Part shown: positions 1 to 64,000 of the stretch, piece by piece
How positions within the stretch are numbered: position 1 is the first letter of the stretch
Layout of the letters: the number at the start of each line of letters is the position of its first letter
Source: a virus
Lineage: Duplodnaviria; Heunggongvirae; Uroviricota; Caudoviricetes
IMG/VR virus record: IMGVR_UViG_3300023707_000001
Length of the DNA: 64,000 nt
Reading direction: 5' to 3' (one strand)
Translations under genes and position numbers: made by a program
Notes under the pieces: generated by a model
The model's database searches: none
What the model was told of the DNA's origin: nothing
What the model saw: the letters and a program-made list of their open reading frames with translations, nothing else

Positions 1-225
1 ACAAATGGTTTATAGGGCATTTTTTGGCCGCAGAAATCAACAAGGATTTCGTGATGTACCGGTTTGTGCTCATCGTTATAAACAAATACAGCTACCGCAT
101 CTTCTCTTTGCCTTATCTTGTTAACAGCCTTGGTCACTTCTTTCCAATCCAGACTGTCCGTACAGGGGATATTGCATACATTGCCGCCCGAAAGCATCAG
201 ATAATTAATCCAGTATCGGTTCATT

Positions 226-543
226 TCAACAACACTCCTCTTCTGCCATTTTCTGCGCCGCGATTCTTTTATCCTGCTCATCCAACAAACGGATATAGCC
301 GATGATATCTTCTTTGTGGCTAGGAATATAGTCTTTCTCGAATCGGCTATCGGTAGCCAATCCTAAGCAGCTTTTATTCTCATCGCAGAAATCGCGGTAA
401 AGGTTTTCAACGACGTAATCTTCCGGCGCCGAAATATACCGGCCATTATCGTTATAGTACAGCCATTTTCCTGTTTTGGTATAACGGCCTTCTATACCGT
501 CATGGCCATACCATTTATGTGTAAATATCCTTTCTGTTTCCAT
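226..543 (-). CDS. hypothetical protein (105 aa)
   Basis: Minus-strand ORF in a tightly packed co-directional gene string; no recognisable motifs. Confidence 0.4.
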   Translation of the reverse strand: METERIFTHKWYGHDGIEGRYTKTGKWLYYNDNGRYISAPEDYVVENLYRDFCDENKSCLGLATDSRFEKDYIPSHKEDIIGYIRLLDEQDKRIAAQKMAEEECC

Positions 544-557
544 AAATGTAGTTTACC

Positions 558-947
558 TCATTTACATTCAGGATACATTGTATAGATGATATGGTCTTTT
601 GTAAACCGGAACCATCCTTCCTCATCTACACTAACGAAAATCTGGCGTCTATCTTTCATACGGAAGTTTCTGAACTCATGCAAGTCTTTTATCTCTACGA
701 TGGTATCGTCGTTCAATACCGCTTTACCAACAGGGGCAATATACTTTGCATCCGGAGTAATTTCCGCCAAAGCAAAATAATTGTTATTTTCATTCCGCAC
801 CATCATGCCATTGCGTTTGGGCCAAATTGCATACCATTTTCCGTTTTCGTGTTTAACCGCCTTCGTGGGCATATCCTGATAATCACAAATATCATCATGG
901 GTGGGTTTTGCAAAGCTATTGATATATTCTTTTGTCATCGTAAACAC
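558..947 (-). CDS. hypothetical protein (129 aa)
   Basis: Minus-strand ORF contiguous with neighbours; the overlapping plus-strand ORF 591..1205 is judged an antisense shadow. Confidence 0.4.
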   Translation of the reverse strand: MFTMTKEYINSFAKPTHDDICDYQDMPTKAVKHENGKWYAIWPKRNGMMVRNENNNYFALAEITPDAKYIAPVGKAVLNDDTIVEIKDLHEFRNFRMKDRRQIFVSVDEEGWFRFTKDHIIYTMYPECK

Positions 948-950
948 AAT

Positions 951-1244
951 TTAGTCCTCCGCTACGTCTTTAATGTAATCCAAGGGAATAGCCGTGAAAT
1001 CGACATGAAAATTCTCGAACTGCGCGACGGCCATGATATAATCGTCTGTATCCTCTTCAAAGTCTGCCACATGGGTAGTGCTCGAATTTTTGTCGAAAGT
1101 GTATTCGTGGTCTTTGCTGGCCTCTTTTACCATTTTGACCAGTTGCTTTTTGATATCGTATTCGTCGCCAAATTTACGATATATATGCGTGCCATATTCT
1201 ACTGAATTATGCGCGCTGATAATCCAAGTTCTTATTGTAGCCAT
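951..1244 (-). CDS. hypothetical protein (97 aa)
   Basis: Minus ORF, 4-nt gap to upstream gene. Confidence 0.4.
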   Translation of the reverse strand: MATIRTWIISAHNSVEYGTHIYRKFGDEYDIKKQLVKMVKEASKDHEYTFDKNSSTTHVADFEEDTDDYIMAVAQFENFHVDFTAIPLDYIKDVAED

Positions 1245-1246
1245 GA

Positions 1247-1510
1247 TTATTTCCCCTGCGGATAGAAAATTTCGCCGATAATATTGCAGGAAGTAATTTC
1301 GAGCACTACTTCGCCGTTGGGCGAATAGATGCCGCCCGCTGCCAGCTCTTCCATATCATCTTCATCGTTGGCCAGAACTTCGGAGTCACCGATGCTCTTG
1401 GCATAATCCTTTGCCTTTTCAATGAATGCTCTTTCAGCGTCCTTACGATGGAAATACACATCGTAGCTGTTTTCATTGCGGCCATATTCGATTAACAAAT
1501 ATCCATTCAT
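1247..1510 (-). CDS. hypothetical protein (87 aa)
   Basis: Minus ORF in operon-like packing. Confidence 0.35.
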   Translation of the reverse strand: MNGYLLIEYGRNENSYDVYFHRKDAERAFIEKAKDYAKSIGDSEVLANDEDDMEELAAGGIYSPNGEVVLEITSCNIIGEIFYPQGK

Positions 1511-1513
1511 TGG

Positions 1514-1744
1514 TTATTCCTCCTTCAACTCATCACGCTTCATGTTCGGTTCCAACAGGTACGACCAGCCCAAAATGCGACTTTTTGCAATCAGGGCTTC
1601 GCCTGTATTGGTATGATACTCTCCGTCTTTGTAGTATCCCACGGCGAAACGGTTTACTTTCTCAATCGCTTCCTGATAAACCAGAATAGGCTTATTTTCA
1701 TCTGGAGTTATTTCAGGTGATAAGAAAAAAAGTGGTATTCTCAT
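1514..1744 (-). CDS. hypothetical protein (76 aa)
   Basis: Minus ORF in operon-like packing. Confidence 0.35.
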   Translation of the reverse strand: MRIPLFFLSPEITPDENKPILVYQEAIEKVNRFAVGYYKDGEYHTNTGEALIAKSRILGWSYLLEPNMKRDELKEE

Positions 1745-1796
1745 ATATTATTTTATCACTCCTTATTTTGAAATCATAGCTTTCCCCTCCAACTTG

Positions 1797-2219
1797 TTAA
1801 TATGTAGGGGTCCAGTTATCTGTGCCGCATTCTTTTGCTTGCTGCGCAATCCAGTCCATCAGGCCATGATAACGGATTACTTCATTGGTGACATAGACGG
1901 CGCCGCCATCTACGAAACGAAGATTTTCATGTCCTGACTGAACAAGTACAAAGCACTCGCCGTCCGGCAGAAGCTTCTGAATTTCCCCAATCATCTTGTC
2001 AAAATCGGCATCTTCATCTTCATCGTGCTTGTTTTCCACATATCCGTCAATCGAACCATAACAGCCAAAGCCATAGACCCACGTGCCATCTTCGCTCAAT
2101 TTGCTGAAATCCAGCAGTTTGTCTTCTGCTGCGATATGATTTTCGAACAGGTCCATATACTTGTCTTTGTCCGTTACGTGGAAATAATTTGTACGAGTGC
2201 AACAATCATAATTTGCCAT
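1797..2219 (-). CDS. hypothetical protein (140 aa)
   Basis: Minus ORF, acidic protein, no known motif. Confidence 0.45.
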   Translation of the reverse strand: MANYDCCTRTNYFHVTDKDKYMDLFENHIAAEDKLLDFSKLSEDGTWVYGFGCYGSIDGYVENKHDEDEDADFDKMIGEIQKLLPDGECFVLVQSGHENLRFVDGGAVYVTNEVIRYHGLMDWIAQQAKECGTDNWTPTY

Positions 2220-2237
2220 CGTGTATCGCTCCTTCTT

Positions 2238-2498
2238 CTACAACTCTTCTCCAACCTCAAAGGTAAATTCGTGGTCAGTGGTTTTGGCCGCAAAACTGCT
2301 GCGGCAGGACCGGCACTTGAATTCAATATCGCCATCTTTGGCGCTGGCCAGCTCCACGGTTTCGTTAATGCAATCAACGCCTTCTTTATCCAGAATGGCG
2401 TCGCCCATCAGACCATCCTCATCTACTTTGAAATGCGCATCAGTTTGTGCGACAAGCACCATATTGGTACTACCGCAATTAGGGCATTTAATAGCCAT
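2238..2498 (-). CDS. zinc-ribbon protein (86 aa)
   Basis: CPNCG ... CRSC paired Cys motifs. Confidence 0.4.
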   Translation of the reverse strand: MAIKCPNCGSTNMVLVAQTDAHFKVDEDGLMGDAILDKEGVDCINETVELASAKDGDIEFKCRSCRSSFAAKTTDHEFTFEVGEEL

Positions 2499-2578
2499 GG
2501 GTCATTCCTCCACTTCTTTCACTTGTAAGAGACAGCGGCCTTCGTAGTCATCCCACATATGTTTATCCGTCGCCATTT

Positions 2579-2893
2579 TCAATCCCTCCTGTTCCATCGT
2601 GCTGTTGCCTGCTCTATCGTTTGCCCAAAAACCGACGCGCCACATGATGCACACGCAATAATAACGTGACCTGAATATAAATCATCTAGGCTTATTGCGG
2701 TTTGGATATATGCTTCTCCACCACAGGTACATGGAAGTAACCCATTTTCTGCCATCTGACCTGATATTCTTTTGCCGCAAAACGGACAAAACTCAAAACC
2801 CTCATCGCTCTCGTTCATTACGATGGCCATCGTTTTCTTACAAGCTGGACACGTATAATGATGTCCGTCGACAATCCATTTATTCTTTGCCAT
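2579..2893 (-). CDS. Lar-family restriction-alleviation-like Cys-rich protein
   Basis: Two CxxC pairs and a C-terminal ...TIEQATARWNRR motif resembling Lar family proteins. Confidence 0.45.
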   Translation of the reverse strand: MAKNKWIVDGHHYTCPACKKTMAIVMNESDEGFEFCPFCGKRISGQMAENGLLPCTCGGEAYIQTAISLDDLYSGHVIIACASCGASVFGQTIEQATARWNRRD

Positions 2894-2894
2894 C

Positions 2895-3197
2895 TCACTT
2901 CTCCTTGCCCCCTTCGTTATCTCCGATAAAAATCTTTACCCCGTCAATTTCGTAAACCATTTCATGGTCTTCGTCAAGGATGCCGCCGATATGCGCCTTT
3001 AGCTCGTCGTAGTCAAACTGCAGCTTCTCAGCGATTGTACGAGAAATGAAGCCGATAGCTGACGCTTCAGCATGGTCAGCGTAAAATTCTACGGGATAGA
3101 ACTCGCCGTCATTAAGCATATCAGCCATTTCAGCTACGATTGCTTTGTTAAGACTTTTATTGCCAACACACTCGCAGAGAACAATATCGTATTTCAT
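2895..3197 (-). CDS. hypothetical protein, paralog of 7422..7724
   Basis: About 95% identical at protein level to the ORF at 7422..7724 (MKYDIVLCEC...). Confidence 0.5.
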   Translation of the reverse strand: MKYDIVLCECVGNKSLNKAIVAEMADMLNDGEFYPVEFYADHAEASAIGFISRTIAEKLQFDYDELKAHIGGILDEDHEMVYEIDGVKIFIGDNEGGKEK

Positions 3198-3199
3198 GT

Positions 3200-3583
3200 T
3201 TATTCCTCCGTATCGAGTTTCTTTGCTTCTTCGTAGAAATTAATCAGAGCTGTTTCAAAATCCGCCATTAACCCTTGCACATCGACAATGCTATACTGCG
3301 CAAATGGCGCCCAGATATCCATACACTTTCCGTTTTCGTCTTCGTACGACAGTTCGGCGGCCTCACATTCATCCTCTTCACTCTGGGATTCAACTTTGTC
3401 CATGAATGCGTCAGGGTCATCCGGCCAATCACTGTCGCCAACATTGCAGAAATAATGCTTAAATGCCTCTTTACAGGCCATTTCTCTGATTTTATCATTA
3501 ACTTCCATGGTTATCATCGCTCCTTTTTTACTCATCTCGGAAGATACAACAATGGCGAAGTTTATGCGGCCATTGCGGCGCAT
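3200..3583 (-). CDS. hypothetical acidic protein, diverged paralog of 8015..8317
   Basis: Shares KIREMA..EAFKHYFCNVG.SDWPDDPDAFMDKV...ENGKCMDIWAPF...LMADFE.ALINFY.EAKK with 8015..8317. Confidence 0.5.
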   Translation of the reverse strand: MRRNGRINFAIVVSSEMSKKGAMITMEVNDKIREMACKEAFKHYFCNVGDSDWPDDPDAFMDKVESQSEEDECEAAELSYEDENGKCMDIWAPFAQYSIVDVQGLMADFETALINFYEEAKKLDTEE

Positions 3584-3932
3584 CTTTCTCAGAAAATTTC
3601 AGGAAACGTTTAGCCTCCGCTTCATCCTCTTTTATGCATTCTACTTCCCAGCCTCGGCCGTAATCAATCAGGACTTCCCAGGCATCCACTGTTTCTCTCG
3701 GATGTTCCGGCTCATATGCCCACCAAGTTACAAACTCCAATGAGATATGTATTGATGAACCGTTTACATAAAATGCGCCCTGCTCATATCTCCCGTGCGC
3801 TACCCCAAACTTCGGGCCATAGAACAAAACATTTTTGTCGGGATACAGCCCAGGCAATGCTTCCGATGTACGTTTCCACTTAAATGTCGCAAATTTCCAC
3901 ATTGCGTGGTGTTTCCAAGTAATCTGCTTCAA
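3528..3932 (-). CDS. hypothetical protein (134 aa; true start may be internal)
   Basis: Minus ORF; the 5' 56 nt overlap the downstream gene, so an internal Met start is likely. Confidence 0.35.
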   Translation of the reverse strand: MKQITWKHHAMWKFATFKWKRTSEALPGLYPDKNVLFYGPKFGVAHGRYEQGAFYVNGSSIHISLEFVTWWAYEPEHPRETVDAWEVLIDYGRGWEVECIKEDEAEAKRFLKFSEKDAPQWPHKLRHCCIFRDE

Positions 3933-3953
3933 GCAGATATTCGTCCACTTTTC

Positions 3954-4319
3954 TCATACCTGTACCTCGCTTCCGTTTTCTTTGAGCCATTTCTTGTAGG
4001 CTTCTGTCAGCTCATCATCATCAGCTACATCCAGAAGTCCCTGGATGTAATCCGGCATGGTAAGCTCCGCGCCGCAGAACTCATCAAAACAAACATAAAT
4101 GCAGCCGCCGGGGACCCCTACGTCGCCTTCCCACTCTGCAAAGATGCCTTCAATGTCTGCGCGCATGCCAACTTCGCTATCAAGGATATGGCTGTCGTGG
4201 TCTACAGCCTCATGGTTGTCCATGCCCTTAATGACGTCTCTCAGGCTGTATCCATGAGACATCATCCAGTCAAGCTGATAAAGCTCATAAAGCCGCTTCT
4301 TCATCTGTTCTTCGGTCAT
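3954..4319 (-). CDS. hypothetical protein (121 aa)
   Basis: Minus ORF. Confidence 0.4.
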   Translation of the reverse strand: MTEEQMKKRLYELYQLDWMMSHGYSLRDVIKGMDNHEAVDHDSHILDSEVGMRADIEGIFAEWEGDVGVPGGCIYVCFDEFCGAELTMPDYIQGLLDVADDDELTEAYKKWLKENGSEVQV

Positions 4320-4399
4320 TTATGCTCCTCCATTCTTGCACAAATTTCTTTTATCATTTTTCCGTCATGTTTTATCGGCGCAGCCAACCATTTACGAGC

Positions 4400-4610
4400 T
4401 GCTTCGATGTGCTCATCGAGTGTATGTGGATACGTTGGGTCAGAAATTGCTGATTTCTTGAACACTCCGCCACTTAAAGAGGTGGCGGATTCCTGATTCA
4501 TCGAGCGCAGCGCCCTGACCTTAGTCAGGCCCGTCTTACGCGCTCTCCAAAGGCGTTCGCCCCGTTGAGGGCCAGTTCCCGTGTGACCCACGGTACTGAT
4601 TTTATGTGAT
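4400..4610 (-). ncRNA. putative omegaRNA/reRNA region of a truncated IS605-family TnpB element
   Basis: GC-rich, hairpin-dense sequence immediately 3' of the tnpB remnant. The 100-aa ORF annotated here (4316..4618) has a low-complexity N-terminus and is likely spurious. Confidence 0.3.
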
Positions 4611-5102
4611 TTAGGCAACTTTCGTTTTCATCGAAAGCGCCTTTTTTAAGATGTTGATTGCCGCGTTTCGGTCACGGTCGAGGGATTCTCCGCAGTGCGG
4701 GCAAACCCAGTCTCGAACGCTTAAATCTTTGACGATTGGATTCTGAAATCCGCAGACATGGCATGTTTGGCTGGACGGATAGAACGTTGGAATTTTTACC
4801 AATTTCCCGCCACGCTCTTTGGTTTTATAGTCCAGTTTTTCGAAGAACATTCCCCATGCAACGTCACTTATTGCCTTAGCTAATTTTTTATTCTTTACCA
4901 TGCCCTTGACGTTTAATTTTTCAACGGCAACGAGGGAATTTTCATTAACCAAGTGATAAGATAATTTGTGCTGAAAATCATTCCTCGTGTTTGTAATTTT
5001 TTCGTGAACACGAGCAACTCGTACACGTTGTTTTTTCCATTGACCAGAACCTAACTTGGCCTTTCGCTGTTTACTGTGGGTAAGGGCTTGAAGCCCACCC
5101 AA
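4611..5102 (-). pseudogene. tnpB: TnpB (IS200/IS605 OrfB) C-terminal fragment, N-terminally truncated
   Basis: Matches the TnpB C-terminal half: RuvC-II, a Zn finger (CHVCG...CPHCG) and RuvC-III (DRDRNAAINIL). There is no Met start (TTG) and an in-frame stop lies immediately upstream at the ISL3 junction. Confidence 0.65.
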
Positions 5103-6400
5103 AAATCTTATAGAATTATATCCATGAGATTATAAGACAGAAAGGCGTTATCTTACTTATCATGAATACAACTGACTTATTTGCGGCAGCTTTGAACCTG
5201 CCGGAACCTTGGTCTATATCCAAGGTGGAGTTCAAGCCGGACTCATCCGGAACTATGGAACTTCATATAGAGCTCTCCTTTCCCAGAGGCAGTAAGTTTG
5301 CTTGCCCCGAATGCGAAGCTGAAACTACTGCCTACGACACGACGCCTAGAACCTGGCGCCACCTTAATTTCTTTCAATACAAGACCTATATCCATGCTGA
5401 CCTACCACGGATTAAGTGCGGCGAACATGGTGTAAAAACCGTCAGCGTCCCTTGGGCTAGAGAAGGTTCTGGTTTTACCCTACTCTTCGAAGGCTGGGTT
5501 GTGGAGCTGGCTAAGCACCTGCCTGTCGCCACTATTGCCAATATGGTAGATGAGCATGACACCCGCCTCTGGCGGTTCATCAAGCATTATGTCGATGAGG
5601 CCCGCGCCCGTGAAGATTACTCCGAAGTCAATGCTATCGGCATCGACGAGACCAGCAAGAAAGGTCACAAGTATGTCACCGTAGTTGTTGACTTGGCCCA
5701 ACGCAAGGTTATCTTTGTTACTAACGGCAAAGATTCTGCCACCGTAGATCGGTTCGTAAAAGACTTCAAGGAACATAAAGGCATTCCGGGCAATATCAAA
5801 ATCGTCACCTGCGATATGTCCTTGGGCTTCAAGAAAGGCATTAACGAGCACTTCGTCAACAGCAGCACTGTCATCGATAAATTCCATGTCATCAAGCATA
5901 TCAATGAAGCTCTGGACGAGGTTCGCCGCGATGAAGTCAGGCAAGGTCCTTGGTATAAGCACCTGCTTAACAAGAGCAAATGGCTCTGGCTCAAGAATGA
6001 TGCGAATCTCACCGATAAACAGCTTGAGCGCAAGGAGTCGCTAATGCACAAGCGCCTGAAAACGGCTAGAGCCTACGCTATGCGCGTTACCCTGCAGGAT
6101 ATTTACGAGACATCTTTTAACCGCACCACCGCTGAAGAGCGTCTTAACCAGCTGTACAATTGGCTCACACGTTCGCGACTTACCCCCATGAAAAACTTTG
6201 CTAAACTGCTAAAAAATCACTGACAGGAAATACTCAATTACTTTGACTATCGCTACACCAACGCTATTTTGGAAGGCATGAATAGCATTATCCAGAATAT
6301 AAAGCGCCGTGCCCGCGGATTCCGTAACGATGAGTATTTCAAGACTATGATTTATCTGGGCTGCGGAAAATTGAATTTAGATATATAAGGGAGAGACTTG
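5103..6400 (+). mobile_element. ISL3-family insertion sequence (boundaries approximate)
   Basis: Contains an ISL3-type transposase. It truncates the tnpB remnant on the left and separates two copies of a duplicated phage gene cassette. Inverted repeats could not be defined by eye. Confidence 0.4.
5162..6223 (+). CDS. ISL3-family transposase, interrupted by an in-frame TGA (homology continues to 6390)
   Basis: N-terminal Zn-finger (CPEC...C..H) and a DDE_Tnp_ISL3-like body. After the TGA at 6221-6223 the same frame encodes QEILNYFDYRYTNAILEGMNSIIQNIKRRARGFRNDEYFKTMIYL, the conserved ISL3 C-terminus. Confidence 0.8.
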   Translation: MNTTDLFAAALNLPEPWSISKVEFKPDSSGTMELHIELSFPRGSKFACPECEAETTAYDTTPRTWRHLNFFQYKTYIHADLPRIKCGEHGVKTVSVPWAREGSGFTLLFEGWVVELAKHLPVATIANMVDEHDTRLWRFIKHYVDEARAREDYSEVNAIGIDETSKKGHKYVTVVVDLAQRKVIFVTNGKDSATVDRFVKDFKEHKGIPGNIKIVTCDMSLGFKKGINEHFVNSSTVIDKFHVIKHINEALDEVRRDEVRQGPWYKHLLNKSKWLWLKNDANLTDKQLERKESLMHKRLKTARAYAMRVTLQDIYETSFNRTTAEERLNQLYNWLTRSRLTPMKNFAKLLKNH

Positions 6401-6402
6401 TA

Positions 6403-6627
6403 ATGAATAATATCAAAGCACGTGAGGGAATCTGTCCTATAACAAACCAACGACATCGTATATCTCGTATGTATGTGTCTGACTCTTTCATGGAAATTAA
6501 AGGCGAAGAAAAAATTCGCCACGACCGCTGGAAAGTTTCGAACATAGTGGACTTTACATGTGATCCTTCTAGTGAATGTCTAGCAAAATGCCCAATCTAC
6601 AATTCTTTTCCTAGCCATATCGCATAA
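6403..6627 (+). CDS. hypothetical protein (74 aa)
   Basis: Plus ORF with AAGGGAGAG RBS 7 nt upstream, located just after the transposase; could be an IS passenger gene. Confidence 0.3.
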   Translation: MNNIKAREGICPITNQRHRISRMYVSDSFMEIKGEEKIRHDRWKVSNIVDFTCDPSSECLAKCPIYNSFPSHIA

Positions 6628-6632
6628 AGCTT

Positions 6633-6893
6633 TCAAATGAGTATGTCTTGTTCTGTGTCTAGGTTAACCTCTTGAGGCAATATTATGCTAAGATTAACGC
6701 CCGTAAGTCTCCTGAAATAATCTTTGATTTTTCTATAACTGTCGCCATCATTGCAGTGCACCTTACAATATGCACAGCCAGAAAATGGGGAACCTGTAGT
6801 CTCCAAAGCTTGATACATTCTCGCGAAGCAATATAATTTTTTGCGAGAAATAGTTACTTCTTCTGATGCTGTTGTTATGTCCAAGATATCCAT
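6633..6893 (-). CDS. hypothetical protein (86 aa)
   Basis: Minus ORF. Confidence 0.35.
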   Translation of the reverse strand: MDILDITTASEEVTISRKKLYCFARMYQALETTGSPFSGCAYCKVHCNDGDSYRKIKDYFRRLTGVNLSIILPQEVNLDTEQDILI

Positions 6894-6908
6894 CCTTTCT
6901 CTTAATAC

Positions 6909-7190
6909 TTATATACTGTTAACCCATACTAAATAGCGAGGAGCCGAGTATTCTCCCCAGCATTTCTCGATATCATGCTTTTTACGCCTGTCAATCCATG
7001 CCTGCTTATCGCCCACATAAGATTCTGGCTGCGCCGATTCGATATGCTCGATATGGCAAATGTCAGCCATGAATGCGCCTTTTAAGACATCTTCCTTGTC
7101 TCTTACATAGACTGTTTCGTGCAGCTCAATCAGTAAAGGCACATTAGAACTCATAGCTATCTGCCTCCGGATTCCATACAGGGACACCAT
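6909..7190 (-). CDS. hypothetical protein (93 aa)
   Basis: Minus ORF. Confidence 0.4.
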   Translation of the reverse strand: MVSLYGIRRQIAMSSNVPLLIELHETVYVRDKEDVLKGAFMADICHIEHIESAQPESYVGDKQAWIDRRKKHDIEKCWGEYSAPRYLVWVNSI

Positions 7191-7419
7191 TATCCCGCAT
7201 CGTCTTGATGAGCACCGGCATTACCTCTTTTACGATGGGCCGTAACTCATCTTCATCTGCCTGAAGAGTGGAAACTCCATAAGTCATTGAGTAGATGAGT
7301 TTAACGGCGTCCATGAGCGTATTTTCGATGGTGTCTCCGCATCGTTCCTGCCAGCATTTGACATTATCCAAATGGGCGAGACATTCGCAACCGGCCCACA
7401 TATGTTTATCTGTTGCCAT
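7144..7419 (-). CDS. hypothetical protein (91 aa)
   Basis: Minus ORF; its start region (ccacatatgtttatc.g..gccatttt) is duplicated at 2540-2578. Confidence 0.4.
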   Translation of the reverse strand: MATDKHMWAGCECLAHLDNVKCWQERCGDTIENTLMDAVKLIYSMTYGVSTLQADEDELRPIVKEVMPVLIKTMRDNGVPVWNPEADSYEF

Positions 7420-7421
7420 TT

Positions 7422-7724
7422 TTAGTCCTCCTCGTCTTCTCCATTATCTCCGATAAAAATCTTTACCCCGTCAATTTCGTAAACCATTTCATGGTCTTCG
7501 TCAAGGATGCCGCCGATATGCGCCTTTAGCTCGTCGTAGTCAAACTGCAGCTTCTCAGCGATTGTACGAGAAATGAAGCCGATAGCTGACGCTTCAGCAT
7601 GGTCAGCGTAAAATTCTACGGGATAGAACTCGCCGTCATTAAGCATATCAGCCATTTCAGCTACGATTGCTTTGTTAAGACCTTTATTGCCAATGCATTC
7701 GCAGAGAACGATGTCGTATTTCAT
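7422..7724 (-). CDS. hypothetical protein, paralog of 2895..3197
   Basis: Near-identical protein to 2895..3197. Confidence 0.5.
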   Translation of the reverse strand: MKYDIVLCECIGNKGLNKAIVAEMADMLNDGEFYPVEFYADHAEASAIGFISRTIAEKLQFDYDELKAHIGGILDEDHEMVYEIDGVKIFIGDNGEDEED

Positions 7725-7741
7725 GGCTCATTCCTCCGTCT

Positions 7742-8014
7742 TCACATAATCCTGCGTGATTTCGCCGTTATCAATGGCCTTGCGCAGATTATCTTCGACA
7801 TCCAAATTGGAATCATAGGACGGCAAATCCCGCACATCGAACACAATGTGCCGCTATCCTCATCCGTGCCGTCGTCGCTGCCGAATTCGTCCAGGCCAAA
7901 ACAGTATTCACGAACCCCGCCTTCATGGTCGTCATGTCTGTAAATGTGATAGATAAACACCCCCTTATGCTTTAATACCAATTCGTTAGGAATCCATTTC
8001 AGTGCCATAACCAA
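7742..8014 (-). CDS. hypothetical protein (90 aa)
   Basis: Minus ORF. Confidence 0.4.
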   Translation of the reverse strand: MVMALKWIPNELVLKHKGVFIYHIYRHDDHEGGVREYCFGLDEFGSDDGTDEDSGTLCSMCGICRPMIPIWMSKIICARPLITAKSRRIM

Positions 8015-8317
8015 TCACTCCTTATCATGTTTCTTTGCTTCATTGTAAAAATTAATCAGGGCTATTTCAAAATCCGCCATTAACTCTCGCATATCGCTAA
8101 TACTGTATGTCTCAAATGGCGCCCAGATATCCATGCACTTTCCGTTTTCATCTTCGTACGATAGTTCATCGGCCCCACATTCATATTCTTCATCCCGATC
8201 AACTTTATCCATGAATGCGTCCGGGTCATCCGGCCAATCACTTTCACCGACGTTGCAGAAATAATGCTTAAAAGCCTCTTCGTGGGCCATTTCTCTGATT
8301 TTATCATTAACCGCCAC
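8015..8317 (-). CDS. hypothetical acidic protein, paralog of 3200..3583
   Basis: See 3200..3583. Confidence 0.5.
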   Translation of the reverse strand: MAVNDKIREMAHEEAFKHYFCNVGESDWPDDPDAFMDKVDRDEEYECGADELSYEDENGKCMDIWAPFETYSISDMRELMADFEIALINFYNEAKKHDKE

Positions 8318-8336
8318 AGTTATTCACGCTCCTTTT

Positions 8337-8876
8337 TCATAACCTTGACAAATATTTTGCCGGCACTCTGTCCGTTAACCATACGCCATTGACGGACTGG
8401 TAGAACAGGAAACCATCCCTGTACATCTCACCAGCAAACACCCTGTAAATAATATTCTTGCCTTTGCGTCTGGCCGCTACCTTTGTCGCGGTTTCTACGT
8501 TCTCCGATAAATGTACATGCAGCCTATTTCCTTTTATCAGTCCTTTTGCCTCAATGGAAGCGCTGTTCTTTTCTACAGTACCGTGATATAGTACGGCGGG
8601 CGGTTTCACCGGCTTCAGCTCCACATCCACATGTATCGAATGTCCCTGGTTGGCTCTTATCTTTTTTCTGTCTGCGCTGAACGAAAACCTTTGTTTGTCG
8701 TTCTCTGCGACAATTCTCTCCAGCAGGGGAAGGTCTATACTGTGGCCTGTCTTATTTATTTTTTGCAGCAGTTCTTCCACATTAGCCCAGCCATGCTCGT
8801 CAAGCGTGATGCCTATTGTCTCTGGCTTATGGCGCAAAATCAGAGATAAGAATTTGCTTAGCTTCTTTAGCTCCAT
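8337..8876 (-). CDS. kptA: RNA 2'-phosphotransferase (Tpt1/KptA family)
   Basis: Strong match to KptA/Tpt1 signature blocks: LSKFLSLILRHKPE, GW, KQRF, IRANQGHS, LYHGT, LHVHLS, ATKVAARRKG, NGVWLT. Confidence 0.9.
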   Translation of the reverse strand: MELKKLSKFLSLILRHKPETIGITLDEHGWANVEELLQKINKTGHSIDLPLLERIVAENDKQRFSFSADRKKIRANQGHSIHVDVELKPVKPPAVLYHGTVEKNSASIEAKGLIKGNRLHVHLSENVETATKVAARRKGKNIIYRVFAGEMYRDGFLFYQSVNGVWLTDRVPAKYLSRL

Positions 8877-8879
8877 GAT

Positions 8880-9317
8880 TTAAGCCTCTCCGTTATATCT
8901 GTATTTATCGCCATACAGCTCTTTTATCCAGTAACGCAGTGTATCCCAGGCTACACCCAGGTTGGCATCGTGATGTGCTTTTACTTCATGCAACACATGG
9001 GCGGCTTCCTGTCTGGTCATGCCTAAATCCCGATAAAGTACTTCTGTGTTGCTTTTATCAAAGGCTACCAGCATATCGAGAACATCATCTACGGTCCAGA
9101 TAATTTCAATCTGTTCCGGGTACTTTGTTTCTTCCATTTTTTCCTCCTCAAACCAGGTCATCATGTTTTTGAAGCAGACAACCTTGTCATAGCACTTTTT
9201 CCCATTTTCCTGCGCTACGGGGCAATGCTTACAGTCTAAGCCTGTGGCCATAGTCAGAGCGAGTTCTTCCTCCGTTAGCGTTGCCAGGCATTCAATCAAT
9301 TTCTCTTTGTTTGCCAT
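8880..9317 (-). CDS. hypothetical protein (145 aa)
   Basis: Minus ORF immediately upstream of kptA. Confidence 0.45.
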   Translation of the reverse strand: MANKEKLIECLATLTEEELALTMATGLDCKHCPVAQENGKKCYDKVVCFKNMMTWFEEEKMEETKYPEQIEIIWTVDDVLDMLVAFDKSNTEVLYRDLGMTRQEAAHVLHEVKAHHDANLGVAWDTLRYWIKELYGDKYRYNGEA

Positions 9318-10378
9318 GTCTTTACCTCTGCTTTATCCTTTCTGCCACATTCTCTTTGGTGGGTTCGATGCCTTTTTTATGCAGTTTCCACTCACCGTCC
9401 GTGACATAATAGACATCGCCGAATGGTTCAAGAAATTTTATCAGTTTTTCGTCTCCAAGAATAGCTACATTTTCTGGCATCGCTTCAGCTACCTTGTTGA
9501 GCATATCAGCCGTGTACAGAATCATTCTATTCTCACCTTTCTTTGTCAGCCACAAGCCGAACTAAAAGAGATGTAGCTCTTTTTCGGCTTTTCTTTTACC
9601 GGCGCCCAATATACTTCGCCATATTCGTTAGGCTCGGCATAGCAGCACTTCTCGCCGTAAGTGACGTCGTATTTATAGTGTTCGCACTTATTGCAATTCT
9701 TTTCCGGAGTTCTCTCCGTCATGCAAATTTTAGCCATCGTTCACAGCCCCGTAAAATACTCACACAGCCACCAGGTTACACTATAAAGATATCTGCCGTT
9801 GCGTTCTTCAAATACATCATTGCTGATACCGTACTTGTCTCTGTTTCAAGCGGCGATACCACCAATGACGTTCTTGGTGGCGCCGCACCTTATCCGATTT
9901 TTTCATTGGCCACTTCCTTAAACACATAGAATGATGAGTGAAGTCCGTAGTCCCACCAGATACGGCCCTTGTCGTCGGCCATCTGACGAACATATCGCGG
10001 CTGATATTCGTTTTTCTGCCACCAGTCTCTTACAGACTGTTGAGCTTCTTCAAGGCTGTTGAATGTGCCATGATATTCGTCCTTATGAGGCTCACCTATG
10101 CACATTCCAAACGCCTTTACCCAATGCACTTCATATTTCATCGCTTTCCCTCAATTCATCCGCCCATGGAAGGAGCTGCGCCGTCCAGTACTTAACCTGC
10201 TCTCTTTTCCATGTAATGTTAAACATATCACTGACAAAATTATCATTTTGAGGAACATAGTGACCGAAGACAACCATTAATTCGTCGTCGCTGTGGTCAT
10301 CAAGGACGGCAAGATAACAATCTACCCATGGTGATGGCAATTCTTTTGATGTTTTGTGCCACTCGACCTCAAATCTCA

Positions 10379-10900
10379 TCATAGCTCTTCCGCCTTTTGT
10401 GCTCCATCATAATCCTTTTCAGACAAATATCCGCAGAAAGTATGATAGTTGCAATCTTCGAGCACGTCTTCAATCTTTTTACGGAACTTGTTTGCTTTAT
10501 GGAGTTCAATAAATGTACGCAAATCGTCTTTATAAAAACCCCAACCGATTGCGTGACTAAGGTCACGCCCATTTCTCACTTTGCGAAAGGCTGCCGGCCA
10601 ATCGTGGCGAATTGCCGCCGATTTCTTCCCTTTATCAATCATCTTTTCGACTTCTGAAAGGACTTCTGCGTTTGCGCCAGTCTTAACAGCAGTTGAGTAT
10701 ATTCGGGCGCCCGTTGCTTCAGTATCCTCAGCTCCTACCAAGACGGAGTCAACATCAGCCTCCATGTGGATAATGGGATTGCCTTTAACAAAGCTGATAT
10801 CCTCAGTGTTAAAAAACTCTTTAGAGAATGCCTTATAGACATCACACATCTGTGCTAAAGATTCTTGTGTCATAAACTCACTCCTTTTTCTCTTCTTCAC
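10379..10900 (-). CDS. hypothetical protein (173 aa)
   Basis: Minus ORF; no confident domain call. Confidence 0.45.
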   Translation of the reverse strand: MKKRKRSEFMTQESLAQMCDVYKAFSKEFFNTEDISFVKGNPIIHMEADVDSVLVGAEDTEATGARIYSTAVKTGANAEVLSEVEKMIDKGKKSAAIRHDWPAAFRKVRNGRDLSHAIGWGFYKDDLRTFIELHKANKFRKKIEDVLEDCNYHTFCGYLSEKDYDGAQKAEEL

Positions 10901-11197
10901 ACGCCTTCAGCAATTCCCCTATAGGTTTTGCAGCAACCTTCCTAAGTGGAATAGCCTTAAATTCAGCTGTTGGTTCCTCTTCGGCGCCGGTTTCATAAGT
11001 CACCGTTGCGTACAGATATTTATCTTCCCATTTTTTGACACCATCGCAATAGCAGTCTTCATAGTCCGCCATTGCATCCTCGACCATTTTTTCCAGGTAT
11101 TGCCTGACTTCTTCTTCTGTGCCTTTTGTAAAAATATAAACGCCACCTAAATTAAGCAACCATAATTCTCGTTGACTTTTCGCCATAACAACTTCTC

Positions 11198-11536
11198 CTA
11201 CAACCTGACTGATTCCTTGCAAACCAGTCTTACCAATTCATCCACCACCTCTGCATCTGCATCTTCCGGCAATTGGTGCACAATAGCTATGCGGGCCATT
11301 ACTTCTGCGGGCGGAATGACTAAGTGTGTCCCTATCGCCGCCGCCACAACAAAAACCATACACATGGCATACGATTTGAAGTTGCGTTTAAGCCAATTTT
11401 CTTCTTCGCAAGCACAATAAAATGGAATGGTACTTGCTAGGATAACAACGCTGGCAAAACCAAGCATAAACATAATTTCACGTATGAAATATGTCGCATG
11501 TACTAAATACCCTGTCCAGGGCGAAATCAAAGTCAT
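11198..11536 (-). CDS. small membrane protein (112 aa)
   Basis: Two to three hydrophobic helices. Confidence 0.4.
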   Translation of the reverse strand: MTLISPWTGYLVHATYFIREIMFMLGFASVVILASTIPFYCACEEENWLKRNFKSYAMCMVFVVAAAIGTHLVIPPAEVMARIAIVHQLPEDADAEVVDELVRLVCKESVRL

Positions 11537-11551
11537 CGTTCATACCTACTC

Positions 11552-11986
11552 TCATTCAAACTCGCCAATTTTGATGAAGAACGGGCCGTCTTTTTCAAAG
11601 CCACTTGTCTGACGGTTATTCTCTTCCGGCGTGCCGTCCCATTCCATATAGATTTCTTCGTAAAACCCGCCTTCGTGTTCGAGTGTGACACTGCAGATAT
11701 CTTTATGTTTTTGGATGCGTTCAAAAGGAAGTTCACCTTCTTCTTGGAAATAATCCTGCTGCCAAAACTCTTTTTTGTTAGCCCCTGGATTAATCTCGAC
11801 GAAGAAGTAGCTACATACTTCGTGCTCTTGCAGCGCATTGTCACATTTCCGGTATTTAAACATAGTTGACGTAATTCCGCCAACTCTAAACGCCTCAATG
11901 TAACGAGCCGGAATTTTAATACTGGATACGTTTTCAAAGTTAAGCGTGATTGATTTTAAAACTTTTTCTGCCATACTACCCTCCAT
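11552..11986 (-). CDS. hypothetical protein (144 aa)
   Basis: Minus ORF. Confidence 0.4.
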   Translation of the reverse strand: MEGSMAEKVLKSITLNFENVSSIKIPARYIEAFRVGGITSTMFKYRKCDNALQEHEVCSYFFVEINPGANKKEFWQQDYFQEEGELPFERIQKHKDICSVTLEHEGGFYEEIYMEWDGTPEENNRQTSGFEKDGPFFIKIGEFE

Positions 11987-11993
11987 CCTAAAC

Positions 11994-12461
11994 TTAAAGG
12001 AATCTATACTCCGTTCCGCTTCGCTTCAGGTGATAAATTGTACTGCCGCATCCCTGACATTCGTATTCATATTCAACGAAACCGCAACCATCACCATACA
12101 TGGTATATTTCAATTCCGTTGAACCGCATTTATTACAGGCAATCTTTCCATTCTTAAAGCGAGCTCCCTTTAGGATATTCGGCCTAAGACACCACTTGTC
12201 AAGCATGATATCTTTTAAAGCTTTCCGACGTCTGTCTTTCCCTTTTTCAAGCCTTTTATTGTTAATGGACCGATGGAAATAATCTCCCCGGTCAACAAGC
12301 CTATGGGCACGAAGAGCGTTTATAAGGTTTACCTTTCCATCTTTCCAGTACAGAGTCTTATGAGCTTCTTCAGGGGCTTTGCGGATAAAGAATTTAATAT
12401 CAGCAATGGTGGTGTATTTTTCTGCCGGGTATCTTTTCTTTAACTTAATGTACTTATTCAT
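11994..12461 (-). CDS. hypothetical protein with C-terminal Zn-ribbon (155 aa)
   Basis: CNKCG...CQGCG motifs. Confidence 0.45.
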   Translation of the reverse strand: MNKYIKLKKRYPAEKYTTIADIKFFIRKAPEEAHKTLYWKDGKVNLINALRAHRLVDRGDYFHRSINNKRLEKGKDRRRKALKDIMLDKWCLRPNILKGARFKNGKIACNKCGSTELKYTMYGDGCGFVEYEYECQGCGSTIYHLKRSGTEYRFL

Positions 12462-13449
12462 TAGTCGTCATACTCCGTTGTCCATTCATAAGCGGTATCT
12501 ACACGCACGATGGTTTCATAAAGCCCTGCGCCGTGAGCCGAGCATACATACAAGAGCTCTTCCTGAGTCGGCTCATGGTCGAATTTTATCTCGGCCAAAA
12601 ACTCTAAGTCCATTTCGCCTTTGAAGCTGCGGTAATTATGTGCCTTTTTATCCTGTTCCACGGTGACAATCCAGATTTTTCTCATCCGGTCACCTTCATT
12701 GCATACTGCCACAGGCTTTCCGATAAAATTGATGCCGCCGTTTTTGTCTTCGGCCGCCTTTACATCTTCTTCATTCAGACGGATTTTCTTACCGTCTCTG
12801 GTTGTAATGAACATCAACGAAAATACACCCCATCCACATCAATAGCAATTTTGCCATCTCGTTCCCATACATCAAATCCGGTCTCTTCTTGTTCTTCTAC
12901 ATATTGATAAGGGCTGGTCTTGACGGCGACGCGCGCAACAACTTCCATATCGTCCGGATATTCCTTTAGAATATCAATCAGTTCTTTTACATTCATGACA
13001 AAACCTCCAAACGTTCGAGCAGGACGCGGCCGATTGCAAGTCTCACATCGTCTGTATTGAAGTCCTGACAATCATGGCTTTCGTCTACTGCTGAAGTTGT
13101 AAATACATTTTCGATAACATCTTCGGAAATTCTATCTGTAATATCGCCCGCATAATCGCTGCCGGTGACTCCTCGAAGCAACGCAAGTGTAATCTGTTTA
13201 ATTTCTGTTCTTCCTGCGTCGTAATTTTTGTATACAGATTCGTTTGGCATTTTTAACATTCACCTACTTCTTCGTAATCCGTAATCTCAAAAATGTCGCC
13301 GCCGCAGAACAAATCTCCGTCGCTGTACTCATCTTCTGCTTGCCGCCGGAGTTCAGATACATCGTAATCGTCATCAACTTCGATGGTTACGCTGCCTTCT
13401 TTTACGACATTAAAATTAACTCTTACCCTTTTCATACAAGCACCTCCGA

Positions 13450-13887
13450 TTACTTACCCTGCTGCCCCTGCTCCAGAATTTTTTTAGCCTGTGCGGCGGT
13501 TTCATTTACGTCGCGTTTACCGACCTTTACCGTGTCACCAGCCTTATGCTCAACAATAATAACTTCGCCCTCCATCATGCCCAGGTTAGATGATTCTTTG
13601 AATACATAGGTTTTGGGCTGATAGTCGGCCGGAGCATCTTCGGTGAGATACCAGATGTTGGCATTTTTATCCCACTGTACGGTGTACGGGATAATGCGTT
13701 TGCCCGGGTCTACATCGATGGTAGACGTGCCGCCCGTACGGCGGGCATCCTGTTGACAACCGCAGAGCATGAGCGCAAAGGCTACCAAGATTAATGCGAC
13801 AAATACTTTCATGTTCTTCAAACGAATACCTCCCAACTCAATAATCACCAAAAGATGGAGCCTTTCCAATCTTCGTTGACATTCCAA
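13450..13887 (-). CDS. putative lipoprotein (145 aa)
   Basis: Signal peptide with lipobox LMLCGCQQ. Confidence 0.5.
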   Translation of the reverse strand: MECQRRLERLHLLVIIELGGIRLKNMKVFVALILVAFALMLCGCQQDARRTGGTSTIDVDPGKRIIPYTVQWDKNANIWYLTEDAPADYQPKTYVFKESSNLGMMEGEVIIVEHKAGDTVKVGKRDVNETAAQAKKILEQGQQGK

Positions 13888-14125
13888 GCTTCAACACTCA
13901 AACGATAACTGTGATTTTCGAAGTCCATGTTTTTAACGCACTCGTCAAAGTTCCCATGGCAATCCCAATCACATTCGTCTTCGTCTTCTGTGAGCTGCTT
14001 CCAGTTTTCGCGAAGGCATTTTTCAAAACCTTTGCGAGCCTTTTCTTTGGAATCGTATACACCCCTAATCTGGATAGGTTCTCCAGTTTCCGGGAAATTG
14101 TAAAACAAAATAATCCACGCTTTCT

Positions 14126-14575
14126 TCAAGCGAACACCTCCCAGTTCACGAATGTCTGGCGAATTTCCTGTTTCAGCCGGCGTTCATCGTCGTCATTAAA
14201 CTTAAAAGTGTCAATCATATCCATCAGCTCCTGATAGCCTTCAAAAATATGACTAACAGTCATTGCGATAATCTGGGGGTTGCTGATGGGGTTTTCGCGG
14301 CCGACCAGATTGTAAATATCCAGTTCATGCTGGATACTGTCTTCTAACATACCGTAATGTTCACCGTAAATAATGGCGCTGCACTCATCTTCGTCATCAC
14401 GGTCTTCGTTGGGCAGCATGCTAGGTGCTACCCCCTCTTCTGTAAGATAATCTTCCAAAGTATCGATAAGCTGGCCTTTGAACTCAGCCAGGGTATTTTC
14501 ATTCAACTGACTCATTTTCATCCTCCTGACGCTTACGTTCATACATATCATCAATAATTGGCATAACAGCGTCAT
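14126..14575 (-). CDS. hypothetical protein (149 aa)
   Basis: Minus ORF. Confidence 0.45.
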   Translation of the reverse strand: MTLLCQLLMICMNVSVRRMKMSQLNENTLAEFKGQLIDTLEDYLTEEGVAPSMLPNEDRDDEDECSAIIYGEHYGMLEDSIQHELDIYNLVGRENPISNPQIIAMTVSHIFEGYQELMDMIDTFKFNDDDERRLKQEIRQTFVNWEVFA

Positions 14576-15406
14576 AAATCTGGCTGTATGCTTCGTAATC
14601 GATTTCGCAAGTCGAATTTAGCCCGCTAAAAAAGTCGTTGATTTCAGCTTTGAGCTTTTCTTTCTCGCTTGCCTTTTCGGAAATGCCCCAACCCATAGTA
14701 GTACCTCCTTGAATATTTTTAAAGGCTTTCCTACCCAGATACACATTCTTGCTGCGGGTCGTATACTAAAGCCTTTTTAAGGTCTTCGTCTGATTTATCC
14801 ATCCATTTTGCCAACGTTGTTTCGCAGGTTTTCAGCGTGGGATGAGTGCAACAATACTTCCATGCTGGGCAATGCGAACATTTGATGCTTACATTTTCTG
14901 CCAATTCTTTATTCGACAATGAACGCAGGTAATCAATCAGCTCGTCGCGGGCTCTTTTCATTATGGCTCACCTCACTTTACGTCTTCTTCAAACTTTTGC
15001 TCAACCCATAGCCGAGTGCCTAATTGGCAAAAATCTTCTTCTACGCCATCGTGCTTGCAGTATTCTGCGTAGGCGCATGTGGCACCGCAACCGAGTAGGT
15101 TTATGTTCCTGACGAATTGTGCCAATTCTTCGTTGGACAAACTTCTGACATAATCCGCGTTTTGCATCTTACATAACCTCTTCACGGAAATATTCGACGA
15201 TGTATTCCGATGCGGATGTACAACCGGTGCCTCCGTTTACCACGACTTTATCGTCAATGATGATTGCGCCCCATAGAGAGCCATTCTCATCCGTGTAGAT
15301 GGTGGCAAAGCTTACTTCGCCATTCCGGATATCTAAAAGCCGGTAATCAACCATCTCCCAATGATTATAGTCGGCAAATTCATGAATCCTTTTAATTGCT
15401 TCTGCC

Positions 15407-15868
15407 CTATCCAACACACTTTTCCCTCCTCACTTCTTTTACAATAGCATCGATATCTACGATAAGGTCTTCGCCCGTTGGCCCCGGATATGGGTTCTCG
15501 TGATAAGAAAACATTCCGTAGGGTGTCGGCGCCTCGTTAATCGTACACGGTACAAGTTTTGCCGCTGCATCTGCCAAAGCCTTAATGATGGCGTTGTATA
15601 CTTCTTTAGGCTTCTGGGATTTGAATGTATAATCCATAATATTATAGAATCTCAGCTCAATATACTGACCATTCCTATTAATACTCTTAAATTGCGTATT
15701 GGCGAAAGTACCGGCTGGAGTCTTGATAAAGAACATCCCTGGCGCGTTCTGCACCTTATGCTTCGTTTCCATCGCTTCTACTCGTTTGATAAGGTTACTA
15801 ACCGTTTTCTCGTGGTTTTCTTTATTTCGCTTCTTAAACCAATCGAACATACTTACACCCCCAGACAT
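15407..15868 (-). CDS. hypothetical protein (153 aa)
   Basis: Minus ORF. Confidence 0.45.
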   Translation of the reverse strand: MSGGVSMFDWFKKRNKENHEKTVSNLIKRVEAMETKHKVQNAPGMFFIKTPAGTFANTQFKSINRNGQYIELRFYNIMDYTFKSQKPKEVYNAIIKALADAAAKLVPCTINEAPTPYGMFSYHENPYPGPTGEDLIVDIDAIVKEVRREKCVG

Positions 15869-16474
15869 TCTGCCTCAAAACTGTAAGTGTGCAGCCCGTG
15901 CATGTTATACAGCAGGTCAGCCAAGTCTCCTGTGTATTCTTCGCCAGTAGTGAGATAGCCTTCATTGTCAACTACAGCGTCACACCTGCTGTTAATTTCG
16001 TCATAGTCCAGATCTTCTCTACCATCCAGTTCGTAGTAGTCAAGGATGCCTTCGCTTACCAAATCCATAAGGATAGCTTTCGCCTGGCCTTCATGCCTTG
16101 CTGCCACTACTCCGTAAATCTGCATTTTTACTCACACCTCTTCTGCAAATGCAATAAGCGACTCATACGTTGGCAAAAATTTAACACAACCTTCTGGCGA
16201 CTCAACAAGAATGGACTCATTATTGTCCTCAATATCATCTTCGCGCACGAAAGTGACTGAATAATTAAGCTTGTTAAGTGCGCATATTGCATCTCCCAAC
16301 GTCATCGGGTTGCCGACACGGATATCCGGTTCCCCAACATAATCGTCCGAAGTCAGGACGACTTCACAATCACGGTACATATCATAAGCCTTGTCGTAAG
16401 CTTCGTTTTCGTCTTCAGCCTCAACTTCGATAGTGCGGGCCAGTTCCTCGCTGATTCTTACTTTATAAAGCATG

Positions 16475-16888
16475 TTAATTCCCTCTTTTCTTGGTAAGGA
16501 AAATCATGTAATCACAATATCCTCTATCTCGCATATAGAGATAAAAGCTAATTGTGTCGGCGGATTCTTCCTTCTTATAAGCTCGCGGAATAGCTTTCTG
16601 GGCGCATCGTCTGGACAGGTGGGAGAATTTCCTCACGACATAATATGCCATGTCATTAACCTCTTTCTGGGACATGTCCCAAACGCCTTCGGCGTACTCA
16701 TCTACCCAATTGTTGTAGCCCAGGCCTTCTTCGCTATCGAACCAGAGTTCTGACACAGTTTCAACACAATATCCGCTTCTTAATAACGACTTTAGGCGCT
16801 TACTGCTAAATACTACGCCCTCTTTCTTACTATAATGCTTCATCCAGAAACTGTCAATCGGTTTTTTCTTACTCATTTGCTGTTGCAA
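16475..16888 (-). CDS. hypothetical protein (137 aa)
   Basis: Minus ORF. Confidence 0.45.
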   Translation of the reverse strand: MQQQMSKKKPIDSFWMKHYSKKEGVVFSSKRLKSLLRSGYCVETVSELWFDSEEGLGYNNWVDEYAEGVWDMSQKEVNDMAYYVVRKFSHLSRRCAQKAIPRAYKKEESADTISFYLYMRDRGYCDYMIFLTKKRGN

Positions 16889-17292
16889 CCTTACTTCAAT
16901 ACTCGATATTTCCAGTTCCGGCCATTAGCCGAGGCGATATAATAATCGTCTTCTTTTTTTCCGCTGGTCCATGCTTCTATAGGAAGCTCCATTAACTGCC
17001 TGCCGGCAGGATGAACAAGCCTGAGGCCTTTTCGCGTCATATAGAACAGCCGTTCCTGGTCGGCTTCCTTGTCGGCCAAAACTGCTTCAACCATTTTAAT
17101 GGCCGGACGGCCTGATAACGTTACTATTCCATACTTTGTTTGAAGATATTCTGCTACTTCACTAGCATACAAATAATGCTCGTTGGATTCAACCTTTTGA
17201 TAGTATGTATACATCTTTTTCATCCTTTCTCTTCTCTAAAAACCACTATGATTGAGAGCAGAGCATTTGGCTGCCCCCAACTGTACTAGCTT

Positions 17293-18222
17293 TTAAGCAA
17301 CAGCCTGTACGCCCTTATCTGTAATTTCACATGATAAGTTGGCAAGCATCTTCGCATAGATTTCCTTGCTCTTTTCTATGAGCATTGCAGATCGTCCAGT
17401 CTGTTTTGCGGCAATACCAAGATTGCCCGAGCCGGCGAACTGGTCTAAAATATATTCGCCCGGCTTTGTGACATAACTTATAATTTGCTTTAAGAGTTCA
17501 ACCGGCTTTTCTGCTTTATGAATCTTTTCTCTGACAGACTTGGGCTGATAATCAAAAGCTATTGGTAGCATCCCTGCAGCACCGCGCATAATTCCTCCGC
17601 GCTGTTTATCAGGTCGAAGCCTGCGTGGTTCGCCTTTCGTGAAGATAACCACCTGCTCCATATTCTTTGCTTTCCGTCCTGTGTTGGCCACGAATGTTCC
17701 TTTCGTCCATGGCACAGTAGCATAATATTTGAAGCCGGCTTTCTCCGCCATCTTCTTGCATTGGTAAATGTAGTCATAGTTATTGGCGTTTTCCTCCGCA
17801 AAGAATTCGACAAGAAAAGCGCCATCTTTTAGCACGCGAGCCTTTTCGTTGAAATCGTCCTGTGTGTATTTGAAGACATCGTAATTAGCAAAATTACGAT
17901 TGCCTCCCTTAAGACTTTTCTTATCCTCATACGGATGGTCAGTAATAATGGCATCAATTTTCGCATCCTTAATCATAGACAAATCCCGACCATCACCATT
18001 AATGGCCATAATATTCGCTCCATTATCACGGATAACCGTATACACACCACGTCCTACTCGTTGAAACATAGTGCCAAGGTTATCATATACCCTGGCACGT
18101 AGTGTTGTTGCAGGCTTGTCTTGTATTGCCTCGTTAAGCTCTTTGAGGGTAAATGTTTCTTTATCCCCCATTAATGCAGCAATACGCTGAGCCATGTTCT
18201 GAATATGCTCAATCGTCTTCAA
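17293..18222 (-). CDS. DNA methyltransferase (N6-adenine/N4-cytosine, beta-class)
   Basis: Motif IV D-H-P-Y (DPPY variant) lies N-terminal to motif I FAGSGN, the beta-class order. Confidence 0.75.
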   Translation of the reverse strand: MKTIEHIQNMAQRIAALMGDKETFTLKELNEAIQDKPATTLRARVYDNLGTMFQRVGRGVYTVIRDNGANIMAINGDGRDLSMIKDAKIDAIITDHPYEDKKSLKGGNRNFANYDVFKYTQDDFNEKARVLKDGAFLVEFFAEENANNYDYIYQCKKMAEKAGFKYYATVPWTKGTFVANTGRKAKNMEQVVIFTKGEPRRLRPDKQRGGIMRGAAGMLPIAFDYQPKSVREKIHKAEKPVELLKQIISYVTKPGEYILDQFAGSGNLGIAAKQTGRSAMLIEKSKEIYAKMLANLSCEITDKGVQAVA

Positions 18223-18657
18223 AGGAAATCAACCTTTCTTCCTCTATCGGTTCGTCTTTTTTAAATTTGTGCAGCCTATTGCTCTTACAGTATTCGCAAG
18301 AGCCGTGATTGCGGCAAGTATGGTCTACGGCTTTGGCGCCGCGATATGGCTTGCGGTGTTCCTTGCCATGGGCAATGGCTTTATCCAAAGACATGTCAAC
18401 AACCTCACTTAAGTTCTTTTTCGACAAGTTTCAATTCGTATTCAGCTTCGCAGTGTTCTTTATTGTCCCAAAAATGAAGTTCGGCAATATTATTCACTAA
18501 GTCGCCGTCTGCTATTTCATCGGAATAGAACATATTATCGAGGGTTTCATAAAAAGCCTTGTGAGCCTTTTCTCTTGAATCAAAAACATCACGCAGAGAT
18601 GCGCCATCGTGTGTCCAGCTTACTAATGCATATACTTTCACATTCGATTCTCCTTCC

Positions 18658-18972
18658 TTAATGCTCGCGAATAACAAAGACTTTACTTATTTGCTCACTA
18701 TGTCCAAAACCGTCCTGATGAACCAAATCAATTACATACTCCTCAGGTTCTTCGCCTGCCCGTCTTTTTCGATGAGCAACATAGCCATTGACATTACTGT
18801 GGGCAAAATTCACAAATTTTTCTCCTACAGGCAAGTCAACAAAAGTTGTATCCCCATCGTCAACCAGTTTTTTATCTCCACCGCATCCGGCGCAAAGAAT
18901 AGCAGTTGTTAACAATACTGCGGCAAAAAACTTTTTCATTTTTTCTCCTTCATTAAAACCAAGCAGCACCAA
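18658..18972 (-). CDS. putative lipoprotein (104 aa)
   Basis: Signal peptide plus LCAGCGG lipobox. Confidence 0.45.
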   Translation of the reverse strand: MVLLGFNEGEKMKKFFAAVLLTTAILCAGCGGDKKLVDDGDTTFVDLPVGEKFVNFAHSNVNGYVAHRKRRAGEEPEEYVIDLVHQDGFGHSEQISKVFVIREH

Positions 18973-19375
18973 CAGATTCTTTTCCGTTCAGATTCAGTTG
19001 TACGACGTGGCGTGCCTGTTCTGAGCGATAATATTTACGGCGCGAAAATGCATCGCTAATAACATCATGGTTAATCTGCTTGATTCGGTCGTTGTAGCCA
19101 TCATCCCATGTCTTACCCGGATTTCTGCAAGAATCTATATGAGTGTACCATTCACAGCCCCAATAGCCGTTGGTTTTATGCGCCCGGATAGCTTCGGCTG
19201 CAGCGTGCGGTGTGAAATACCCCAGCGACTCTTCAATCATGCAAGCAATCAGTCGCGGATAACGGGCAAGAATCCGTCTCCAATTAGCATAGGCGACACT
19301 GTTTTTGACCACAATAGCCATAGGTTGCACCTCCTTTACAGATAAATAGTAAGGATTGGGTAGATGCCGTTGCAA
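18953..19375 (-). CDS. hypothetical protein (140 aa)
   Basis: Minus ORF. Confidence 0.45.
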   Translation of the reverse strand: MQRHLPNPYYLSVKEVQPMAIVVKNSVAYANWRRILARYPRLIACMIEESLGYFTPHAAAEAIRAHKTNGYWGCEWYTHIDSCRNPGKTWDDGYNDRIKQINHDVISDAFSRRKYYRSEQARHVVQLNLNGKESVGAAWF

Positions 19376-19781
19376 GAACGCTGTGACTCAAAGACGATAT
19401 TGCGTTCTACAGCATCAGCTAATCTCTTTAAATCTTCCATAGAGTCAAGTTCAATCAAGAGCTTGGCATTTTCGCCTTCGTCAAGTCGTTCCAACGTGAA
19501 GCCAGCTTCAAGAATGGGCTTTGCGTATTCATCGATAAGGTTTCCTATCTTTTGATACTGCATGCTTTTAATTATGCATTTCATAAAATCAGCTCCTCAC
19601 ATTTCCTCAGTACCCAAATGTTCGTAATAGTACCTAAGAGCTTCTGCACACGAAAGATGACACCTAGCATTACATGCACTATAAGCAGGGCAATTCTTAC
19701 AATAAATGTTATTATTCTTTTTAACAGCATCACCTATAAAGTCCCAAAACTCTCTTCTAGAAGTATCTAAATTGCTCACTT

Positions 19782-20639
19782 TTATTGCCGCATTCCCTTC
19801 TTTGCTTTTGCAATCATGATTTTTCTCGGATGTTTTTGTTTTTTAATCGGAGGTTCGAAGAACGTAATGTATCGTCCGCGACGGCAGATATCCTCCTGTT
19901 TTGTCCAAAGCTTGACCTCGTACGTATCAATCTCAAAATCAGTACGAACAAGCCATACGAAATCTCCCGCCAAACTTTCCAGCTTTTTGTTGTACGGCGT
20001 AAGAATTCTATCTTCAAAATCTTGCCAGTATCTACTGGTAGCTGTCCTGGCCGTTTTATTGCTTTCCCAGCCATGGATTCGGTAACGGGGACTTACCAAC
20101 CATCCGGTGCTCCAATTTCTATCCTCGATAGCAATACCGCGAAGTCCCAATCCGGCTTCTTTTGCAAGGCGGGGAAGTTCTGTTTTTAAGAGCTCAAGGC
20201 TTTCTTCCTTTATTTTTTCCTTTTGCTCTTTTTCGGCGAAATACTCATTGTATTCTTCTACGCCGTCTGTATCATCATCGGCAAAATACTCATCAATAAA
20301 CCCTTGCTTGGGGTCTTTTTCCAGCTCCGCGACCTTTCTCAGAAATACCTCCGCGCTGTCTGTGGAGATATTTGTACGGCTCGGCTTAAACTTATCCATA
20401 AACTCGTTTGCTTCACCAAAATACGTGCAGCCGGTGATGTTTCCGCTCTTGTCGTAGCGAGCCCAGATACCAAACGTCCAGCCATGTTTTTTGTCGCTAT
20501 TAAGTTTTGTGGAATAAAAATGCAACACATCCTGGTTAAAAACAAAGTAGTAAGGGGAATACCCTTTTACCTCAAAATTGGGATTAGTCTTTTTGAGCTG
20601 TTCGTAATACCCCATCAAGATTTGCTCTGCTGTCTTCAT
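19782..20639 (-). CDS. hypothetical protein (285 aa)
   Basis: Long minus ORF; no recognisable motif. Confidence 0.5.
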   Translation of the reverse strand: MKTAEQILMGYYEQLKKTNPNFEVKGYSPYYFVFNQDVLHFYSTKLNSDKKHGWTFGIWARYDKSGNITGCTYFGEANEFMDKFKPSRTNISTDSAEVFLRKVAELEKDPKQGFIDEYFADDDTDGVEEYNEYFAEKEQKEKIKEESLELLKTELPRLAKEAGLGLRGIAIEDRNWSTGWLVSPRYRIHGWESNKTARTATSRYWQDFEDRILTPYNKKLESLAGDFVWLVRTDFEIDTYEVKLWTKQEDICRRGRYITFFEPPIKKQKHPRKIMIAKAKKGMRQ

Positions 20640-21473
20640 TCAAAAAACCTCCACATTTTTATATTTTCTTTCCCATTTTTTCTCTTATTTCGCAATATTC
20701 GCCGCGCATCATATAACCGCAGCTGCCCCATTCAATGTCATCGTCGGTCAATTCGCTTTCGTGTATTCCCTCGCAACAGATGCACGGATTACAAAGTATA
20801 TTACGCAACCTGCAATCATGACATTGGCATACCGTCAAACAAGCTTCGTAACTACCAAAGGCACTCATAAAACCATTAACCCCCGAAAACATTTGCGGGC
20901 TACGTCCGCTATGACTTTATCTTGGCTGGTGGTGGCTTCTTTAATGTCTGCCAATAGTTTATCAAGGGCATCATCCAATGTGATACTCCGAGACTCTGAA
21001 CAGTACACAGTTTCTTTGGGCATATGTCGTTTCCATTCAATCACAGCCAGCGTAGTAGCAACCATCGTGGAAATCGTAGCATTTTCGCTCGGATTTTCCG
21101 TGATGTTCCGATAATATGCTTTGATTACATCCATAGTGGCCATCATTTGTGTATCAGATAGCTGCATCAAATCTCCTCCCAATAAGCGCCTTGGTCGCAA
21201 TGTTTTCTTTCGACGGCACCGTATTCAGCCATAAACCAGAGCAACATGACCACGATAAAAATGAACAGGAGGTAACCTACGCAAAAAGCTTCCTGACAGT
21301 CTAAACCTAGTACGGCAGCCACCGCTACAGGCGTCCCGATGATTAAGGCCGATATCGCAAAAACAATTAAAGCTACTGTAGCCGTTGCGCCCATGTTTTT
21401 CAGCGCTTCTTTTGTGAAATCTTTCTCTTCGGTCATCTTGAATCTTCCCTTCCAAATCTTTCGCCGGTGTATT

Positions 21474-21830
21474 TCACAATTTTAACTCTTCACATTCGTA
21501 TCCGTGGTCATTTAACCATTCGGCCAGAATATGACGATGGCAAAAAGTCTCTGGCTTTTCGTAGCACAGGAGAATTTTGCCCTGCATATTGGCGCCGACT
21601 TTATGTACATTGAGGGTCTTAAGGTATTCCCGGTAAGCCTTCGTGTACTTTTCTTCGTCGCCGTCCTCCTTATAAGCCTTAAGGATTTCCCATCCAGGTG
21701 CCAGCATAGTGTTGATAGGAATGTTGACACCTTTAGGTGTAAAGCGCGCGATGCTCATACACCGTGCCTGCTGTTCCGGCGTCATCTTGCGCATCTTAGC
21801 AAAATAACTCATATAAATCATTTTCTGCAA
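21474..21830 (-). CDS. hypothetical protein, possibly DUF488-like
   Basis: C-terminal ...CHRHILAEWL resembles the YeaO/DUF488 C-terminus; weak. Confidence 0.3.
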   Translation of the reverse strand: MQKMIYMSYFAKMRKMTPEQQARCMSIARFTPKGVNIPINTMLAPGWEILKAYKEDGDEEKYTKAYREYLKTLNVHKVGANMQGKILLCYEKPETFCHRHILAEWLNDHGYECEELKL

Positions 21831-22004
21831 TCACCTCTTTTTTCTCATTAATCAAACTGCGGATTAGTCGCCTTTGCATACAATCAACTTCTGCACGAAA
21901 TTGTTTTTTGTCAGATAGTGTCGGGTATAATTCTTTTACAAGCTGTTCGGCTTGTGCATAGATGTATCCTGCCAAAAAATAAATCATTTTATTCTCTGTC
22001 AACT

Positions 22005-22373
22005 TTAGCCCTCCCGTTTCATTTTAGCACCGCAGTTCGGGCAGAAATTCCAATCTTCCGCACCAACGCCTGTTTCGTAGTCAAAGCTAAACTCGGCTCT
22101 GCATGCCGAACACACCAACATCTCGATAGTGCGCTCGTTTCCAATGTAACCTCTTCTAATCCAATGCGGCGCTTTCTTGTCGCCCATTTTATTCTTCTCG
22201 GTCATCTTGTAGTCTGAGCAATTTACTTCGCCATGGATGCTGGTCTTTCGATTACACGTGCAATCTATGCCATCAATAGTCCAATCCGAAACCACTCTTT
22301 CTGTTCCGCTTATCGATTCTACGACCCTGCTCCTTGCAATCAGCGCATGCTCACAGTTCACACACTTTCCCAT
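22005..22373 (-). CDS. Zn-ribbon protein (122 aa)
   Basis: CVNCEH...CSACR...CPNCG motifs. Confidence 0.4.
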   Translation of the reverse strand: MGKCVNCEHALIARSRVVESISGTERVVSDWTIDGIDCTCNRKTSIHGEVNCSDYKMTEKNKMGDKKAPHWIRRGYIGNERTIEMLVCSACRAEFSFDYETGVGAEDWNFCPNCGAKMKREG

Positions 22374-23845
22374 TGTTAACCCTCCGATTTACTTTCCGCC
22401 ATTCAAAACACGCTCCTGAAAATCCACACAAGCTTTTTCTTTTTTATGGCGAGCCTCCTGCATGTAATGCAGCTTACAGTAATGCTCGTTGAATTTATAG
22501 ATGTTGACTACCCTGGTAAACCAAAAGCAGTCACCACATGTGTTCTCCGCCATCTTACTCGCGCACCTCCGCTCTTATGAGCCTCCACGCTCTTTCTAGG
22601 CCGGCATCAAAACCTGCACAATAATCGTTTTTAGAATCATAGTCATACAATTCTTCTTCTAAACTATCGCAAATGCTTTGCACCAATTCTTTCCTGCCGT
22701 CAGCACGGCCTTTGTCGTAACAAAGCTGCTCGCGTTCAGTCATTTTCTCTGTCATCTGAACCACCTGCCAATTTCCAATCCTCAAACGATGGATAGCGAT
22801 ACGATTCTCGATGAAAAGGATACTTTTTAAATAAGCGATTACCGTTACGCCCTTTCGTAAGTTTTCTCATGGCTGAGCCAAGACCGTTATCCAGCATATA
22901 TAGCGTGTAATCGTGAGTTTCCTCACCTTCCAACATAATGTCGATATATTCTTGAATTGCACATAGAAGCATACTTGTTTCTTGATTGTTAAATTTAATT
23001 CTGTTTTCCGCCATCTAATACACGCTCCAAATTATATTCTTTTACACGTACGGCACAGCAATATTCTGTTTTATACTGTCGCTTCAAATGCGGATTTTTT
23101 CCGACAACATCATAAGTGCCGTCGTTGTTGACCTTCTGAACTTTCATCTCCTGCATATAAGCCCATTGGTCGCCGCCAATCTTAAATTTAACTCTATCGC
23201 CCTTCTTGAATGCCATCTTCCAACCTCCTGCGCTTCAATTCATTCAGCAATTCCAAAAGTTCTGCGCATTGTTCTCGATGAAAATACTCACCAATATCCC
23301 CAGCTTTAGACCTGTCTGCTAAAAGCTCAATCCAGTAATCAATCGTCATTATCCTCACGCTCTTTTTCTTTTTTCTTTTTCCGTTCTTCCCACGCTTCTA
23401 TCTCTCGTGCATTTTTGAAATAATTATCTAAATAATTTAACCATTCCTCAGTCTTCATCGCTCTTCCGCTCCAACTCTTTTAATTCTTTATTGAATTCTT
23501 TCTCGTCCATATTGAATCTCTGCATCATTCTGCGTTTGAATTTCAATAAAGACACGCCGTAAAATGCGCGAAACGGAAACCCGTAACGCATCGGAAGTTT
23601 AACTTCCAACTTATTGTTTAACCGGAAATAATCCTTATAATGCGCCTTAAAATATTCTGTTGCCGATTCTTTGTCTTTATGAAGGACAACATCAGCTACT
23701 CCACCTTCAATCATCAAATCATCAAAATATGTAACCCATCGCATATTATTCGTCACTCCTTCTATTCGTCTAATCTAATTACCTTAAGTGAAACATAGCA
23801 GTGCTCAAACATTACACTTGAGCACTCTTAGTTGCACTTAATTTT

Positions 23846-24583
23846 TTATTCGTGCAATGGCCCCGAAAACATACTTTGCAAGTCGCCATAACACGTATAC
23901 ATTGTGGATTCATCTTCGCACTTTGTGATAACATCTTCCAAATGGTACTTTTTGATAGCAGCATCCATTCGGCGTTCATATTCATCTCTGGTTATTCCAA
24001 AATCATATGCCCACACCATATCTTCTTCTGTGTCACTGCTATATGCCGGTTCGTCAATGAACCACATATTGTTATCGCTTTCAGTGATGTTTCTCCACAA
24101 CTGCTGCATAACCGGGTCAGCATCTTCAATATGCGGGAGCTTAGCCGGGTCAAAACCGTCACGAAGGATTTTGTTCAACAACAATTTGCTTCCCTGGTCA
24201 CAGCCATCGTAAAAATCCTGACTATCAGGGAATACGTCTTTTATTTTGCATCCCCAGTAGCAGTAACGGTTATTGTGGACTACCAATGCCCATGCATGCT
24301 CGCCATCTACGTCTGTAAACCAATCCCTGACCATGATATTGCCACGGCGTAACCGACAAAAGAGTTTGTTGACCTCATCAAGAGCGATGCTGTCAGCATA
24401 ATCGCCATGCTCCAGTGTCTTCGTGACTTCGTTAATCACCTCTTTTATCTGCTGCTCGCTCATTTCAGGGATTTTACTTGTGATATAATCGCAGACCAAT
24501 CCCGGCGCATATGTTTTGCGTCCTATCGCATAGCGGTAAGCGAAAACCAGCATTGTAACATCATCTTTTGTTAACATCGGCAC
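23846..24583 (-). CDS. hypothetical protein (245 aa)
   Basis: Long minus ORF. Confidence 0.5.
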   Translation of the reverse strand: MPMLTKDDVTMLVFAYRYAIGRKTYAPGLVCDYITSKIPEMSEQQIKEVINEVTKTLEHGDYADSIALDEVNKLFCRLRRGNIMVRDWFTDVDGEHAWALVVHNNRYCYWGCKIKDVFPDSQDFYDGCDQGSKLLLNKILRDGFDPAKLPHIEDADPVMQQLWRNITESDNNMWFIDEPAYSSDTEEDMVWAYDFGITRDEYERRMDAAIKKYHLEDVITKCEDESTMYTCYGDLQSMFSGPLHE

Positions 24584-24983
24584 CCCCCCTCTGCCCTGAT
24601 GATTCGTTCATACATTTCTTCCAGAGTTACGCTGCACGGACAAGATTGCAGGCAGATGGTGTTTGCTGGACAAAGATTGCATACAAGGTCACGTTCTAGG
24701 ATATTTCCAAGCTTTTCCCAAAACTCTTTTTCCCTTATCATCAATAACCACCTTCGTTATCGCGAAGCCATTGCTTCATTTCAACATAAGCCTTTGCGAA
24801 AGCCAGCTCCATGTCGCTGTCCTGTGCCCAGCATAACTCCAAATCCTTGCCATCTTCTCCGAGACCTTTGCGGTAAACTCTAACGCAATAATCTGCAACC
24901 TTGTTGTAGCCAATTTCCAGGTGCATATAATAACCGCGTTCAATCATTTCATTGAAAAAACGAAAAAATTCGTTGACCATTTC

Positions 24984-25520
24984 TTATCCCTCTCTCTTTA
25001 AGTGGTCGAGAAACGTAATGTCTCCACTAATTCTGTCACCGATATTAATTTCCTGCCACCAGGACTCGTCGTCGACAATTAGAACTCTGGATTCACCGTT
25101 TACATTTCCTGTAATGGTGCGTATGGTTTTTCTATTCTTTTCCGCTTCTTCACCGACCCCGTATTCTCCCGAAGGTGGTGCAAGTTCTACTTCGCCATAG
25201 TATGGCGACTTGTCATTGCCGGTAGTTTTTACAACCCGGCTTTCTACCCAACGTTCAATGCTGTAGTAGTGTTTTGTCTGATACATTGGTATGGAAATGC
25301 CATTTACATACGTGTACGAAAAAATCTCGCTACATTCGTCATGCACACGTGCTCCTGGCGGAGCATTCCAGTCGGATTCTTCTACCGTTTTCCGCTCCAG
25401 AATGTTTACATCACATTCCCAACCAATATCGGTTACTTCTATCGTAGCATGTTTGGGGTAAAGAATATACGCACCAAGAAAGAGCAATACTGCACACGCG
25501 ATACAGCCATATTTATTCAT
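24984..25520 (-). CDS. membrane-anchored protein (178 aa)
   Basis: N-terminal TM helix. Confidence 0.45.
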   Translation of the reverse strand: MNKYGCIACAVLLFLGAYILYPKHATIEVTDIGWECDVNILERKTVEESDWNAPPGARVHDECSEIFSYTYVNGISIPMYQTKHYYSIERWVESRVVKTTGNDKSPYYGEVELAPPSGEYGVGEEAEKNRKTIRTITGNVNGESRVLIVDDESWWQEINIGDRISGDITFLDHLKREG

Positions 25521-26465
25521 GCGCGTTTACTCCTCCGGGACAGTCTTATACCCTCTTGTTACAGAGGTTACAAAAACATTTTCGAGCTGCGGATTCTCAT
25601 GCTGGAAAACATCTGCCGCATCTTCGATACTGTCTGCTTCAACAACTTCTACGCCTTTTGCGCCCTTGCATTCATAGGTTACAACGTATCTCATATCTTC
25701 TCTCCATTCTCTGCTGCCCGCAGGATATAATCCTGGGCCTCACTGACACATACATGTCCATCGATAAGGAATGCGAAAGTTTTTCGCCAGCTATAGTTCA
25801 TCCAGTCAGCTACTTGCTTGTCCGTATAACCACGAACAGGCGCTGCCAGTCGCGACCAACCATTTTCAATATGGTTGTGCTCGTAGTGGCCATATTTTGT
25901 TTTGGCCCGTTCCCATACAGTTACTCTCTGAACATCCATAAGCATGCCTCTTCCTACCTTTCCGTCAGAATAACACCCATAAAAGCATTTGTTATTTCGC
26001 CTTCAAGGGCTCCCGGTTCTGGTATCGGCCCACTATGCGCTTCTTTCATATTTATAGCGCCACGGATTATCCGCGCCATTTTACGGGCAACTTCCACGTA
26101 ATCGTCCGTTGGCTCATCCGTATCATACACGATTGTGCCGTCGCTACGATATGAAATTGCGACTTCATCGACCATAATGACTTTATTTTCTTCTGCCATA
26201 TTTTTTTCACGCTCCTTTTTCAAAACTCCGCTCGTTTAACTTCTCTCTCAACAAGCTCAAGTTCGTATTCAGCGTTGCCCGGATCATCACAGAAGCATAG
26301 TGTATCGCCGTCCTGAAGGTCGCCTTTACTAATGTCATACTCGTTAACCTTTAAGCGTTCAAAGAAAGCCTTCCTTGCTTCCGTATATGTGTCGAATACA
26401 CCGCACAAATATGCGCCTTCGTGGTTCCATTCGACTAATGCGTATACCTTCATAATTTTGCCCCC

Positions 26466-26834
26466 TTATTTAACAAAATCTCTATATGCTTTAAGCAGAT
26501 TGTCTGAAGCTATATCACAGACTTTGCCTATGGTAGCTACCATCGCCATTGCATATATGGGAATCATGAATACCGGCCACAAAGCGATATATTTGGCTTT
26601 GCGCCATAACATAAAATCGCTGCTGACATATTCGCCTTTGCGGTCATTCCAGTCATTGACCAGTCTGCGAATCGTTTCTCTTTCTGCATGACGCGACCTC
26701 AAACCACAAACGGAACAACAGATGTAGTAGAGTTTTTTGGGCCCATAAACGGATACATTTTTGATTTCTACGTGTTTACTTCCACAGCAAGGGCACACTT
26801 CCAAATTTGTTTCGGCCCATATTAAGTTATCCAA
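26466..26834 (-). CDS. membrane Zn-ribbon protein (122 aa)
   Basis: CPCCGS...CSVCG plus a C-terminal TM segment. Confidence 0.4.
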   Translation of the reverse strand: MDNLIWAETNLEVCPCCGSKHVEIKNVSVYGPKKLYYICCSVCGLRSRHAERETIRRLVNDWNDRKGEYVSSDFMLWRKAKYIALWPVFMIPIYAMAMVATIGKVCDIASDNLLKAYRDFVK

Positions 26835-27096
26835 CCTTTTTCACTCCTTTGCCCATGACTTGTTAGGCGTAATAATGATGTTCCCCTTGTGGTTCGGTGC
26901 TCTACCTGCAATGTAGCTATCGTCAAGCCAACCAAGATTCATTACATCATCTTCCAGCACCACGTATTCTGTGCCGGTATAATATGTTATTGCTTCTTTT
27001 ACTTCTTCTTTCGTAAAACAAATCGTAATTTTACGTGTGTCTTCCCCATTTTTTTTATCTATGGTTATCATTCTTGTCACTCCTTTGCTGTTCGCA

Positions 27097-27546
27097 TCAT
27101 TTTGTAAGTATAGCGGTAAGCCACCCACTTACAAAGCCGATGCCGCCCAGGATAAATACGGTCTTGAATTTTTCCCAGGTACTCGGATATACGCCGTTAA
27201 GCTTGGCATCCCACTCGCGCCAGTTAACCTGGCCACGCGGATATGCTTTCTCATCGATATAGCAATCGGCGTAAACTTTGGGGCTGAAACGGTTATCCCC
27301 TGTGCGGGCAATCCATTCAGCTGCATGCTGCGGGTCATTTTTATTTACCGCATCAAACTCAAGACCGGCCTCTCGGCACGCTTTAACAGCTTTTTCCAAT
27401 GCTTCGTCATGTCGGCACGTCCACAGGATAATCTTGTGGCCATTCTTCTTGGCCCGGCGCAAAACATTGATGGCCGGAAAAAACAGCTTTACCTCGGGAT
27501 ACGTGCCAAAGCTTAAGGTTTCGTCGAAATCTACGGCTACAATCAT
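27097..27546 (-). CDS. HAD-superfamily phosphatase (149 aa)
   Basis: N-terminal VDFDETL (DxDxT) catalytic motif, Pnkp-phosphatase-like. Confidence 0.6.
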   Translation of the reverse strand: MIVAVDFDETLSFGTYPEVKLFFPAINVLRRAKKNGHKIILWTCRHDEALEKAVKACREAGLEFDAVNKNDPQHAAEWIARTGDNRFSPKVYADCYIDEKAYPRGQVNWREWDAKLNGVYPSTWEKFKTVFILGGIGFVSGWLTAILTK

Positions 27547-27947
27547 AACTTTTCCTCCGCCAGACGCTGCACTTCTTTTTGCGCAACAGAGAAACCGTTC
27601 CGCAAATGCTTAACAATCGCATCGCATTCCTGTTCAGAAAGCTCCTCAAAGGTTTCTTTATCGTATTCCTGACAAACGACAAGAAGCGAACCAGCCAGAA
27701 TATCTGCAATGTTTCCGGCGTTGTCGTAAAGAACACCCGTCGGTGCCCATGGCTCCTTGAACTTACCTTCCTCGTCAAGATACACGGTATAGTTCTTTCC
27801 TGCGATATTCATGTGAACTGCTTCCACCGCTTCACAATCGAGAAGCTTATAAAGCCCCTCCAGTGTATGCTCAGCATTTACGGGCTGAATACGGCAAAAA
27901 TTCGTTTCTTTGTAATAAAGCAAGGCTACGCCATTATGTTTTTCCAT
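27543..27947 (-). CDS. hypothetical protein (134 aa)
   Basis: Minus ORF between the HAD and NTase genes. Confidence 0.4.
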   Translation of the reverse strand: MEKHNGVALLYYKETNFCRIQPVNAEHTLEGLYKLLDCEAVEAVHMNIAGKNYTVYLDEEGKFKEPWAPTGVLYDNAGNIADILAGSLLVVCQEYDKETFEELSEQECDAIVKHLRNGFSVAQKEVQRLAEEKL

Positions 27948-28190
27948 GTGTTACGTCCTCCAACAAAAAGCCCTGCAAGTTGCAGGGCTTCCTAAGTTTA
28001 CGCCCTTTTTCTTATATGTGTTCGGGCGCTTCTTCAATCATATCTTCTTCCACGCACGCCCTGATTTCATCAGGATACCAGCCGGCGATATGCGGCGCTC
28101 TTTTTACCAGAGTCAAAATGAAATCCTGTTTATCTTCAGCACTAGCTGAGAATGTCAAACCTGTTTTGGGGTTCTTTGCTACAAACTTCA

Positions 28191-28946
28191 CTACGCATCG
28201 CCTCTTTTTGTGTTTATTATTCTTTCGTGTATTGCCGCTTTTATGAATTTATTTAAATCTTCAAGCGGCTGGGGGTTTGGTTTTTGGTCCACAAAAAAGG
28301 ATTCCACTTCCTTTGCGTGATTGCGGTAATTATCCAAATGAAACTTTACCGTTTTCAGTGAAAATTCCCCTTCTTTGAACCAAAGTAATGCATCTCGGCA
28401 CATACTATCTTGTTCGTACCAAAAAGCGCTTGCAAAATATCGAGTTTTATAATACCTCGTAAGAAAGTCCACTACACGTATAGCGTGATGGGCGCTCTTA
28501 GGGTCGTATCCATACGTTTGAATTGCCTCATGCCTAGCGGGCGAGTCCATCAACATCAGCTTTTCCTTTTGAATAGACGTTCCCATCGATGCTGCATATA
28601 AGCGAGGCAGATTCATTGTTGCCAGCTTTTCCCTATTCTCTGTTAAATAATCAATCAGGGTAGAATTGCCGCTCAATTCTCTGGAATACAGGATTTCAAT
28701 AAAGTTTAGATTCGCTTTCCAAAGTAAACTCGGAAGCTTGCGAATATCATGGATGGTATAATCTTCCGTATTGGTGACAACTTCTTTATGATATTCCTGA
28801 TTGCGATAAAGGTCCTCAAACGTTGGCCACACGAAATACTTGTAGTCTTTATCGGACTTTGGTGTGTTCAAGTTATAATTATGGCTACCTACCAACGCTT
28901 TCAGGCAAATGGCGTGGCCATCAACAATGTCTCCGACATCAAACAC
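28191..28946 (-). CDS. pol-beta-superfamily nucleotidyltransferase (251 aa)
   Basis: hGS-x10-SDKD pattern (LVGSHNYNLNTPKSDKDY), the G[GS]...DxD signature of the pol-beta NTase fold. Confidence 0.55.
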   Translation of the reverse strand: MFDVGDIVDGHAICLKALVGSHNYNLNTPKSDKDYKYFVWPTFEDLYRNQEYHKEVVTNTEDYTIHDIRKLPSLLWKANLNFIEILYSRELSGNSTLIDYLTENREKLATMNLPRLYAASMGTSIQKEKLMLMDSPARHEAIQTYGYDPKSAHHAIRVVDFLTRYYKTRYFASAFWYEQDSMCRDALLWFKEGEFSLKTVKFHLDNYRNHAKEVESFFVDQKPNPQPLEDLNKFIKAAIHERIINTKRGDA

Positions 28947-28969
28947 TTATCCGTGCCTCCATTTATAAT

Positions 28970-29308
28970 TTATTTTACACTTTTAACAGCTTGTGCTACC
29001 TGTTCTACAAAATCCACTACATTGCCCTGTACAATCTGAATATTATCAGGCGTTACGTACTGAAGCGCTAACATAGTAAGCATGGTGTTCTTGGAGGGCA
29101 GTATAATCAAAAGCAGTACAGACGCAAGGAGAACCTTGAAAAATGCTTTTACAATTTTTTTCTCATCTTCACTTACAGTCGGTGAACTGTTTCCAAGAAC
29201 TACGAGTATACCTATGACGGATACGGCGATGGCGAGAACAGACACAACGCACAGGCTATGTATCACATCGATACAGTAGATAATCCACGGGTTGATAATT
29301 GGTTCCAT
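28970..29308 (-). CDS. small membrane protein (112 aa)
   Basis: Two TM helices. Confidence 0.4.
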   Translation of the reverse strand: MEPIINPWIIYCIDVIHSLCVVSVLAIAVSVIGILVVLGNSSPTVSEDEKKIVKAFFKVLLASVLLLIILPSKNTMLTMLALQYVTPDNIQIVQGNVVDFVEQVAQAVKSVK

Positions 29309-29543
29309 TTTTACCCCCTGCTTTCCAACTGTGTTTTAAAGTTATCAAAGTCTTCCGAGACTTTATTGCCCTGCCCCGTTTCTTCTCCGAGCTGTTCGAA
29401 AATGGTGTCGAAGGCACACCAATGCATGCCTTCGGTATCACCATCGTTGAAGGGGCAACCGTCTCCTTCTCCGGACTGGTTCTTGCATTTTTCTTTTGCG
29501 TATTCCTGCAAGAGCCCCAGGAGCCGCTGCTTGTTTATGAGGT

Positions 29544-30368
29544 TCATCCTACTTTAGCTCCTTCGCGGTCCAGCTCAAGCACGGTCATGATGGCGTAGTT
29601 GGCCAAATCCAAAAGGGTGTCGCGAATGCTTTCGTCCTTTACATTCTGCTGGCCGGACTTAGTCAGGGATTTGAAACGGCTGAGCTTATCCGACAGGCGA
29701 ATTCTGGCCATGGCCATGCCTTCTTCCAGGTATGTATCATGGAAGCTGTCGCCATAATCAGCATTCTTCTTTGCATAGAGCTCATTAAGCCCCATTACGA
29801 TTTTGCGGTGACGGGCAACATTGTCCGGCTCGGCCTTGCGGCTTACAGGTGCTGCGCAAAACATAGGCTCAACTTTATCGGTATGCGCTGCAGGGTTACC
29901 GAAAATTGCCCCGCCAACCACATTATTGTCGCCGTCTACCGTAAGTTTACGCTCATGCTTTTCATTGTCGCTTGCCTTTTTCGTCGGCTGCTTTTCTTCT
30001 TCCTTATCGTCGTCATCGCCGATAACACCGCCGATGACACAGACGCCGTTACCCAGCTTGTCAGCCAAGATTTTTGCAAAATCCTTTTCATTCGCGCCGG
30101 CTTTTGCAAGGTTTTCAACGAATTCCTGTACTGCCTTATTCTGGTTACCAAAATACATAGATGCATTCTCTCCTTTTTTCTTGTCTGTCAATTTATTATC
30201 CCGCCGCAGGGAACTATCCCCCATAACACTTAACGTCTGATGGGGGTAGCGGGAAAACTCTACTTCGTAACGTGTGTCACCAGTGTAGTCCGGAACGATT
30301 TCCTTAATGACGCCGTTACCATATACGTCATGGTATATCTTTTCTCCAACTTTAAATTTCTGGTTCAT
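29544..30368 (-). CDS. hypothetical protein with C-terminal DUF1599-like domain
   Basis: C-terminal ...YAKKNADYGDSF...RLSDKLSRFKSL pattern; N-terminal KOW/SH3-like region and an acidic linker. Confidence 0.4.
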   Translation of the reverse strand: MNQKFKVGEKIYHDVYGNGVIKEIVPDYTGDTRYEVEFSRYPHQTLSVMGDSSLRRDNKLTDKKKGENASMYFGNQNKAVQEFVENLAKAGANEKDFAKILADKLGNGVCVIGGVIGDDDDKEEEKQPTKKASDNEKHERKLTVDGDNNVVGGAIFGNPAAHTDKVEPMFCAAPVSRKAEPDNVARHRKIVMGLNELYAKKNADYGDSFHDTYLEEGMAMARIRLSDKLSRFKSLTKSGQQNVKDESIRDTLLDLANYAIMTVLELDREGAKVG

Positions 30369-30649
30369 TTATTCCTCTTCCTTTTCGATTGCTACATAAA
30401 ACGCACAAAACAATGCCGGCCAGAACACTGCTGCTGCATAAGAAAAAATCGGCGAAAGGATACCCGCCCAAACAGTAAACCAGAAAAGCAAATCCCGCAA
30501 TATGCGATTAACCTGATTTGAGGTTTCTTTATTATAAAACATAGTTACTTTTGTGTACCTTCCTTACTTTCAAAGTTTGGAAACTTACTTACATGTTTTC
30601 TTATTAGAGTATACACGTAAAATGCGTTTTCGTCAACCCATTTTGGTTA

Positions 30650-31105
30650 TTAAGCGACTTTCTTACCCACTGCGATGGGGACTTCAATCTCACGATAATG
30701 ATATTCCATTTTCTCTGGGCGCTTTTTGGCATTTTTCACACATCTATCAAGGTGAGATTGAATTTTTAAGCTCTGCAAGCTCTGAACCATCTGGTGGGTT
30801 CTCTTTATTTTTCTTCTTTCGCGCAAAGCTTTGCGAAGTAAGGAGGCCCAGTGCACAAGCCCAACTGCATCCAGATTATCCATTTCGATTTCATGGAGGA
30901 TGTCGTTAACTTGTCTGTCCAACTGAGAAAGCCGGCTGGATAATTCCCCACTTATAGATATCACTTTGTCCAATGATTTTATCGCTTGTTCTATCTCGTC
31001 ATAAACATCATTGTATACGCCAAATTCGTTATACTCTTCCATTTTCTTTTTCATTCCTCTCTTGATTAGTGTGTACACAAAACAAAAAGCAGAGAATAAG
31101 GGCAT
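30650..31105 (-). CDS. coiled-coil protein (151 aa)
   Basis: Heptad-rich sequence. Confidence 0.4.
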   Translation of the reverse strand: MPLFSAFCFVYTLIKRGMKKKMEEYNEFGVYNDVYDEIEQAIKSLDKVISISGELSSRLSQLDRQVNDILHEIEMDNLDAVGLVHWASLLRKALRERRKIKRTHQMVQSLQSLKIQSHLDRCVKNAKKRPEKMEYHYREIEVPIAVGKKVA

Positions 31106-31535
31106 GCGAAATAAACCAGCCTTTTCCTCTGCTTGTGTTCTTATATGATGTCCTTATATCTTTATTTTGTTTTTATTAAGAAAGCCTTACCCCGGAATTG
31201 CACCGGCTCGTGATAACCACTATCTCTCTATTAAGCGGCCAAGGCATTATACTTCCAGGTTGACTTACAGGTCATGGGCGCGGACATCAATGCGCCCGCT
31301 TACTAAGGCTGAACGGTCAAGTATCAGCTTTCGGCCCTGGAAGCAAATCAGCAGTTATGTCGTGCTGAGGACTCCACTTTTGGCAGCCAGCCACCTGCGA
31401 CTGGCTCCTAGCTGCGGATAGCTATGTGTAGTTTTAGTCGAACCTTGTGGGCCCGTTGATGCCCAGATAAGATTATCTGAACATCAACCAACCCGCAAGA
31501 GTTGGTTTTGAAGCTACTTCAATATAACTTCAATA

Positions 31536-32417
31536 TTACTTCAAGAAGTCGGCTCCAAGGATGAAACCGCCGTTCTGACCGCTAATCTGAGGGAGCTTTC
31601 CGTCCCACTTAGAGATTGCATTCTGCTGGAGTACGCCGGGCGTCAAAGACTGTTGCAACTTGGCGTTAGCCTGTGCCTGGCCTTCCGCTTCAATCAATGC
31701 AGCATCAGCTTTACCCTTTGCTGCCACACGGGCCTTTTCAGCTTCAACTTCGGCCTGCTGTTTTTCAATCTTGGCCTGCTGGAGTGCATTCTGGGCATTT
31801 ACAACGTTCTGGATTGCCGTTGCCGTAGCCTCATCTGGCACCACGTCAGACAGATTGAAAGTCTCAATTACAATACCGCAATCTTCAAGGTCAGCCTTGA
31901 ACGTTTCGTAAATCTTCTGGTTGATTTCAGGACGCTTATCGCCTACCAGTTCCATCAAAGAATACTGGGAGGTGATATTATTGAGCGCTTCGTACATGGC
32001 ATTCTTCATGTACCCTGATTCAATCGATTTAATGTCCTGGCCGCGGAACTTAGCAAAAACGGTCGGAAGCTTCTCCGGATCCATATGGTAAGCATACGTT
32101 ACCGAAACGTTGACCTGTTTGCCATCCCGTGTGTTTACATTGACGGACTTATCGGTTTTCTTGTCCTTATCGTCGCCATCTACAGAATTTTTCGTGTAGT
32201 ACACGGTTTCCGTGGATATCGGATATTCGCTCACGTGTTTCCACGGTGCTACCATATGGAAACCCTGACCGAGCGTTTCGCTTTCAATGCCGCCATCCAT
32301 GTTATAGATGACTCCTGCATAGCCCGGACCGATGCGTGTTACGCAAAGAAACGCAATCACCGCAAACAGTGCCATGGCGCCTAAGATTCCTACCAAACCA
32401 AGACCTTTGTTTTCCAA
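31536..32417 (-). CDS. SPFH/band-7 (prohibitin/HflC-like) membrane protein
   Basis: N-terminal TM helix then an SPFH-like body with a coiled-coil tail; AGGAGG RBS 8 nt upstream. Confidence 0.65.
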   Translation of the reverse strand: MENKGLGLVGILGAMALFAVIAFLCVTRIGPGYAGVIYNMDGGIESETLGQGFHMVAPWKHVSEYPISTETVYYTKNSVDGDDKDKKTDKSVNVNTRDGKQVNVSVTYAYHMDPEKLPTVFAKFRGQDIKSIESGYMKNAMYEALNNITSQYSLMELVGDKRPEINQKIYETFKADLEDCGIVIETFNLSDVVPDEATATAIQNVVNAQNALQQAKIEKQQAEVEAEKARVAAKGKADAALIEAEGQAQANAKLQQSLTPGVLQQNAISKWDGKLPQISGQNGGFILGADFLK

Positions 32418-32445
32418 AATATAATTCCTCCTCTTTCCCGGCTTT

Positions 32446-32571
32446 TTAGCCGAACAACTTTTTTAGGGTATCCTTAATCTCACGTCCTACTTCATTGGCA
32501 TAATGAATTCCGAAGAATACAAACAAGCCAATAAAAGCAACTGTAAGACAAAGAATCATTGCTCTCATCAT
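32446..32571 (-). CDS. small single-TM protein (41 aa) upstream of the SPFH gene
   Basis: Not in the ORF track: MMRAMILCLTVAFIGLFVFFGIHYANEVGREIKDTLKKLFG with a GGGGGAG RBS; co-oriented with and adjacent to the SPFH gene. Confidence 0.45.
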   Translation of the reverse strand: MMRAMILCLTVAFIGLFVFFGIHYANEVGREIKDTLKKLFG

Positions 32572-32588
32572 TGTGAAAACTCCCCCTT

Positions 32589-32681
32589 ATATAATTACTG
32601 GCGGACAGGGCACGATTCGAACGCGCGCGCCGCATCACTGCGACCTAGTGAGGTTCAAGCTCACCCTCTTCAACCACTTGA
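32589..32681 (-). tRNA. tRNA-Ser(TGA), type II
   Basis: Reverse complement folds as GGACAGG/CCTGTCC acceptor, anticodon loop CTTGAAC, long variable arm, T-loop TTCGAAT and encoded CCA. Confidence 0.75.
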
Positions 32682-33066
32682 GTACCTGTCCATGATAAAT
32701 GCGGCAATGAGTATTCAGACGGTTCCCCTACACTGACGGGACCTTTCGGGCGTTTATTTATTGTCTCCGCCCGAAGAAGATACCTGCAGCCGCATGTAGC
32801 AGGCATATTTATAGTGTTTGCGCACTTGGAGCTGTTGGAATTGCACAGACTTCGCATCCGGAATTGAAGCCTGTACGCACCAACACTTATTACCACCAGG
32901 ACGCCCGTCGGCGTGTCGGGAATCGAAACCCGCTCTTACTGTCCAATGTAGGAACTCCTTATAAAGGGAAACCCTGGACTCGAACCAGGCTGACCACCAC
33001 GGACCCCGCAGGGCGTCGGGAATCGAACCCGAATGCTCTTTTCCGCCACCTGACGTTTCCCATAAT

Positions 33067-33143
33067 ATGGTGCCCCTCCAGAGATTCGAACTCTGACTGT
33101 ACCGGGCTTAAACCGGTTGCCTCTGCCAATTGGGCTAGAAGGG
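33067..33143 (-). tRNA. tRNA with anticodon TAA (Leu-decoding) but short variable arm (atypical type I)
   Basis: Acceptor GCCCTTC/GAGGGGC, anticodon arm ACCGG-TTTAAGC-CCGGT, T-arm CAGAG-TTCGAAT-CTCTG, CCA encoded. Confidence 0.5.
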
Positions 33144-33149
33144 CATAAT

Positions 33150-33236
33150 ATGGTGCGCCTAGCAAGACTTGAACTTGCACGGTATCACTACCAGGAGATT
33201 TTGAATCTCCCATGTCTGCCAATTCCATCATAGGCG
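33150..33236 (-). tRNA. tRNA-Leu(CAA), type II
   Basis: Acceptor GCGCCTA/TAGGCGC, anticodon arm GGAGA-TTCAAAA-TCTCC, variable hairpin GGTA-GTGA-TACC, CCA encoded. Confidence 0.75.
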
Positions 33237-33242
33237 CATAAT

Positions 33243-33319
33243 ATGGTGTGATTGGTGCGATTTGAACGCACGACCTGCCGCTTAGGAGGCGGCTGCTCTA
33301 TCCAACTGAGCTACAACCA
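33243..33319 (-). tRNA. tRNA-Arg(CCT)
   Basis: Acceptor GTGGTTG/CAATCAC, D-arm GCTCAGTTGGATAGAGC, anticodon loop CTCCTAA, T-loop TTCAAAT, CCA. Confidence 0.75.
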
Positions 33320-33325
33320 CATGAT

Positions 33326-33388
33326 ATGGAGGCTTGGGCCGGGATCGAACCGGCGTGAAACGGTTTTGCAGACCGTTGCCTAACCACT
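33326..33388 (-). tRNA. tRNA-Cys(GCA), 3' portion only (gene interrupted by the IscB element)
   Basis: AAGTGGTTAGGC-AACGGT-CTGCAAA-ACCGT...GCCGG-TTCGATC-CCGGC-CCAAGCC-T-CCA closely matches bacterial tRNA-Cys from the D-loop onward. The 5' acceptor strand GGCTTGG is missing locally and is found 1.6 kb away at 34994-35003. Confidence 0.55.
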
Positions 33389-33390
33389 TA

Positions 33391-33437
33391 AAACGCGGCG
33401 CGGGGGACTCCACCCTCTACAGAGTGGAGGTGAGCGC
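33391..33437 (-). terminator. nested GC-rich hairpin at iscB 3' end (terminator or IS right-end structure)
   Basis: gcggcgc-ggggga-ctccac-cctctacaga-gtggag-gtga-gcgccgc: a 7-bp outer and 6-bp inner stem. Confidence 0.35.
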
Positions 33438-34685
33438 CGCTTCTCTCCTTTCGACTAAATACGAATTATTATGCATCAAAAATGTTATTTTTGATGGTGC
33501 TACTTCAGCCTTAGTTCCGTCTAGGTGCTTTAAGACAAAAGAACCTTTGACTCTCATACCTCTCACAAACCAGCATTGCTTTTGATAAAACACTGTGTCA
33601 TTTAAGCAGAACCCCCGAACAATATGTCCGGCTTGTGCTCGCTTACGAACGCCGCCTTTTGCTGGCACTTCGCGATGCAACTTACGGTTATGCCGACGAA
33701 TTTGTTTACGAAGATATTCGTAGTTGAGCCGTTCTGCATTGATATTGCCCGCAATACAGTAGGCGTCTGCCGAATGTGTTTTTGTAATACCATTTTTGAT
33801 GCGAGTGTTTTTCGTGATGTAGCCGTATGTTAAATGCACATCAGGATATTGCTCTTTAAGCTTGTTGTAAAAAGCCCAACGCATAATTCCCATGAAAGTC
33901 GCGTCTCGGAATCTCATGCCACGATGTATTGTCTTCGGTAAAGAGATATTGCCTTGATGATATCCCTGATGGCAGGTTTCACAAAGCGTTATCAGGTTAT
34001 TCGGCGCATTGCCTCCAGTCATACGACTTTCAATATGATGTACATTGAGTATTGGGTCGCCAGAACTCCCTTTACAGCACTGACATTGATGACCATCACG
34101 GAATAATACGTATTCACGAACATTCGCCCATCCAAACTGTTCTCCCTGCTGATATTCGACCCCAGAAATATCAGGATTCTTGATTTTCTGAATATCGAAT
34201 TGAGCTACTTCTACAATAACTTTCGTTACCGGAAGAATCTTATGGATATCCGCCACAAGCTTTAGATGAACATTGATTTTGTTCTCCACGCTTGGCGCAA
34301 GCCAACCTTTGTGTTTACGGCGAACCCGATTCAAAAATCTTACTTTGCGATACCGTGTCTTGCGGTTCCGGCGACTGTGACGAAGTTCTAACCGTTTAGC
34401 CAAAAGCCTTACAATAGATGCTTTGCCATCACCAGAGCGCATAATCGTTTCTGAAGCATATAATTCTTGTTTCTCTGTTGATGCTGAGGCTCCGATATGT
34501 ACAGAGCCAGCATCAATACCAAGAGTTATTGGCTGTTTATAGCCAGCTGAGCCATATTTCAACTTAATTGTAAACGGCTCATATTTTACAACCATAGCTT
34601 TGTTTTCCCTCAGCAGCTTTCTAGCTTTCTGAGGTTTACAAGGCATTAACGGTTGTCCGTTTTTATTGATAACGTACACGAACAT
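33417..34685 (-). CDS. iscB: IscB (OMEGA RNA-guided nuclease, Cas9 ancestor)
   Basis: 422 aa with N-terminal PLMP domain (VINKNGQPLMPC), RuvC-I (LGIDAGS), Arg-rich bridge helix, HNH (CQCC...NVHHIESR...N..LCETCH) and RuvC-III. AGGAGG RBS 8 nt upstream. Confidence 0.85.
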   Translation of the reverse strand: MFVYVINKNGQPLMPCKPQKARKLLRENKAMVVKYEPFTIKLKYGSAGYKQPITLGIDAGSVHIGASASTEKQELYASETIMRSGDGKASIVRLLAKRLELRHSRRNRKTRYRKVRFLNRVRRKHKGWLAPSVENKINVHLKLVADIHKILPVTKVIVEVAQFDIQKIKNPDISGVEYQQGEQFGWANVREYVLFRDGHQCQCCKGSSGDPILNVHHIESRMTGGNAPNNLITLCETCHQGYHQGNISLPKTIHRGMRFRDATFMGIMRWAFYNKLKEQYPDVHLTYGYITKNTRIKNGITKTHSADAYCIAGNINAERLNYEYLRKQIRRHNRKLHREVPAKGGVRKRAQAGHIVRGFCLNDTVFYQKQCWFVRGMRVKGSFVLKHLDGTKAEVAPSKITFLMHNNSYLVERREAALTSTL

Positions 34686-34993
34686 AACGTGTACCTCCTT
34701 TCCGAAGCTGAAGCTTCAAATTAGAGTAAATCTACCCTTCGCCAATGTTGTAATCGCTTGCCCGCAATGGCGGGCCGTCCTTAGGTTGACCGTTCCTCCT
34801 CTCAGAACTTTTACAGAGCCTACACAGAGCGGGGAGCTAGGATAAACACCCACGGGTGTGATAACGAAAACAACGTAGTCCGAGGCTTTTTCAAGCACTT
34901 GTCTAATACCGGACTTAGGCTAGTCGGTAAGAGCTTGCTTTCGCAAGCTCCCGCCTTCAAGCGCAAAGCGCTAGACGGGGGTTATTGACTAGA
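34686..34993 (-). ncRNA. IscB omegaRNA (HEARO-like), 5' guide expected at the tRNA-Cys junction
   Basis: About 300 nt directly upstream of iscB, ORF-free and hairpin-dense (GGGAGCTTGC-GAAA-GCAAGCTC, ACACCCGTGGGTGT, GCCCGC-CATT-GCGGGC), running up to the tRNA 5' fragment. Confidence 0.6.
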
Positions 34994-35003
34994 CTACCAA
35001 GCC
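34994..35003 (-). tRNA. tRNA-Cys(GCA) 5' fragment (GGCTTGGTAG)
   Basis: Exact complement of the 3' acceptor strand CCAAGCC at 33329-33335; it sits directly after the array spacer CATAATAAGG. Confidence 0.4.
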
Positions 35004-35011
35004 ATAATAAG

Positions 35012-35160
35012 GGGCAGTGGCGGGAATCGAACCCGCAACCAGCATCACCTATAAACTGTTTGCAACCAGTGTTATAGGCATGTTCTGTTTTATATCGGCG
35101 CAACCATTTCGTTAAGAGTCCTGTTTGCAACCAGAAAACTTAATATAGCCGACACTGCCA
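35012..35160 (-). tRNA. tRNA-like gene with ~70-nt internal duplication (probable pseudogene)
   Basis: Acceptor GGCAGTG/CACTGCC and T-arm GCGGG-TTCGATT-CCCGC are 149 nt apart; the anticodon-like module CTGGTTGCAAACAG occurs twice. Confidence 0.3.
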
Positions 35161-35169
35161 TGATAATAT

Positions 35170-35245
35170 TGGTCGGGATGACAGAATTCGAACCTGCGGC
35201 CTCCTGCTCCCAAAGCAGGCGCTGCCACCACTGAGCTACACGCGG
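35170..35245 (-). tRNA. tRNA-Pro(TGG)-like, acceptor stem not complementary (possible pseudogene)
   Basis: D-arm TAGCTCAGTGGTGGCAGC, anticodon arm CCTGC-TTTGGGA-GCAGG, T-loop TTCGAAT and CCA are present, but 5' CCGCGTG does not pair with 3' CATCCCG. Confidence 0.4.
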
Positions 35246-35579
35246 ATGATAGATATCCGGTTCGCAGGGAGCTCGACTAAGCGGTTGCCCTTTGTAGATA
35301 TCTTCACTATGCATCTTATCCTCTCTTCGCCGCATCGAGTCGGGAGCTACACCTAACTCTTTGGATAATACGCATAAAAATATTCAACTCGATGTACATA
35401 ATAAAGTCCGGAAGGTGTCCCGGTCTTGCCCCGGCTACTCACTTTTGTTTTGAGCTTTTGCCGGTGCCGATATATGGCCATATGACTTGTCCGTATCTTT
35501 ATCATACGGGAAAAGCCGACGCCAATATACCAGCGTTCTTTTCCTTCATCGTCAGACGTTAGCCTGATTTTGAAGATGA

Positions 35580-35662
35580 TGGCAGGGGTAACTGGACTCG
35601 AACCAGTGTAAGTAAATCGGAGCTTCAAAGGCTCCCGCCTTAACCAACTTGGCTATACCCCT
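35580..35662 (-). tRNA. tRNA-Gln(TTG) with unusually long (11 nt) variable region
   Basis: Acceptor AGGGGTA/TACCCCT, D-arm GCC-AAGTTGGTTAA-GGC, anticodon arm GGAGC-CTTTGAA-GCTCC, T-arm ACTGG-TTCGAGT-CCAGT, CCA. Confidence 0.6.
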
Positions 35663-35667
35663 AAGAT

Positions 35668-35724
35668 GAGGGACGGCAGGGTTCGAACCTGCGACGCATT
35701 GCGCCCGCCTCTCAACGACCCCTC
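35668..35724 (-). ncRNA. ~57-nt anticodon-arm-less tRNA-like element (mini-tRNA)
   Basis: Acceptor-like stem plus intact T-arm GCAGG-TTCGAAC-CCTGC, with only about 23 nt between them. Confidence 0.3.
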
Positions 35725-35963
35725 ATAAGTGGAAGGCTGTATTCCTTTCGTGCACAGCACACCGAAGCACTACCCAGAATGTTATACTGTCTGAGCGCAG
35801 TTGTTTCTTGAACAATAGCTAAAAAGGCTTTCGCCCGTACAACTCTCAATCTTTATTAAGAGCTCTACGGGCGCCTGAACCGAAGTTCAGAGCGCTCGCT
35901 ATTTTGTTTGTTTCTTAGAAAAAGGAGAGGAACTTACAAGGCTTTCGCCTTGCTTATTCCATA

Positions 35964-35995
35964 TGGTGGACCCCCTCGGACTTGAACCGAGGACC
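35964..35995 (-). tRNA. tRNA 3' remnant (T-arm + acceptor 3' strand + CCA) abutting the HNH endonuclease gene
   Basis: CTCGG-TTCAAGT-CCGAG-GGGGTCC-A-CCA; no matching 5' half. The HNH gene's stop codon is 19 nt away. Confidence 0.4.
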
Positions 35996-36013
35996 CGCGT
36001 CCACTGATTTTGT

Positions 36014-36643
36014 TTATGCGCCATACTTTTCGTACGACTTTATCCATTTTGCTATGGCCTTACCAGAAACGCCATAGCGCCGTCCCATCTCAGATTTGTT
36101 GCGACCAACTTCTTCATACTCTTTGAAGAATTCTTCTTTCGTTGGACGCACCGTCTTTCTTGCCCAGGGACGTATATTTCCTAAGACCGCTTCATCGACA
36201 TCATAATGGTTACAGAATTTTTCTTTTTCCATCGCTTTTTTTGCAACTTTTTCTTCTGCTATACGAACTCTTTCTTTTAGTGGAACAATCCATTTTTCGT
36301 ATTCATTAAGTTTGTGCTGTCCTTTAGCATGTTCTTCGGCATGGCAGTTAGCGCAAAGAAGAACACATTTGTCTAATTCCTTTTTTAAGCGATGCCAGCC
36401 GAGATTGTATTTTTGTCCAATGCCAAAATTCTTTTGCTGGGGGTCGAGATGATGGAATACCAATGCATTTTCGCATTTATCGTATCCGCATACCTGACAT
36501 TTCCTGCCTTTGTACTTAACAGCTCTTTGTTTCAAAAGCTTTTTTCTATAGTTTTGTCTGCAAGTGTTACAAATGTCTTTTGAGTGTCCTTTACTGCGGC
36601 CATATTCATATTCATTGCCACAAACTTTACATACATATTTCAA
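36014..36643 (-). CDS. HNH homing endonuclease with C-terminal HTH
   Basis: HNH core VFHHLDP...N...LLCANCH with a flanking Zn-ribbon CKVCG...CNTC; C-terminal GRRYGVSGKAIAKWIKS helix-turn-helix. Confidence 0.7.
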   Translation of the reverse strand: MKYVCKVCGNEYEYGRSKGHSKDICNTCRQNYRKKLLKQRAVKYKGRKCQVCGYDKCENALVFHHLDPQQKNFGIGQKYNLGWHRLKKELDKCVLLCANCHAEEHAKGQHKLNEYEKWIVPLKERVRIAEEKVAKKAMEKEKFCNHYDVDEAVLGNIRPWARKTVRPTKEEFFKEYEEVGRNKSEMGRRYGVSGKAIAKWIKSYEKYGA

Positions 36644-36725
36644 TTCATATCACCGTAGGCAACATTACCTATTGTGTGAACTTAAAACATGATGTTAGTT
36701 CAAAAAGTGCTCACAAATTAATTAA

Positions 36726-36804
36726 TGGTCCAGGCGGTGGGACTTGAACCCACGTAAGACACGGCTTATAAGGCCGCCGCTACCACCAACTTAGCTACGC
36801 CTGG
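36726..36804 (-). tRNA. tRNA-Ile(TAT) (AUA decoder)
   Basis: Acceptor CCAGGCG/CGCCTGG, D-arm GCTA-AGTTGGTGG-TAGC, anticodon arm GCGGC-CTTATAA-GCCGT, T-arm GTGGG-TTCAAGT-CCCAC, CCA. Confidence 0.55.
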
Positions 36805-36810
36805 GTAAGG

Positions 36811-36850
36811 TGGACCCCTCAGGGCTTCTAACCAACTGAGCTAGGGGTCC
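36811..36850 (-). ncRNA. ~40-nt tRNA-like hairpin (acceptor stem + D-arm only)
   Basis: GGACCCC-TA-GCTCAGTTGGTTAGAAGC-CCTGA-GGGGTCC-A-CCA. Confidence 0.3.
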
Positions 36851-37113
36851 TTAATCGAGACGACATGGCATTTTGCCGTCTCTAGTGAGTTTTTTTGCTA
36901 ACGTCGGGAGTTCGCCTACTCCCTCGATACACCTATCGCGGTATTCTGCGCTTGACATCTATAACGGCCAGTCAAGTCTCCGGCAGGTTATGGTTTTCTG
37001 CATACCATTTCCGCACCTGGTTGCCTTGCAGGCTCTCATTTACCCTTTGTTTCAGTTAGATAATTGCGCACTCATCATTGCCTATTCCTCAGGGTAAACT
37101 AAAACGGATTCCT

Positions 37114-37141
37114 CCCCGCTGAGACGCTAACCTCGTTGGGG
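37114..37141 (+). promoter_or_regulatory. conserved hairpin, ACGCTAAC loop variant (cccc-gctgag-ACGCTAAC-ctcgtt-gggg)
   Basis: Member of a 5-copy family with invariant loop and covarying stems. Confidence 0.4.
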
Positions 37142-37706
37142 ACATGATATAAACGGGAATGTTGCTGCGGTAGCTGCAAATCCTACCGCAACTCCCGTGA
37201 TACTTTTACGAAGCTCGAAACGGAGGATGCCAACCCGTCATTCTACAGACTCGTCCTTTGCAGTGGACTACTGATGGCCCCTTTATTATATAATTGCGTT
37301 GATACCCGACTGTTAATGCAGTATCCTGGGGCATATAGCCGCCCGCTTTTTGGTTAGTATATGACTCTTCCCGACAGAGCATCATCAGCTAAGTGATGTC
37401 TTGGGGTTTATGTCTTGTCCTTGACAACCGGCTTTGCCTTGTCACGGCATCCCATGATGCTTGGTCTGTCATGGTATCCGCCGAAATCTAACCCTGTCAT
37501 TTCGGTAACTGATTTTCGTACAGTCATTTTTCAGGATGATCAGTCCTGCAATCAGGTTTACGCTGCTTTCTTACGCATAGCAGTAAATACGCGGCGCGGC
37601 AACGCCAATCACCTGTTGGCGCAGGTGTTTTTGCTGTTTCTCGTTCAGCTCCGACAGGTGAATTCAGGCCTGTCCAATTACGCTCTTGTCGCAACCAAGA
37701 GAGGTA

Positions 37707-37761
37707 TCTACTCTGCAGGAATCGAACCTGCTTCTTCCAAAAGGCCACCAGACCAGAGTAC
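37707..37761 (-). ncRNA. ~55-nt anticodon-arm-less tRNA-like element (mini-tRNA)
   Basis: GTACTCT...GCAGG-TTCGATT-CCTGC-AGAGTAG; the middle TCTGGTGGCC... is similar to the 41999-42053 copy. Confidence 0.3.
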
Positions 37762-38761
37762 ATGATATTAGATGCGATAACCGACTTTATAATTCTTCGT
37801 CATCAAGCCAATCTTGAAAACTCATTTTTATCCCCTTTTTAATAAATTACGCGGGCGGAACGACGGAAGTTCCCGCGTGAGGTGCTTTTCTTATCTTAAG
37901 GCGGCAGCACCCTTCCTGCTTGAAGTGCACATCGGCAGGTTATTGCGTTCGGCCGGACTGGCTTACATCTTTTACGCCCTAAACCCGTTGCAAACGTGGG
38001 CGGAGGATTTTTACTGCTTTACTGCAGGTTCTGAAGCTCTCTTGTCAATGTCCGTACGGACTTGCACCGTACACCTCCCCCTTACCGGGGTGCCACTACT
38101 GTTATGACTAAGTATTTGACCTCTACGTCGCCGGACTCTAACACGGCTATTGACTCCTGGGTGCGAGCTCGACATATTCACAGACGCTCCTGCTGTGATG
38201 GGTTTTAATGTCTTTTCCTTGACAATTTTATGGTTGTCACGATTTGGTGAATTTCGTGTGGCAGCACAATTTCCGCTTTTGACTGCAAAAGTCGATAAGC
38301 TTTATTTATCTGCCAATATCTTTTATGAGATTTGTTCATTGAAAGGATGCGGTCGTGAGCCGAAATCGCTTCATGCGCTTTAGCTATACCTGCATTAATA
38401 CTTTCGATTACTTGCTCCGGAAGTTTAGTCTGCATATCTCTCACCATCCTCTGGCAACGGCTGGCCGGTATATATTATGCCACCCACTTTGCCGCATTTA
38501 GGACAATCCCATTTAGCAAGCCATTCCCCCTGCTTGTGCACGGACAACCAACGGTGCATGCAATGCAGGCAGATTACTTCGGCCACTTCATGCGGACTGT
38601 TCTTTTCTTTGTACTCTTGTAAATCAATGACCTTGCTCATGTTCTATCTTCATCGTTCAACATAGATACAGCTCCAATCGCTATTGCCCCAATCATTACA
38701 AGGGCGAAAATTAACATAAAGCCTGCAAAGACACTATCTGCTGCCGTCATACTTACACCTC

Positions 38762-39319
38762 TTAATATCGTATCCTCTTATAAGCTAACCAGTCTGTGGC
38801 ACCCATGAATAAGTTTGCTATGCATTGTGCCGCGATACAATACTCTACACTAATCTGCGTAAAGATTATCGCGATTACGCTGCCTAATAGTGCCGCCGTC
38901 AGATTAACCGTTTTAGACAAGCTGTTCCATTTTGTCAATCTATCGCCCTCAATCTTATGATTGATTGCGTCATTTACCACAGTAAACCAAAGAGTTGATG
39001 ATACGGCATTTAAAACAGCTAAGCCTAAGAATCTGACTTCCGGGATTGATATGCCTTCAAAACTGATAAGCGCGAAACAGACAACATCTATTGCGATTAT
39101 CCATAAGAAGTGATGCCGATAAAAGTCTTTGAGTTTATCTGACTGGATAGATGCGTTTACGCCTGCCGCCAAAGCGGTGGTCAGAATATTGGCCATGGCC
39201 AAAACACTGGAACTTATCAGGCTTATAAAATATATGTGGATAATTGGCGATGTTGCTGAATAAACAAAGTCTACGACAGCAGTACCGCCGAGAAGGTATA
39301 ACTTTACTTTCTTTTCCAT
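38762..39319 (-). CDS. polytopic membrane protein (185 aa)
   Basis: Five to six hydrophobic helices. Confidence 0.45.
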   Translation of the reverse strand: MEKKVKLYLLGGTAVVDFVYSATSPIIHIYFISLISSSVLAMANILTTALAAGVNASIQSDKLKDFYRHHFLWIIAIDVVCFALISFEGISIPEVRFLGLAVLNAVSSTLWFTVVNDAINHKIEGDRLTKWNSLSKTVNLTAALLGSVIAIIFTQISVEYCIAAQCIANLFMGATDWLAYKRIRY

Positions 39320-39837
39320 TTATCTTTTATGCCTTTGCTTTCCAGATAGGCGATTACGCCTCTATCAAAAACCTCATAGTGTTTCTGGTCATACGGTCTT
39401 CTGTCACGTAACATTGCCGAATCGTGAGAAATGCCGATAATATTTCCGCCCGCTTTTTTACAAAAACGGTCATACATCTTCTCAATCGGGTTCCCAATTA
39501 CCACTGTCCATTCCAACTTGTGAAACCCTCTATCGACGAATAGATATTTTAAGAACTGGTAAAAGTCTTTTGAAAAAACAAGGTCACACTTGGGGCCATA
39601 GTTGATTACACTCATACTGGCCAGCCTGTTAAGCGTTTCGTCGACAGCTACGCTAAAATATCCATGTACATTGTCTTCTTTATCGACTGATACCATCTGG
39701 ATGTTATTCCAGGTATTCTTGTCAACAACAATCTCTGTTTCCCATCCACCGTAATACCACTTTGTGTTTGGGTTCATCCAGTTTGCACGGTCCGTTTTAC
39801 GGAGCGCGTCTTCGTAATCCATCGCAAAAGCTAACAA
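39304..39837 (-). CDS. hypothetical protein, possibly GNAT-fold acetyltransferase (177 aa)
   Basis: RGFHKLEWTVVIGNPIEKMYDRF resembles GNAT motif A/B; weak. Confidence 0.35.
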   Translation of the reverse strand: MLAFAMDYEDALRKTDRANWMNPNTKWYYGGWETEIVVDKNTWNNIQMVSVDKEDNVHGYFSVAVDETLNRLASMSVINYGPKCDLVFSKDFYQFLKYLFVDRGFHKLEWTVVIGNPIEKMYDRFCKKAGGNIIGISHDSAMLRDRRPYDQKHYEVFDRGVIAYLESKGIKDKWKRK

Positions 39838-39966
39838 AATATTTTCCCCTTTCTCATATCAGTTCATTAAGACAAATCTATAATCCGGTGCAAGCTTCCG
39901 GAAAACATTTCAATAGATTTGCCTTAATCAGCCGATATGGCTGATTTCTTAAGCTCCGTAATTTTC

Positions 39967-39996
39967 GTTCCTTTGAGACGTTAACCTCATCGGAAC
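39967..39996 (+). promoter_or_regulatory. conserved hairpin gttcc-tttgag-ACGTTAAC-ctcatc-ggaac
   Basis: Two-tier stem with invariant loop; lies 3' of the tmRNA candidate. Confidence 0.4.
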
Positions 39997-40003
39997 GGTG
40001 GCT

Positions 40004-40033
40004 GCCGCTTCAAGACGTTAACCTTGTCGCGGC
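40004..40033 (+). promoter_or_regulatory. conserved hairpin gccgc-ttcaag-ACGTTAAC-cttgtc-gcggc
   Basis: As above. Confidence 0.4.
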
Positions 40034-40035
40034 CG

Positions 40036-40433
40036 TGGAGACGACGGGAGTCGAACCCGTGTCCAAAATGCATCCACCTGTAAGACATTATCGCAATAGG
40101 CATTTTTAAGAGCGCCATTCTCTAGGGTGTAACCAGCCGAACAAAGCGTAATGGTCTACACCTCCACCACCTGCTTTTTCGAAAGCAGGAAAACTCCCCG
40201 TGTTGTTTACGTCGAGCGGGCCTCCTGACGTTTGCTGTGTTTATTTGAAACCTACCGCCCTGCTCACAGCTAGTGATACGATAGGGGCTAACCAATCTAC
40301 CTTACGGCAGATTAGGCAGCGAGACGATATTCAACTTCGTCAGTTAAATTTAGCGGTTAATGAGTTAGACGTCATAACCATCGGTCTGCGAATCTTACGG
40401 CTTCAACACCCTGTCGAAACCAATTTCGTCCCC
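40036..40433 (-). ncRNA. ssrA: tmRNA (ssrA) candidate, tag ending ...DEVEYRLAA
   Basis: 5' GGGGACGAAATTGGTTTCGACAGGG and 3' GGACACGGGTTCGACTCCCGTCGTCTCCA closely parallel E. coli tmRNA ends (GGGGCUGAUUCUGGAUUCGACGGG ... GGACGCGGGUUCAACUCCCGCCAGCUCCACCA). The acceptor pairs GGGGACG/CGTCTCC. An internal frame reads ...ACT GAC GAA GTT GAA TAT CGT CTC GCT GCC TAA. Confidence 0.65.
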
Positions 40434-41998
40434 ATATGACCCTTTCGGGTCAGGCTATTAAACGCTTTTACTGGTATGAAAGATGATGAAGTACCAGTGC
40501 AGGTTTTTAGTGCCCGAGATACAGCAGCACTGTGTCGGATTGACCCATCCAAGCTTTGGCAAATAACTGCCCGATACCTGGGGGGTAAGCTTTACCGATT
40601 TGAACGAGATTGCTGTCCCTGTCTTTGCTTACGAGGTCTAATAATAGCATGCTCCGCATTGCGCTATACGGAACAAGGTACTCCTTCCGCATTTGTCGCG
40701 AATGAGCTATGATACCCGAAAGGATAAGCAGTATCTGGAGAATTTGGAGATGGGTTAGTCTCCATGACCGAGTTCTCGCTTTTTTTTATGAATTCCTTTT
40801 ACGGCCGCCAAGTAACTTACTCACCCCGCAGGGGAGGCCCACATGTCTTTGGCGTTTACCGGATTACTGCCGTAGCCACCGGTTTCCCTGCTTAACCCTG
40901 TGCCAAGCAGTTATCTTATGCAGGTTTTATGTCGGTTCTTCCGACTCGGGCGGCTTATTACGTAGTGCCCTTACCCTACGCCGTTTTTCGCCTTGGAGGC
41001 TAAATCACCTTCGTGCCTGTTATTATCCTTAAGTTGATAAGCTGTGTACTTTAGCTCATCCAGATAAAAGTAATCCAGGTACGCTTGGCGCAACCTTGCT
41101 ACCACTGAACCGAGCTACCGTTTGTACTTTACGGCGTTATCGGGGTGGACCAGGTTTTATATTCTTCGGTATACCTCCACCGAAAGGAATGCCTTCGCGT
41201 CGTTATTCTGAGTGCTAAAAACCGTGGCCTTTAGTTCTTACTTCCTCAGCAATTGTCCGATAGCGAACGCTCCGATAAAGGTCATCTCTTCGGCTGTTGG
41301 CACCGGGTAATCGAGACGCCTGCACACAGCAGTGCGAACCCAAAAACGCGGTTGGCCTATTCTGGTTACAGCCAAGGGTAATGGAGCCCTTATCCCGGTT
41401 TAACCTACCGTGCCGGGCAAGGAAAGCTTTCGTGTCGTGGAACGCGGCCTTATCGCCTGTCCGGCATGCTCCTTTCGGGACATCCGGGGTCCACGGTGAC
41501 TCAAGCTGGCTGTCTATTTACGCGCTCGCAGCCATTGAACGCCCGATTCTTAGAACTTCGGAAAACCCGCGAAATATTCATGGAGCTGTTTAACGTGCTT
41601 TACACCTTCATCGTCGCGGAAGCTTGACCTCACGGGCTATCCTAAGCTTATACACACCCGATAGCCAATTGGTGCCCGATTTTAATATCGGGAAACATCT
41701 TGATGCCCGGCTCCCAAGGCAGCATCATGGATTTAACATCGCCTGTAAAGGTAGCGACCCTTTTACATTTCCGGCGCCCAATTGCGCACGGTGGAGATTG
41801 GATAAGCGCTCCTTGCAGGAATCGAACCTGCCTTATGTACTGGATTGGTTATCCAGTATAAGCATAGCTCCCAGAGTTGGAACATTATAGGCGCCTGATA
41901 TGCTTTTACCATCCCTCAGGCGGGGGATGCCACGTCTGGAAATCATTGTGGCACAATGTTTGTTCCGAAAAGATTGATCATTTCCCTCAGAACAATGT

Positions 41999-42053
41999 TG
42001 CTCAATACAGGAATCGAACCTGTCTACCGGCCGGTGTCCCCCAGACTTTGAGC
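41999..42053 (-). ncRNA. ~55-nt anticodon-arm-less tRNA-like element (mini-tRNA)
   Basis: GCTCAAA-GT-CTGGGGGACACCGGCCGGTAGA-CAGG-TTCGATT-CCTG-TATTGAGC. Confidence 0.3.
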
Positions 42054-42058
42054 ATGAT

Positions 42059-42129
42059 ACCCCCAAGAAGGATTCGAACCTTCGCCGCAAGCCGTAGCCT
42101 TACGAGCTCTGCCGGAGGAGCTTTGGGGA
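42059..42129 (-). tRNA. degenerate tRNA-like gene (pseudo-tRNA)
   Basis: Acceptor TCCCCAA/TTGGGGG, D-arm GCTC-CTCCGGCA-GAGC, T-arm GAAGG-TTCGAAT-CCTTC; no canonical anticodon arm. Confidence 0.3.
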
Positions 42130-42139
42130 TGTATGATAT

Positions 42140-42222
42140 AGGGGCAGGGAGGAATCGAACCACCATCATAAGAAAGCCCCATTTGCTTTCTCGTCCGCTC
42201 TAGCCATTTGAGCTACTGCCTC
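42140..42222 (-). tRNA. tRNA-like gene with 7-bp anticodon-like stem and non-canonical loop AAATGGG
   Basis: Acceptor GAGGCAG/CTGCCCC, D-arm GCTC-AAATGGCTA-GAGC, hairpin AGAAAGC-AAATGGG-GCTTTCT, T-loop TTCGATT. Confidence 0.3.
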
Positions 42223-43083
42223 ATTATGGGGGCGACTTGTTTTACATCCTGCCGCCTTCGGATATGCGGTCAACCGTTGCCTCTACCGCCAGGGGGAATT
42301 TATACGATTTTTTTCCTTATCGGGTTTTATCGTCTTTTCCTTGACACGTATGATACAATAGACATCGGCTGAGAATATCGTAAAAATACTTTATCTACCT
42401 TTCACAAAACATGCATAACAAATGCTCCTCACCGAGCATTCCTTGCTACTGGGCAAGCACGGTAGCAATACATGTAGGCCAGGTATGGGATAACAGCTCG
42501 CAATCTTGCAAAAGACCTCGCGACCTGCCCGCCCCGCTGAAGTTTTTCCAAAAAACTTAGAAAGGAAGATTTAGCCATGGAATTATCCTTGACTCCGGAG
42601 TTTTTCGACTCTTTGCGCGATGCGCTGTATGCCGTCGCACTCGTAGTTTTAGCGTTTAAGTCCTAATACTTGCATAAAACGATATTCCCGGCTATTTTTA
42701 TATCTATTGCATCATACCTGCCAAGGAGGCAGGTATTTTTTGATTGCTGCTCGTCTCAAACAGCTTGGCTACTCAGCGTCGGTGTAGCCTCTCGTGCCGG
42801 GTTTTAACGGCTTTTCCTTGCCGTTGCCCACGGTCGAACCGTGAAAGCCTTGCACCTATCCGGCTTGTCCTCTAGGGCCGGATGTACCGTATTTCTTTAG
42901 GCGTTCATACGGTGTCCTCATTGGAGACTTTCTACCACTGGCCAAGTTTCTTTCTGGGCGCTCCGGAGGCTTGCAGGAAGCGGTACAGCCTCTCTGCATT
43001 CTTTATTCGCTGCATGGTTCTCTTGGCAACCAGCAGTCAGGTCACGCATGTTTTATGGCCGACATTAGTGTCGGTCGCAAAAT

Positions 43084-43380
43084 TTAAAAATCTGAATCTC
43101 GCTCGTAAGTTTCCTCAATTTTATATGAGTGAATTTCTAAGCGATGTTCACCATCGTTGTAATACGCGCCATTGTCACAATCTTCAAGGCCGTATTCATT
43201 AACCCAGTCGTCATAGCATGCCTGGGCGGCTTCGGCGTTTGAAAAAACACCCATAACGTCCTGGTCATAATCATCGCATAAAGTTTGGTGAATAACCATA
43301 TATACTGTCATATTCTTCTCTCCTAAAACAGGATTCTCATAAGGTGGACGATATTCTATGGCCTCATCCGGGCCAGTCAC
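43084..43380 (-). CDS. hypothetical acidic protein (98 aa)
   Basis: Minus ORF inside the RNA-gene region. Confidence 0.4.
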   Translation of the reverse strand: MTGPDEAIEYRPPYENPVLGEKNMTVYMVIHQTLCDDYDQDVMGVFSNAEAAQACYDDWVNEYGLEDCDNGAYYNDGEHRLEIHSYKIEETYERDSDF

Positions 43381-43391
43381 ATGGAGGGGAT

Positions 43392-44036
43392 TTATTCAAA
43401 GCTGCCAAAACTAATAGTCGGAAACACTTCCTGGCGCATCTTTATTATCTGCTTTCGCTTTTCATCGAAATAAACAAGACAGTTTTCGGGAATACGGCCG
43501 ACTACCTCAAAAGTTCGCACGAAAGGCATTTCCAATAAACCTACGAATGGATTCTTCTCTCTTATATCAAGTGAACCCTCGTAAGATGTTCCCAGGATAA
43601 CCCATGTCTGCGCATCGGCAGTGATTTCGCTTTCCAGAATATCACGTACATCCTGTGTTGTTCCTGCGCTTGCGAATTCGTCAATGAACGTTACTGTGCG
43701 TCGTTTATCCGAACACAATGTAATCATATTGTGCTCATTGGGAACGATGTCGATTTGCGGATACTGTTTCTTGTAATCATCGCCAAGGACTTCTTTTAGA
43801 GTCCTTTCCATAAATTTGGAATGAACTATATAACCGCACTTAATGACAATGTGGTCAGCCATATCTTGGGATAAGATTTTCTTTACCGCATTGGCGATAA
43901 AAGTGGTTTTGCCAAAACGACGGTCTACGTTGATTGCTGTTATGCCGCCGTCGATAAGATTCGCCAATGGAATCTTATCAAACCAATCTCCAGCCCCATA
44001 GCTGCAAATAACTTGTTTTTCAAGACAATTGCTCAT
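43392..44036 (-). CDS. RecA-superfamily P-loop ATPase (RadB/KaiC/Sak4-like, 214 aa)
   Basis: G.GDWFDKI...LIDGGI...VDRRFGKTTF parallels the RecA/KaiC Walker A region; Walker B VTFIDEF. Confidence 0.5.
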   Translation of the reverse strand: MSNCLEKQVICSYGAGDWFDKIPLANLIDGGITAINVDRRFGKTTFIANAVKKILSQDMADHIVIKCGYIVHSKFMERTLKEVLGDDYKKQYPQIDIVPNEHNMITLCSDKRRTVTFIDEFASAGTTQDVRDILESEITADAQTWVILGTSYEGSLDIREKNPFVGLLEMPFVRTFEVVGRIPENCLVYFDEKRKQIIKMRQEVFPTISFGSFE

Positions 44037-44203
44037 TATATGCTACCTCAGTGTTTCTTACCAGTAGTAGCTACATAGCGGCCCATCAGCCAGCCGTTCA
44101 TAACCGGCGTATTTACCGTAGCGCAGCATTTTGCCTTGGGATAAAACAGGCTCTTACCAACTCTGCTTCCTTTTGTGTTGTTAGAATAAGTTTTTACCAT
44201 AGA

Positions 44204-44431
44204 TTAACCAAACCTTTCTATCAAAAAATTCATTATGTTTTTTATGAGGAAGCCAAGCGCCGGCCCTGCGATAAACACAACCACTGCAAGCACAATTGCT
44301 CCTTCATAAAGTTTTGAAGCTATTAATACAACAAGAAGTGTTGCAATAACCACTGCACAAGTTGCAACCAAGTAAGTTGCATACTCACATATTTTATCTA
44401 GTGTTTCTTCCGAGAAAAACAAGTTGAACAT
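44204..44431 (-). CDS. small membrane protein (75 aa)
   Basis: Two TM helices. Confidence 0.4.
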   Translation of the reverse strand: MFNLFFSEETLDKICEYATYLVATCAVVIATLLVVLIASKLYEGAIVLAVVVFIAGPALGFLIKNIMNFLIERFG

Positions 44432-44456
44432 TTTTATCTTTCTCCGTTATTTAAAA

Positions 44457-44542
44457 TGGAGCCCCCGGTCAGATTCGAACTGACGTGTCCTTTCGGAACC
44501 GGTTTACAAAACCGGTGCAATCGGCCTCTATGCGACAGGGGC
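44457..44542 (-). tRNA. tRNA-Thr(TGT) with 12-nt variable region
   Basis: Acceptor GCCCCTG/CGGGGGC, anticodon arm CCGGT-TTTGTAA-ACCGG, variable TCCGAAAGGACA, T-arm GTCAG-TTCGAAT-CTGAC, CCA. Confidence 0.6.
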
Positions 44543-44548
44543 GTAATA

Positions 44549-44624
44549 TGGAGCGGAAAACGAGACTCGAACTCGCGACACCCGACTTGGAAGGACGGTG
44601 CTCTACCAACTGAGCTATTTCCGC
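44549..44624 (-). tRNA. tRNA-Gly(TCC)
   Basis: GCGGAAA-TA-GCTCAGTTGGTAGAGC-A-CCGTC-CTTCCAA-GTCGG-GTGTC-GCGAG-TTCGAGT-CTCGT-TTTCCGC-T-CCA; near-identical architecture to bacterial tRNA-Gly. Confidence 0.8.
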
Positions 44625-44627
44625 AAA

Positions 44628-44703
44628 TGGCTCCCCGAGCTGGACTCGAACCAGCGACATATGGATTAACAGTCCACCGTTCTACCGGCTGAACTATCGG
44701 GGA
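44628..44703 (-). tRNA. tRNA-Asn(GTT)
   Basis: TCCCCGA-TA-GTTCAGCCGGTAGAAC-G-GTGGA-CTGTTAA-TCCAT-ATGTC-GCTGG-TTCGAGT-CCAGC-TCGGGGA-G-CCA. Confidence 0.8.
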
Positions 44704-44798
44704 AGGGCGTAGGCAGTTAGGTCATACCCAGGACCTATTCTGTTTCCCTCATATCAGGGCCGTTGTAAGCCGACATGAGTGGCCGAATAGTAACCATT

Positions 44799-44830
44799 CC
44801 TTAGTGTTGTTTCTTGCCGGACGTTAACCC
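44799..44830 (+). promoter_or_regulatory. conserved hairpin gtttc-ttgccgg-ACGTTAAC-ccggtt-cgaaac
   Basis: Lies 15 nt 3' of tRNA-Ser(GCT). Confidence 0.4.
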
Positions 44831-44844
44831 GGTTCGAAACATGA

Positions 44845-44936
44845 TGGCGGAGCCGGTTGGATTTGAACCAACGATACCCTATAATGGGTATAACACCTTA
44901 GCAGGGTGCCGCCTTAAGCCTCTCGGCCACGACTCC
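44845..44936 (-). tRNA. tRNA-Ser(GCT), type II
   Basis: Acceptor GGAGTCG/CGGCTCC, anticodon arm GCACC-CTGCTAA-GGTGT, long variable hairpin TATACCC-ATTA-TAGGGTATC, T-loop TTCAAAT, CCA. Confidence 0.75.
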
Positions 44937-45173
44937 GGTTGAGCAGTTATTTCATGCTCAGGAACTACTCTGTTTTCCAATTCTACCGACGGATTAAGGC
45001 AGTCTCGTGGCCGAATAGTAGCCATTTTTTGTCATTAAGACCGTCTGGGACTCAACAACATATATCTAATCCCTTTGCAGGGGATTATTCATAGAATACT
45101 GCATTTGGTACTTGGCTCAGGGGGGGTAATGATACCACGCTGCAGTGGGCGTCCAGGAAATTGTTAGCCTCTA

Positions 45174-45192
45174 ACCAGACGTTAACCTGGTG
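45174..45192 (+). promoter_or_regulatory. conserved hairpin aaccag-ACGTTAAC-ctggtg
   Basis: Fifth copy of the motif. Confidence 0.35.
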
Positions 45193-45316
45193 TTGGGCAT
45201 TATCAGGCGGCCGGCAATTTTTACATCCCTCGACCGCGAAGGATACCGCTTTCGCGGCACTACACGTAGTGTTGCGCCCAGTCGGTTGATCGGACCAACC
45301 GGACTAATATTAGCTA

Positions 45317-45391
45317 AGCCAATGCCAGGACTCGAACCTGGGTCGCCGAGGTTACAGTTTCGGTGCTCTCTCCCTATTGAGCTACATCGGC
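45317..45391 (-). tRNA. tRNA with 18-nt anticodon arm (8-nt loop; anticodon TGT or GTA ambiguous)
   Basis: Acceptor GCCGATG/CATTGGC, D-arm GCTC-AATAGGGA-GAGC, anticodon arm CCGA-AACTGTAACC-TCGG, T-arm CCAGG-TTCGAGT-CCTGG; no CCA encoded. Confidence 0.45.
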
Positions 45392-45868
45392 ATGATGAAT
45401 ATGGACAAAACGCCAGCCAGGACTAAAAATCTTTGGTTGTAACCACCAATAAAAGTAAAATACCTGGATTTTTATCCGACCGTCAACCCCATACCTTAAA
45501 TATACTTTTTTCAAAAAAAGAAAATTAAATGGTGACGGTGCTTCTTTAAAGGTTTGCGCTTTTATCGTTAAACGAAAAAATCTTTAACAGTTAAATCTTT
45601 CAGCTTTTTGCTTTAGATTTTTGAGCTTTGCAAGGTAGGGCTCCATTGTGCGGAGCAATCTTCTTTATTCATATACGCTTTAAAAAAGCGGTGCCAATTG
45701 TTCATATCGGCTGATTTTCCACATACTTGCATGTGCTGTTAGAACCATTTTATACTTTGGTCAGAAGTTGTTACTTGCAAGATTTTCAGCGCTTCATCCA
45801 TATAAAATTGTGTGTAGTTTTGAAACTTTATATTTTGCGACTGACATGAATGTCGGTCGCAAAATTTC

Positions 45869-46588
45869 TTACAGACTGGTAAGGTCTACGTCAATCTTCT
45901 GGATTGCGTTTTCCTCGGACAGCTTAGCGTCAGCCTCAACGCGGAACTTTGTGATTTCCTCGTTGAGGGCCTTGATTTTTGCTTCAAGGTTAAGCGGGTC
46001 AACCAGCTTAAGGTCATTGTACTTATGCCAGTCAGCCGTGTGACGAGCAGTTTCTTCCGCCGTAAGCTTTGCATCCTTACCGGCCACATTGGCAAGGTAG
46101 GTGTTGATGCGCGCGTCCGCATCAGCTTCCATAACCTCGATGCGTCTCTTTGCGGAAGCCAGGTTGCTCTGCATACGCTGCAGAAGAGAACCTTTGAAAC
46201 CGCCATTGAAGCTGCGGCCGTAAACCGTGTTGAGTTCTTCAATGAGTTCTGCTACCGTGTAATCCTTATCGTTTACCTTTACGGTACGCGGTTCGCCCTG
46301 CAAACCAGCGTTGGAGCGGATAACAGCCGTTTTAATCTTTTCATAGTTGCTGATAAGACTTACGATGCTGTCATATTCGCCCTGAAAGCCTGCTTCGACT
46401 TCTTTGATGGGAACACCGTTGACCTTGTCTGCCCGGCCTTTTACGTAAGTAACAAAGCTGGCATGGTCGATTTCGTTTTCAATGCGCTTCTTGAGCGTCT
46501 TGAGCTCAAGCAGTGCTCTGTGGATTGTCATTTCCATTGTGATAACCATTCCTTTCTGTCTTTTCGCTTTATAATCATCGGTTTTCAC
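45869..46588 (-). CDS. hypothetical protein (239 aa), coiled-coil rich
   Basis: Long minus ORF; followed at 45836-45870 by a conserved hairpin repeat. Confidence 0.5.
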   Translation of the reverse strand: MKTDDYKAKRQKGMVITMEMTIHRALLELKTLKKRIENEIDHASFVTYVKGRADKVNGVPIKEVEAGFQGEYDSIVSLISNYEKIKTAVIRSNAGLQGEPRTVKVNDKDYTVAELIEELNTVYGRSFNGGFKGSLLQRMQSNLASAKRRIEVMEADADARINTYLANVAGKDAKLTAEETARHTADWHKYNDLKLVDPLNLEAKIKALNEEITKFRVEADAKLSEENAIQKIDVDLTSL

Positions 46589-46839
46589 CGATATACGCTT
46601 AAGGGGTAGCGCTTTATTTTGTTTCCCGCGCCAAGGAATAGGGTCGTTTATTCACTCTATTGAAAGGAGGAACCAAGAGAAGAACTCTCGATTCGGCCCG
46701 TTTTGGGCCCGTTAACCCACAGAAAAACTAAAAAACGAAAGGCGGTGATAAGCAAAGAATTTAGTTCTTCTGTGTGTTAGCCGACTCAAAACCGGTCAGT
46801 AGTTTTACGTCTTGCTTAGGACAAGATGCCTCTCTATAG

Positions 46840-47120
46840 GTTCATTGATGCAAAGAATACGGTAAATTAATTTTTTTGAAAGAAAGGAGAAATCACCAAT
46901 GAAAAAGTGACAAAACATATTCTTTACATCAACCAGCCTATAGAGGATAGGACTGGTTAGGAGATTTTTCTATGGTTTGAAATGAAAAAGATAGGAGATT
47001 GGATGTTACTAAAACTGTTGGGAGAACTAGAAGGCAAGAGGCGCTTGCTTCTGTACTACTTTGTGATTGGTTTGAATTATGATAGGAGATTTGTTTTATC
47101 GTCATCCCTGACGATGATTT
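46840..47120. repeat. iteron-like direct repeats (GATAGGAGATT x2, GATAGGACT) plus inverted repeat TCTCTATAGG/CCTATAGAGG in a 600-bp ORF-free AT-rich spacer
   Basis: Seen directly; candidate replication origin or regulatory region. Confidence 0.35.
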
Positions 47121-47186
47121 AATTATATACCATCTTGTTCTTAATGTCAAGAAAAAATCGTAAGAAAAAGTAAAAATTTTTCTTAA

Positions 47187-47573
47187 TTACGTTTTTTCTT
47201 TAAGGGTGGGTTTGGAATACTCTTCCCAGATGTATCTCAGCTCTTTTAAGTAACTTCCGTCCGCTATGCCGACATGCTCTTTTTCATAAACCTTATACGT
47301 CTTTTCCGTAAAAAGGTCTTCGTGCGTTGCCGACATATTCACATAACCATTTTCTCCTGTGGCTTTATCGTATCCTGGGTGCATATTGACTTTTAATGTC
47401 ACGCGGCCAGTCGCTCCAAAACCATAAAAGTTATAGCAGTCCCCCGCCTGCAAGTGCTGAGTCGTTAACCGACACACGCGGTTAATTGCAACGTCGCGAC
47501 TACGGGCGATGAGAGTTTCATTGTAGTATCGCAAAATATCCTCCGTAAAAAGAAGACAAAGAAAACAAGACAA
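47187..47573 (-). CDS. hypothetical protein (128 aa)
   Basis: Minus ORF. Confidence 0.45.
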   Translation of the reverse strand: MSCFLCLLFTEDILRYYNETLIARSRDVAINRVCRLTTQHLQAGDCYNFYGFGATGRVTLKVNMHPGYDKATGENGYVNMSATHEDLFTEKTYKVYEKEHVGIADGSYLKELRYIWEEYSKPTLKEKT

Positions 47574-47614
47574 CTGCCCGCGGAGCGGGCGAAAAGGGAA
47601 TGAAGAGAAAAGGA

Positions 47615-48421
47615 TTACGCGGCATCGATGGCACTCTGCATGCGTTTGCGGAGGTTGTTGCGCTCCTGTCGCAAAATGCGAAAAATGGTGGACATGGAAG
47701 CGTTGTATTTATCAGCAAGCTGTTTGACAGAATACTGCTTGGAGCTGTAATCCGCAAAGATTTCCGTAGCTTTTCCGCGTGCAGCAGACGGCTGGCTGGA
47801 ATGATGGCTTACCTTACGCTTTTTGTCCGTATTTACAACATTTGCCTGTACCTGCGCCTGGCTGTTTTCCGGAACAAAGCCGATTTTCTTAAGTTCTTCT
47901 GCGGCATCCAAGATAACCACTCCTCGGTTAATCGCGCGAACCAAATCGGTAATGTCCCCACCTTTTCCTGAAATTGGGTTAGTGTAGTCACCTTTTTCAT
48001 CAAGGACATACGGACCATTAATCGGGTCCTCACCTTTTTCTTCCGGGAACCTGACAAAGAAACCTTTGCCAATCTTGATTCCGGCGCTCATACAGGTGTT
48101 CCAGGCCTTCTTGGAAAGGACCGTGAATTCATCTGCTGTAGCTTTGTAGCCTTTTTCCTCAAGTTCACTCAGCGTTGCACCGCACAAGCCGTTGCCCCAA
48201 TACAGCAGCTGGTCAAACTTGCAGGCGTCGTTTACAATCTTATCCAGCATTGCCCCTGAAGCACAAAGAACAATGTCTTCTGCTTTGACGCCTTCCACGA
48301 TTTCTCCGTCTTTGCCGATAATGTTGTATTTGTTCTCGGCATAGTCGCAGGCATTAATCATACCTACAAAGGAATCGGGAAGATGCAGAACTACGTCATT
48401 AACCTCAAAAATGGTTTTCAT
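47615..48421 (-). CDS. protein with C-terminal helix-turn-helix (possible transcription regulator, 268 aa)
   Basis: C-terminal YSVKQLADKYNASMSTIFRILRQ is a typical HTH. Confidence 0.5.
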   Translation of the reverse strand: MKTIFEVNDVVLHLPDSFVGMINACDYAENKYNIIGKDGEIVEGVKAEDIVLCASGAMLDKIVNDACKFDQLLYWGNGLCGATLSELEEKGYKATADEFTVLSKKAWNTCMSAGIKIGKGFFVRFPEEKGEDPINGPYVLDEKGDYTNPISGKGGDITDLVRAINRGVVILDAAEELKKIGFVPENSQAQVQANVVNTDKKRKVSHHSSQPSAARGKATEIFADYSSKQYSVKQLADKYNASMSTIFRILRQERNNLRKRMQSAIDAA

Positions 48422-48691
48422 CGATTTTTTCCTCCAATATATTCATTTTATGGTATTAAGGGGTGATTCGCCCCTCTTACTTACAATTTTCAGTATAGCA
48501 CTTACTCGCAATTTGTCAAGATTTTTTCTTGCCGCCAAAAATTGTCTGTAAGACAAGCCTTCCGACTTTCGCTTCCAAACCTGTTTTTGATGTCGGAATA
48601 CCGGTCTTTCTGGCAAACTGGCGTTTCATATTCGTGATACCCAAAAGGGTCTTCCAGGAGAATCCGCCTTTATTCATAGGAAGTGTCTCCA

Positions 48692-49153
48692 TTACGCCGT
48701 GCGAATAAGCCCGCCGCCCGATTCTTTAATAGCAATGCCGCCATATTCGGAGAAATCTTCCTCATCTGCGTTGTAGACGTAAGCATACACTCTATAGCCA
48801 GAACGGCTGCCGATAAATGCGTCTTTACCAATCACACTGTCCTCTTCTTCGTCGTGAGACACATAAAGCACAGCAAACGTATTGCCAAACTCCATGTTTG
48901 TCTGAATGACGTGATATGGCAAATCTCCCTGCTTGCGAACATAAGCCAGTGCCGCATCGACTTCTTTTTTATAGGTATAGTTGCTCTGCGTGGTGTCGTA
49001 GAGGATGCCTACCTTTGCTGCACCGAGAGCACACCTTTCTGAACACCATACGTCATTCTCGTCTTCCTTGAATCTCTTAATCACTTCCGGGTATGCATTG
49101 AGTGTACAGAGATTCTTTAAGGCAATTTTCTTCATTTCTTCTGTGGTTAACAT
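48692..49153 (-). CDS. hypothetical protein (153 aa)
   Basis: Minus ORF downstream of nrdG. Confidence 0.45.
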   Translation of the reverse strand: MLTTEEMKKIALKNLCTLNAYPEVIKRFKEDENDVWCSERCALGAAKVGILYDTTQSNYTYKKEVDAALAYVRKQGDLPYHVIQTNMEFGNTFAVLYVSHDEEEDSVIGKDAFIGSRSGYRVYAYVYNADEEDFSEYGGIAIKESGGGLIRTA

Positions 49154-49170
49154 GAGAAGTCCCTCCTTTT

Positions 49171-49674
49171 TTACGCTACGCCTTCTTTATCCCGATTCCA
49201 GGGCAGCCACATATCACCATGACGTTCCCAGATACGCTGATTACTGCTGCCACGGAACTGGAGAGTAAGATTCCTTAATTCTTCTTTATACTCACCATCT
49301 ACCAGCACATCTACATGCTCTAACAACATCCTGTGCGGGCCATAAGTGTACCCAAGAAGCTCTTCTAATGTGTAGCCGGTATAGCACCAGATGTCTCCGC
49401 CCATTCTGTGTACTTCTTTAGCCAGTTCAAAAAACATCATCGGCTGCATGAATGGTTCGCCGCCGCTGAACGTCATGCCGTCCAGAAGCGGATTATTTTT
49501 ATATTGCTCCAGAATTTCCTCGGTAGTTGTCGTATAGCCACCTTCACTATTCCAAGTAGCAGGATTGTGGCATCCGTGACAGTGATGAGGGCACCCCTGA
49601 CCGAATACGGTCATGCGGATGCCCTCTCCATCAACTACAGAATCATCCTGAATGCCGGCGATTCTGATATTCAA
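49171..49674 (-). CDS. nrdG: anaerobic ribonucleotide reductase activating protein (radical SAM)
   Basis: GCPHHCHGCHNP (CxxxCxxC) cluster plus FSGGEP glycine-rich SAM motif; about 165 aa. Confidence 0.8.
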   Translation of the reverse strand: MNIRIAGIQDDSVVDGEGIRMTVFGQGCPHHCHGCHNPATWNSEGGYTTTTEEILEQYKNNPLLDGMTFSGGEPFMQPMMFFELAKEVHRMGGDIWCYTGYTLEELLGYTYGPHRMLLEHVDVLVDGEYKEELRNLTLQFRGSSNQRIWERHGDMWLPWNRDKEGVA

Positions 49675-49708
49675 AGTTTATCCTCCTCGTTTTTCTGTTC
49701 GCCGCGTT

Positions 49709-50296
49709 TTAGTTGACACGGCACTTTTTGAATTCTAACCCCATATCTTCTATGAGGTGGAATACAGCATCGTTGCTGGGATTCCAAGAGTTATCGATAG
49801 CGTCATACTGTTCTTTGGTGATTTCTGCAAACTCGAACCTATCACTTTCCCAGTACTTCTTCACACAAAAACATTTGTCGTTTTTTGTGGTGAGGTAATA
49901 GCAACGGGAAGCAATGTAGCCATTGGTCCTTTCCAGCAAATCGTCAAACTGAAAAATCTTATCGCTATACGCGGAGTAGTCTTTATGCTCCAGACTTTTT
50001 TCGTATTCGTGCCAGAGCGCATCAAAGATATCTTTCCAAAGCTTGCAACCGGCTTCGTCATCAATATCAAAGAATTCGCCCAGGTCACCTATCTCTCTGT
50101 CGCCATCCCAGACCTGCTCGTTGTCACTGCCGTAACCCCTGTGCATATCAATGCCGTCGTCAGATTCACAAAACAGATTCGCGTTCAGTCTTTTCCCGTT
50201 TGTCAGTTCGACCGTTCCGGACAGAAGGTAAGATTCCTCATTGAAGTCATCCCAGTGCTCCTCCCAGTCAACAACCCTTTTAACCATGATAGCCAT
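49709..50296 (-). CDS. hypothetical protein (195 aa)
   Basis: Minus ORF. Confidence 0.45.
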   Translation of the reverse strand: MAIMVKRVVDWEEHWDDFNEESYLLSGTVELTNGKRLNANLFCESDDGIDMHRGYGSDNEQVWDGDREIGDLGEFFDIDDEAGCKLWKDIFDALWHEYEKSLEHKDYSAYSDKIFQFDDLLERTNGYIASRCYYLTTKNDKCFCVKKYWESDRFEFAEITKEQYDAIDNSWNPSNDAVFHLIEDMGLEFKKCRVN

Positions 50297-51477
50297 AGTC
50301 TATTCCTCCCTTTAAAAATAGAAAATGAAAATTATGCGCCAAATGACGCAAGCCACCTATTCGGTGGTAAACAAAGAGAGGAAACACTTTTTTACACTTC
50401 GCTTATGATGTAAGTATCTAAGGGGCTCCCTTTATATACAAAGCCTCCTTCCTCACTCCAGAATACTTCATCCAGATTGATTAGCTCAGATGTTTCAAAA
50501 ACACCATGGCCATCTGTCCAGATGTATTTTCCGTCCTGTTCATAGCTATCCAGAATACCTTCGGAATCCATCCAACGGCTTCCATTCCAGACTACATTGC
50601 ATGCTTTTTTCATAGCAATCACTCCTTTTTATCTGTCGCCTCAATTGCGGCTCATCCCCACCAATGTGGGGCATAAGGAGTTATTCTTCTTTCAGTCTTT
50701 CCAGAATGGAACACCATGGTCATTTCGTTCAATATGCCCATTCTCTTCAAGAATATTCCAAGCCTGACTAAATTCTTCGCCATGGACCTCTTCTATGGAC
50801 ATAGGAAAGATACTAGGTTCTTCGTATTTTACGACAAAACAACCTACAAGGTCGCCGTAATAGCGACTTTTTTCGCTGACAATCTCAACATCTCCGTCAT
50901 ATCCGTGTACATTTTTATACACAAATAACCGACGGTATTCTTCTCCATGTTTATCTCCGATGATTCCCAATATCCGTTCTTTTTTCATTTTAGCCTCCTG
51001 TTATTCCTTTTACTCAATCTACTTATATTCGATTTGAGTTACTGAAATTCCTGCTAGGCAAATCGAAAATTTTCTGATAATATAAATATATAAGCCGCGA
51101 TGGCTTCAGTGTACCGCCGAATAGGCGGCTTGTCTCCCGGTCTTCAGGCCGAGAGCGGATTGAAACATTTTCTTTTTTTGTTACCTAACACGCAGTTGGC
51201 CGCCTTCGGGCGGTCTTTTGCGTTGTTCTGTTTTTGACTTTAATACGCCTCATTTCACCTTGGCCACTTCAATTCTGAAATCAACGTAACCACTTGTAAC
51301 GATATAACCATCAGATGTTTTACTGGCATGAGTTACCTTTCGTCCGTAGAAATCCTTGATGATTTTATCCGGCGATATCTTCTTTGCGACGATTTCCCTT
51401 TTTACAATGGGAAAGTCATTGGTAAAGGTCATCGGATAAGCGCGAACATTATACTTAAGCATTATATCTTCACCACC

Positions 51478-51891
51478 TCACTTCACTAAATACTTACCCC
51501 ACTCTTCGTTTCCGTAGCGCCTTACGGCATCAACAATTTCCCGAAAAGTTTTCTTGCCGCAATTTCTGGTTGTATATACATCCACAGCTCTTGTTACAAG
51601 TAGCTGTTCAAGCGTATATATTCCACTGTGCCATAGCACATTGAATGCTCTTGCTGAAAGATTCATCTCCTTTGTAGACGTAAGATGATTCATCCCAACG
51701 GTTCGCATTTTTAGTGCTCTGGCAGTTTCCTCTTTGCCATATCGCTTGAGGATTTCGGCCACCGTGGCATCCAGCAGATAGAAGATATCGTCGTTGTTCA
51801 GAGCTTGAACATCTATTTGCGTTCTGTCGAGTAACTGTTCTTGTGGTGTCATTACGGAACACCTCCTTTTAAGCCTGTTCCGGCTCCTCAA
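51478..51891 (-). CDS. RNA polymerase alpha-subunit C-terminal-domain-like HhH protein
   Basis: LSARAFNVLWHSGIYTLEQLL...RNCGKKTFREI parallels RpoA aCTD (LSVRSANCLK..GI.T.GDL......L....N.GKKSL.EI). Confidence 0.55.
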   Translation of the reverse strand: MRSRNRLKRRCSVMTPQEQLLDRTQIDVQALNNDDIFYLLDATVAEILKRYGKEETARALKMRTVGMNHLTSTKEMNLSARAFNVLWHSGIYTLEQLLVTRAVDVYTTRNCGKKTFREIVDAVRRYGNEEWGKYLVK

Positions 51892-52399
51892 ACGAACGCA
51901 GCACTTCTTGCAGATTGGTTCCGGTTACGATAACCGTGTTGTCCTTAAGCATACAGACAGTTGCTTTGCCGTTCCCGCGAGAGTAGTCAAACAGCATATT
52001 CTCCTCTTTGGCTTTCTTGACTATCTTTTTTGTCTGCGGCTCGCTGTAATCCGTCAACAGTAAAACATCCGTATAGGGCACGTAGGTATTGTAGCCAAGC
52101 CAAACAAATTTATTTTTACTCATATTCACCAACTCCCGTTAAATGTCGCAGCCGAGATATACGCTGTTAGATGCCTCGTCATAGTAAAGGTCATCTTCCT
52201 GCAAAGCTCGCCCGCTATACTCGTTATCGAAGAGAACGATTTTGGCATTTTTGTCCTTGATTTTTTGGAGCGCAGACATCAATTCTGCAACCGTGATAAA
52301 ATTGTCCTCATTTGCCCTCATCTCAATCATTTTACTCATTCTTTTTTGCTCCAATCTTTTATGTCGCCAGACAGCCCCGCAGGCAAGCCTGCGGGTTTC

Positions 52400-52945
52400 C
52401 TACATGAACTTTTCCTGCGGCCTTCCGGAGCCCTGGTTCGGGTCGCTTTCAGAAGGCGTTAAATCCACACCGTTATTCTTCACGGCTTCGTCGTAACACA
52501 CCTTATGGTAAGCTACTACACCACTTTTAGGAGCGACTTTAGGCGCATCTTCCAGCTGCTTATAGTCCTGGCAAGCTTCGTTGAAATCTACGATGTTTGC
52601 TTCCGGCCATTTCGTGGCAATGTTCCTTAACTCACAGTATTCGTAAATATCAACCGGTTTGCCATGATAAATCTTACGCCGTTCATAAACTCTACGCTCC
52701 GAGTCATCAAAATCAAAACAAGAGCTTATGACTTCCTCGTGGCAATTCGGGTCAGCTTTATCAACGCCATCCCATTTGTCAAAGGAGGCGTTATTGAAAC
52801 CTTCGTTTTCAAAGACCGAACCATAGCCATCAAATTTACCCTCTGCATGCCCCAGCACTTTACCATGCCGTACATGTATCAGATGGACTTTTTCTCCTGT
52901 ACAAATAGGGGTGCCACATTTGCAGATATAACTGTAATTTCCCAT
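52400..52945 (-). CDS. hypothetical Cys-rich protein (181 aa)
   Basis: Minus ORF. Confidence 0.45.
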   Translation of the reverse strand: MGNYSYICKCGTPICTGEKVHLIHVRHGKVLGHAEGKFDGYGSVFENEGFNNASFDKWDGVDKADPNCHEEVISSCFDFDDSERRVYERRKIYHGKPVDIYEYCELRNIATKWPEANIVDFNEACQDYKQLEDAPKVAPKSGVVAYHKVCYDEAVKNNGVDLTPSESDPNQGSGRPQEKFM

Positions 52946-52991
52946 AAAAATCTTCTCCTTGCTGCAATATATACTCTTACAGTATATTATA

Positions 52992-53489
52992 TCAGCTTAA
53001 CCATACAAAGTCTTTTCCGTACTCCAGACGAAGCGAATAGTCTGCTTCGTAGTTGTCCGTTACGGGCCAGCTGTTCAGGTATTCCAAACCATCGCCCACA
53101 TCCTGGACGGTATCTTCATCCATATCACTTAAAATGTCGGCTACGGTTGCAATTTCGGTATCGTCTGCGGTATCTTCTCCACTTGCCACCATTTCGGCCT
53201 GCTGGCTGGACAACTCATCGAGGTATTTGTCGACATTATATAGTCCCACCTCGGTTAAAATGGGATTTTTCTTCCCTTCGCCATTATACCAGCCCACGAT
53301 ACCAGTGCTGCTAAGGTCCAGCTTAAGCATAAGTGCCACTTCTACTTCTTTGAAGTTAGAGCTAGTTAATATAGACCTTGCTACATACCAATTATTCTGT
53401 TCGGGCTTGCGGTAAAGTGCGGTATATATTGCAAATGCTTTATCAATCGTATAAAGCCAGCCGCGCTTATCTCTGTATATTTCAGCCAT
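52992..53489 (-). CDS. hypothetical protein (165 aa)
   Basis: Minus ORF. Confidence 0.45.
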   Translation of the reverse strand: MAEIYRDKRGWLYTIDKAFAIYTALYRKPEQNNWYVARSILTSSNFKEVEVALMLKLDLSSTGIVGWYNGEGKKNPILTEVGLYNVDKYLDELSSQQAEMVASGEDTADDTEIATVADILSDMDEDTVQDVGDGLEYLNSWPVTDNYEADYSLRLEYGKDFVWLS

Positions 53490-53847
53490 TGTATTGCCTC
53501 CAAAAATCTCTTATCCGTTCCATCCCCGATTCATACACATGGTTAATGTTTCTGTTACACAGATATTTCTGCATCGCTCGAAGAGCCGGCACCACCTGTT
53601 CTTCGCGATAGTAATACTTTTTACTGCAGCCACCATGAAAGCTGAGGATTTCCAAGCCTGCTGCTACAAGTCCGTTGATATCCCGCTTCAGCAACGCGAC
53701 AGCCCACATATCTTCCATACGGGAGAGTTTAACGGACGAAATCCAGCCGGCTTCCTTTAACTCTTTTCGTGTCGTATCTTCGTCGGCTTCATAAATATGT
53801 TCTGCAATCTGTTTAATTGCCATTATTCTTCCTCCAAAACTCCTTTG

Positions 53848-54342
53848 TTATTTCTTTCGATTTAACCTATCGATACACTTCCAGACTTGATAATCCGTTA
53901 ATCCTACCATTTCATCCGTCTTGACCATTTGTTCCGGATAGAGGGCCAGAATATCGAAGTCCTCGTCATCCAATATGGCAAAAGTATCGACATTCTCATC
54001 ATAGTCGTGCGTTATAAGCCATTCCCGGATTTGTTCTCCGCGTCTATTGTTGTTAATAGGCGTTACATCCTCTATGGCCATGCCGTATTCAGCTAAACGC
54101 TGTTTGAGCCGGTCGCAAGTACCATGCTCATAACCAGCGCGCCATGATGATGACAGTATGATTTTTGCGCCGGTTTCATCTATGATTTTCTTCAAGAGCT
54201 CAAATGGCTTATCGCTTATGAGCTTCACAGAGAACCGGTCTGCAGCGGAATTCATCACACCGTCAACATCAAGGAACAGATATTTCATGCTATTCTTCCT
54301 CCAGCGCGTCGTTAATCTTATCCAGAGCATCGTCGGCTTCAA
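53848..54342 (-). CDS. HAD-superfamily phosphatase (HAD-SAK-like, RNA-repair-associated type)
   Basis: LFLDVDGVMN (DxDGV) catalytic motif at the N-terminus; small-cap HAD. Confidence 0.55.
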   Translation of the reverse strand: MKPTMLWIRLTTRWRKNSMKYLFLDVDGVMNSAADRFSVKLISDKPFELLKKIIDETGAKIILSSSWRAGYEHGTCDRLKQRLAEYGMAIEDVTPINNNRRGEQIREWLITHDYDENVDTFAILDDEDFDILALYPEQMVKTDEMVGLTDYQVWKCIDRLNRKK

Positions 54343-55259
54343 AACAAGAAAAGCCTCTGCCGTCTGAATCCTTTATCTTGATTTTTCTGCCGTCAGCCAG
54401 TTTACATTGGATGAGATAGCCATCCTGAATGCCGAGCCAATCGTTGTTCTCGATTATCTCTGCGTAGCATATATGCCGCGGATTGATGATTATGTTACCA
54501 ATTCTCATATCCTATTCCCTTCCGTTTATATGGCACTTCCTTAATACACTACATAATCACAATCGAAATGCGTATTTACGTCCGTAAATGCTTCCACCTT
54601 GACGTTTTCGGAATCAATCCCCGCGTCGCCAAAGTAGTTTTCGGCCTTGGTCTTGGCGTCGAAGCTGTCGTCTGACGCCACCAGGATTTTGAAGTTGTCT
54701 GCGCTCGTGGCTACATAAAGCCCTTCAAGGTCTGTGATTTTCATATAATCTCCTCACATTCAGAATCGATGCCTTCCAATACACCGCAGTCAATATCGGA
54801 GATATCGTCCTGCAGCTCCTCTTCAATTTCGTCGAAGTCTTTGCCTTTCAACTCTTCTGGGATATCTAAGTAAGCATACCCCGTTATCTTTACTCGCATT
54901 TTGTCTTTATGCATTTACTACTCCTCCTTAAGCAACCATCACATCTACAATGTAAGTCGTGCCGTTATCTTTCAGCTCCCATTTGCCTACATACTGTTCT
55001 TCGGCGTCCGAGCACGCAACCTCAACTCCGTTCTCATCAAACAGTACGGCTTCTGCCCAGGCCGTATTGCTCGTGCTCGAGTCAAACTTGACGCCGCAGC
55101 ATTTAATGTCCATCGAATAGCCATTGGGGAAGTTCACGTAATTTACAATTGTGCTGTCCTCTCCAATAACCATGTCTTCCTTGCATCTCGGCTCATGGGT
55201 TAAGGCATAATTGATAAACTTTGCTTTTTCCTTGCTAATAGTTATGCATTTTGCGTAAG

Positions 55260-55667
55260 TCATAATGCCTCCTCCAGTCTAACAATACTGTTTCCTTGTT
55301 CACGGGCCCTAACATATGCTTTATCTCTTATCATTGCATCTATGAGCCTCCATGTCGCAATGCCGCTGTATCTGCATACCACGCAGTTTACAATATCCTT
55401 CAGCTTCTCGTCAATTTCTTTTTCTTTGACGTTGATTATCGGGGTACTGGCATAGCAACTATACTCATAGTACACATCAGGCACAATCGGCCCAAAGTCC
55501 CAAGCACAAATATCGTCGTCAAACGCCGGCACAAACCGGCGCCACAACGACTCTTTCTGGATAAAGAAAAGCATTGCCTGCAGCCTTAGCGGGGTCAAAG
55601 CTGTATGATACTTTTCGCTGGCGGCAACAATAGTGCCGACCAAATCACTCGCCTTAACCCGGTTCAT
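55260..55667 (-). CDS. Panacea (DUF4065)-domain-like protein
   Basis: AWDFGPIVPDVYYEY resembles the Panacea W..GPV...Y core; weak. Confidence 0.35.
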   Translation of the reverse strand: MNRVKASDLVGTIVAASEKYHTALTPLRLQAMLFFIQKESLWRRFVPAFDDDICAWDFGPIVPDVYYEYSCYASTPIINVKEKEIDEKLKDIVNCVVCRYSGIATWRLIDAMIRDKAYVRAREQGNSIVRLEEAL

Positions 55668-56842
55668 TTACAATTTCCTCGACAAACTCGGTCAAACTTT
55701 CATCGTCGTCATCAATGATGTCATCCGGCACATAGAAGAAAATCTTTTCATCTACAAGCCGCGCTTCATCGGATACATAAAAGCCTTCCGCATTATGAAG
55801 AGATTTTTCTAAACTTTCCACACTGACAAGCATTGCTCCAAAACCAGGAATATTCAGCAGTCTCGTTGGATATTTCTTATCGTTAAATTCAATCAATGTC
55901 ATCACCACCAATTCTGCAGAGCCAAATCCGTTAGAATTCTGCGTTCCAGCGAAATCCTTACGTCTGTTGCGCAAAAGTTACGCGGCACAAATAATGTCGG
56001 CTGCAGCTTCCGAAGATTTTTATTTTCTGCTCCAAAAATAAGCATATGCGCCTCAATAGACTCATATGACTTATGATAAGTCTTATTATCTAATAATCGC
56101 TGAGCATCAAAGTTCATTCTGTCCCGCTCTTGAAGCATCATAAGCGTTGTTTGCTTTCCAGAATTTATTCTCCAGATGAGCGGGTCTAACCACCTAAAGG
56201 GCCTTTGCGGGTCATAAGGATTTTTTCTGCGAACTGAGTCCCAAAAAAGCTTGTAAGCTGGCATCCATTCTGTCATTGTAACAACGCTCCCATCATTTCA
56301 GGACAAATCAATACTCCGGTATCTTCTACATGGTCGCACAAAATAGCACCCAACTTCAGTAAACTTTCTATTGTGATGTTCTCTGCTCTTTCGACCGCGA
56401 TGATGTCTGCCCTTTGGCCACATAAAGCCATAGGCAATGTCCGCGTAATAGGCATACAGATAATCGTATGCGTTTCTGTGGAAATATCTATTTTGTTGCG
56501 AATACCCTCAAGGAGAACCAGCGCCCTGCTATGAGGGCGCGTTGTATTGAGTTCAGTCTGAACTTTCTCAATAAGTTCTTTATAAGATACATCGTTAGGC
56601 ACGTTTACAATTTTCATTGCATTTCCTCCAGACCTCATGAGCGTGACCGGTTAGCAATATCCGCGCGGCAATATAAGCTCTTCTGCGTTTTGTCTTCATA
56701 TGGATATAGAGAGGAGGCCGATTGTATGCTATCATTCGTCTTGTGGCTACTGCTAAAGCATTTACAGCTATTTTTCCAAAGCAGCAATGTTTTCTCTTGA
56801 GCTTCAAGATATCCAATCTGGCGCGCGTTTTCCATGATTTTA

Positions 56843-57235
56843 TCATTTCGGCTTACCCTCCGGTTCTTCGGAGGATTTTATAATCTTCTCGATAGCCTTT
56901 AACTGCTTAAGTGTGAGCTTATGACTTCCTCCGCCCCAACCAAAGAATTTTTGAAGCTCTTCGTGAAGTCGGCCTGCTTCTTCTCGGTCCTCGATTTCCT
57001 GCATCGAACAAAATGCTAACCAATTTGAGTTGTATTCGGATTCACCTCGTAAGGTGTTCTTATCAAATCGGCTACCTTCTTCGCCTCCGAAGTATACGCC
57101 CTCAATTTTGACGTACAGGTATTTTCGGCCAACCTTTGTTACGACCCCCTTACGAACATCCGAACCATAATAACGCGCGAGACTGCCTGTAGGAATAACG
57201 TACAATTCCTGTCCCGCTTCTATTTTATCGCTCAC
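56843..57235 (-). CDS. hypothetical protein (130 aa)
   Basis: Minus ORF overlapping the ligA start by 4 nt (translational coupling). Confidence 0.45.
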   Translation of the reverse strand: MSDKIEAGQELYVIPTGSLARYYGSDVRKGVVTKVGRKYLYVKIEGVYFGGEEGSRFDKNTLRGESEYNSNWLAFCSMQEIEDREEAGRLHEELQKFFGWGGGSHKLTLKQLKAIEKIIKSSEEPEGKPK

Positions 57236-59145
57236 TTTAGCATTTCCTCCAATTCTTCCGGGCTGATAAGAGTTGTACCCAGTTCTCTGGCTTTTTTGGC
57301 CTTAGAACTCTGGCTATTAACATCAGCGATAACCAGGTAATCTGTCTTGCTATTAACAGCACTGCCTTCTTTGCCGCCCGCCGCTTCGATTTTCTCGACA
57401 TAGTAGCTGCGCGGATGAGCCATCTTGCCGGTCAGCACAAATACTTTACCGACAAATTCGCCCACCACAACGTCTTTCTTCTCATAAGACGCAATAGTAA
57501 CATAATCTTTCAAGTCACTGACAGCTGACCAGAATTCATCTAAAGCAATGGTCTGTGCGGCCACAGGGCCAATGCCATCAATACGCTGCAGTCTTTCAAC
57601 GACACCGGAGCCTGTGCAAGCTGTGCACAGTTCATCAAGGCTGCCATATTTATCAGCCAAAATCTTACCGATATTGTTTCCGATTCCTGGAATGCAAAGA
57701 GCTTTAATGAAACGTGGCAATTCAACATCTTTACGAGCTTTCTGAATGGCGTCGCAAAGTTTCTGCGCGGATTTTTCTGCAAAGCCCGGTAAATCCTTGA
57801 TAGCGGAAACGTCCATAGCGAAAATGATATTCTGCTTATACTCCTTGGAAGTATCCGGCCACTTTTCGACAATCTTGCGGGCGGTCTGAATAGACAGGCC
57901 GGGGATGTCTAAGACATCTTTCTGCCCCAGGAATGCGATATTCTGTGCGATGCGTTCGGTACAGTCGGGGTTCGTGCAGAACTGCTGGCCATTAACGGTT
58001 TTCAGCGGGCCACCGCATGCGGGGCAAACGTCAAGAACGATGTCTTTGTCGCCCGGTTCAAGCACCTCACCCAGCTGAGGAATTATCTCATTTGCCTTGA
58101 AAATTGTGACTTTAGCTCCGATTTTGAGTCCCAGCTTGCGAATTTGCTCTGCGTTATGCAAGGATGCTTTTGTGACCGTAGCGCCGTCGATTTCCACGGG
58201 GTCTACGATGGCTACAGGCGTTGCTTTGGAGCGTCCCATCTGCCAGATAACATCGCGAACTACCGTTGTGAATACAGTTCTGCCCGGTTTCCATGCCACG
58301 GCATTCTTGGGATGATGCCCGGTATTGCCGAACTTTGCCAAGCTATTTTCCTGACAGCTCTTGATAACAATACCGTCAATCGGGAACGCACCAATGCTAA
58401 CTATATCTTCATACACCTGTTCGATACCAGAGACAGTATCTTCAGGTGTTTCGTAGCTAAATCCATCTGTGAATCTGAACCTTGTGCTTAGCATAATTTC
58501 GGTACGCATTTTCTCCGGTGTCATATCTGCACCAGGTATGTCATACACAATATATGTCAGCAAATCCAGGTAAGGACTGCGCTCTTTGCGACGTAATAAT
58601 CCGGCCGCCGCATTTCTCATATTTTTCATCGGTTCTTTGCCGTCCGCTTCTAGCATCCGGTTAAGCATTTCGAAATTCCCTGGCGTGATAAATACTTCGC
58701 CACGAATCGGATAACCGCTATCGTTGACATGTGTGCCTTCATAGTCGGGGATGAAGTTGGGCAGAATTTCCCCTACTTCTCCACCAAGGCCACGAGTCAC
58801 GAATTTACAGGAACCGTTTTTGTTCGGATATGCTACTATGGTGAGTCCATCGTATTTCGGCTGAACCTCTACCGGCCACAGCTTCTTAATCTGTGCCTTA
58901 AGGTCGCTCTCATCGTCTACGCCCTTAGTCCACTTACCCAAAGATGTGACCGGCGTCGGGTGCCGAAATTTTTCAAAACCATCTACGGCATTGCCGGGGA
59001 CATAGTTCAAATCCTCGGCACCGTACTGGTCAATGTAACTACGGCGCAACTGGTCGTACTCTGCATCAGACATGGACGGATTGTCCAGGTCATAATATTC
59101 ATGGTCAGCCTGTTTGATGGCCGACAAAAGCTCTTCTTTGGTCAT
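57232..59145 (-). CDS. ligA: NAD+-dependent DNA ligase
   Basis: Ia domain (YYDLDNPSMSDAEYDQL), adenylation motif KYDG, Zn finger CPACGGPL..C..C, HhH repeats and a C-terminal BRCT domain (VFVLTGKM...TDYLVIAD). Confidence 0.9.
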   Translation of the reverse strand: MTKEELLSAIKQADHEYYDLDNPSMSDAEYDQLRRSYIDQYGAEDLNYVPGNAVDGFEKFRHPTPVTSLGKWTKGVDDESDLKAQIKKLWPVEVQPKYDGLTIVAYPNKNGSCKFVTRGLGGEVGEILPNFIPDYEGTHVNDSGYPIRGEVFITPGNFEMLNRMLEADGKEPMKNMRNAAAGLLRRKERSPYLDLLTYIVYDIPGADMTPEKMRTEIMLSTRFRFTDGFSYETPEDTVSGIEQVYEDIVSIGAFPIDGIVIKSCQENSLAKFGNTGHHPKNAVAWKPGRTVFTTVVRDVIWQMGRSKATPVAIVDPVEIDGATVTKASLHNAEQIRKLGLKIGAKVTIFKANEIIPQLGEVLEPGDKDIVLDVCPACGGPLKTVNGQQFCTNPDCTERIAQNIAFLGQKDVLDIPGLSIQTARKIVEKWPDTSKEYKQNIIFAMDVSAIKDLPGFAEKSAQKLCDAIQKARKDVELPRFIKALCIPGIGNNIGKILADKYGSLDELCTACTGSGVVERLQRIDGIGPVAAQTIALDEFWSAVSDLKDYVTIASYEKKDVVVGEFVGKVFVLTGKMAHPRSYYVEKIEAAGGKEGSAVNSKTDYLVIADVNSQSSKAKKARELGTTLISPEELEEMLK

Positions 59146-59552
59146 ATCCTGCCACTCCCCTTTTTATTGTACGATTTTATACCAAACAAGGCTCGAAGTG
59201 CATCCGTGAAGTGCACACCTTCTTCTACGGTTTCTAAGCCTTTTTCGCTTTCATAAGCATCTTTAATGATTTTTTCGTAATACTGTCGGTCTTTTATTGT
59301 TTGTCCACTCTCCAATTCTGCAAGCGTATGGACATCTCCATTTGTGTCGTGTATGGGATTGTCTTTGCAACTCAAAGGAATTACCCATACCGAGCCGTCT
59401 TCACAATAGGCCAAGCCGAAGCGGCCCCTAATCGGCTTAATGCTCTTAATAGTATCTTCAGGGATGCTGGGAATAGTAGAAAAACGTGTTTGCATTTTTA
59501 CACCTCGTTAGCCGCAACGTACGTTACCGCCAGCATTGATATTGCCACGCAC

Positions 59553-59858
59553 CTAGCCTTCAACAAGTACACTGCCACCGGCATTAACACTTGTAGCGTC
59601 ACCGCTGACCTTAACAGTGCCGCCGGCATCCACGCGGTCTACGTTACCATTGACAGCTACGGAACCGGTCGATTCAATGTGTTGTACATTACCTTCGACA
59701 TAAATATCAATGACCTTGCTTTCCATGAATTCGCCGCTAATGGTCTGGCCGTTGATTACCACAGTGTTGCCATTGACAACGGATATACTTCCTGAGCCAG
59801 AAAAATTCATTTCATGGCCATTAATTGTTACTTTCATCGTTATACTCCTTAAAGTCAC
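59553..59858 (-). CDS. bactofilin-like beta-helical repeat protein (101 aa)
   Basis: Periodic G.V.V.G..V.G repeats (VVNGNTVVINGQTISGE..., VAVNGNVDRVDAGGTVKVSGD...). Confidence 0.4.
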   Translation of the reverse strand: MTLRSITMKVTINGHEMNFSGSGSISVVNGNTVVINGQTISGEFMESKVIDIYVEGNVQHIESTGSVAVNGNVDRVDAGGTVKVSGDATSVNAGGSVLVEG

Positions 59859-60481
59859 CTACAACCAATTTTCAAAAATGGCTCTGGTTTGAGCAAGTGC
59901 TTCCTCTTTTGAGCAGTCTTTGTACGTGTCGATATCGCACATGCCGCCGACAAATTTCTCGTTCTTGGCATCATTTCTGATAAGGACATGTCTCGTAAGC
60001 CAGCCAATGCGTTTATCCATCGTACTGCCTGCTTCTCCGATTTCTGCTCTGCAACCGGGAGACATCTTGCTCCAGCGCTCTTCTTCAAACTTTATGATTT
60101 CTTCCGCCGTGTCGAATGCACGGACTTCTTTCATTGCTTCTGTAAGTCCTCCGCGATGCGGACGATACAATACTGCCATCTTATCTTACCTCACACTCTC
60201 CCCAGGAAAGTTCATAGCCGTTACTGCAGTAGTAAGCACCCTCTTCAAGGCACTCCTCGTAAGAACGGCTTCCATCACTAAACCAGCTGTCAAATTTGGC
60301 TTTATTTTCTCGCCGTAACCGGATAAAGGCTGCTCGTGACAATCCCATATCGCCGGCAATCAGGTCTTCTACTTTTTCAAGCATTTTCTCTTCGTTATCA
60401 AAGACCAACGTAAAAATGCCATTGTAACACTGGTTGTTGAAGCCGCTTATAGCATATACTGACATATATTGGCCTCCTTTC

Positions 60482-60955
60482 CTACAGCCATGTACTTCTT
60501 TTGTTGAAGCGCTTGACGATATCTTCTGCGTTCATTCCGTCTTCATACAGGTCTTCGATATCGTTCGGATAGATAGAAAGACAGCCTTCAGATGTCAGTT
60601 CGGTGGCCGCTTCTTCCAAGACCTTCTGCTTCTCCGTCTTTTTCTGCGGCGTATGTTCTTCTGGTCTTACGACGAATTTCTGCAGCCTCTCACGAGCTTT
60701 CTGACACTTTTTGGCCAAGTCTTCATACGGGTCTGACTCATTCTCTTTGTAAATAGAAACAACATAATCACAGTCTTCAATGCTGCTGCGAACATCAAAT
60801 AAGTTTTGCGTGAAGTCATCCGAGTTATAATCGTCAATCTGAAAATGCCGCAGAGTATCTTCGATAGATTCGTTAGATGGGTACTCTTCAGCTCGTGCTT
60901 CAATGGCAATTTCGCCTTCTCTGTCGGCATTGTGAAGCCTAAAAATATATCCCAT
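60482..60955 (-). CDS. hypothetical acidic protein (157 aa)
   Basis: Minus ORF. Confidence 0.45.
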   Translation of the reverse strand: MGYIFRLHNADREGEIAIEARAEEYPSNESIEDTLRHFQIDDYNSDDFTQNLFDVRSSIEDCDYVVSIYKENESDPYEDLAKKCQKARERLQKFVVRPEEHTPQKKTEKQKVLEEAATELTSEGCLSIYPNDIEDLYEDGMNAEDIVKRFNKRSTWL

Positions 60956-61395
60956 TACATCATGTCCTTCCCCACAATGAACTCCCTGCCATTGATGCTT
61001 TTAACGGCATATTTTTCATGTTCAACGTATTCAAAGTCGACTATCTCCGGCGTCAGTTCTTCTTTGCTCATCCAGCCACCACCATATGCGGACGGCAGAT
61101 GCAAAACAAGGTTGCCCTTTGCATCGTAATGAACAATGTCACCTTCAACCAGAGAACCATTCGTATTTCCCTTGGTTACTACCAACAGGGGAAAATAGTC
61201 AATATTCGTTTTATCTTTCTCCCAGGGGTATTTCAGCATCTCACCGCAGTGTGGGCAGCGATTAAGTTTGTTCTCCGGGCACTCAATACCATAGACGTGG
61301 TAGGACTCCCGGCTTTCATCGCCACACACCGGACATATCCACGCCGGGTCGCCGCCCGGCGTGACAACGTCTTTAACATCTTTCCAGTTTTTCAC
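60955..61395 (-). CDS. hypothetical protein with N-terminal Zn-ribbon (146 aa)
   Basis: CPVCGDE...CPHCGE. Confidence 0.45.
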   Translation of the reverse strand: MKNWKDVKDVVTPGGDPAWICPVCGDESRESYHVYGIECPENKLNRCPHCGEMLKYPWEKDKTNIDYFPLLVVTKGNTNGSLVEGDIVHYDAKGNLVLHLPSAYGGGWMSKEELTPEIVDFEYVEHEKYAVKSINGREFIVGKDMM

Positions 61396-62078
61396 ACCGT
61401 GTTCTCCTCATCTTCTAAAACTCGATACCGTACCGTTCTAGCAAGCCCTGCATTTTCTATCATGCGAGAGCAAATAGGACACGGCTCCGCATCAATAGCC
61501 TTTTTCTGCACGCAGTCATATCCATACAGATAAAGCGTTCCGCCGAGCAGTGATGTTCCCTGGCGGGCGGCGTTGATGATTGCGTTCTGCTCTGCATGTA
61601 CGCTTCTGCACAGGTCATAGTTGCCAGAGTTATGTGCCATGTTCATTACCTGGCGAACACAAATCCCCTTATCGCTGCAGTTGTGGCCATCACGAGGAGA
61701 ACCGTTGTATCCTGCACTGACAATTACATCATTGCGAACGATAAGCGCGCCGTATTTGCGGCGAAGGCATGTCGAGCGGCTGGCAACCTGCTTGGCAATG
61801 TCGAGATAATACTCATCTTTCGACTGTCTCTCTTCCACAGCACGTTCAATAACGCGCGGTGTGCCATTCACTTTGATAAGCGTTTTGGGGTCTACGTTAA
61901 CTACGCAGGTTTTTCGAGAGACTCCGCTCATGCTTACGTTGTGGCTATTCATAACAAGTGTAATCTTAAACACTTCGTTAAACGGGTCGAAGTCATCGAG
62001 AGTATCATACATTTCCATTTTCACGGCTTCTTCCAGCGTAAACTGGACCAGGTCGCCGACTCTAAGCTCATCACTCAT
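61392..62078 (-). CDS. dCMP (deoxycytidylate) deaminase with ~80-aa N-terminal extension
   Basis: CDA zinc motifs HAEQNAI and PCPICS in the C-terminal 140 aa. Confidence 0.75.
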   Translation of the reverse strand: MSDELRVGDLVQFTLEEAVKMEMYDTLDDFDPFNEVFKITLVMNSHNVSMSGVSRKTCVVNVDPKTLIKVNGTPRVIERAVEERQSKDEYYLDIAKQVASRSTCLRRKYGALIVRNDVIVSAGYNGSPRDGHNCSDKGICVRQVMNMAHNSGNYDLCRSVHAEQNAIINAARQGTSLLGGTLYLYGYDCVQKKAIDAEPCPICSRMIENAGLARTVRYRVLEDEENTV

Positions 62079-62650
62079 TTTTCTTCCTCCTGCAGTAAAC
62101 GAACTGACACGATACAGTCTTTCAGCTCATCTTCGTTCTCAAAGTCAATATCCTGCACCCGGCCAGTTCTCATATTGAACATAATGAGGTGGTAAAGTTC
62201 ATCTTCTTCGCTGTAACTCTTTTCCAGCAAATTATCCATGCCCACATCTACCAGCGACAGCGTGCTGCAGTTTTCGTTATTGCCCTTGAAGTATTCAACT
62301 CTGCGATAATCCTCAGACTGAAGAATTACTTCAATGGTATATTTGTCACTGGGGCTGCCATCCATGTCGACATAATCGGCCGTCGGCTTATCTTTGTTGT
62401 CAAGGTATTCCTGTGAATACCCGATACAAAAGGTGTCTTCGTACTTTTTTTCTTCACCGGTTTCCGAATCTATGTATCTTCCGATGTGAGTAATCTTGTC
62501 ACACTTTGTGCATACGCCGCACGGTCCGATAATTTGCGGCTTACCCTTGCCGTCAATGGGGATATGCTTTACATGTCGGCCATAGGCATGGCCATAATCC
62601 ATTTTTGCCGTAAGGTTATCCCCACACGGGAAAATAATTTCTTTTTGCAT
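62075..62650 (-). CDS. hypothetical protein (191 aa)
   Basis: Minus ORF. Confidence 0.45.
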   Translation of the reverse strand: MQKEIIFPCGDNLTAKMDYGHAYGRHVKHIPIDGKGKPQIIGPCGVCTKCDKITHIGRYIDSETGEEKKYEDTFCIGYSQEYLDNKDKPTADYVDMDGSPSDKYTIEVILQSEDYRRVEYFKGNNENCSTLSLVDVGMDNLLEKSYSEEDELYHLIMFNMRTGRVQDIDFENEDELKDCIVSVRLLQEEEK

Positions 62651-62663
62651 TTTTTATCCTCTC

Positions 62664-63848
62664 CTATGCCGCCTCTTTGTATTCTTGCAGGTTATACTCT
62701 TCTACGATTTCCGCCCAAATCTTTCTTACAAGGTCTTTGGGGATAGTGGCGTCGTCGGCTGGCAAAACTGCACCAACAAGATTTTCCATTATTCCACAGG
62801 AAACTCTCCAGGTTTCAAAAGCTGCCTTGACGTCATCCTTTAACTTGTTGTTGCACGGACCGTATGCCTGTCGAATTGTATTGTTGTGAATCTCGATACA
62901 ACCACAAAGGTTTTCGTCCTTCTCCATCAATACAATTGTAGAAGTTTTACACAAAGCAGGTTTAAGATAGCAATGACCAACACAATTGTGCAACTTTTTA
63001 CCTGCTGCAACCAAATCCGCAGTTTTTCTGGGTAGAATAAACTTGAAGCCGTTAATCTCCTTTTCATACTTACGCACTTCTTCTTCAGTATAAAGAATCT
63101 TCCCGTCTTTTTCAAGTTTGTTTTGAACAATTTCTCTCATGGCAATACCGGCCATGGTCTTTTTACCATCTTGTTTTGCCTGCTTGTAGAGCTGTACCTG
63201 CTCATCGATGTTTTGCTGTGCCTGGATTTTAATTTCCATTTCCCTTCGTACATCTGCAAGAGCCACAAGCGCATCATGTGTTTTTTTGATAGATGGTTTA
63301 AAACACCGGCTAATGTCTTCTTCCGTAATATCAGAATCCTGAAGACCGTGGTGTATACGAATGGCATCATTAACCAATGTATTTCCCAGTGCTTTCACAA
63401 AAGACATTTCGGAACCAACCCGTAGATATTTCTGAACAAAACCTTTGAAGGCATCCATTTCATATCTGCTATAAAAATAATAATGGAAAATGCTATTCCT
63501 TAAATTTACGTTTTCCAAAATTTTATAGAAAGCATTTATGTCCTTAAAACCAAGACCTTTCCAGGCTTTAAATGCTTTGGTTGTGATGTATACATCATCC
63601 ATCAACGCCTTTTTAAACTTCTTGCTTTTGGGAAGTTTATACTTTTTCGAGATATTGTTTAATATCTGGAGGTCGTCATCATTTTTATCAATCTGCCGCA
63701 AAAAATTCAGTGCAAACTTTTCACACATTTTTCGTCCACAACGAGTTTCGCTAAGGTGCTGTTGTAAGCAATCGGTAAATTGTTTACTGGTATTGCGGAA
63801 TCGATTTATTGCCGCGTAGTTTGCCGGAAGGACCCCTTCCTCCTCCAT
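62664..63848 (-). CDS. hypothetical protein (394 aa), possibly PcfJ-like
   Basis: KLHNCVGHCYL...CGCIEI...QAYGPCN region is reminiscent of the PcfJ family; weak. Confidence 0.4.
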   Translation of the reverse strand: MEEEGVLPANYAAINRFRNTSKQFTDCLQQHLSETRCGRKMCEKFALNFLRQIDKNDDDLQILNNISKKYKLPKSKKFKKALMDDVYITTKAFKAWKGLGFKDINAFYKILENVNLRNSIFHYYFYSRYEMDAFKGFVQKYLRVGSEMSFVKALGNTLVNDAIRIHHGLQDSDITEEDISRCFKPSIKKTHDALVALADVRREMEIKIQAQQNIDEQVQLYKQAKQDGKKTMAGIAMREIVQNKLEKDGKILYTEEEVRKYEKEINGFKFILPRKTADLVAAGKKLHNCVGHCYLKPALCKTSTIVLMEKDENLCGCIEIHNNTIRQAYGPCNNKLKDDVKAAFETWRVSCGIMENLVGAVLPADDATIPKDLVRKIWAEIVEEYNLQEYKEAA

Positions 63849-64000
63849 TGCTTTAATCGCAACTTCGTAAAATGGCCCCTTAGAAGTACTGGAATATGTT
63901 ACATCTGCAATATTACTTTTGTATGACCAAAGCGCATCATTATTTTCAACTACCTTTTTCGTACCAAGCTCTACGGGAGCCTTGATATAGGTGTGACCAT

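What the first reader, a model, noticed from the sequence alone, without database searches (positions are those of the whole stretch)
8337..8876. Phage-encoded Tpt1/KptA with HAD phosphatases, a pol-beta NTase, LigA and a large tRNA/tmRNA set: candidate RNA end-healing / tRNA-repair countermeasure module
The Tpt1 match is unambiguous. In established biology Tpt1 removes a junction 2'-phosphate left by fungal/plant-type tRNA ligases and can also ADP-ribosylate 5'-phosphorylated nucleic-acid ends. Bacteria have no known substrate for it. This phage additionally encodes two HAD phosphatases with Pnkp-like or HAD-SAK-like DxD motifs (27097-27546, 53848-54342). It also encodes a pol-beta-fold nucleotidyltransferase (28191-28946) directly beside one HAD. 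An NAD+-dependent ligase and at least 12 tRNAs plus a tmRNA complete the set. This resembles the logic of the T4 Pnkp/Rnl repair of anticodon-nuclease damage, but with a different enzyme complement and no recognisable RNA ligase in the window. So either the sealing enzyme is novel or encoded elsewhere, or Tpt1 is used for NAD+-dependent end modification. NAD+ availability links Tpt1 and LigA.
Basis: partly seen in the sequence, partly recalled or inferred. Interest (0 to 1): 0.7.

Follow-up and report, generated by a model that had tools for sequence, protein, structure and literature searches.

The report
Ordinary Tpt1 gene in a jumbo phage
A large uncultivated phage carries an intact copy of the RNA 2'-phosphate-removing enzyme Tpt1 plus two other scattered RNA-repair-type genes, which fits a published but untested idea that big phages mend tRNAs cut by host defences; it is not a new kind of system.

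Summary
The ORF at 8337-8876 (-) is a genuine, full-length Tpt1/KptA RNA 2'-phosphotransferase. Pfam gives E 8.7e-48, the NCBIfam equivalog score is above its cut-off, and the protein is 52% identical to the biochemically proven Runella Tpt1, with the Arg-His-Arg-Arg tetrad intact.

The gene lies on a contig of at least 226 kb that looks like an uncultivated jumbo phage of a Clostridia-type host.

Two do not: 27097-27546 is a BT0820-type HAD with a hydrophobic C-terminal tail, and LigA is an ordinary NAD+ DNA ligase.

The parts are not a module. They lie 19-45 kb apart and their neighbours are not conserved. HAD_SAK_2 is present in one relative and absent from another.

No RNA ligase, 2H enzyme or recognisable polynucleotide kinase occurs in the window plus 10 kb each side. 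That is about 84 kb of at least 226 kb.

Tpt1 homologues on other elements sit near HD-Pnk, Pnkp-like, RlaP, Thg1 or RtcB genes, which supports an RNA-repair role.

The idea itself (phage KptA, SAK-HAD, RlaP and tRNAs against tRNA-cleaving defences) was already published from comparative genomics and is untested. Verdict: real, and a new member of a known kind.

The parts
8337..8876 (-). Tpt1/KptA RNA 2'-phosphotransferase, 179 aa, catalytic tetrad R15-H16-R63-R118
   Evidence: Pfam PF01885 E 8.7e-48. NCBIfam NF002014 245.9 bits, above cut-off 239. PHROG 5470 E 2.9e-74. PDB 7kw8 E 3.5e-50, 52% identity, tetrad aligned.
28191..28946 (-). Divergent RlaP-family pol-beta nucleotidyltransferase (predicted RNA 3'-end nucleotide adder), 251 aa
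   Evidence: Own Pfam RlaP hit is borderline (22.1 against 23 bits). All 33 aligned homologues hit PF10127 and no other family. G20-S21, D32-x-D34, D62 and D67 are invariant. AF2 pLDDT 95.7 shows an NTase domain plus a helical domain. Best viral folds are phage 'nucleotidyltransferases' at TM 0.83-0.88; baculovirus HE65 and an 'RNA repair pathway protein' also match. PDB gives only weak KNTase/HalB matches, TM about 0.4.
53848..54288 (-). Stand-alone 'Swiss-army-knife' HAD phosphatase (HAD_SAK_2), 146 aa by public gene calls; the ORF extends to 54342
   Evidence: Pfam PF18143 E 3.8e-25, 89.3 bits against cut-off 27.5. PHROG 1818. Gene call of 146 aa. DxD motif in LDVDGV (sequence). Absent between its conserved flanking genes in related contig L023; present at 80% identity in L041.
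32599..36804 (-). tRNA cluster 1 (Ser-UGA, Ser-CGA, Leu-UAA, Leu-CAA, Arg-CCU, Pro-UGG, Gln-UUG, Ile-UAU), interrupted by an IscB gene and its HEARO RNA
   Evidence: ARAGORN; Rfam RF00005.
40033..40433 (-). tmRNA, tag peptide DEVEYRLAA
   Evidence: ARAGORN; Rfam RF00023 90.7 bits.
42140..45391 (-). tRNA cluster 2 (Thr-UGU, Gly-UCC, Asn-GUU, Ser-GCU, one of undetermined identity, plus a weak Rfam-only tRNA at 42140-42222)
   Evidence: ARAGORN; Rfam.
27097..27546 (-). It is BT0820-type and ends in a hydrophobic C-terminal stretch.
   Evidence: NCBIfam NF046079 E 8.6e-22; PHROG 1238 E 2.4e-23; HAD_PNKP only E 0.09. C-terminal stretch FILGGIGFVSGWLTAIL read from the sequence (no membrane-helix predictor was run). 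Not adjacent to RlaP in relatives.
57232..59145 (-). NAD+-dependent DNA ligase LigA; judged a replication enzyme, not part of an RNA-repair set
   Evidence: Adenylation, OB, HhH and BRCT domains. Nlig-Ia domain on the identical gene in L016. TIGR00575 E 7.6e-99. Conserved at 73-74% identity in related contigs.

Best explanation
Shown: 8337-8876 encodes a catalytically intact, canonical Tpt1/KptA. It is carried as one of many small co-directional, tightly packed genes of an uncultivated element of at least 226 kb that looks like a jumbo phage.

Inferred host: a Clostridia-type (Lachnospiraceae-like) bacterium. This rests on the nearest named homologue and the GGAGAGG-type ribosome-binding site.

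Inferred mechanism: during infection the enzyme uses NAD+ to remove 2'-phosphates from RNA. These are most likely internal 2'-PO4 groups at repaired tRNA junctions, because its nearest characterised relative, RslTpt1, does only that reaction. [quoted passage not shown]

Inferred setting: Tpt1 is one piece of a dispersed, non-operonic translation-rescue toolkit. The other pieces are an RlaP nucleotidyltransferase (restores lost 3' nucleotides), a SAK-type HAD phosphatase (end phosphate clean-up), 13-14 phage tRNAs and a tmRNA. The toolkit would counter host nucleases that cut tRNAs.

Unknown: the enzymes that would create the 2'-PO4 (a 2H-type cyclic phosphodiesterase) and seal the break (an RNA ligase) are not in the 84 kb examined. 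They are presumed to be elsewhere in the genome or supplied by the host.

Each toolkit gene behaves as an independently gained or lost accessory gene rather than as part of a fixed cassette.
For: Identity and active site. RslTpt1 is active on internal 2'-PO4, complements yeast tpt1-delta, and is inept at terminal phosphate removal and 5'-capping (PMC6097658, PMC6573784).

Co-resident RNA-repair families: HAD_SAK_2 and RlaP. RlaP adds 1-2 NMP to damaged RNA 3' ends (PMC12776372).

tRNAs and tmRNA.

Tpt1 recurs with RNA-repair genes on independent elements:
- L019, a 189-kb viral contig: HD+AAA_33 (HD-Pnk type), PTH2, RNase T, an E/Q-type aminoacyl-tRNA synthetase, AAA_28, then Tpt1, then AAA_33+Metallophos (Pnkp type), a weak isochorismatase-type match, and an ADP-ribosylglycohydrolase.
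- L022, Tpt1 85% identical: an RlaP homologue next to Thg1, 9 kb away.
- L034, a conjugative element, 68% identical: two Metallophos genes and RlaP within 7 kb.
- L031, 80% identical: RtcB three genes upstream.

A close relative, L041 (LigA 74% identical), carries SIR2 and a microbial PARG near its HAD_SAK_2. This echoes the sirtuin/SAK-HAD RNA-repair neighbourhoods described in PMC9503650.

The same reading of jumbo-phage KptA, SAK-HAD, RlaP and tRNAs is published (PMC7824862, PMC9503650).
Against: No RNA ligase, 2H/LigT, RtcB or recognisable polynucleotide kinase was found in the window or in 10 kb on each side. This holds by Pfam, by PHROGs for the first half of the window and by motif scan.

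The three enzymes are 19-45 kb apart and are not syntenic in relatives.

In cultured phages Tpt1 sits alone among hypothetical genes.

The tRNA set lacks the classic anticodon-nuclease targets Lys and Tyr and could equally serve codon supply.

No phage Tpt1 has been tested experimentally in the literature I could search.

No pathway that makes internal 2'-PO4 RNA is known in Clostridia.
Confidence: 0.5

Rival explanations
1. Passenger gene. Tpt1 was recently captured from the host lineage, as often happens in large phages. It has no dedicated role in infection, or only a marginal housekeeping-like one. Its co-residence with RlaP and HAD_SAK_2 would simply reflect the large accessory gene load of jumbo phages.
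For: An 80%-identical homologue lies in a bacterial-looking context (Y-family polymerase, RtcB, RadC, SSB). A Lachnospiraceae MAG homologue is 63% identical. The gene sits beside an ISL3 transposase, a TnpB fragment and a segmental duplication. Its neighbours are not conserved.
Against: The exact protein is kept on 18 contigs from many samples. All four catalytic residues are intact. GC and GC3 are within about one SD of the window's genes, so it is not a fresh arrival. Tpt1 recurs in 98 GenBank phage records and near RNA-repair genes on independent elements.
Confidence: 0.15
2. Eraser of a 2'-phosphate mark rather than a splice-junction cleaner. Tpt1 would remove internal 2'-phosphates installed by a kinase. 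These could be tRNA Up47-type modifications, or a so far unknown host defence or toxin that 2'-phosphorylates RNA. Removal would re-tune or rescue tRNAs without any ligase.
For: KptA homologues, E. coli KptA included, erase tRNA 2'-phospho-U47 in vitro and in vivo, and ArkI kinases exist in some bacteria (PMC9095486). This would explain the absence of a ligase, 2H enzyme or kinase in 84 kb.
Against: ArkI is mainly found in thermophilic archaea (PMC9095486). No ArkI-like kinase or RNA 2'-kinase toxin is known for Clostridia or seen here. Co-occurrence with RlaP, Pnkp-like genes and Thg1 elsewhere points to broken-end repair.
Confidence: 0.12
3. NAD+-dependent end modification. Tpt1 would ADP-ribosylate 5'-phosphate ends of RNA or DNA (5'-phospho-ADP-ribose cap), or strip terminal 2'/3'-phosphates. 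This would protect phage nucleic acids or condition ends. It is the first reader's second option.
For: Some Tpt1 enzymes cap 5'-P ends or remove terminal 2'/3'-PO4 (PMC6573784, PMC12678800). Terminal 3'-P removal would create the 3'-OH that RlaP needs (PMC12776372).
Against: The closest characterised enzyme, RslTpt1 (52% identity), lacks both activities. The enzymes that have them match far less well: 6e3a/6ede at E 8e-30 and 1wfx at E 2e-23, which from memory are the C. thermocellum and A. pernix enzymes (PMC6573784). No ADP-ribose-removing Macro, ARH or NADAR gene was found in the window.
Confidence: 0.1

Closest known systems
Runella slithyformis Tpt1 (RslTpt1; PDB 7kw8 by my assignment) and its putative bacterial RNA-repair gene cluster
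   Same: 52% identical over the full length, same size (179 against 178 aa), identical Arg-His-Arg-Arg tetrad. RslTpt1 is a proven NAD+-dependent internal 2'-phosphotransferase whose natural substrate is likewise unknown (PMC6097658).
   Different: [quoted passage not shown] Here Tpt1 has no such neighbours within 10 kb, and the element is phage-like.
Jumbo-phage KptA-based NAD+-dependent RNA-repair systems predicted by comparative genomics (Iyer et al. 2021, PMC7824862; Iyer et al. 2022, PMC9503650)
   Same: Same cast: KptA, stand-alone 'Swiss-army-knife' HAD, RlaP, many phage tRNAs, an NAD+ ligase in the same genome, and the same proposed purpose (countering tRNA-cleaving defences).
   Different: The published scheme needs a 2H phosphoesterase and an RNA ligase. 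Neither was found in the 84 kb read here. The host lineage (Clostridia-type, uncultivated) and the phage lineage are new: no GenBank relative was found.
Phage T4 Pnkp + Rnl1 repair of PrrC-cleaved tRNA-Lys
   Same: Same biological logic: a phage-encoded fix for tRNA cut by a host nuclease. T4 also carries an RlaP (NrdC.11) that, by my recollection of the T4 map, is not adjacent to its ligase genes (PMC12776372 for the RlaP assignment).
   Different: T4 yields a clean 2'-OH junction and needs no Tpt1. No Pnkp kinase domain and no Rnl1/Rnl2 was detected here.
kptA genes of cultured phages (C. difficile phiCD211 group; Erwinia Ea35-70, Y3 and AH06 jumbo phages)
   Same: 43-53% identical stand-alone Tpt1 genes, already annotated as RNA 2'-phosphotransferase, embedded among hypothetical genes.
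   Different: Different phage lineages with no shared synteny. None has been functionally tested in the literature searched.

Membership tests
Tpt1/KptA RNA 2'-phosphotransferase (PF01885) | Full-length match to the family model above curated thresholds | tested here: met
   Pfam 163.1 bits against cut-off 26, model positions 4-176 of 177. NCBIfam equivalog NF002014 245.9 against 239 bits.
Tpt1/KptA RNA 2'-phosphotransferase (PF01885) | Essential Arg-His-Arg-Arg catalytic tetrad (Rsl R16, H17, R64, R119) | tested here: met
   R15, H16, R63 and R118 align with the tetrad in the 7kw8 alignment. Essentiality from PMC6097658.
Tpt1/KptA RNA 2'-phosphotransferase (PF01885) | NAD+-dependent removal of an internal RNA 2'-PO4 (enzymatic activity) | not testable with these tools
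   Needs recombinant protein or yeast tpt1-delta complementation.
RlaP (RNA-ligase-associated pol-beta NTase, PF10127) | Match to PF10127 | tested here: inconclusive
   The protein itself scores 22.1 bits against cut-off 23, E 1.4e-4. All 33 homologues (35-65% identical) hit PF10127 and nothing else, best E 2.1e-9. It is therefore a divergent subfamily.
RlaP (RNA-ligase-associated pol-beta NTase, PF10127) | N-terminal NTase domain with GS motif and three catalytic Asp, plus a C-terminal helical domain | tested here: met
   Invariant G20-S21, D32, D34, D62 and D67. The AF2 model (pLDDT 95.7) has a beta-rich N-domain followed by helices 95-247. Architecture as described for PfRlaP (PMC12776372). 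The PfRlaP structure did not appear in the PDB copy searched.
RlaP (RNA-ligase-associated pol-beta NTase, PF10127) | Gene neighbourhood with an RNA ligase (RtcB or a 5'-P ligase) | tested here: not met
   No ligase within 10 kb here or around homologues in L023, L025, Bacillus phage vB_BcoS-136 or Brevibacillus phage Sundance. The family name rests on neighbourhood in bacteria, so this is not a strict criterion in phages.
HAD_SAK_2 (HAD domain of 'Swiss-army-knife' RNA-repair proteins, PF18143) | Family model match and HAD motif I (DxD) | tested here: met
   89.3 bits against cut-off 27.5, full model 1-139. LDVDGV motif in the sequence.
T4-type Pnkp/Rnl heal-and-seal system | 5'-OH polynucleotide kinase domain and an ATP-dependent RNA ligase (KxDG nucleotidyltransferase) | tested here: not met
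   No AAA_33/PNK, RNA_ligase or RNA_lig_T4_1 hits. KxDG in a protein of ligase size occurs only in LigA, and the only P-loop is an AAA_28 protein outside the window. Only about 84 kb of at least 226 kb was examined.
Fungal/plant Trl1-Tpt1 pathway (the established source of Tpt1 substrates) | 2H cyclic phosphodiesterase producing a 2'-PO4 end, a ligase requiring it, and intron-containing tRNAs | tested here: not met
   No 2H motif pair or LigT/CPDase Pfam hit. ARAGORN in intron mode gives only one implausible intron call.
NAD+-dependent DNA ligase LigA | Ia, adenylation, OB, HhH and BRCT domain series | tested here: met
   This supports an ordinary DNA-replication role, not RNA sealing.
T4 Pnkp-type HAD phosphatase (claimed for 27097-27546) | Match to the PNKP phosphatase-domain model | tested here: not met
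   HAD_PNKP E 0.09, 13.3 bits against cut-off 27.6. The best matches are BT0820-family HAD, E 8.6e-22, and PHROG 1238.

The most novel reading that the evidence does not exclude
Clostridial mobile elements carry only RNA end-conditioning enzymes as individually mobile genes: Tpt1, RlaP, SAK-HAD or metallophosphatases, Thg1. This is seen on this jumbo phage, on a second phage-like contig and on a conjugative element. No element-encoded ligase appears in any of the stretches examined here. That pattern would fit a repair route that hands ends to a host ligase such as RtcB. Alternatively, Tpt1 might reverse an as yet unknown host-installed RNA 2'-phosphate. Either would give bacterial and phage Tpt1 its long-sought natural substrate.
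Probability: 0.1. Interest if true: 0.65.

Novelty: new member of a known kind. Interest (0 to 1): 0.25.

Why it matters
The natural substrate of Tpt1/KptA outside fungal and plant tRNA splicing is a long-standing puzzle. Retention of intact Tpt1 genes by phages argues that a substrate appears during infection.

This particular copy adds a new, uncultivated phage lineage to a list of about 100 already annotated phage Tpt1 genes. It shows that Tpt1, RlaP and SAK-HAD behave as separately exchangeable accessory genes.

It does not make the question more testable than the cultured Tpt1-carrying phages (phiCD211, Erwinia jumbo phages) already do.

Tried and rejected
**Relatives in GenBank.** Megablast of the Tpt1 region against GenBank phages gave no match. 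tblastn with 2316 aa of concatenated window proteins found only one widely shared protein, so no cultured relative exists to read the rest of the genome from.

**Reading the rest of the source contig.**
- The contig is Ga0216344_100026, 226,034 bp.
- The look-up of encoding contigs gave 10 kb on each side of the window.
- The single metagenome scan did not return the contig.
- IMG/VR does not hold it.
- One neighbour-gene query in IMG/VR found nothing.
- About 140 kb therefore remains unread.

**Searching for a ligase, kinase or 2H enzyme.** I ran Pfam on all 165 ORFs, PHROGs on the first half of the window, Pfam on the flanks, and KxDG, 2H and P-loop motif scans. Only LigA and an AAA_28 P-loop protein outside the window turned up.

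- 10379-10900 is a confident all-alpha protein (pLDDT 95.5) with 308 representative homologues, no Pfam family and no PDB fold match. It is therefore not a 2H, Rnl or RtcB fold.
- The C-terminal 85-aa domain of 8880-9317 occurs alone and without Tpt1 on another contig, so it is not a conserved Tpt1 partner.

**Other checks.**
- Intron-containing tRNAs as a Tpt1 substrate source: none credible.
- Aminoglycoside-NTase identity for the NTase: rejected. TM is only about 0.4 at 12-14% identity, against TM 0.83-0.88 to phage RlaP-like NTases.
- The AFDB fold library was unavailable.
- Burroughs & Aravind 2016 could not be read.
Full report
**Observation**

The ORF at 8337-8876 on the minus strand encodes 179 aa. 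It starts at an ATG with a GGAGAGG ribosome-binding site a few bases upstream, inside the last codons of the upstream ORF. An AAGGAG site and the GTG start of the next gene follow its stop codon. No terminator-like site on the coding strand falls within 6 kb.

- It matches Pfam PTS_2-RNA at E 8.7e-48 over almost the whole model.
- It matches PHROG 5470 at E 2.9e-74.
- It passes the curated cut-off of NCBIfam equivalog NF002014, 245.9 against 239 bits.
- Its best solved relative is chain 7kw8, E 3.5e-50, 52% identity over residues 3-176. I take 7kw8 to be Runella slithyformis Tpt1: its residues 16, 17, 64 and 119 are Arg, His, Arg, Arg, as reported for RslTpt1.
- R15, H16, R63 and R118 align with those four residues. 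Each is essential in RslTpt1 (PMC6097658).

The gene looks fully functional.

**What carries it**

The exact protein is encoded on 18 public contigs. The longest read was a 226,034-bp JGI metagenome contig. The window corresponds to about positions 71-135 kb of that contig, reverse-complemented. The identical upstream gene is on record on a contig of 339,914 bp.

Nearly all genes run on one strand. GC is about 44%.

Pfam and PHROGs recognise few of the roughly 165 ORFs. There is no nucleotide match and no protein-level relative among GenBank phages.

Several features fit an uncultivated jumbo phage:
- Its RlaP, HAD_SAK_2 and a 239-aa protein have homologues in 142, 290 and up to 637 phage records.
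- It carries 13-14 tRNAs and a tmRNA.
- Syntenic relatives exist among IMG/VR viral contigs, for example L041 of 211 kb.

No virion gene lies in the part I could read, so 'phage' remains an inference.

The nearest named cellular Tpt1 is from a Lachnospiraceae MAG at 63% identity. An 80%-identical copy lies in a bacterial-looking context. A Clostridia-type host is therefore likely. The gene's GC and GC3 are within about one SD of the window's genes.

**The other claimed parts**

*HAD_SAK_2, 53848-54342.* Confirmed at E 3.8e-25, 89.3 bits against cut-off 27.5. Public gene calls start it at 54288, giving 146 aa.

*RlaP, 28191-28946.* It hits RlaP only at the borderline, 22.1 against 23 bits. However:
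- All 33 aligned homologues (35-65% identical) hit PF10127 and nothing else.
- The GS and Asp motifs are invariant.
- A pLDDT-95.7 model shows the NTase-plus-helical-domain architecture described for PfRlaP (PMC12776372).
- The best viral fold matches are phage nucleotidyltransferases at TM 0.83-0.88. Baculovirus HE65 and an 'RNA repair pathway protein' also match.
- Kanamycin nucleotidyltransferase and HalB match only at TM about 0.4.

I file it as a divergent RlaP. RlaP enzymes add one or two nucleotides to damaged RNA 3' ends (PMC12776372).

*HAD, 27097-27546.* It is not Pnkp-like. It matches the BT0820 HAD family (E 8.6e-22) and PHROG 1238, against E 0.09 for HAD_PNKP. It ends in a hydrophobic stretch that could be a membrane helix.

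*LigA.* It has the complete Ia, adenylation, OB, HhH and BRCT series and is conserved at 73-74% identity in relatives. It is an ordinary DNA ligase. Shared use of NAD+ is the only link to Tpt1.

- 10379-10900 is a confident all-alpha protein with many homologues, no Pfam family and no solved fold relative. It is not a 2H, Rnl or RtcB fold.
- The C-terminal domain of 8880-9317 occurs without Tpt1 elsewhere.

**Is it a module?**

No. Tpt1, RlaP and HAD_SAK_2 lie at 8.3, 28.2 and 53.8 kb.

- Tpt1's neighbours are not shared with phiCD211, Erwinia phage AH06, the 189-kb viral contig L019 or the 97-kb contig L022.
- In the related 232-kb contig L023, the two genes that flank HAD_SAK_2 in this phage are adjacent, with no HAD between them. 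In the related L041 the HAD is present.
- In L036 against L037, an RlaP gene is present or absent between otherwise matching neighbours.
- The HAD next to RlaP here is not next to RlaP in L023 or L025. Only the 112-aa hydrophobic protein upstream of RlaP is conserved.

These genes behave as independently gained and lost accessory genes.

**Missing steps**

No RNA ligase, RtcB, 2H/LigT enzyme or recognisable polynucleotide kinase was found.

- Pfam on all window ORFs.
- PHROGs on the first half of the window.
- Precomputed and fresh Pfam on 10 kb of flank each side.
- Motif scans for KxDG, paired HxT/S and P-loops.

The only P-loop protein is an AAA_28 protein 5.5 kb beyond the window start.

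This covers about 84 kb of at least 226 kb. The rest could not be reached. 'No ligase' therefore remains an open point, not a finding. No credible intron-containing tRNA exists.

**Evidence from elsewhere for an RNA-repair role**

- In L019, Tpt1 (54% identical) sits among an HD+AAA_33 protein (HD-Pnk architecture), PTH2, an RNase T-like exonuclease, an E/Q-type aminoacyl-tRNA synthetase, a weak CYTH match, AAA_28, an AAA_33+metallophosphatase protein (Pnkp-like), a weak isochorismatase-type match and an ADP-ribosylglycohydrolase.
- In L022 (85% identical) an RlaP homologue lies next to Thg1, 9 kb away.
- In L034, a conjugative element (68% identical), two metallophosphatases and an RlaP lie within 7 kb.
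- In L031 (80% identical) RtcB is three genes upstream.
- In L041, a close relative of this phage, a SIR2 and a microbial-type PARG accompany HAD_SAK_2. Sirtuin/SAK-HAD neighbourhoods were proposed as a parallel to KptA-based repair (PMC9503650).

So four of the six independent Tpt1 contexts I examined (L019, L020, L021, L022, L031, L034) have RNA-repair-type genes within 10 kb. That is suggestive, but I did not test it statistically.

**Mechanism**

The chemistry is established for the family. The RNA 2'-PO4 attacks NAD+ to give a 2'-phospho-ADP-ribosyl intermediate. [quoted passage not shown]

The nearest characterised enzyme, RslTpt1, acts on internal 2'-PO4 only. It is inept at terminal phosphate removal and at 5'-capping (PMC6573784). 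By similarity, the internal 2'-PO4 reaction is the most likely one here; this is inference.

The biological setting, repair of tRNAs cut by host defence nucleases alongside RlaP, SAK-HAD, phage tRNAs and tmRNA, is also inference. It rests on the co-occurrences above and on the published comparative-genomic model.

**Comparison with what is known, and novelty**

Phage Tpt1 genes are already annotated in 98 GenBank phage records.

The specific hypothesis was set out by Iyer et al. 2021 (PMC7824862) and 2022 (PMC9503650): jumbo-phage KptA acting with 2H, RNA ligases, stand-alone SAK-HAD and RlaP, together with phage tRNAs, against tRNA-targeting immunity. I found no experimental test of any phage Tpt1.

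KptA homologues, E. coli's included, erase tRNA 2'-phospho-U47 (PMC9095486).

The finding is thus a new member of a known kind, in a new and uncultivated phage lineage.

**Verdict**

It is wrong on 'module', on two of the parts and on novelty.
- Interest is low to moderate (0.25).
- The most novel reading still open is that mobile elements supply only end-conditioning enzymes and rely on a host ligase, or that Tpt1 reverses an unknown host-installed RNA 2'-phosphate. I give it about 0.1.

Noticed in passing
window 33417-34989 (-): An IscB-like protein (RRXRR E 5.4e-61 plus HNH, 422 aa, 33417-34685) lies directly downstream of a HEARO RNA (Rfam RF02033, 83.7 bits against gathering 83, 34726-34989). 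From memory, HEARO is the IscB guide (omega) RNA. The pair sits inside the phage's tRNA cluster.
   Followed up: partly
window 2901-3528 and 7428-8337; 4611-6223: A segmental duplication (85-96% DNA identity, two paralogous gene pairs) brackets a 3.9-kb stretch holding an ISL3 transposase (5162-6223, + strand) and a C-terminal TnpB fragment (4611-5102). The Tpt1 gene lies immediately beside the second copy, which ends at 8337, the last base of Tpt1's stop codon.
   Followed up: partly
L013:16101-16706 (about 5.5 kb beyond window position 1); L019:8588-9169; L036:9754-10344: An AAA_28 P-loop protein (about 200 aa) recurs with Tpt1 or RlaP on unrelated elements. It lies 0.8 kb upstream of Tpt1 in L019 (34% identical to this phage's copy), 14 kb from Tpt1 in this phage, and on the same contig as RlaP and Macro in L036. 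It could be a small-molecule (NAD-salvage type) kinase or a polynucleotide kinase.
   Followed up: partly
L041:417-980 and L041:14917-15681 (IMG/VR UViG_3300019373_000006, 211 kb, a close relative): The syntenic relative carries a SIR2 and a microbial-type PARG (Macro fold), the latter 1.2 kb upstream of its HAD_SAK_2. Neither was found in this window. Related phages seem to swap different NAD+/ADP-ribose enzymes around the same backbone.
   Followed up: partly
window 10379-10900 (-): A 173-aa protein with 308 representative homologues (conserved core about residues 88-168; invariant R98, D126, K142-I143-E144, N151, H153). The AF2 model is a confident all-alpha fold (pLDDT 95.5). It has no Pfam family and no solved-structure match, so it is an uncharacterised family.
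   Followed up: yes
window 40400-43400: The stretch after the tmRNA has raised GC (0.495 in 40-42 kb), few minus-strand ORFs and one weak Rfam-only tRNA (42140-42222). It may hold further non-coding RNAs.
   Followed up: no
window 44457-44542, 35580-35662, 33068-33144, 45317-45391: Several phage tRNAs have unusual shapes: Thr(UGU) with a long extra arm (86 nt), Gln(UUG) with a 10-nt variable loop (83 nt), Leu(UAA) without the usual long arm (77 nt), and one tRNA with a shortened anticodon loop of undetermined identity.
   Followed up: no
window 14731-15185, 8880-9317, 19597-19779, 24571-24744, 29311-29547: Small proteins with a similar Cys-rich N-terminal module recur through the window. Only the adjacent pair 14731-14961 / 14973-15185 is significant by BLAST (35% identity); the rest I saw by eye only.
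   Followed up: no
window 21474-21830, 29544-30368, 55260-55667, 56843-57235: Other recognisable accessory genes: DUF488-N3a, a DUF1599 'nucleotide modification associated' domain protein, a SocA/Panacea antitoxin-like protein, and a phage ProQ-C-like protein whose start overlaps the end of LigA.
   Followed up: no

Follow-up and report, generated by a model that had tools for sequence, protein, structure and literature searches.

An IscB–omegaRNA element interrupting a tRNA-Cys gene in a large phage

A tRNA-Cys(GCA) gene in a phage of ~340 kb has probably been inactivated by the insertion of an IscB element into its D-loop. The interrupted gene lies in a stretch of 64,000 nucleotides from IMG/VR record IMGVR_UViG_3300023707_000001, referred to here as the window. 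The insert is a canonical non-autonomous IscB element, probably of the IS200/IS605 type (ISC), and carries an iscB gene and an omegaRNA. We regard the locus as a well-supported and clean new example of a known element type in an unreported place, an IscB that breaks a phage tRNA; the earlier note on this DNA knew of no such case, and we likewise found nothing in the searchable literature that describes an IscB inside a tRNA gene of a phage. IscB–omegaRNA elements are the ancestors of Cas9, and to our knowledge bacteria and plasmids are the only settings in which their natural role, the promotion of transposon retention and homing, has been demonstrated.

The earlier note had recognised both pieces of a single tRNA-Cys gene about 1.6 kb apart, and this is borne out: removal of a 1602-bp insert joins the pieces into a 75-nt tRNA-Cys(GCA) that is called cleanly by ARAGORN. 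The 5′ fragment, GGCTTGGTAGTCTA (34990..35003, minus strand), contains the 5′ strand of the acceptor stem, positions 8–9, the 5′ strand of the D-stem and the first base of the D-loop. The acceptor strand had been correctly identified at 34994-35003, an interval that gives only the first 10 nt of a piece running from 35003 to 34990. The 3′ fragment (33327..33387, minus strand), with the sequence GTGGTTAGGC...CCAAGCCTCCA when read from 33387 to 33327, extends from the D-loop GTGGTT to the CCA end; it had been described accurately as running from D-loop to CCA and assigned to 33326-33388, in which 33326 is one base beyond CCA. This fragment begins with GTGG(T), which falls on the TAM position, and the point of interruption is the D-loop. 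The Rfam tRNA match in this region, at 33338..33399, is below threshold.

Uninterrupted copies of the gene, for which the note had proposed a search, are present in four related phage contigs (L001, L053, L054 and L056), with 2–3 mismatches to the rebuilt sequence. The array position of the intact gene in these phages is equivalent, and in L056 the same tRNA-Arg lies downstream of it. Because the rebuilt gene is within 2–3 nt of intact genes in four contigs, we conclude that the fragments derive from one split tRNA-Cys gene, and represent neither two partial genes nor a chance arrangement. That two unrelated tRNA-like fragments happen to flank the iscB gene has next to no probability, this idea being refuted by their exact join into a 75-nt tRNA-Cys and by the closely matching orthologues at the same array position. 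Megablast of 32500..36900 against GenBank phages gave no match, and an exact 46-mer from the 3′ part of the tRNA-Cys had none in IMG/VR, so that the window itself is taken to be missing from both collections as searched.

Excision in silico of the element GTCAAT...GTTTTAA (33388..34989, minus strand, 1602 bp) rebuilds the tRNA exactly as it stands in the empty alleles, and a target-site duplication is absent. Since AG is present at both junctions, the boundary of the insert is uncertain by up to 2 nt. Both transposon ends, including the 5′ terminal GTCAAT, are conserved in relatives. The TAM-proximal end (LE of Meers et al.; 33388..33440, minus strand) forms an imperfect hairpin, GCGGCGC...GCGCCGC, which surrounds the iscB stop codon and after which GTTTTAA comes; folded as DNA, the hairpin has an energy of −15.5 kcal/mol (z = −2.95). 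The features of an IS200/IS605-type (ISC) element that are seen here are scarless insertion, a subterminal hairpin and a recurrent target motif beside one end. No Y1 TnpA was encountered: PF01797 was absent from the best 25 of 42 Pfam families across 150 window ORFs, tblastn of the window with a short TnpA fragment from phage c-st gave no match, and within 1 kb of the element there is no ORF besides those that overlap tRNAs. As no tnpA was found within the window, in agreement with the note, the element is classed as non-autonomous, although a weak or remote TnpA may have escaped these searches. A TnpB-like match was placed by tblastn at 4650..5009 of the window.

The insert might instead be intron-like, its removal from the RNA yielding a functional tRNA-Cys, as happens with IStrons and with group I introns in tRNA genes. 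This proposal, for which IStrons and the tRNA introns of bacteria are the sole precedent, is rejected as extremely improbable: intron families gave no match across 32400..36000 even at E ≤ 1, the insertion site is the D-loop and not the anticodon loop, the ends resemble those of IS200/IS605 elements, and relatives of the element are located between protein genes.

The iscB open reading frame (33417..34685, minus strand) encodes 422 amino acids with, as had been claimed for it, the hallmark domains of IscB, and its catalytic residues are intact. Residues 3–181 match the Pfam family RRXRR (PF14239) with an E-value of 5.4e-61, PLMP is at residue 12, and the arginine-rich stretch of the bridge helix, RHSRRNRKTRYRK, is present. 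The RuvC residues are D58 (in GIDAG), E159 (IVEVA) and H304/D307 (HSADAYC), in motifs that align with GIDPG, VLELN and DHYLDAYC of the solved IscBs; all of 27 lineage members carry D58, E159 and D307, and at least 90% of them carry H304. The HNH domain (PF01844, 7e-07) contributes the motif residues H216/H217 and N229/N230, together with the zinc cysteines C201/C204 and C235/C238, and no member of the lineage varies at H216, H217, N230, C201, C203, C204, C235 or C238. The best matches in the PDB are solved IscB structures, at 2.7e-41 with phmmer and 4.6e-55 with a profile. The top PDB matches of an AlphaFold model (pLDDT 63.7) are IscB–omegaRNA–DNA complexes (8csz_D, Foldseek E=4e-25, TM 0.54). 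A C-terminal β-rich domain is modelled at residues 356–417 with block-mean pLDDT of ~66–83; sequence alignments end near residue 340. Pairwise dN/dS against relatives is 0.03–0.07, values that cannot isolate the terminal branch. The sequence comparisons show the gene to be intact and under purifying selection.

Directly upstream of iscB, whose start is at 34685, lies the omegaRNA scaffold (RE of Meers et al.; 34686..34989, minus strand), with the iscB ribosome-binding site at its 3′ end. The earlier note had read this hairpin-dense region of about 300 nt as an omegaRNA and had suggested a covariance-model search, which returned a full-length match to Rfam HEARO (RF02033) on the iscB strand from 34989 to 34726, spanning model positions 1–211 and scoring 83.7 bits, where the gathering score is 83. 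The score is barely above threshold because of a 34-nt hairpin extension, common to this copy and L008, and of mismatches in helix P1. Conservation of the structure is shown by an alignment of 12 lineage members, in which compensatory changes are seen in 26 of the 70 consensus pairs; the window copy keeps 69 of the 70. The mismatches arise in the 3′ strand of P1, the helix adjacent to the guide, where CC (34926..34927, minus strand) replaces the TT of 11 relatives, so that the pairs read G-C, U-A, C-G, A.C, A.C, U-A, A-U, A-U. Six contiguous P1 pairs are kept in the 11 relatives, with compensatory changes in L041, L061, L062 and L070, and among the omegaRNAs compared the change from TT to CC is unique to the window copy.

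Assuming a guide length of 16 nt, as in characterised IscBs, the predicted guide is ATGGCTTGGTAGTCTA (34990..35005, minus strand), which immediately precedes HEARO model position 1. It consists of 2 nt of inter-tRNA spacer and nucleotides 1–14 of the tRNA, which accords with the expectation that the guide would derive from the 5′ part of the tRNA. It occurs once within the window. When guide and target are compared, the 16 nt are matched exactly in all four empty alleles, and in each of these GTGGTTAGG comes next. The last three bases of the guide, CTA, can pair with the conserved scaffold sequence GACTAG, and such pairing, if it forms as modelled, could occlude the seed. Neither the filled nor the empty junction had a match in a scan of genome contigs, and no representative of 185,579 bacterial species contains the target 24-mer, from which we conclude that the natural targets are phage alleles. 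Because the 5′ half of the tRNA-Cys is common to none of the representative bacterial genomes, the target offers no clue to the host and no sign that a host tRNA is targeted.

The element falls within a large IscB lineage on big phage contigs, whose bacterial relatives have at most 64% identity; from the sequences compared, the lineage appears to be restricted to large phage contigs. IscB-like genes as such are common in phages (PHROG families 119 and 2214). HEARO elements insert next to ATGA or GTGA. In 11 independent insertions of close relatives the flank is A/G-T-G-G, with T and G in 11/11; it is often a start codon, and the insertions are always co-directional with neighbouring phage genes. 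The consensus of the lineage is ATGGA, from which the window flank, GTGGT, deviates at positions 1 and 5, and GTGG is common only to the window copy and L008, its closest omegaRNA relative. The closest IscB relatives (P0002, P0003 and P0009, 87–90% identical) occupy other sites outside tRNA-Cys, and among them no case was seen of the same tRNA-Cys site being occupied in another phage background. One other lineage copy lies within a phage tRNA array and breaks no tRNA there. L041 and L062 have a DnaB insertion site in common, for which vertical inheritance and homing are both conceivable. In the window, the tRNA array and iscB have the same transcriptional direction, and the array also holds a free-standing HNH endonuclease gene.

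All 15 contigs that carry the exact window IscB have the filled site in a context 99.99–100% identical, and no filled/empty polymorphism was seen among them. The phage is present in samples ERZ27247041, ERZ27248373, SRR7031257, SRR7030503, SRR7031287 and JGI 3300036347, and its full contig measures 339,914 bp. Three Logan contigs end 18 nt upstream of iscB, for which the simplest explanation is a break in the assembly graph, since near-identical sequence is common to a second iscB copy; we reject its interpretation as a biological event.

The explanation that we favour, and judge probable as a whole, combines a scarless ISC-type insertion with a read-through guide and RNA-guided retention or homing. 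A Y1 TnpA supplied in trans would paste the element beside an RTGG motif, here the GTGG of the D-loop. The omegaRNA would have no promoter of its own and be produced by read-through of the co-directional tRNA-array transcript, and the last 2 nt of the spacer with tRNA nucleotides 1–14 would in this way become its guide. IscB–omegaRNA would then recognise ATGGCTTGGTAGTCTA followed by GTGGTT, a combination confined to insertion-free alleles because the filled allele has GTCAAT after the guide match. A cut in the excised donor joint, or in a related phage's genome during co-infection, repaired from the filled copy, would keep or spread the element. The donor joint left by excision would be ...GGTAGTCTA joined to GTGGTTAGGCAACGG...TTTCAC...GATCC, with lineage variants and a 156-nt upstream cassette. 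We infer that the nuclease cuts insertion-free tRNA-Cys alleles; four natural empty alleles, in which the guide is matched exactly and the flank is identical, fit this, and the two A.C mismatches in P1, the off-consensus GTGGT and the fixation of the insertion in every sampled contig weaken it.

More tentatively, the apparently phage-restricted lineage could constitute an RNA-guided gene drive or a competition weapon among co-infecting large phages. The guide would be made from a strongly transcribed and processed tRNA array, and the intact tRNA-Cys of sister phages would be targeted, with their conversion or exclusion as the outcome. If this were true, OMEGA 'non-restorative homing' from one viral genome to another would have its first natural pair of filled and empty alleles in this locus. 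In a related proposal the molecular mechanism is that of our favoured explanation and the phage, beyond the element alone, is the beneficiary: by cleaving the tRNA-Cys that related phages bring intact into a co-infection it would exclude competitors, as an RNA-guided counterpart of T4 SegB or of a jumbo-phage intron endonuclease. The perfect target in four related phage lineages and in no bacterial genome among the species representatives, the apparent restriction of the lineage to large phage contigs and the HNH endonuclease gene in the same array all point this way, and the concept is discussed in a review (PMC13565253). We nevertheless think a benefit to the phage rather improbable, since the phage would bear the cost of losing its tRNA-Cys and since other copies of the lineage lie at unrelated sites, the pattern expected if the element is simply a selfish insertion sequence.

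A rival explanation, unlikely in our estimation, is that a single transposition into tRNA-Cys has left a stranded and decaying copy whose omegaRNA no longer supports cleavage, the reading frame just lingering and the tRNA simply being lost. The P1 double mismatch found in this copy alone, the HEARO score at threshold, the non-consensus flank, the fixed insertion and the failure to find tnpA in the window would all be accounted for. Against decay stand a full-length reading frame in which every catalytic motif is kept, an omegaRNA that preserves 69 of 70 other pairs, the conservation of both transposon ends and the low pairwise dN/dS, notwithstanding that the terminal branch is not separable from pairwise values.

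One filled allele and four empty ones, the latter matching the guide perfectly and having an identical flank, represent a clean natural allele pair in phages, and RNA-guided homing or exclusion between co-infecting phages is therefore directly testable. A large IscB lineage that inhabits big phage genomes inserts along the direction of transcription, and a tRNA array could therefore supply guide transcription at the cost of one phage tRNA. The locus changes nothing in the current view of IscB action.

The best sequence and fold matches of the window protein, OgeuIscB and other OMEGA IscBs (PDB 7XHT, 7UTN and 8CSZ), have the same domain order of PLMP, split RuvC, bridge helix and HNH. Like them, the window has an upstream HEARO-type omegaRNA with a 5′ guide position, and its match to Rfam HEARO (RF02033) is full-length, with place and strand as expected and a score barely over threshold. 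The window IscB is shorter, at 422 residues compared with ~495, is ~24% identical in structural alignment, and has a C-terminal segment of ~80 residues that gives no sequence alignment with the characterised proteins; unlike them, it resides in a phage genome and within a tRNA gene. The flank of its lineage is RTGG-like, whereas the TAM of OgeuIscB is NWRRNA (PMC12660989).

A close parallel is the IscB of Geobacillus stearothermophilus, in which, as in the window, the element is of the IS200/IS605 type with scarless ends, the scaffold at RE and the guide outside the element. The TAM of GstIscB, defined by experiment, is TTCAT as written 5′ of LE and ATGAA as read on the iscB strand, and single TAM changes abolish cleavage (Meers et al., 10.1101/2023.03.14.532601); ATGAA is close to the lineage flanks ATGG and ATGA. 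For their omegaRNAs, IscB elements rely on transcription that enters from outside, and they are co-directional with the upstream gene more often than expected (10.1101/2023.03.14.532601). Both elements run in the direction of the upstream gene, and both would depend on read-through, by inference in the case of the window. The systems differ in that Geobacillus has a cognate TnpA in its genome and retention homing shown experimentally, whereas in the window TnpA was not found, the replicon is a phage and the account is built on sequence.

IStrons, in which a group I intron is fused to IS605/TnpB (PMC4227781, 10.1101/2023.11.20.567912), also place an OMEGA-type transposon inside a gene; they splice from RNA and leave the host gene functional, whereas 32400..36000 of the window has no intron match. 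SegB is a homing endonuclease encoded as a free-standing gene in the tRNA region of phage T4 (PMC2330249, cited in PMC13565253). SegB and the window element are both selfish nuclease genes in a phage tRNA cluster with a tRNA gene of related phages as target, and they differ in that SegB recognises DNA through protein and leaves the tRNA uninterrupted, whereas the window IscB would be RNA-guided and its own tRNA is destroyed. By analogy with SegB, a bias in inheritance during co-infection might be expected.

The minus strand, which encodes the window's tRNA array, carries a tRNA-Cys 5′ piece at 35003..34990, GGCTTGGTAGTCTA, followed directly by GTCAATAACC... At its other end the intervening element terminates in ...GCGCCGCGTTTTAA and is followed by the 3′ piece, GTGGTTAGGCAACGGTCTGCAAAACCGT...CCAAGCCTCCA, whose last base is 33327. 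When 35003..34990 is joined to 33387..33327, the product is a 75-nt tRNA-Cys(GCA); ARAGORN calls it, with 7 bp in the acceptor stem and all arms normal. A degenerate junction pattern retrieved empty alleles, in which this gene is uninterrupted, from one IMG/VR contig (L001, a 211-kb viral genome) and three JGI metagenome contigs (L053, L054 and L056). These four contigs are 74–98% identical to the window in nucleotide sequence, piecewise, and carry its tmRNA and a related tRNA array. Their intact genes differ from the reconstructed tRNA-Cys at two or three positions, and in L056 tRNA-Arg(CCT) follows directly, as in the window. Since the pieces join into a clean tRNA and near-identical uninterrupted genes exist in four contigs, we conclude that a single tRNA-Cys gene is interrupted by a 1602-bp insert, without target duplication. 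The earlier note had located the split gene and element to within a few bases, and the uninterrupted gene it proposed to seek in related phages is present in all four. An AG at either junction leaves the insert boundary ambiguous by up to 2 nt; the GTCAAT start kept in relatives favours limits of 34989..33388. No second tRNA-Cys was found within the window and, on this within-window basis, we infer that the insertion cost the phage its tRNA-Cys.

The insert shows the main testable hallmarks of an IscB, a HEARO-type omegaRNA and an IS200/IS605-type element of non-autonomous form. As the earlier note anticipated, the Rfam HEARO model matches upstream of iscB, over its full length (34989..34726, minus strand; 83.7 bits against a gathering score of 83), with model position 1 at GTCAATAACC. 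The omegaRNAs of 12 lineage members share a common fold, with compensatory changes in 26 of 70 pairs, and a 34-nt hairpin extension is common to the window copy and the relative at L008. The note's statement that tnpA is lacking is borne out in the window: no Y1 transposase was found, only tRNAs lying within 1 kb of the element, PF01797 is absent among the Pfam families listed for 150 window ORFs, and the TnpA fragment of phage c-st gave no match.

The predicted guide, the 16 nt directly 5′ of the scaffold (ATGGCTTGGTAGTCTA), occurs once in the window. All four empty alleles carry it unchanged with GTGGTTAGG after it, which is the guide–target identity suggested for checking; in the filled allele it is followed instead by GTCAATAAC. 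In IscB elements one transposon end holds the omegaRNA scaffold and the guide comes from sequence beyond the element; these RNAs depend on transcription entering from upstream (Meers et al., 10.1101/2023.03.14.532601). Here the omegaRNA would be supplied by read-through from the tRNA-array transcript, its 5′ end perhaps being set by processing of the upstream tRNA-like unit. IscB cleaves next to the TAM, either in the scarless donor joint or in a homologous site that is empty, and so forces recombination that restores the element (Meers et al., 10.1101/2023.03.14.532601). By the same route the IscB–omegaRNA complex would cut empty tRNA-Cys alleles, either an excised sister copy or a related phage in co-infection. 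The latter is termed "non-restorative homing" in review PMC13565253, which for phages treats it as theory only.

Both junctions were examined for eleven independent insertions (75–100% protein identity). All eleven elements have a GTCAA-like start and the orientation of the flanking phage genes. A/G-T-G-G directly follows the element at the eleven sites, with T and G present in every case and a consensus of ATGGA. The TAM of Geobacillus stearothermophilus IscB (GstIscB), determined experimentally, is TTCAT, written 5′ of LE (Meers et al., 10.1101/2023.03.14.532601); this is ATGAA on the iscB strand, and the lineage flank motif is therefore of a known type. At L041/L062 and L066, and probably at L009 and L108, the next phage gene starts, or appears to start, at the flanking ATG, so that the element sits between that gene's ribosome-binding site and start codon. 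At L066 no base separates the stop codon of iscB from this ATG. The arrangement suggests that in L041, L066, L108 and other relatives the downstream gene is translationally coupled to iscB. The relative at L061 (84% identical, 187-kb contig) lies in a phage tRNA array between tRNA-Arg(CCT) and tRNA-Ser(TGA), neither of which is broken; with relatives at such varied sites, the lineage is therefore not tRNA-specific, and the window copy uses the GTGG of the tRNA D-loop. In L061 the 15 nt 5′ of the omegaRNA (TCTACGGGTCACCAC) exactly duplicate the upstream tRNA-Arg 3′ end (494..508 and 515..529, with AATTT between). L017 has tandem HEARO RNAs, a solo omegaRNA and then an omegaRNA–iscB unit (807..1041 and 1252..1460), and the left flanks of L062 and L106, next to the present elements, retain parts of earlier omegaRNA or IS ends; these sequences suggest that elements have repeatedly inserted at the same sites or been replaced there.

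The iscB ORF (34685..33417, minus strand), with a hairpin around its stop codon (DNA fold z-score −2.95), encodes 422 residues matching Pfam RRXRR (5e-61) and HNH. Solved IscB structures are matched by sequence (2.7e-41) and by profile (4.6e-55), and an AlphaFold model, moderate in quality (pLDDT 63.7), finds its closest PDB counterparts in IscB–omegaRNA–DNA complexes (8csz_D, E=4e-25). The motifs PLMP, GIDAG (D58), IVEVA (E159), HH (216/217) with zinc cysteines, and HSADAYC (H304, D307) do not vary across 27 lineage members; the one exception is H304, kept in at least 90%. Pairwise dN/dS against seven relatives is 0.03–0.07, from unsaturated dS only. The omegaRNA of the window copy retains 69 of the 70 consensus pairs. 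In the guide-adjacent helix P1, however, it has CC at 34927 and 34926 against TT in eleven relatives, giving two A·C mismatches; the helix is intact in relatives, with compensatory changes in four. Its flank, GTGGT, departs from ATGGA at positions 1 and 5, GTGG otherwise occurring only in L008, and scaffold GACTAG can pair with the final guide bases, CTA. Neither polymorphism nor a donor joint or conversion tract was observed. There is therefore a real chance that the window copy is a stranded fossil, a reading with which the undetected Y1 transposase also agrees, but we consider it unlikely. Identity as an IStron is ruled out, intron families having no match in the element region.

At least six samples yielded contigs with the identical IscB, 15 in all and up to 339,914 bp long, and its six sequenced contexts are 99.99–100% identical to the window. 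With a tmRNA, at least 14 tRNAs, an NAD-dependent ligase, Tpt1 and 73 PHROG family matches, a tail fibre family among them, the source genome is that of a very large phage. A further iscB (P0021; L036/L037; 84% amino-acid identity) lies in an NAD-salvage gene cluster between NUDIX/NrtR and isochorismatase genes; because it comes from the same samples and its longest contig is equally long, the roughly 340-kb genome probably contains this second IscB–omegaRNA element as well. Relatives 65–90% identical to the window IscB make up more than 100 protein clusters, many on 50–340 kb contigs. Among representatives of 185,579 species of bacteria and archaea, the best relatives, mostly from rumen or gut Clostridia, reach at most 64%. 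PHROG families 119 and 2214, whose annotation is HNH endonuclease, are IscB-like. Given these families and the clusters on large contigs, phage-borne IscB is not new per se.

Other features of the window were noted on the minus strand. Between tRNA-Pro(TGG) and the tRNA-Cys 5′ piece lies a 156-nt tRNA-like cassette (35011..35166) that lacks CCA. GGCAGTG pairs with CACTGCC in its 7-bp acceptor stem, and its T-arm is normal, but its D region is expanded and its anticodon-like arm long; CTGGTTGCAAACAG occurs twice in it, forming 8-nt loops GTTGCAAA. The cassette is called by neither ARAGORN nor the Rfam tRNA model, and it is missing in L001, L054 and L056, where tRNA-Pro adjoins tRNA-Cys. ARAGORN calls tRNA-Ser(TGA) (32599..32691) and a 97-nt tRNA-Ser(CGA) with two T-arm-like hairpins (32965..33061), neither matching the Rfam tRNA model even at E≤1; further such hairpins lie in 32691..32965, and similar double-T-arm units in L001, which also has a suppressor-type tRNA(TTA) at 2575..2667. 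A tRNA at 45317..45391 (Rfam tRNA, 51 bits) has the anticodon "???" in ARAGORN, and the tmRNA (40033..40433) encodes the tag DEVEYRLAA. Flanked by tRNA-Ile and tRNA-Gln, a free-standing HNH endonuclease gene (36014..36643; phrog_2255, 7e-29) is a second, protein-only, selfish nuclease of the array. Elsewhere, an ISL3-family transposase ORF (5162..6223, plus strand; Pfam 2.5e-49) adjoins a fragment from the C-terminal part of a TnpB (4611..5102, minus strand; 42% identical to phage c-st TnpB; phrog_506, 7e-62); 4611..6223 looks like one insertion sequence landed within another in the phage.

Full-text literature searches turned up no description of an IscB or TnpB element within a phage tRNA gene, in keeping with the earlier note's view that such an RNA-guided nuclease element was undescribed. 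The worth of the locus lies in its natural filled/empty allele pair and phage-borne lineage; the mechanism itself is not new. In its way of working the element may be likened to GstIscB elements, and ecologically it resembles T4 SegB, a homing endonuclease from a phage tRNA region.

Follow-up and report, generated by a model that had tools for sequence, protein, structure and literature searches.

We found that three short elements without an anticodon loop (E1, E2, and E3) in the RNA island of a rumen jumbo phage, together with a paralogue of the third (E6), are genuine conserved genes encoding miniature tRNA mimics. Because they are conserved in relatives and lie flush with large structured RNAs, we consider that these four elements most likely represent putative, mascRNA-like cutting handles for RNase P and RNase Z rather than decoders or junk, a tentative reading to which we give slightly less than even confidence. 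The window (the whole 64,000-nt stretch of DNA analysed) derives from a rumen jumbo-phage family whose RNA island holds tRNAs, a tmRNA, and several large structured ncRNAs. Since all tRNA genes of the array were placed on the minus strand by ARAGORN, we read E1–E3 on that strand as well.

35667/35668–35724, minus strand: E1, a 58-nt tRNA-like element without an anticodon loop (sequence and fold, conservation)
37707–37761, minus strand: E2, a 55-nt element (sequence and fold, L209 orthologue)
41999–42053, minus strand: E3, a 55-nt mini-cloverleaf (sequence and fold, relatives)
41808–41880, minus strand: E6, a paralogue of E3 (73 nt) whose longer middle hairpin shows no anticodon features, with the leader TATAAT

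Evaluating the anatomy of these elements, we found that the initial annotation had placed E1–E3 correctly to the base, and the acceptor stem, D-like segment, and perfect T-arm that it described were confirmed. E1 (GAGGGGT-CG-TTGAGAGG-[CGGGCGC AAT GCGTCG]-GCAGG TTCGAAC CCTGC-(C)GTCCCTC-A) runs from an acceptor stem through a D-like segment with GG and a stub hairpin to a T-arm and discriminator A, and it lies 4 nt away from tRNA-Gln. E2 (GTACTCT-G-[GTC TGGT GGC]-C-TTTTGGAAGAA-GCAGG TTCGATT CCTGC-AGAGTAG-A) has an acceptor stem, a mini D hairpin (GGTC-TGGT-GGCC), an 11-nt linker, and a T-arm behind the leader ATATCAT, while E3 (GCTCAAA-[GTC TGGGG GAC]-[ACC GGCC GGT]-AG-ACAGG TTCGATT CCTGT-ATTGAGC-A) has an acceptor stem, a GTC-TGGGG-GAC hairpin, an ACC-GGCC-GGT stub, and a T-arm behind the leader TATCAT. 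All three T-arms close a TTCGAWY loop on 5 perfect pairs, the acceptor stems possess 6–7 pairs (with mismatches G.G at 1:72 in E2 and A.A at 7:66 in E3), and a 7-nt anticodon loop, a G3.U70 pair, and an encoded CCA are absent from each. The earlier description of nothing at all where the anticodon arm should be fits E2, with its linker, whereas E1 and E3 retain a 3–5 bp stub hairpin with a 3–4 nt loop at that site. Likewise, the middle motif proposed for E2 and E3 holds as GTCTGG(T/G)GG(C/A)C, without the first G of GGTCTGG, and the exact pattern matches these two sites only (0 matches in 100 shuffles).

Across the window, T-arm-type hairpins numbered 23 against 0.31 expected (300 dinucleotide shuffles), with 8 of the 23 falling outside any called tRNA or tmRNA. 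Each of the 13 canonical tRNA genes (remnants included) encodes CCA and none of the 9 odd tRNA-likes does, and canonical tRNAs, like E2, E3, and two other elements (E7 and X35020), follow a 6-nt leader, TAT(C/T)AT, whose last base is U-1. ARAGORN made no call for E1, E2, or E3, and Rfam scores against the tRNA-Sec model reached only 15–18 bits, far below threshold and with large deletions, in matches that span exactly 35668–35724 and 41999–42054; E2 also gave a weak partial match to the tmRNA model (16.9 bits, again far below threshold).

Alignment to related phages, a check named in advance, revealed that the armless form is conserved. Among contigs of ~200–330 kb whose SPFH protein is 85–93% identical, E3 occurs in 8, E1 in 6, and E2 in 2. 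The 55-nt form of E3 is found in 5 genomes (relatives L165, L180, L207, and L166), and three further relatives (L163, L164, and L209) carry a 72-nt form, also without an ARAGORN call, in which the 17 extra nucleotides do no more than extend the stub hairpin, whose loop has 5 nt (ATTTT). An anticodon arm is not restored in this longer form. E1 is conserved at syntenic positions in L163, L164, L165, L180, and L183, and in L166 it is replaced by a different tRNA-like at the very same block junction. E2 has an orthologue in one other lineage (L209 7116–7183, 94% identity) and is not present in L163 and L165. Elements are 90–98% identical between genomes while adjacent spacers are unalignable, and compensatory changes affect two pairs of E3 (acceptor pair 6, A-U to U-A; stub closing pair, A-U to U-A) and one of E1 (T-stem C-G to U-A). 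The proposal that these are decay products of tRNA genes therefore fails for E1 and E3, as the short form is kept at the same position in relatives with compensatory stem changes. Other results cut the other way: the number of double changes observed in the E3 alignment was reached in 73 of 500 shuffles, RNAalifold favours a non-tRNA fold on that alignment, and the two T-stem mismatches of the L166 E3 and the acceptor and D mismatches of the L209 72-nt form could be early decay.

The design itself extends beyond these orthologues. For E6, the L183 orthologue has a middle hairpin different in sequence with its pairing kept, and E6-like elements in the more distant L170 and L172 have wholly different, fully covarying acceptor stems. 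Four further contigs (L001, L030, L223, and L221) share an identical D motif and T-loop on unrelated, perfectly paired 7-bp acceptor stems, and the armless design with unrelated stems turns up in viral contigs with no relation to this family as well as in a Liquorilactobacillus (Lactobacillales) genome; in 4 of the 8 pattern matches with a perfect T-stem, a 7/7 acceptor stem is completed within 60 nt. The copies in L030 and L223 stand alone between small ORFs, and no tRNA or repair genes were seen in their vicinity. Just upstream of E3 lie two further non-canonical tRNA-likes.

42062–42222, minus strand: tandem of two full-length non-canonical tRNA-likes
42130–42062, minus strand: E7, a tRNA-like of the tandem, missing in L166 and L180
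42222–42140, minus strand: second tRNA-like of the tandem, whose covarying stem carries the invariant loop AAAUGGG

Two other fragments had been counted as fourth and fifth members of the family, and their anatomy is as described, though we reject them as members since both derive from a single tRNA(CAT) gene that a mobile cassette has split. The 5′ piece carries the acceptor 5′ strand and D-arm, then AGCCCTGA and a duplicated GGGGTCCACC; the 3′ piece carries the variable loop, T-arm, acceptor 3′ strand GGGGTCC, and ACCA. The unbroken gene is found in L163 (7678–7755) and L165 (7890–7966). The tRNA arrays in this family of phages keep changing: the window also holds a tRNA-Cys gene cut short by an IscB/HEARO cassette.

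36811–36850, minus strand: E4, 5′ piece of the disrupted tRNA(CAT), positions 1–23 (alignment)
35964–35995, minus strand: E5, 3′ piece of the same gene (alignment)
35996–36810, minus strand: the splitting cassette (817 nt), absent from relatives
36804–36726, minus strand: tRNA-Ile(TAT) within the cassette (ARAGORN and Rfam)
36643–36014, minus strand: HNH endonuclease ORF within the cassette (PHROG match, E = 7e-29)

Each mimic abuts a conserved non-coding block, with a gap of zero to two nucleotides in most genomes, and covariation typical of structured RNA was found in two of the blocks tested.

35725–35960, minus strand: block of ~240 nt between the tRNA(CAT) gene and E1
37290–37706, minus strand: non-coding block of ~417 nt directly after E2
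40434–41804, minus strand: large ncRNA of ~1.37 kb between E6 and the tmRNA, directly 3′ of E6

The 5′ end of E1 abuts the first block at the block's 3′ end, and relatives match the last 80 nt of this block at up to 98.7% identity. The ~417-nt block is 93% identical in L209, follows E2 directly in both genomes, and is absent from other relatives. The ~1.37 kb block is conserved in 7 relatives, its core has 146 predicted pairs (30 with compensatory double changes), and an Rfam search gave no match at E <= 10. In L165 and L166, 60–190 nt of unaligned spacer separate E3 from the conserved part of this large RNA, and in L180 and L207 the mimic is joined to a different entry point while the block is retained.

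Overall, the earlier interpretation is partly supported: we favour a functional tRNA-like RNA that retains the surface recognised by RNase P and the CCA enzyme, and its anatomy suggests a processing handle beside large ncRNAs more than a decoy, primer, or substrate. RNase P has minihelix and elbow requirements and a U-1 preference, and B. subtilis RNase Z acts on CCA-less precursors. The mimics keep the coaxial stack of acceptor and T-arm, along with the T-loop, U at −1, and a discriminator not followed by an encoded CCA, and their GG-bearing D-loop substitute can form an elbow. The island would be transcribed as long precursors, from which RNase P would cleave each mimic on its 5′ side and RNase Z, acting on CCA-less substrates, would cleave after its discriminator; cuts at E1 would set the 3′ end of the upstream block, cuts at E2 and at E3/E6 would set where the large ncRNA downstream begins, and the ~55-nt by-product that remains could receive CCA. 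That another tRNA-like takes E1's exact place in L166 speaks for such handles. Against them, covariation within orthologues is thin, RNAalifold prefers its non-tRNA fold, selection on the stub hairpin suggests that the minihelix is not all that counts, the E3-to-large-RNA spacer intervenes in L165 and L166, and mimics stand in tandem with other tRNA-likes (42222–42140, E7, E3) and beside canonical tRNAs, where one handle would be enough for punctuation.

An unlikely though substantial alternative is that excised ~55-nt RNAs with added CCA act in trans as decoys or substrates, binding proteins that recognise the acceptor, T-arm, or elbow and thereby buffering or protecting the tRNA pool, with host anti-phage toxins hitting tRNA acceptor ends or phage RNA-repair enzymes as candidate partners. 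Conservation of the whole mini-cloverleaf, stub included, and a tandem layout and leader like those of tRNA genes are consistent with this, as are the RNA-repair genes of the window, which fit a phage in conflict over tRNA integrity: Tpt1/KptA (163 bits), the HAD domain of 'Swiss Army Knife' RNA repair proteins (89 bits), and ORF 28194–28946, whose weak RlaP-family match (22.1 bits, below the cut-off of 23) makes the nucleotidyltransferase of the initial annotation a candidate only. However, the proposed targets are candidates only, most of the anti-phage nucleases known to attack tRNA do so in the anticodon loop, which the mimics lack, the standalone copies in L030 and L223 have no such genes seen nearby, and decoys leave the flush position beside large ncRNAs unexplained. 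That position would instead suit mimics that remain attached to the large ncRNAs as modules at their 5′ or 3′ ends, protecting ends or allowing CCA addition, a role known from the tRNA-like 3′ termini of plant virus RNAs; at the 3′ end of its block, E1 would become a tRNA-like terminus after an RNase P cut at tRNA-Gln and trimming. We regard this as quite unlikely, as the mimic can be swapped (L166), duplicated (E3 and E6), or moved to another entry point (L180, L207) with the block kept, a pattern more in keeping with a modular handle than with an integrated domain, and the U-1 leader common to tRNAs suggests 5′-side cleavage.

Functionless relics of tRNA genes that lost the anticodon arm through deletion in a common ancestor and have not yet decayed seem decidedly improbable. 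Arrays in flux (the split tRNA(CAT), the truncated tRNA-Cys), the L166 and L209 mismatches, and the few substitutions on which to test selection would all agree with neutrality, but identity beside unalignable spacers, mostly compensatory stem substitutions, the recurrence of the design on unrelated stems in unrelated phages and a Lactobacillales genome, and a CCA contrast that looks like a class property all argue against it. Barely credible is unusual decoding or aminoacylation, for instance as synthetase minihelix substrates feeding a non-ribosomal reaction: some synthetases can charge an acceptor/T-arm minihelix, and suppressor tRNAs, present in relatives, show unusual translation biology, but the mimics have neither a 7-nt anticodon loop nor G3.U70, E2 is mismatched at 1:72, and the discriminator of E3 orthologues varies (A, G, or T), which argues against an aminoacylation identity.

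Among known systems, the handle reading most resembles the mascRNA of MALAT1 and its MEN-beta counterpart (Rfam mascRNA-menRNA), a cloverleaf of ~55–61 nt with a reduced anticodon arm, flush with a long structured ncRNA, which RNase P and RNase Z excise and which then receives CCA; the anatomy of the phage elements fits the same logic. That system is eukaryotic, nuclear, and without sequence homology (the phage elements have no Rfam match), whereas the phage mimics also lie 5′ of large RNAs and in tandem within a tRNA array, with cleavage here predicted. YrlA (bacterial Y RNA-like, RF02553) is likewise an RNase P substrate, its tRNA-mimic module being an anticodon-free imitation of acceptor stem, T-arm, and D-arm, and it is also reported from phages (PMC4201824). 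YrlA differs in having a Ro60-binding stem and adjoining rsr; its Rfam model gave no match on E1–E3, only weak window matches overlapping canonical tRNAs, and no Ro60-sized ORF was seen. The tRNA-like domain of tmRNA (including minimal mitochondrial tmRNA) shares the acceptor, T-arm, and D-loop substitute without an anticodon arm, and a phage tmRNA is present in the same island, but the mimics lack the G3.U70 alanine identity pair and encoded CCA, and their halves are contiguous where those of tmRNA are separated by an mRNA-like domain. Mitochondrial tRNA punctuation is similar in that tRNA or tRNA-like units separate the RNAs of one transcript as RNase P/Z cut sites. Armless mitochondrial tRNAs show that arm loss is tolerated, yet they are the reverse case, losing the D- or T-arm while keeping the anticodon and still decoding, whereas in the phage elements it is the anticodon loop that is gone, with T-arm and elbow retained. 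Small stable phage RNAs and RNase P substrates include the species 1 and 2 RNAs of the T4 tRNA cluster and the C4 RNA of P1/P7, which are larger and have other folds but are similarly non-tRNA RNAs in or near tRNA clusters, with tRNA-like ends and maturation by tRNA enzymes.

The RNA island of this rumen jumbo phage occupies 13 kb of the minus strand (45391 to 32599 of the window). ARAGORN called 13 tRNAs and a tmRNA (40433-40035) in the window, to which Rfam added, within the island, a tRNA at 42222-42140 and, next to an IscB gene, a HEARO RNA. Scattered among these are tRNA-like elements that lack a 7-nt anticodon loop, together with a longer paralogue:

35724-35668, minus strand: E1, about 55 nt
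37761-37707, minus strand: E2, about 55 nt
42053-41999, minus strand: E3, about 55 nt
41880-41808, minus strand: E6, paralogue of E3

The initial annotation had described E1-E3, at exactly these positions, as an acceptor stem, a D-like segment and a perfect T-arm with nothing in place of the anticodon arm, and the parts it named are all present. Each possesses an acceptor stem of 6-7 bp and a short GG-containing segment at the D-arm place. All 5 bp of the T-stem are perfect and its loop reads TTCGAAC or TTCGATT; next come the 3' strand of the acceptor and a discriminator A. The empty anticodon position was borne out for E2 (an 11-nt linker), whereas E1 and E3 carry a stub hairpin there (3-5 bp, loop of 3-4 nt); the canonical arm (5-bp stem, 7-nt loop with U33 and anticodon) is absent from all three. 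A motif common to E2 and E3, GTCTGG(T/G)GG(C/A)C, can fold as a mini D hairpin of 3-4 bp with a UGGU or UGGGG loop. The window has 23 T-arm-type hairpins where shuffles lead one to expect 0.31, and the common E2/E3 pattern never occurred in shuffles, which excludes chance.

Evaluated against known families, E1-E3 show the tRNA hallmarks of an acceptor stem (6-7 pairs) stacked on a 5-bp T-stem, a UUCRANY T-loop and G53-C61 closure. An ARAGORN run on the window called none of them, no RF00005 match covered them even at E <= 10, and their best Rfam model was tRNA-Sec, at 15-18 bits across the element coordinates versus a gathering score of 47. None has the G3.U70 pair (alanine identity) or the 3' CCA of tmRNA (E3 has U3-A70, E1 G3-C70 and E2 A3-U70, and none encodes CCA), and the tmRNA covariance models gave a partial match over E2 only (beta_tmRNA, 16.9 bits versus a gathering score of 84). 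Rfam returned no YrlA match over E1-E3, and the window has no ORF of Ro60 size, where YrlA is marked by a Ro60-binding stem and an rsr gene next to it. Assignment to the tmRNA-domain, YrlA or mascRNA families was rejected as having no Rfam support, and by every test run E1-E3 stand outside the tRNA, tmRNA, YrlA and mascRNA families. A literature search brought up no account of phage arrays with tRNA-like genes that lack an anticodon, which is weak evidence given its limited coverage.

A nucleotide search against GenBank phages gave no match to the island. As an anchor for finding relatives, a 177-aa ORF (39304-39837) yielded homologues (40-83% identity) without an adjoining tRNA array, and an HNH ORF yielded no relative among viral contigs; the SPFH gene at the island end (31536-32417) served instead, with hundreds of homologues on contigs of 200-330 kb, mostly from rumen or gut metagenomes. 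We took as relatives the syntenic loci at 85-93% SPFH protein identity (L163-L166, L180, L183, L207 and L209), and compared the more distant L167-L174 as well. Non-coding parts of the island align among relatives at 75-93%. Between those same genomes, spacers adjoining the elements often cannot be aligned.

The 55-nt form of E3 is found in the window, L165, L180, L207 and L166, and a 72-nt form in L163, L164 and L209, whose stub hairpin has 17 extra nt and a 5-nt loop and is still no anticodon arm. Two genomes have A-U at acceptor pair 6 and the rest have U-A, the stub closing pair is A-U (ACCGGCCGGU) or U-A (UCCGAUCGGA), and the discriminator varies (A, G, T). Because RNAalifold gave a non-tRNA fold for the E3 orthologues, we scored the cloverleaf explicitly and found that 89% of cells pair, versus 33-47% with partners slid; the number of double changes among five sequences is not statistically strong, being reached in 73 of 500 shuffles. 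No consistent structure line for a covariance model of the family could be derived, as the MAFFT alignment had gaps within the acceptor stem. E1 occurs in six genomes with one compensatory T-stem pair (C-G or U-A), and E2 occurs in L209 at 94% identity and is absent from L163 and L165. The middle hairpin of E6 is longer and sequence-variable, still paired, and in the more distant L170 and L172 the acceptor stems of E6-like elements share no sequence with it yet remain paired. Compared across homologous phages, the armless architecture is kept, with short forms in 2-8 genomes and compensatory changes.

Two further fragments that had been counted in the same family proved to be parts of one broken gene. 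E4 (36850-36811) comprises tRNA positions 1-23, then AGCCCTGA and GGGGTCCACC, and E5 (35995-35964) has that tRNA's variable loop and T-arm with GGGGTCC and ACCA; the tRNA is a tRNA(CAT) whose gene is intact in L163, L165, L166, L180 and L183 (syntenic sites L163 7678-7755 and L165 7890-7966). In the window its anticodon arm is replaced by 817 nt with a tRNA-Ile(TAT) and an ORF for a 209-aa HNH endonuclease (PHROG match, E = 7e-29), so that E4 and E5 are the two parts of one tRNA gene split by a homing-endonuclease cassette, showing such cassettes remodelling phage tRNA arrays. We take the intact tRNA(CAT) to resemble E. coli ileX (tRNA-Ile2, CAU made into lysidine), in which case one AUA decoder would have been replaced by another.

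The island also contains conserved non-coding blocks:

40434-41804, minus strand: ~1.37 kb block between E6 and the tmRNA
36851-37150, minus strand: 300-nt block just upstream of tRNA(CAT)
37290-37706, minus strand: ~417-nt block beside E2
35725-35960, minus strand: ~240-nt block beside E1
37854-38225, minus strand: further conserved block
42230-43084, minus strand: further conserved block

Those other than the first range over 240-850 nt, and the last four are conserved in 1-7 relatives. E1, E2 and E3/E6 lie flush with conserved blocks, the mascRNA-type arrangement of a tRNA-like fold at the boundary of a structured ncRNA. E1 comes after the ~240-nt block, and L166 has a different tRNA-like at exactly the same junction (...CCACUUAU/G, the slash marking the junction); the ~417-nt block is directly 3' of E2 in both genomes having E2; and directly 5' of the ~1.37 kb block there is an element of the E3 type, whether E3 itself, the 72-nt version or E6, in the window, L163, L164, L209, L180, L207 and L183. 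Two of the blocks tested show covariation: of 146 pairs predicted for the ~1.37 kb core, 30 carry compensatory double changes over seven genomes, and the 300-nt block, whose start directly follows an ATATCAT leader, has double changes in 9 of its 80 predicted pairs. The ~1.37 kb block, with no Rfam match at E <= 10, behaves as a large structured RNA, and by context (phage, beside tRNAs) it recalls GOLLD and ROOL, large phage ncRNAs that tend to adjoin tRNAs.

Gene callers found nothing in the long non-coding stretches in any relative. Stop-codon recoding was rejected as an explanation of these stretches: reassignment of TGA, TAG or TAA gave no convincing gain in ORF length, and this crude test gave no clear sign of recoding in the window. 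Suppressor-type tRNAs (anticodons UUA, CUA) occur in the same array of relatives (L163 6994-7086; L165 7206-7298 and 7515-7591; L180 8428-8504; L183 8638-8714; L207 9049-9125) and are absent from the window strain. Also conserved within the island is a mini-ORF of 12-15 codons (M..DWLDDEE...) with a Shine-Dalgarno-like sequence, located before E2 in the window (37797-37835, minus strand) and after the suppressor tRNA in relatives (L163, about 7095-7140).

A 6-nt leader, TAT(C/T)AT, runs up to position -1 of canonical tRNAs (Ser, Arg, Pro, Leu) and also of E2, E3, E7 (a tRNA-like at 42130-42062) and X35020 (an acceptor and T-arm RNA with a large insert), and as a spacer with U-1 last it separates the units of the island (32599-45391, minus strand). 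We rejected TATCAT as a promoter -10 element by inference, since it abuts position +1 of mature tRNAs. CCA is encoded in 13/13 canonical tRNA genes or gene remnants and in 0/9 non-canonical tRNA-likes (exact probability ~2e-6, our own calculation).

By established enzymology, RNase P, RNase Z and CCA-adding enzyme recognize a surface made up of a 12-bp coaxial stack, elbow and U-1, with no CCA. U-1, minihelix, elbow and lack of an encoded CCA are all found in the elements, which thus appear to keep the predicted recognition surface of these enzymes with decoding capacity absent. Because this surface is retained and the elements sit at the borders of large RNAs, our best reading, offered tentatively, is that they may be processing handles punctuating a polycistronic RNA island. 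The analogies would be mascRNA/MALAT1, which they resemble by function-type placement and not homology, and mitochondrial tRNA punctuation. RNase P would cut at the 5' side of the mimic and RNase Z at its 3' side, and CCA would then be added onto the small RNA.

The tandem arrangement, the selection on the stub and the inferential basis of the handle interpretation leave room for rivals. Slow neutral decay of tRNA genes, raised in the initial annotation, is improbable, as the short forms are conserved with compensatory changes, although this argument has less force for E2, found in two lineages, and for the degraded L166 and L209 copies. That the elements are retained terminal domains of neighbouring RNAs seems to us improbable. 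Action in trans as decoys is unlikely, while taking some colour from the RNA-repair genes of the window, the first three of the following:

8340-8879, minus strand: Tpt1/KptA RNA 2'-phosphotransferase (163 bits)
53851-54372, minus strand: HAD domain of 'Swiss Army Knife' RNA repair proteins (89 bits)
28194-28946, minus strand: sub-threshold match to RlaP nucleotidyltransferase (22.1 bits versus a cut-off of 23)
57232-59145: NAD-dependent DNA ligase

Pattern scans recovered the same D motif and T-loop with unrelated, perfectly paired 7-bp acceptor stems in four clear cases:

L001, viral contig: armless element, 59 nt
L030, viral contig: armless element, 45 nt, GGAGUGC-G-GUCUGGUGGCC-UA-T-arm-GCACUCC
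L223, Liquorilactobacillus mali: armless element, 53 nt
L221, Gemmatimonadetes MAG: armless element, 56 nt

A 7/7 acceptor stem closed in 4 of the 8 pattern matches with a perfect T-stem, where chance would give ~0.03 per match by our own estimate. The L030 and L223 elements are solitary, with small ORFs on either side and no tRNA in the vicinity. Matches to a loose pattern (TCTGGNGG...GGTTCGAWTCC; 118+) were discarded as mostly tRNA-Pro anticodon arms (GTCTGGGGGAC) or other full-size tRNAs, and most matches to a stricter one had no T-stem and were attributed to chance. It is possible, if doubtful, that phages have a distinct, widespread-but-rare class of mini-tRNAs (anticodon-less, CCA-less, with a GTCTGGKGG D-loop substitute and canonical T-arm) that would serve as portable processing/stability modules, in this jumbo-phage family maturing very large undescribed structured RNAs between tRNAs and the phage tmRNA and elsewhere alone between protein genes. 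Should excised mini-tRNAs also receive a CCA tail and bind host factors, they would have a second role as tRNA decoys in the tRNA-integrity conflict suggested by the RNA-repair genes.

Since tRNA finders and Rfam miss such elements, phage 'tRNA arrays' are annotated as tRNAs and empty spacers. The spacers here contain conserved tRNA mimics and, it appears, several large structured RNAs of no known family, and much of the value of the finding lies in the link to these RNAs. If the mimics are cutting handles, they would explain the tendency of large phage ncRNAs to adjoin tRNAs and would predict exact end positions for the large RNAs; if decoys, they would represent a novel type of phage defence in the tRNA-integrity fight.

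Several other unusual RNAs were seen. Just upstream of the armless element in L001 lies a 129-nt tRNA (3027-3155; Rfam 40 bits, no ARAGORN call) with a ~58-nt insertion, and a GIY-YIG endonuclease gene comes after it. A conserved ~60-nt element of Alphaproteobacteria (...GCCUGAUAG-GUCUGGUGG-GU-UGGGGUUCGAUUCCCCU-UCACCUG...) has the D motif and T-arm of the armless elements with no obvious acceptor closure; it was found in bacterial loci L216, L220, L222, L225, L230, L232 and L211 and viral L150, and L216, the sole one scanned, matched no Rfam family at gathering score. In the window, the tRNA-like at 42140-42222 (minus strand; Rfam tRNA match 33.9 bits) has an 'anticodon' loop, AAAUGGG, invariant in 6+ genomes, on a stem with two double compensatory changes in L166; having no U33, it is probably not a normal decoder, and 3 nt are deleted from the acceptor 3' strand of the window copy. 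ARAGORN's tRNA-Ser(CGA) at 32965-33061 (minus strand, 97 nt; no Rfam call) is one acceptor stem enclosing two T-arm-like hairpins (loops UUCGAUU and UUCGAGU), conserved in relatives at 96-100%, and a paralogue (acceptor GGGAAGC/GCUUCCC) takes the place of E1 in L166 (about 8960-9070). Between tRNA-Pro and tRNA-Cys lies a cassette (33389-35165, minus strand):

35159-35013, minus strand: X35020, 147 nt
34989-34726, minus strand: HEARO RNA
34685-33417, minus strand: IscB gene

The two tRNAs are adjacent and intact in relatives, whereas the window tRNA-Cys is missing its first 13 nt (remnant 33388-33320), and RNAs like X35020 also occur elsewhere in L165.
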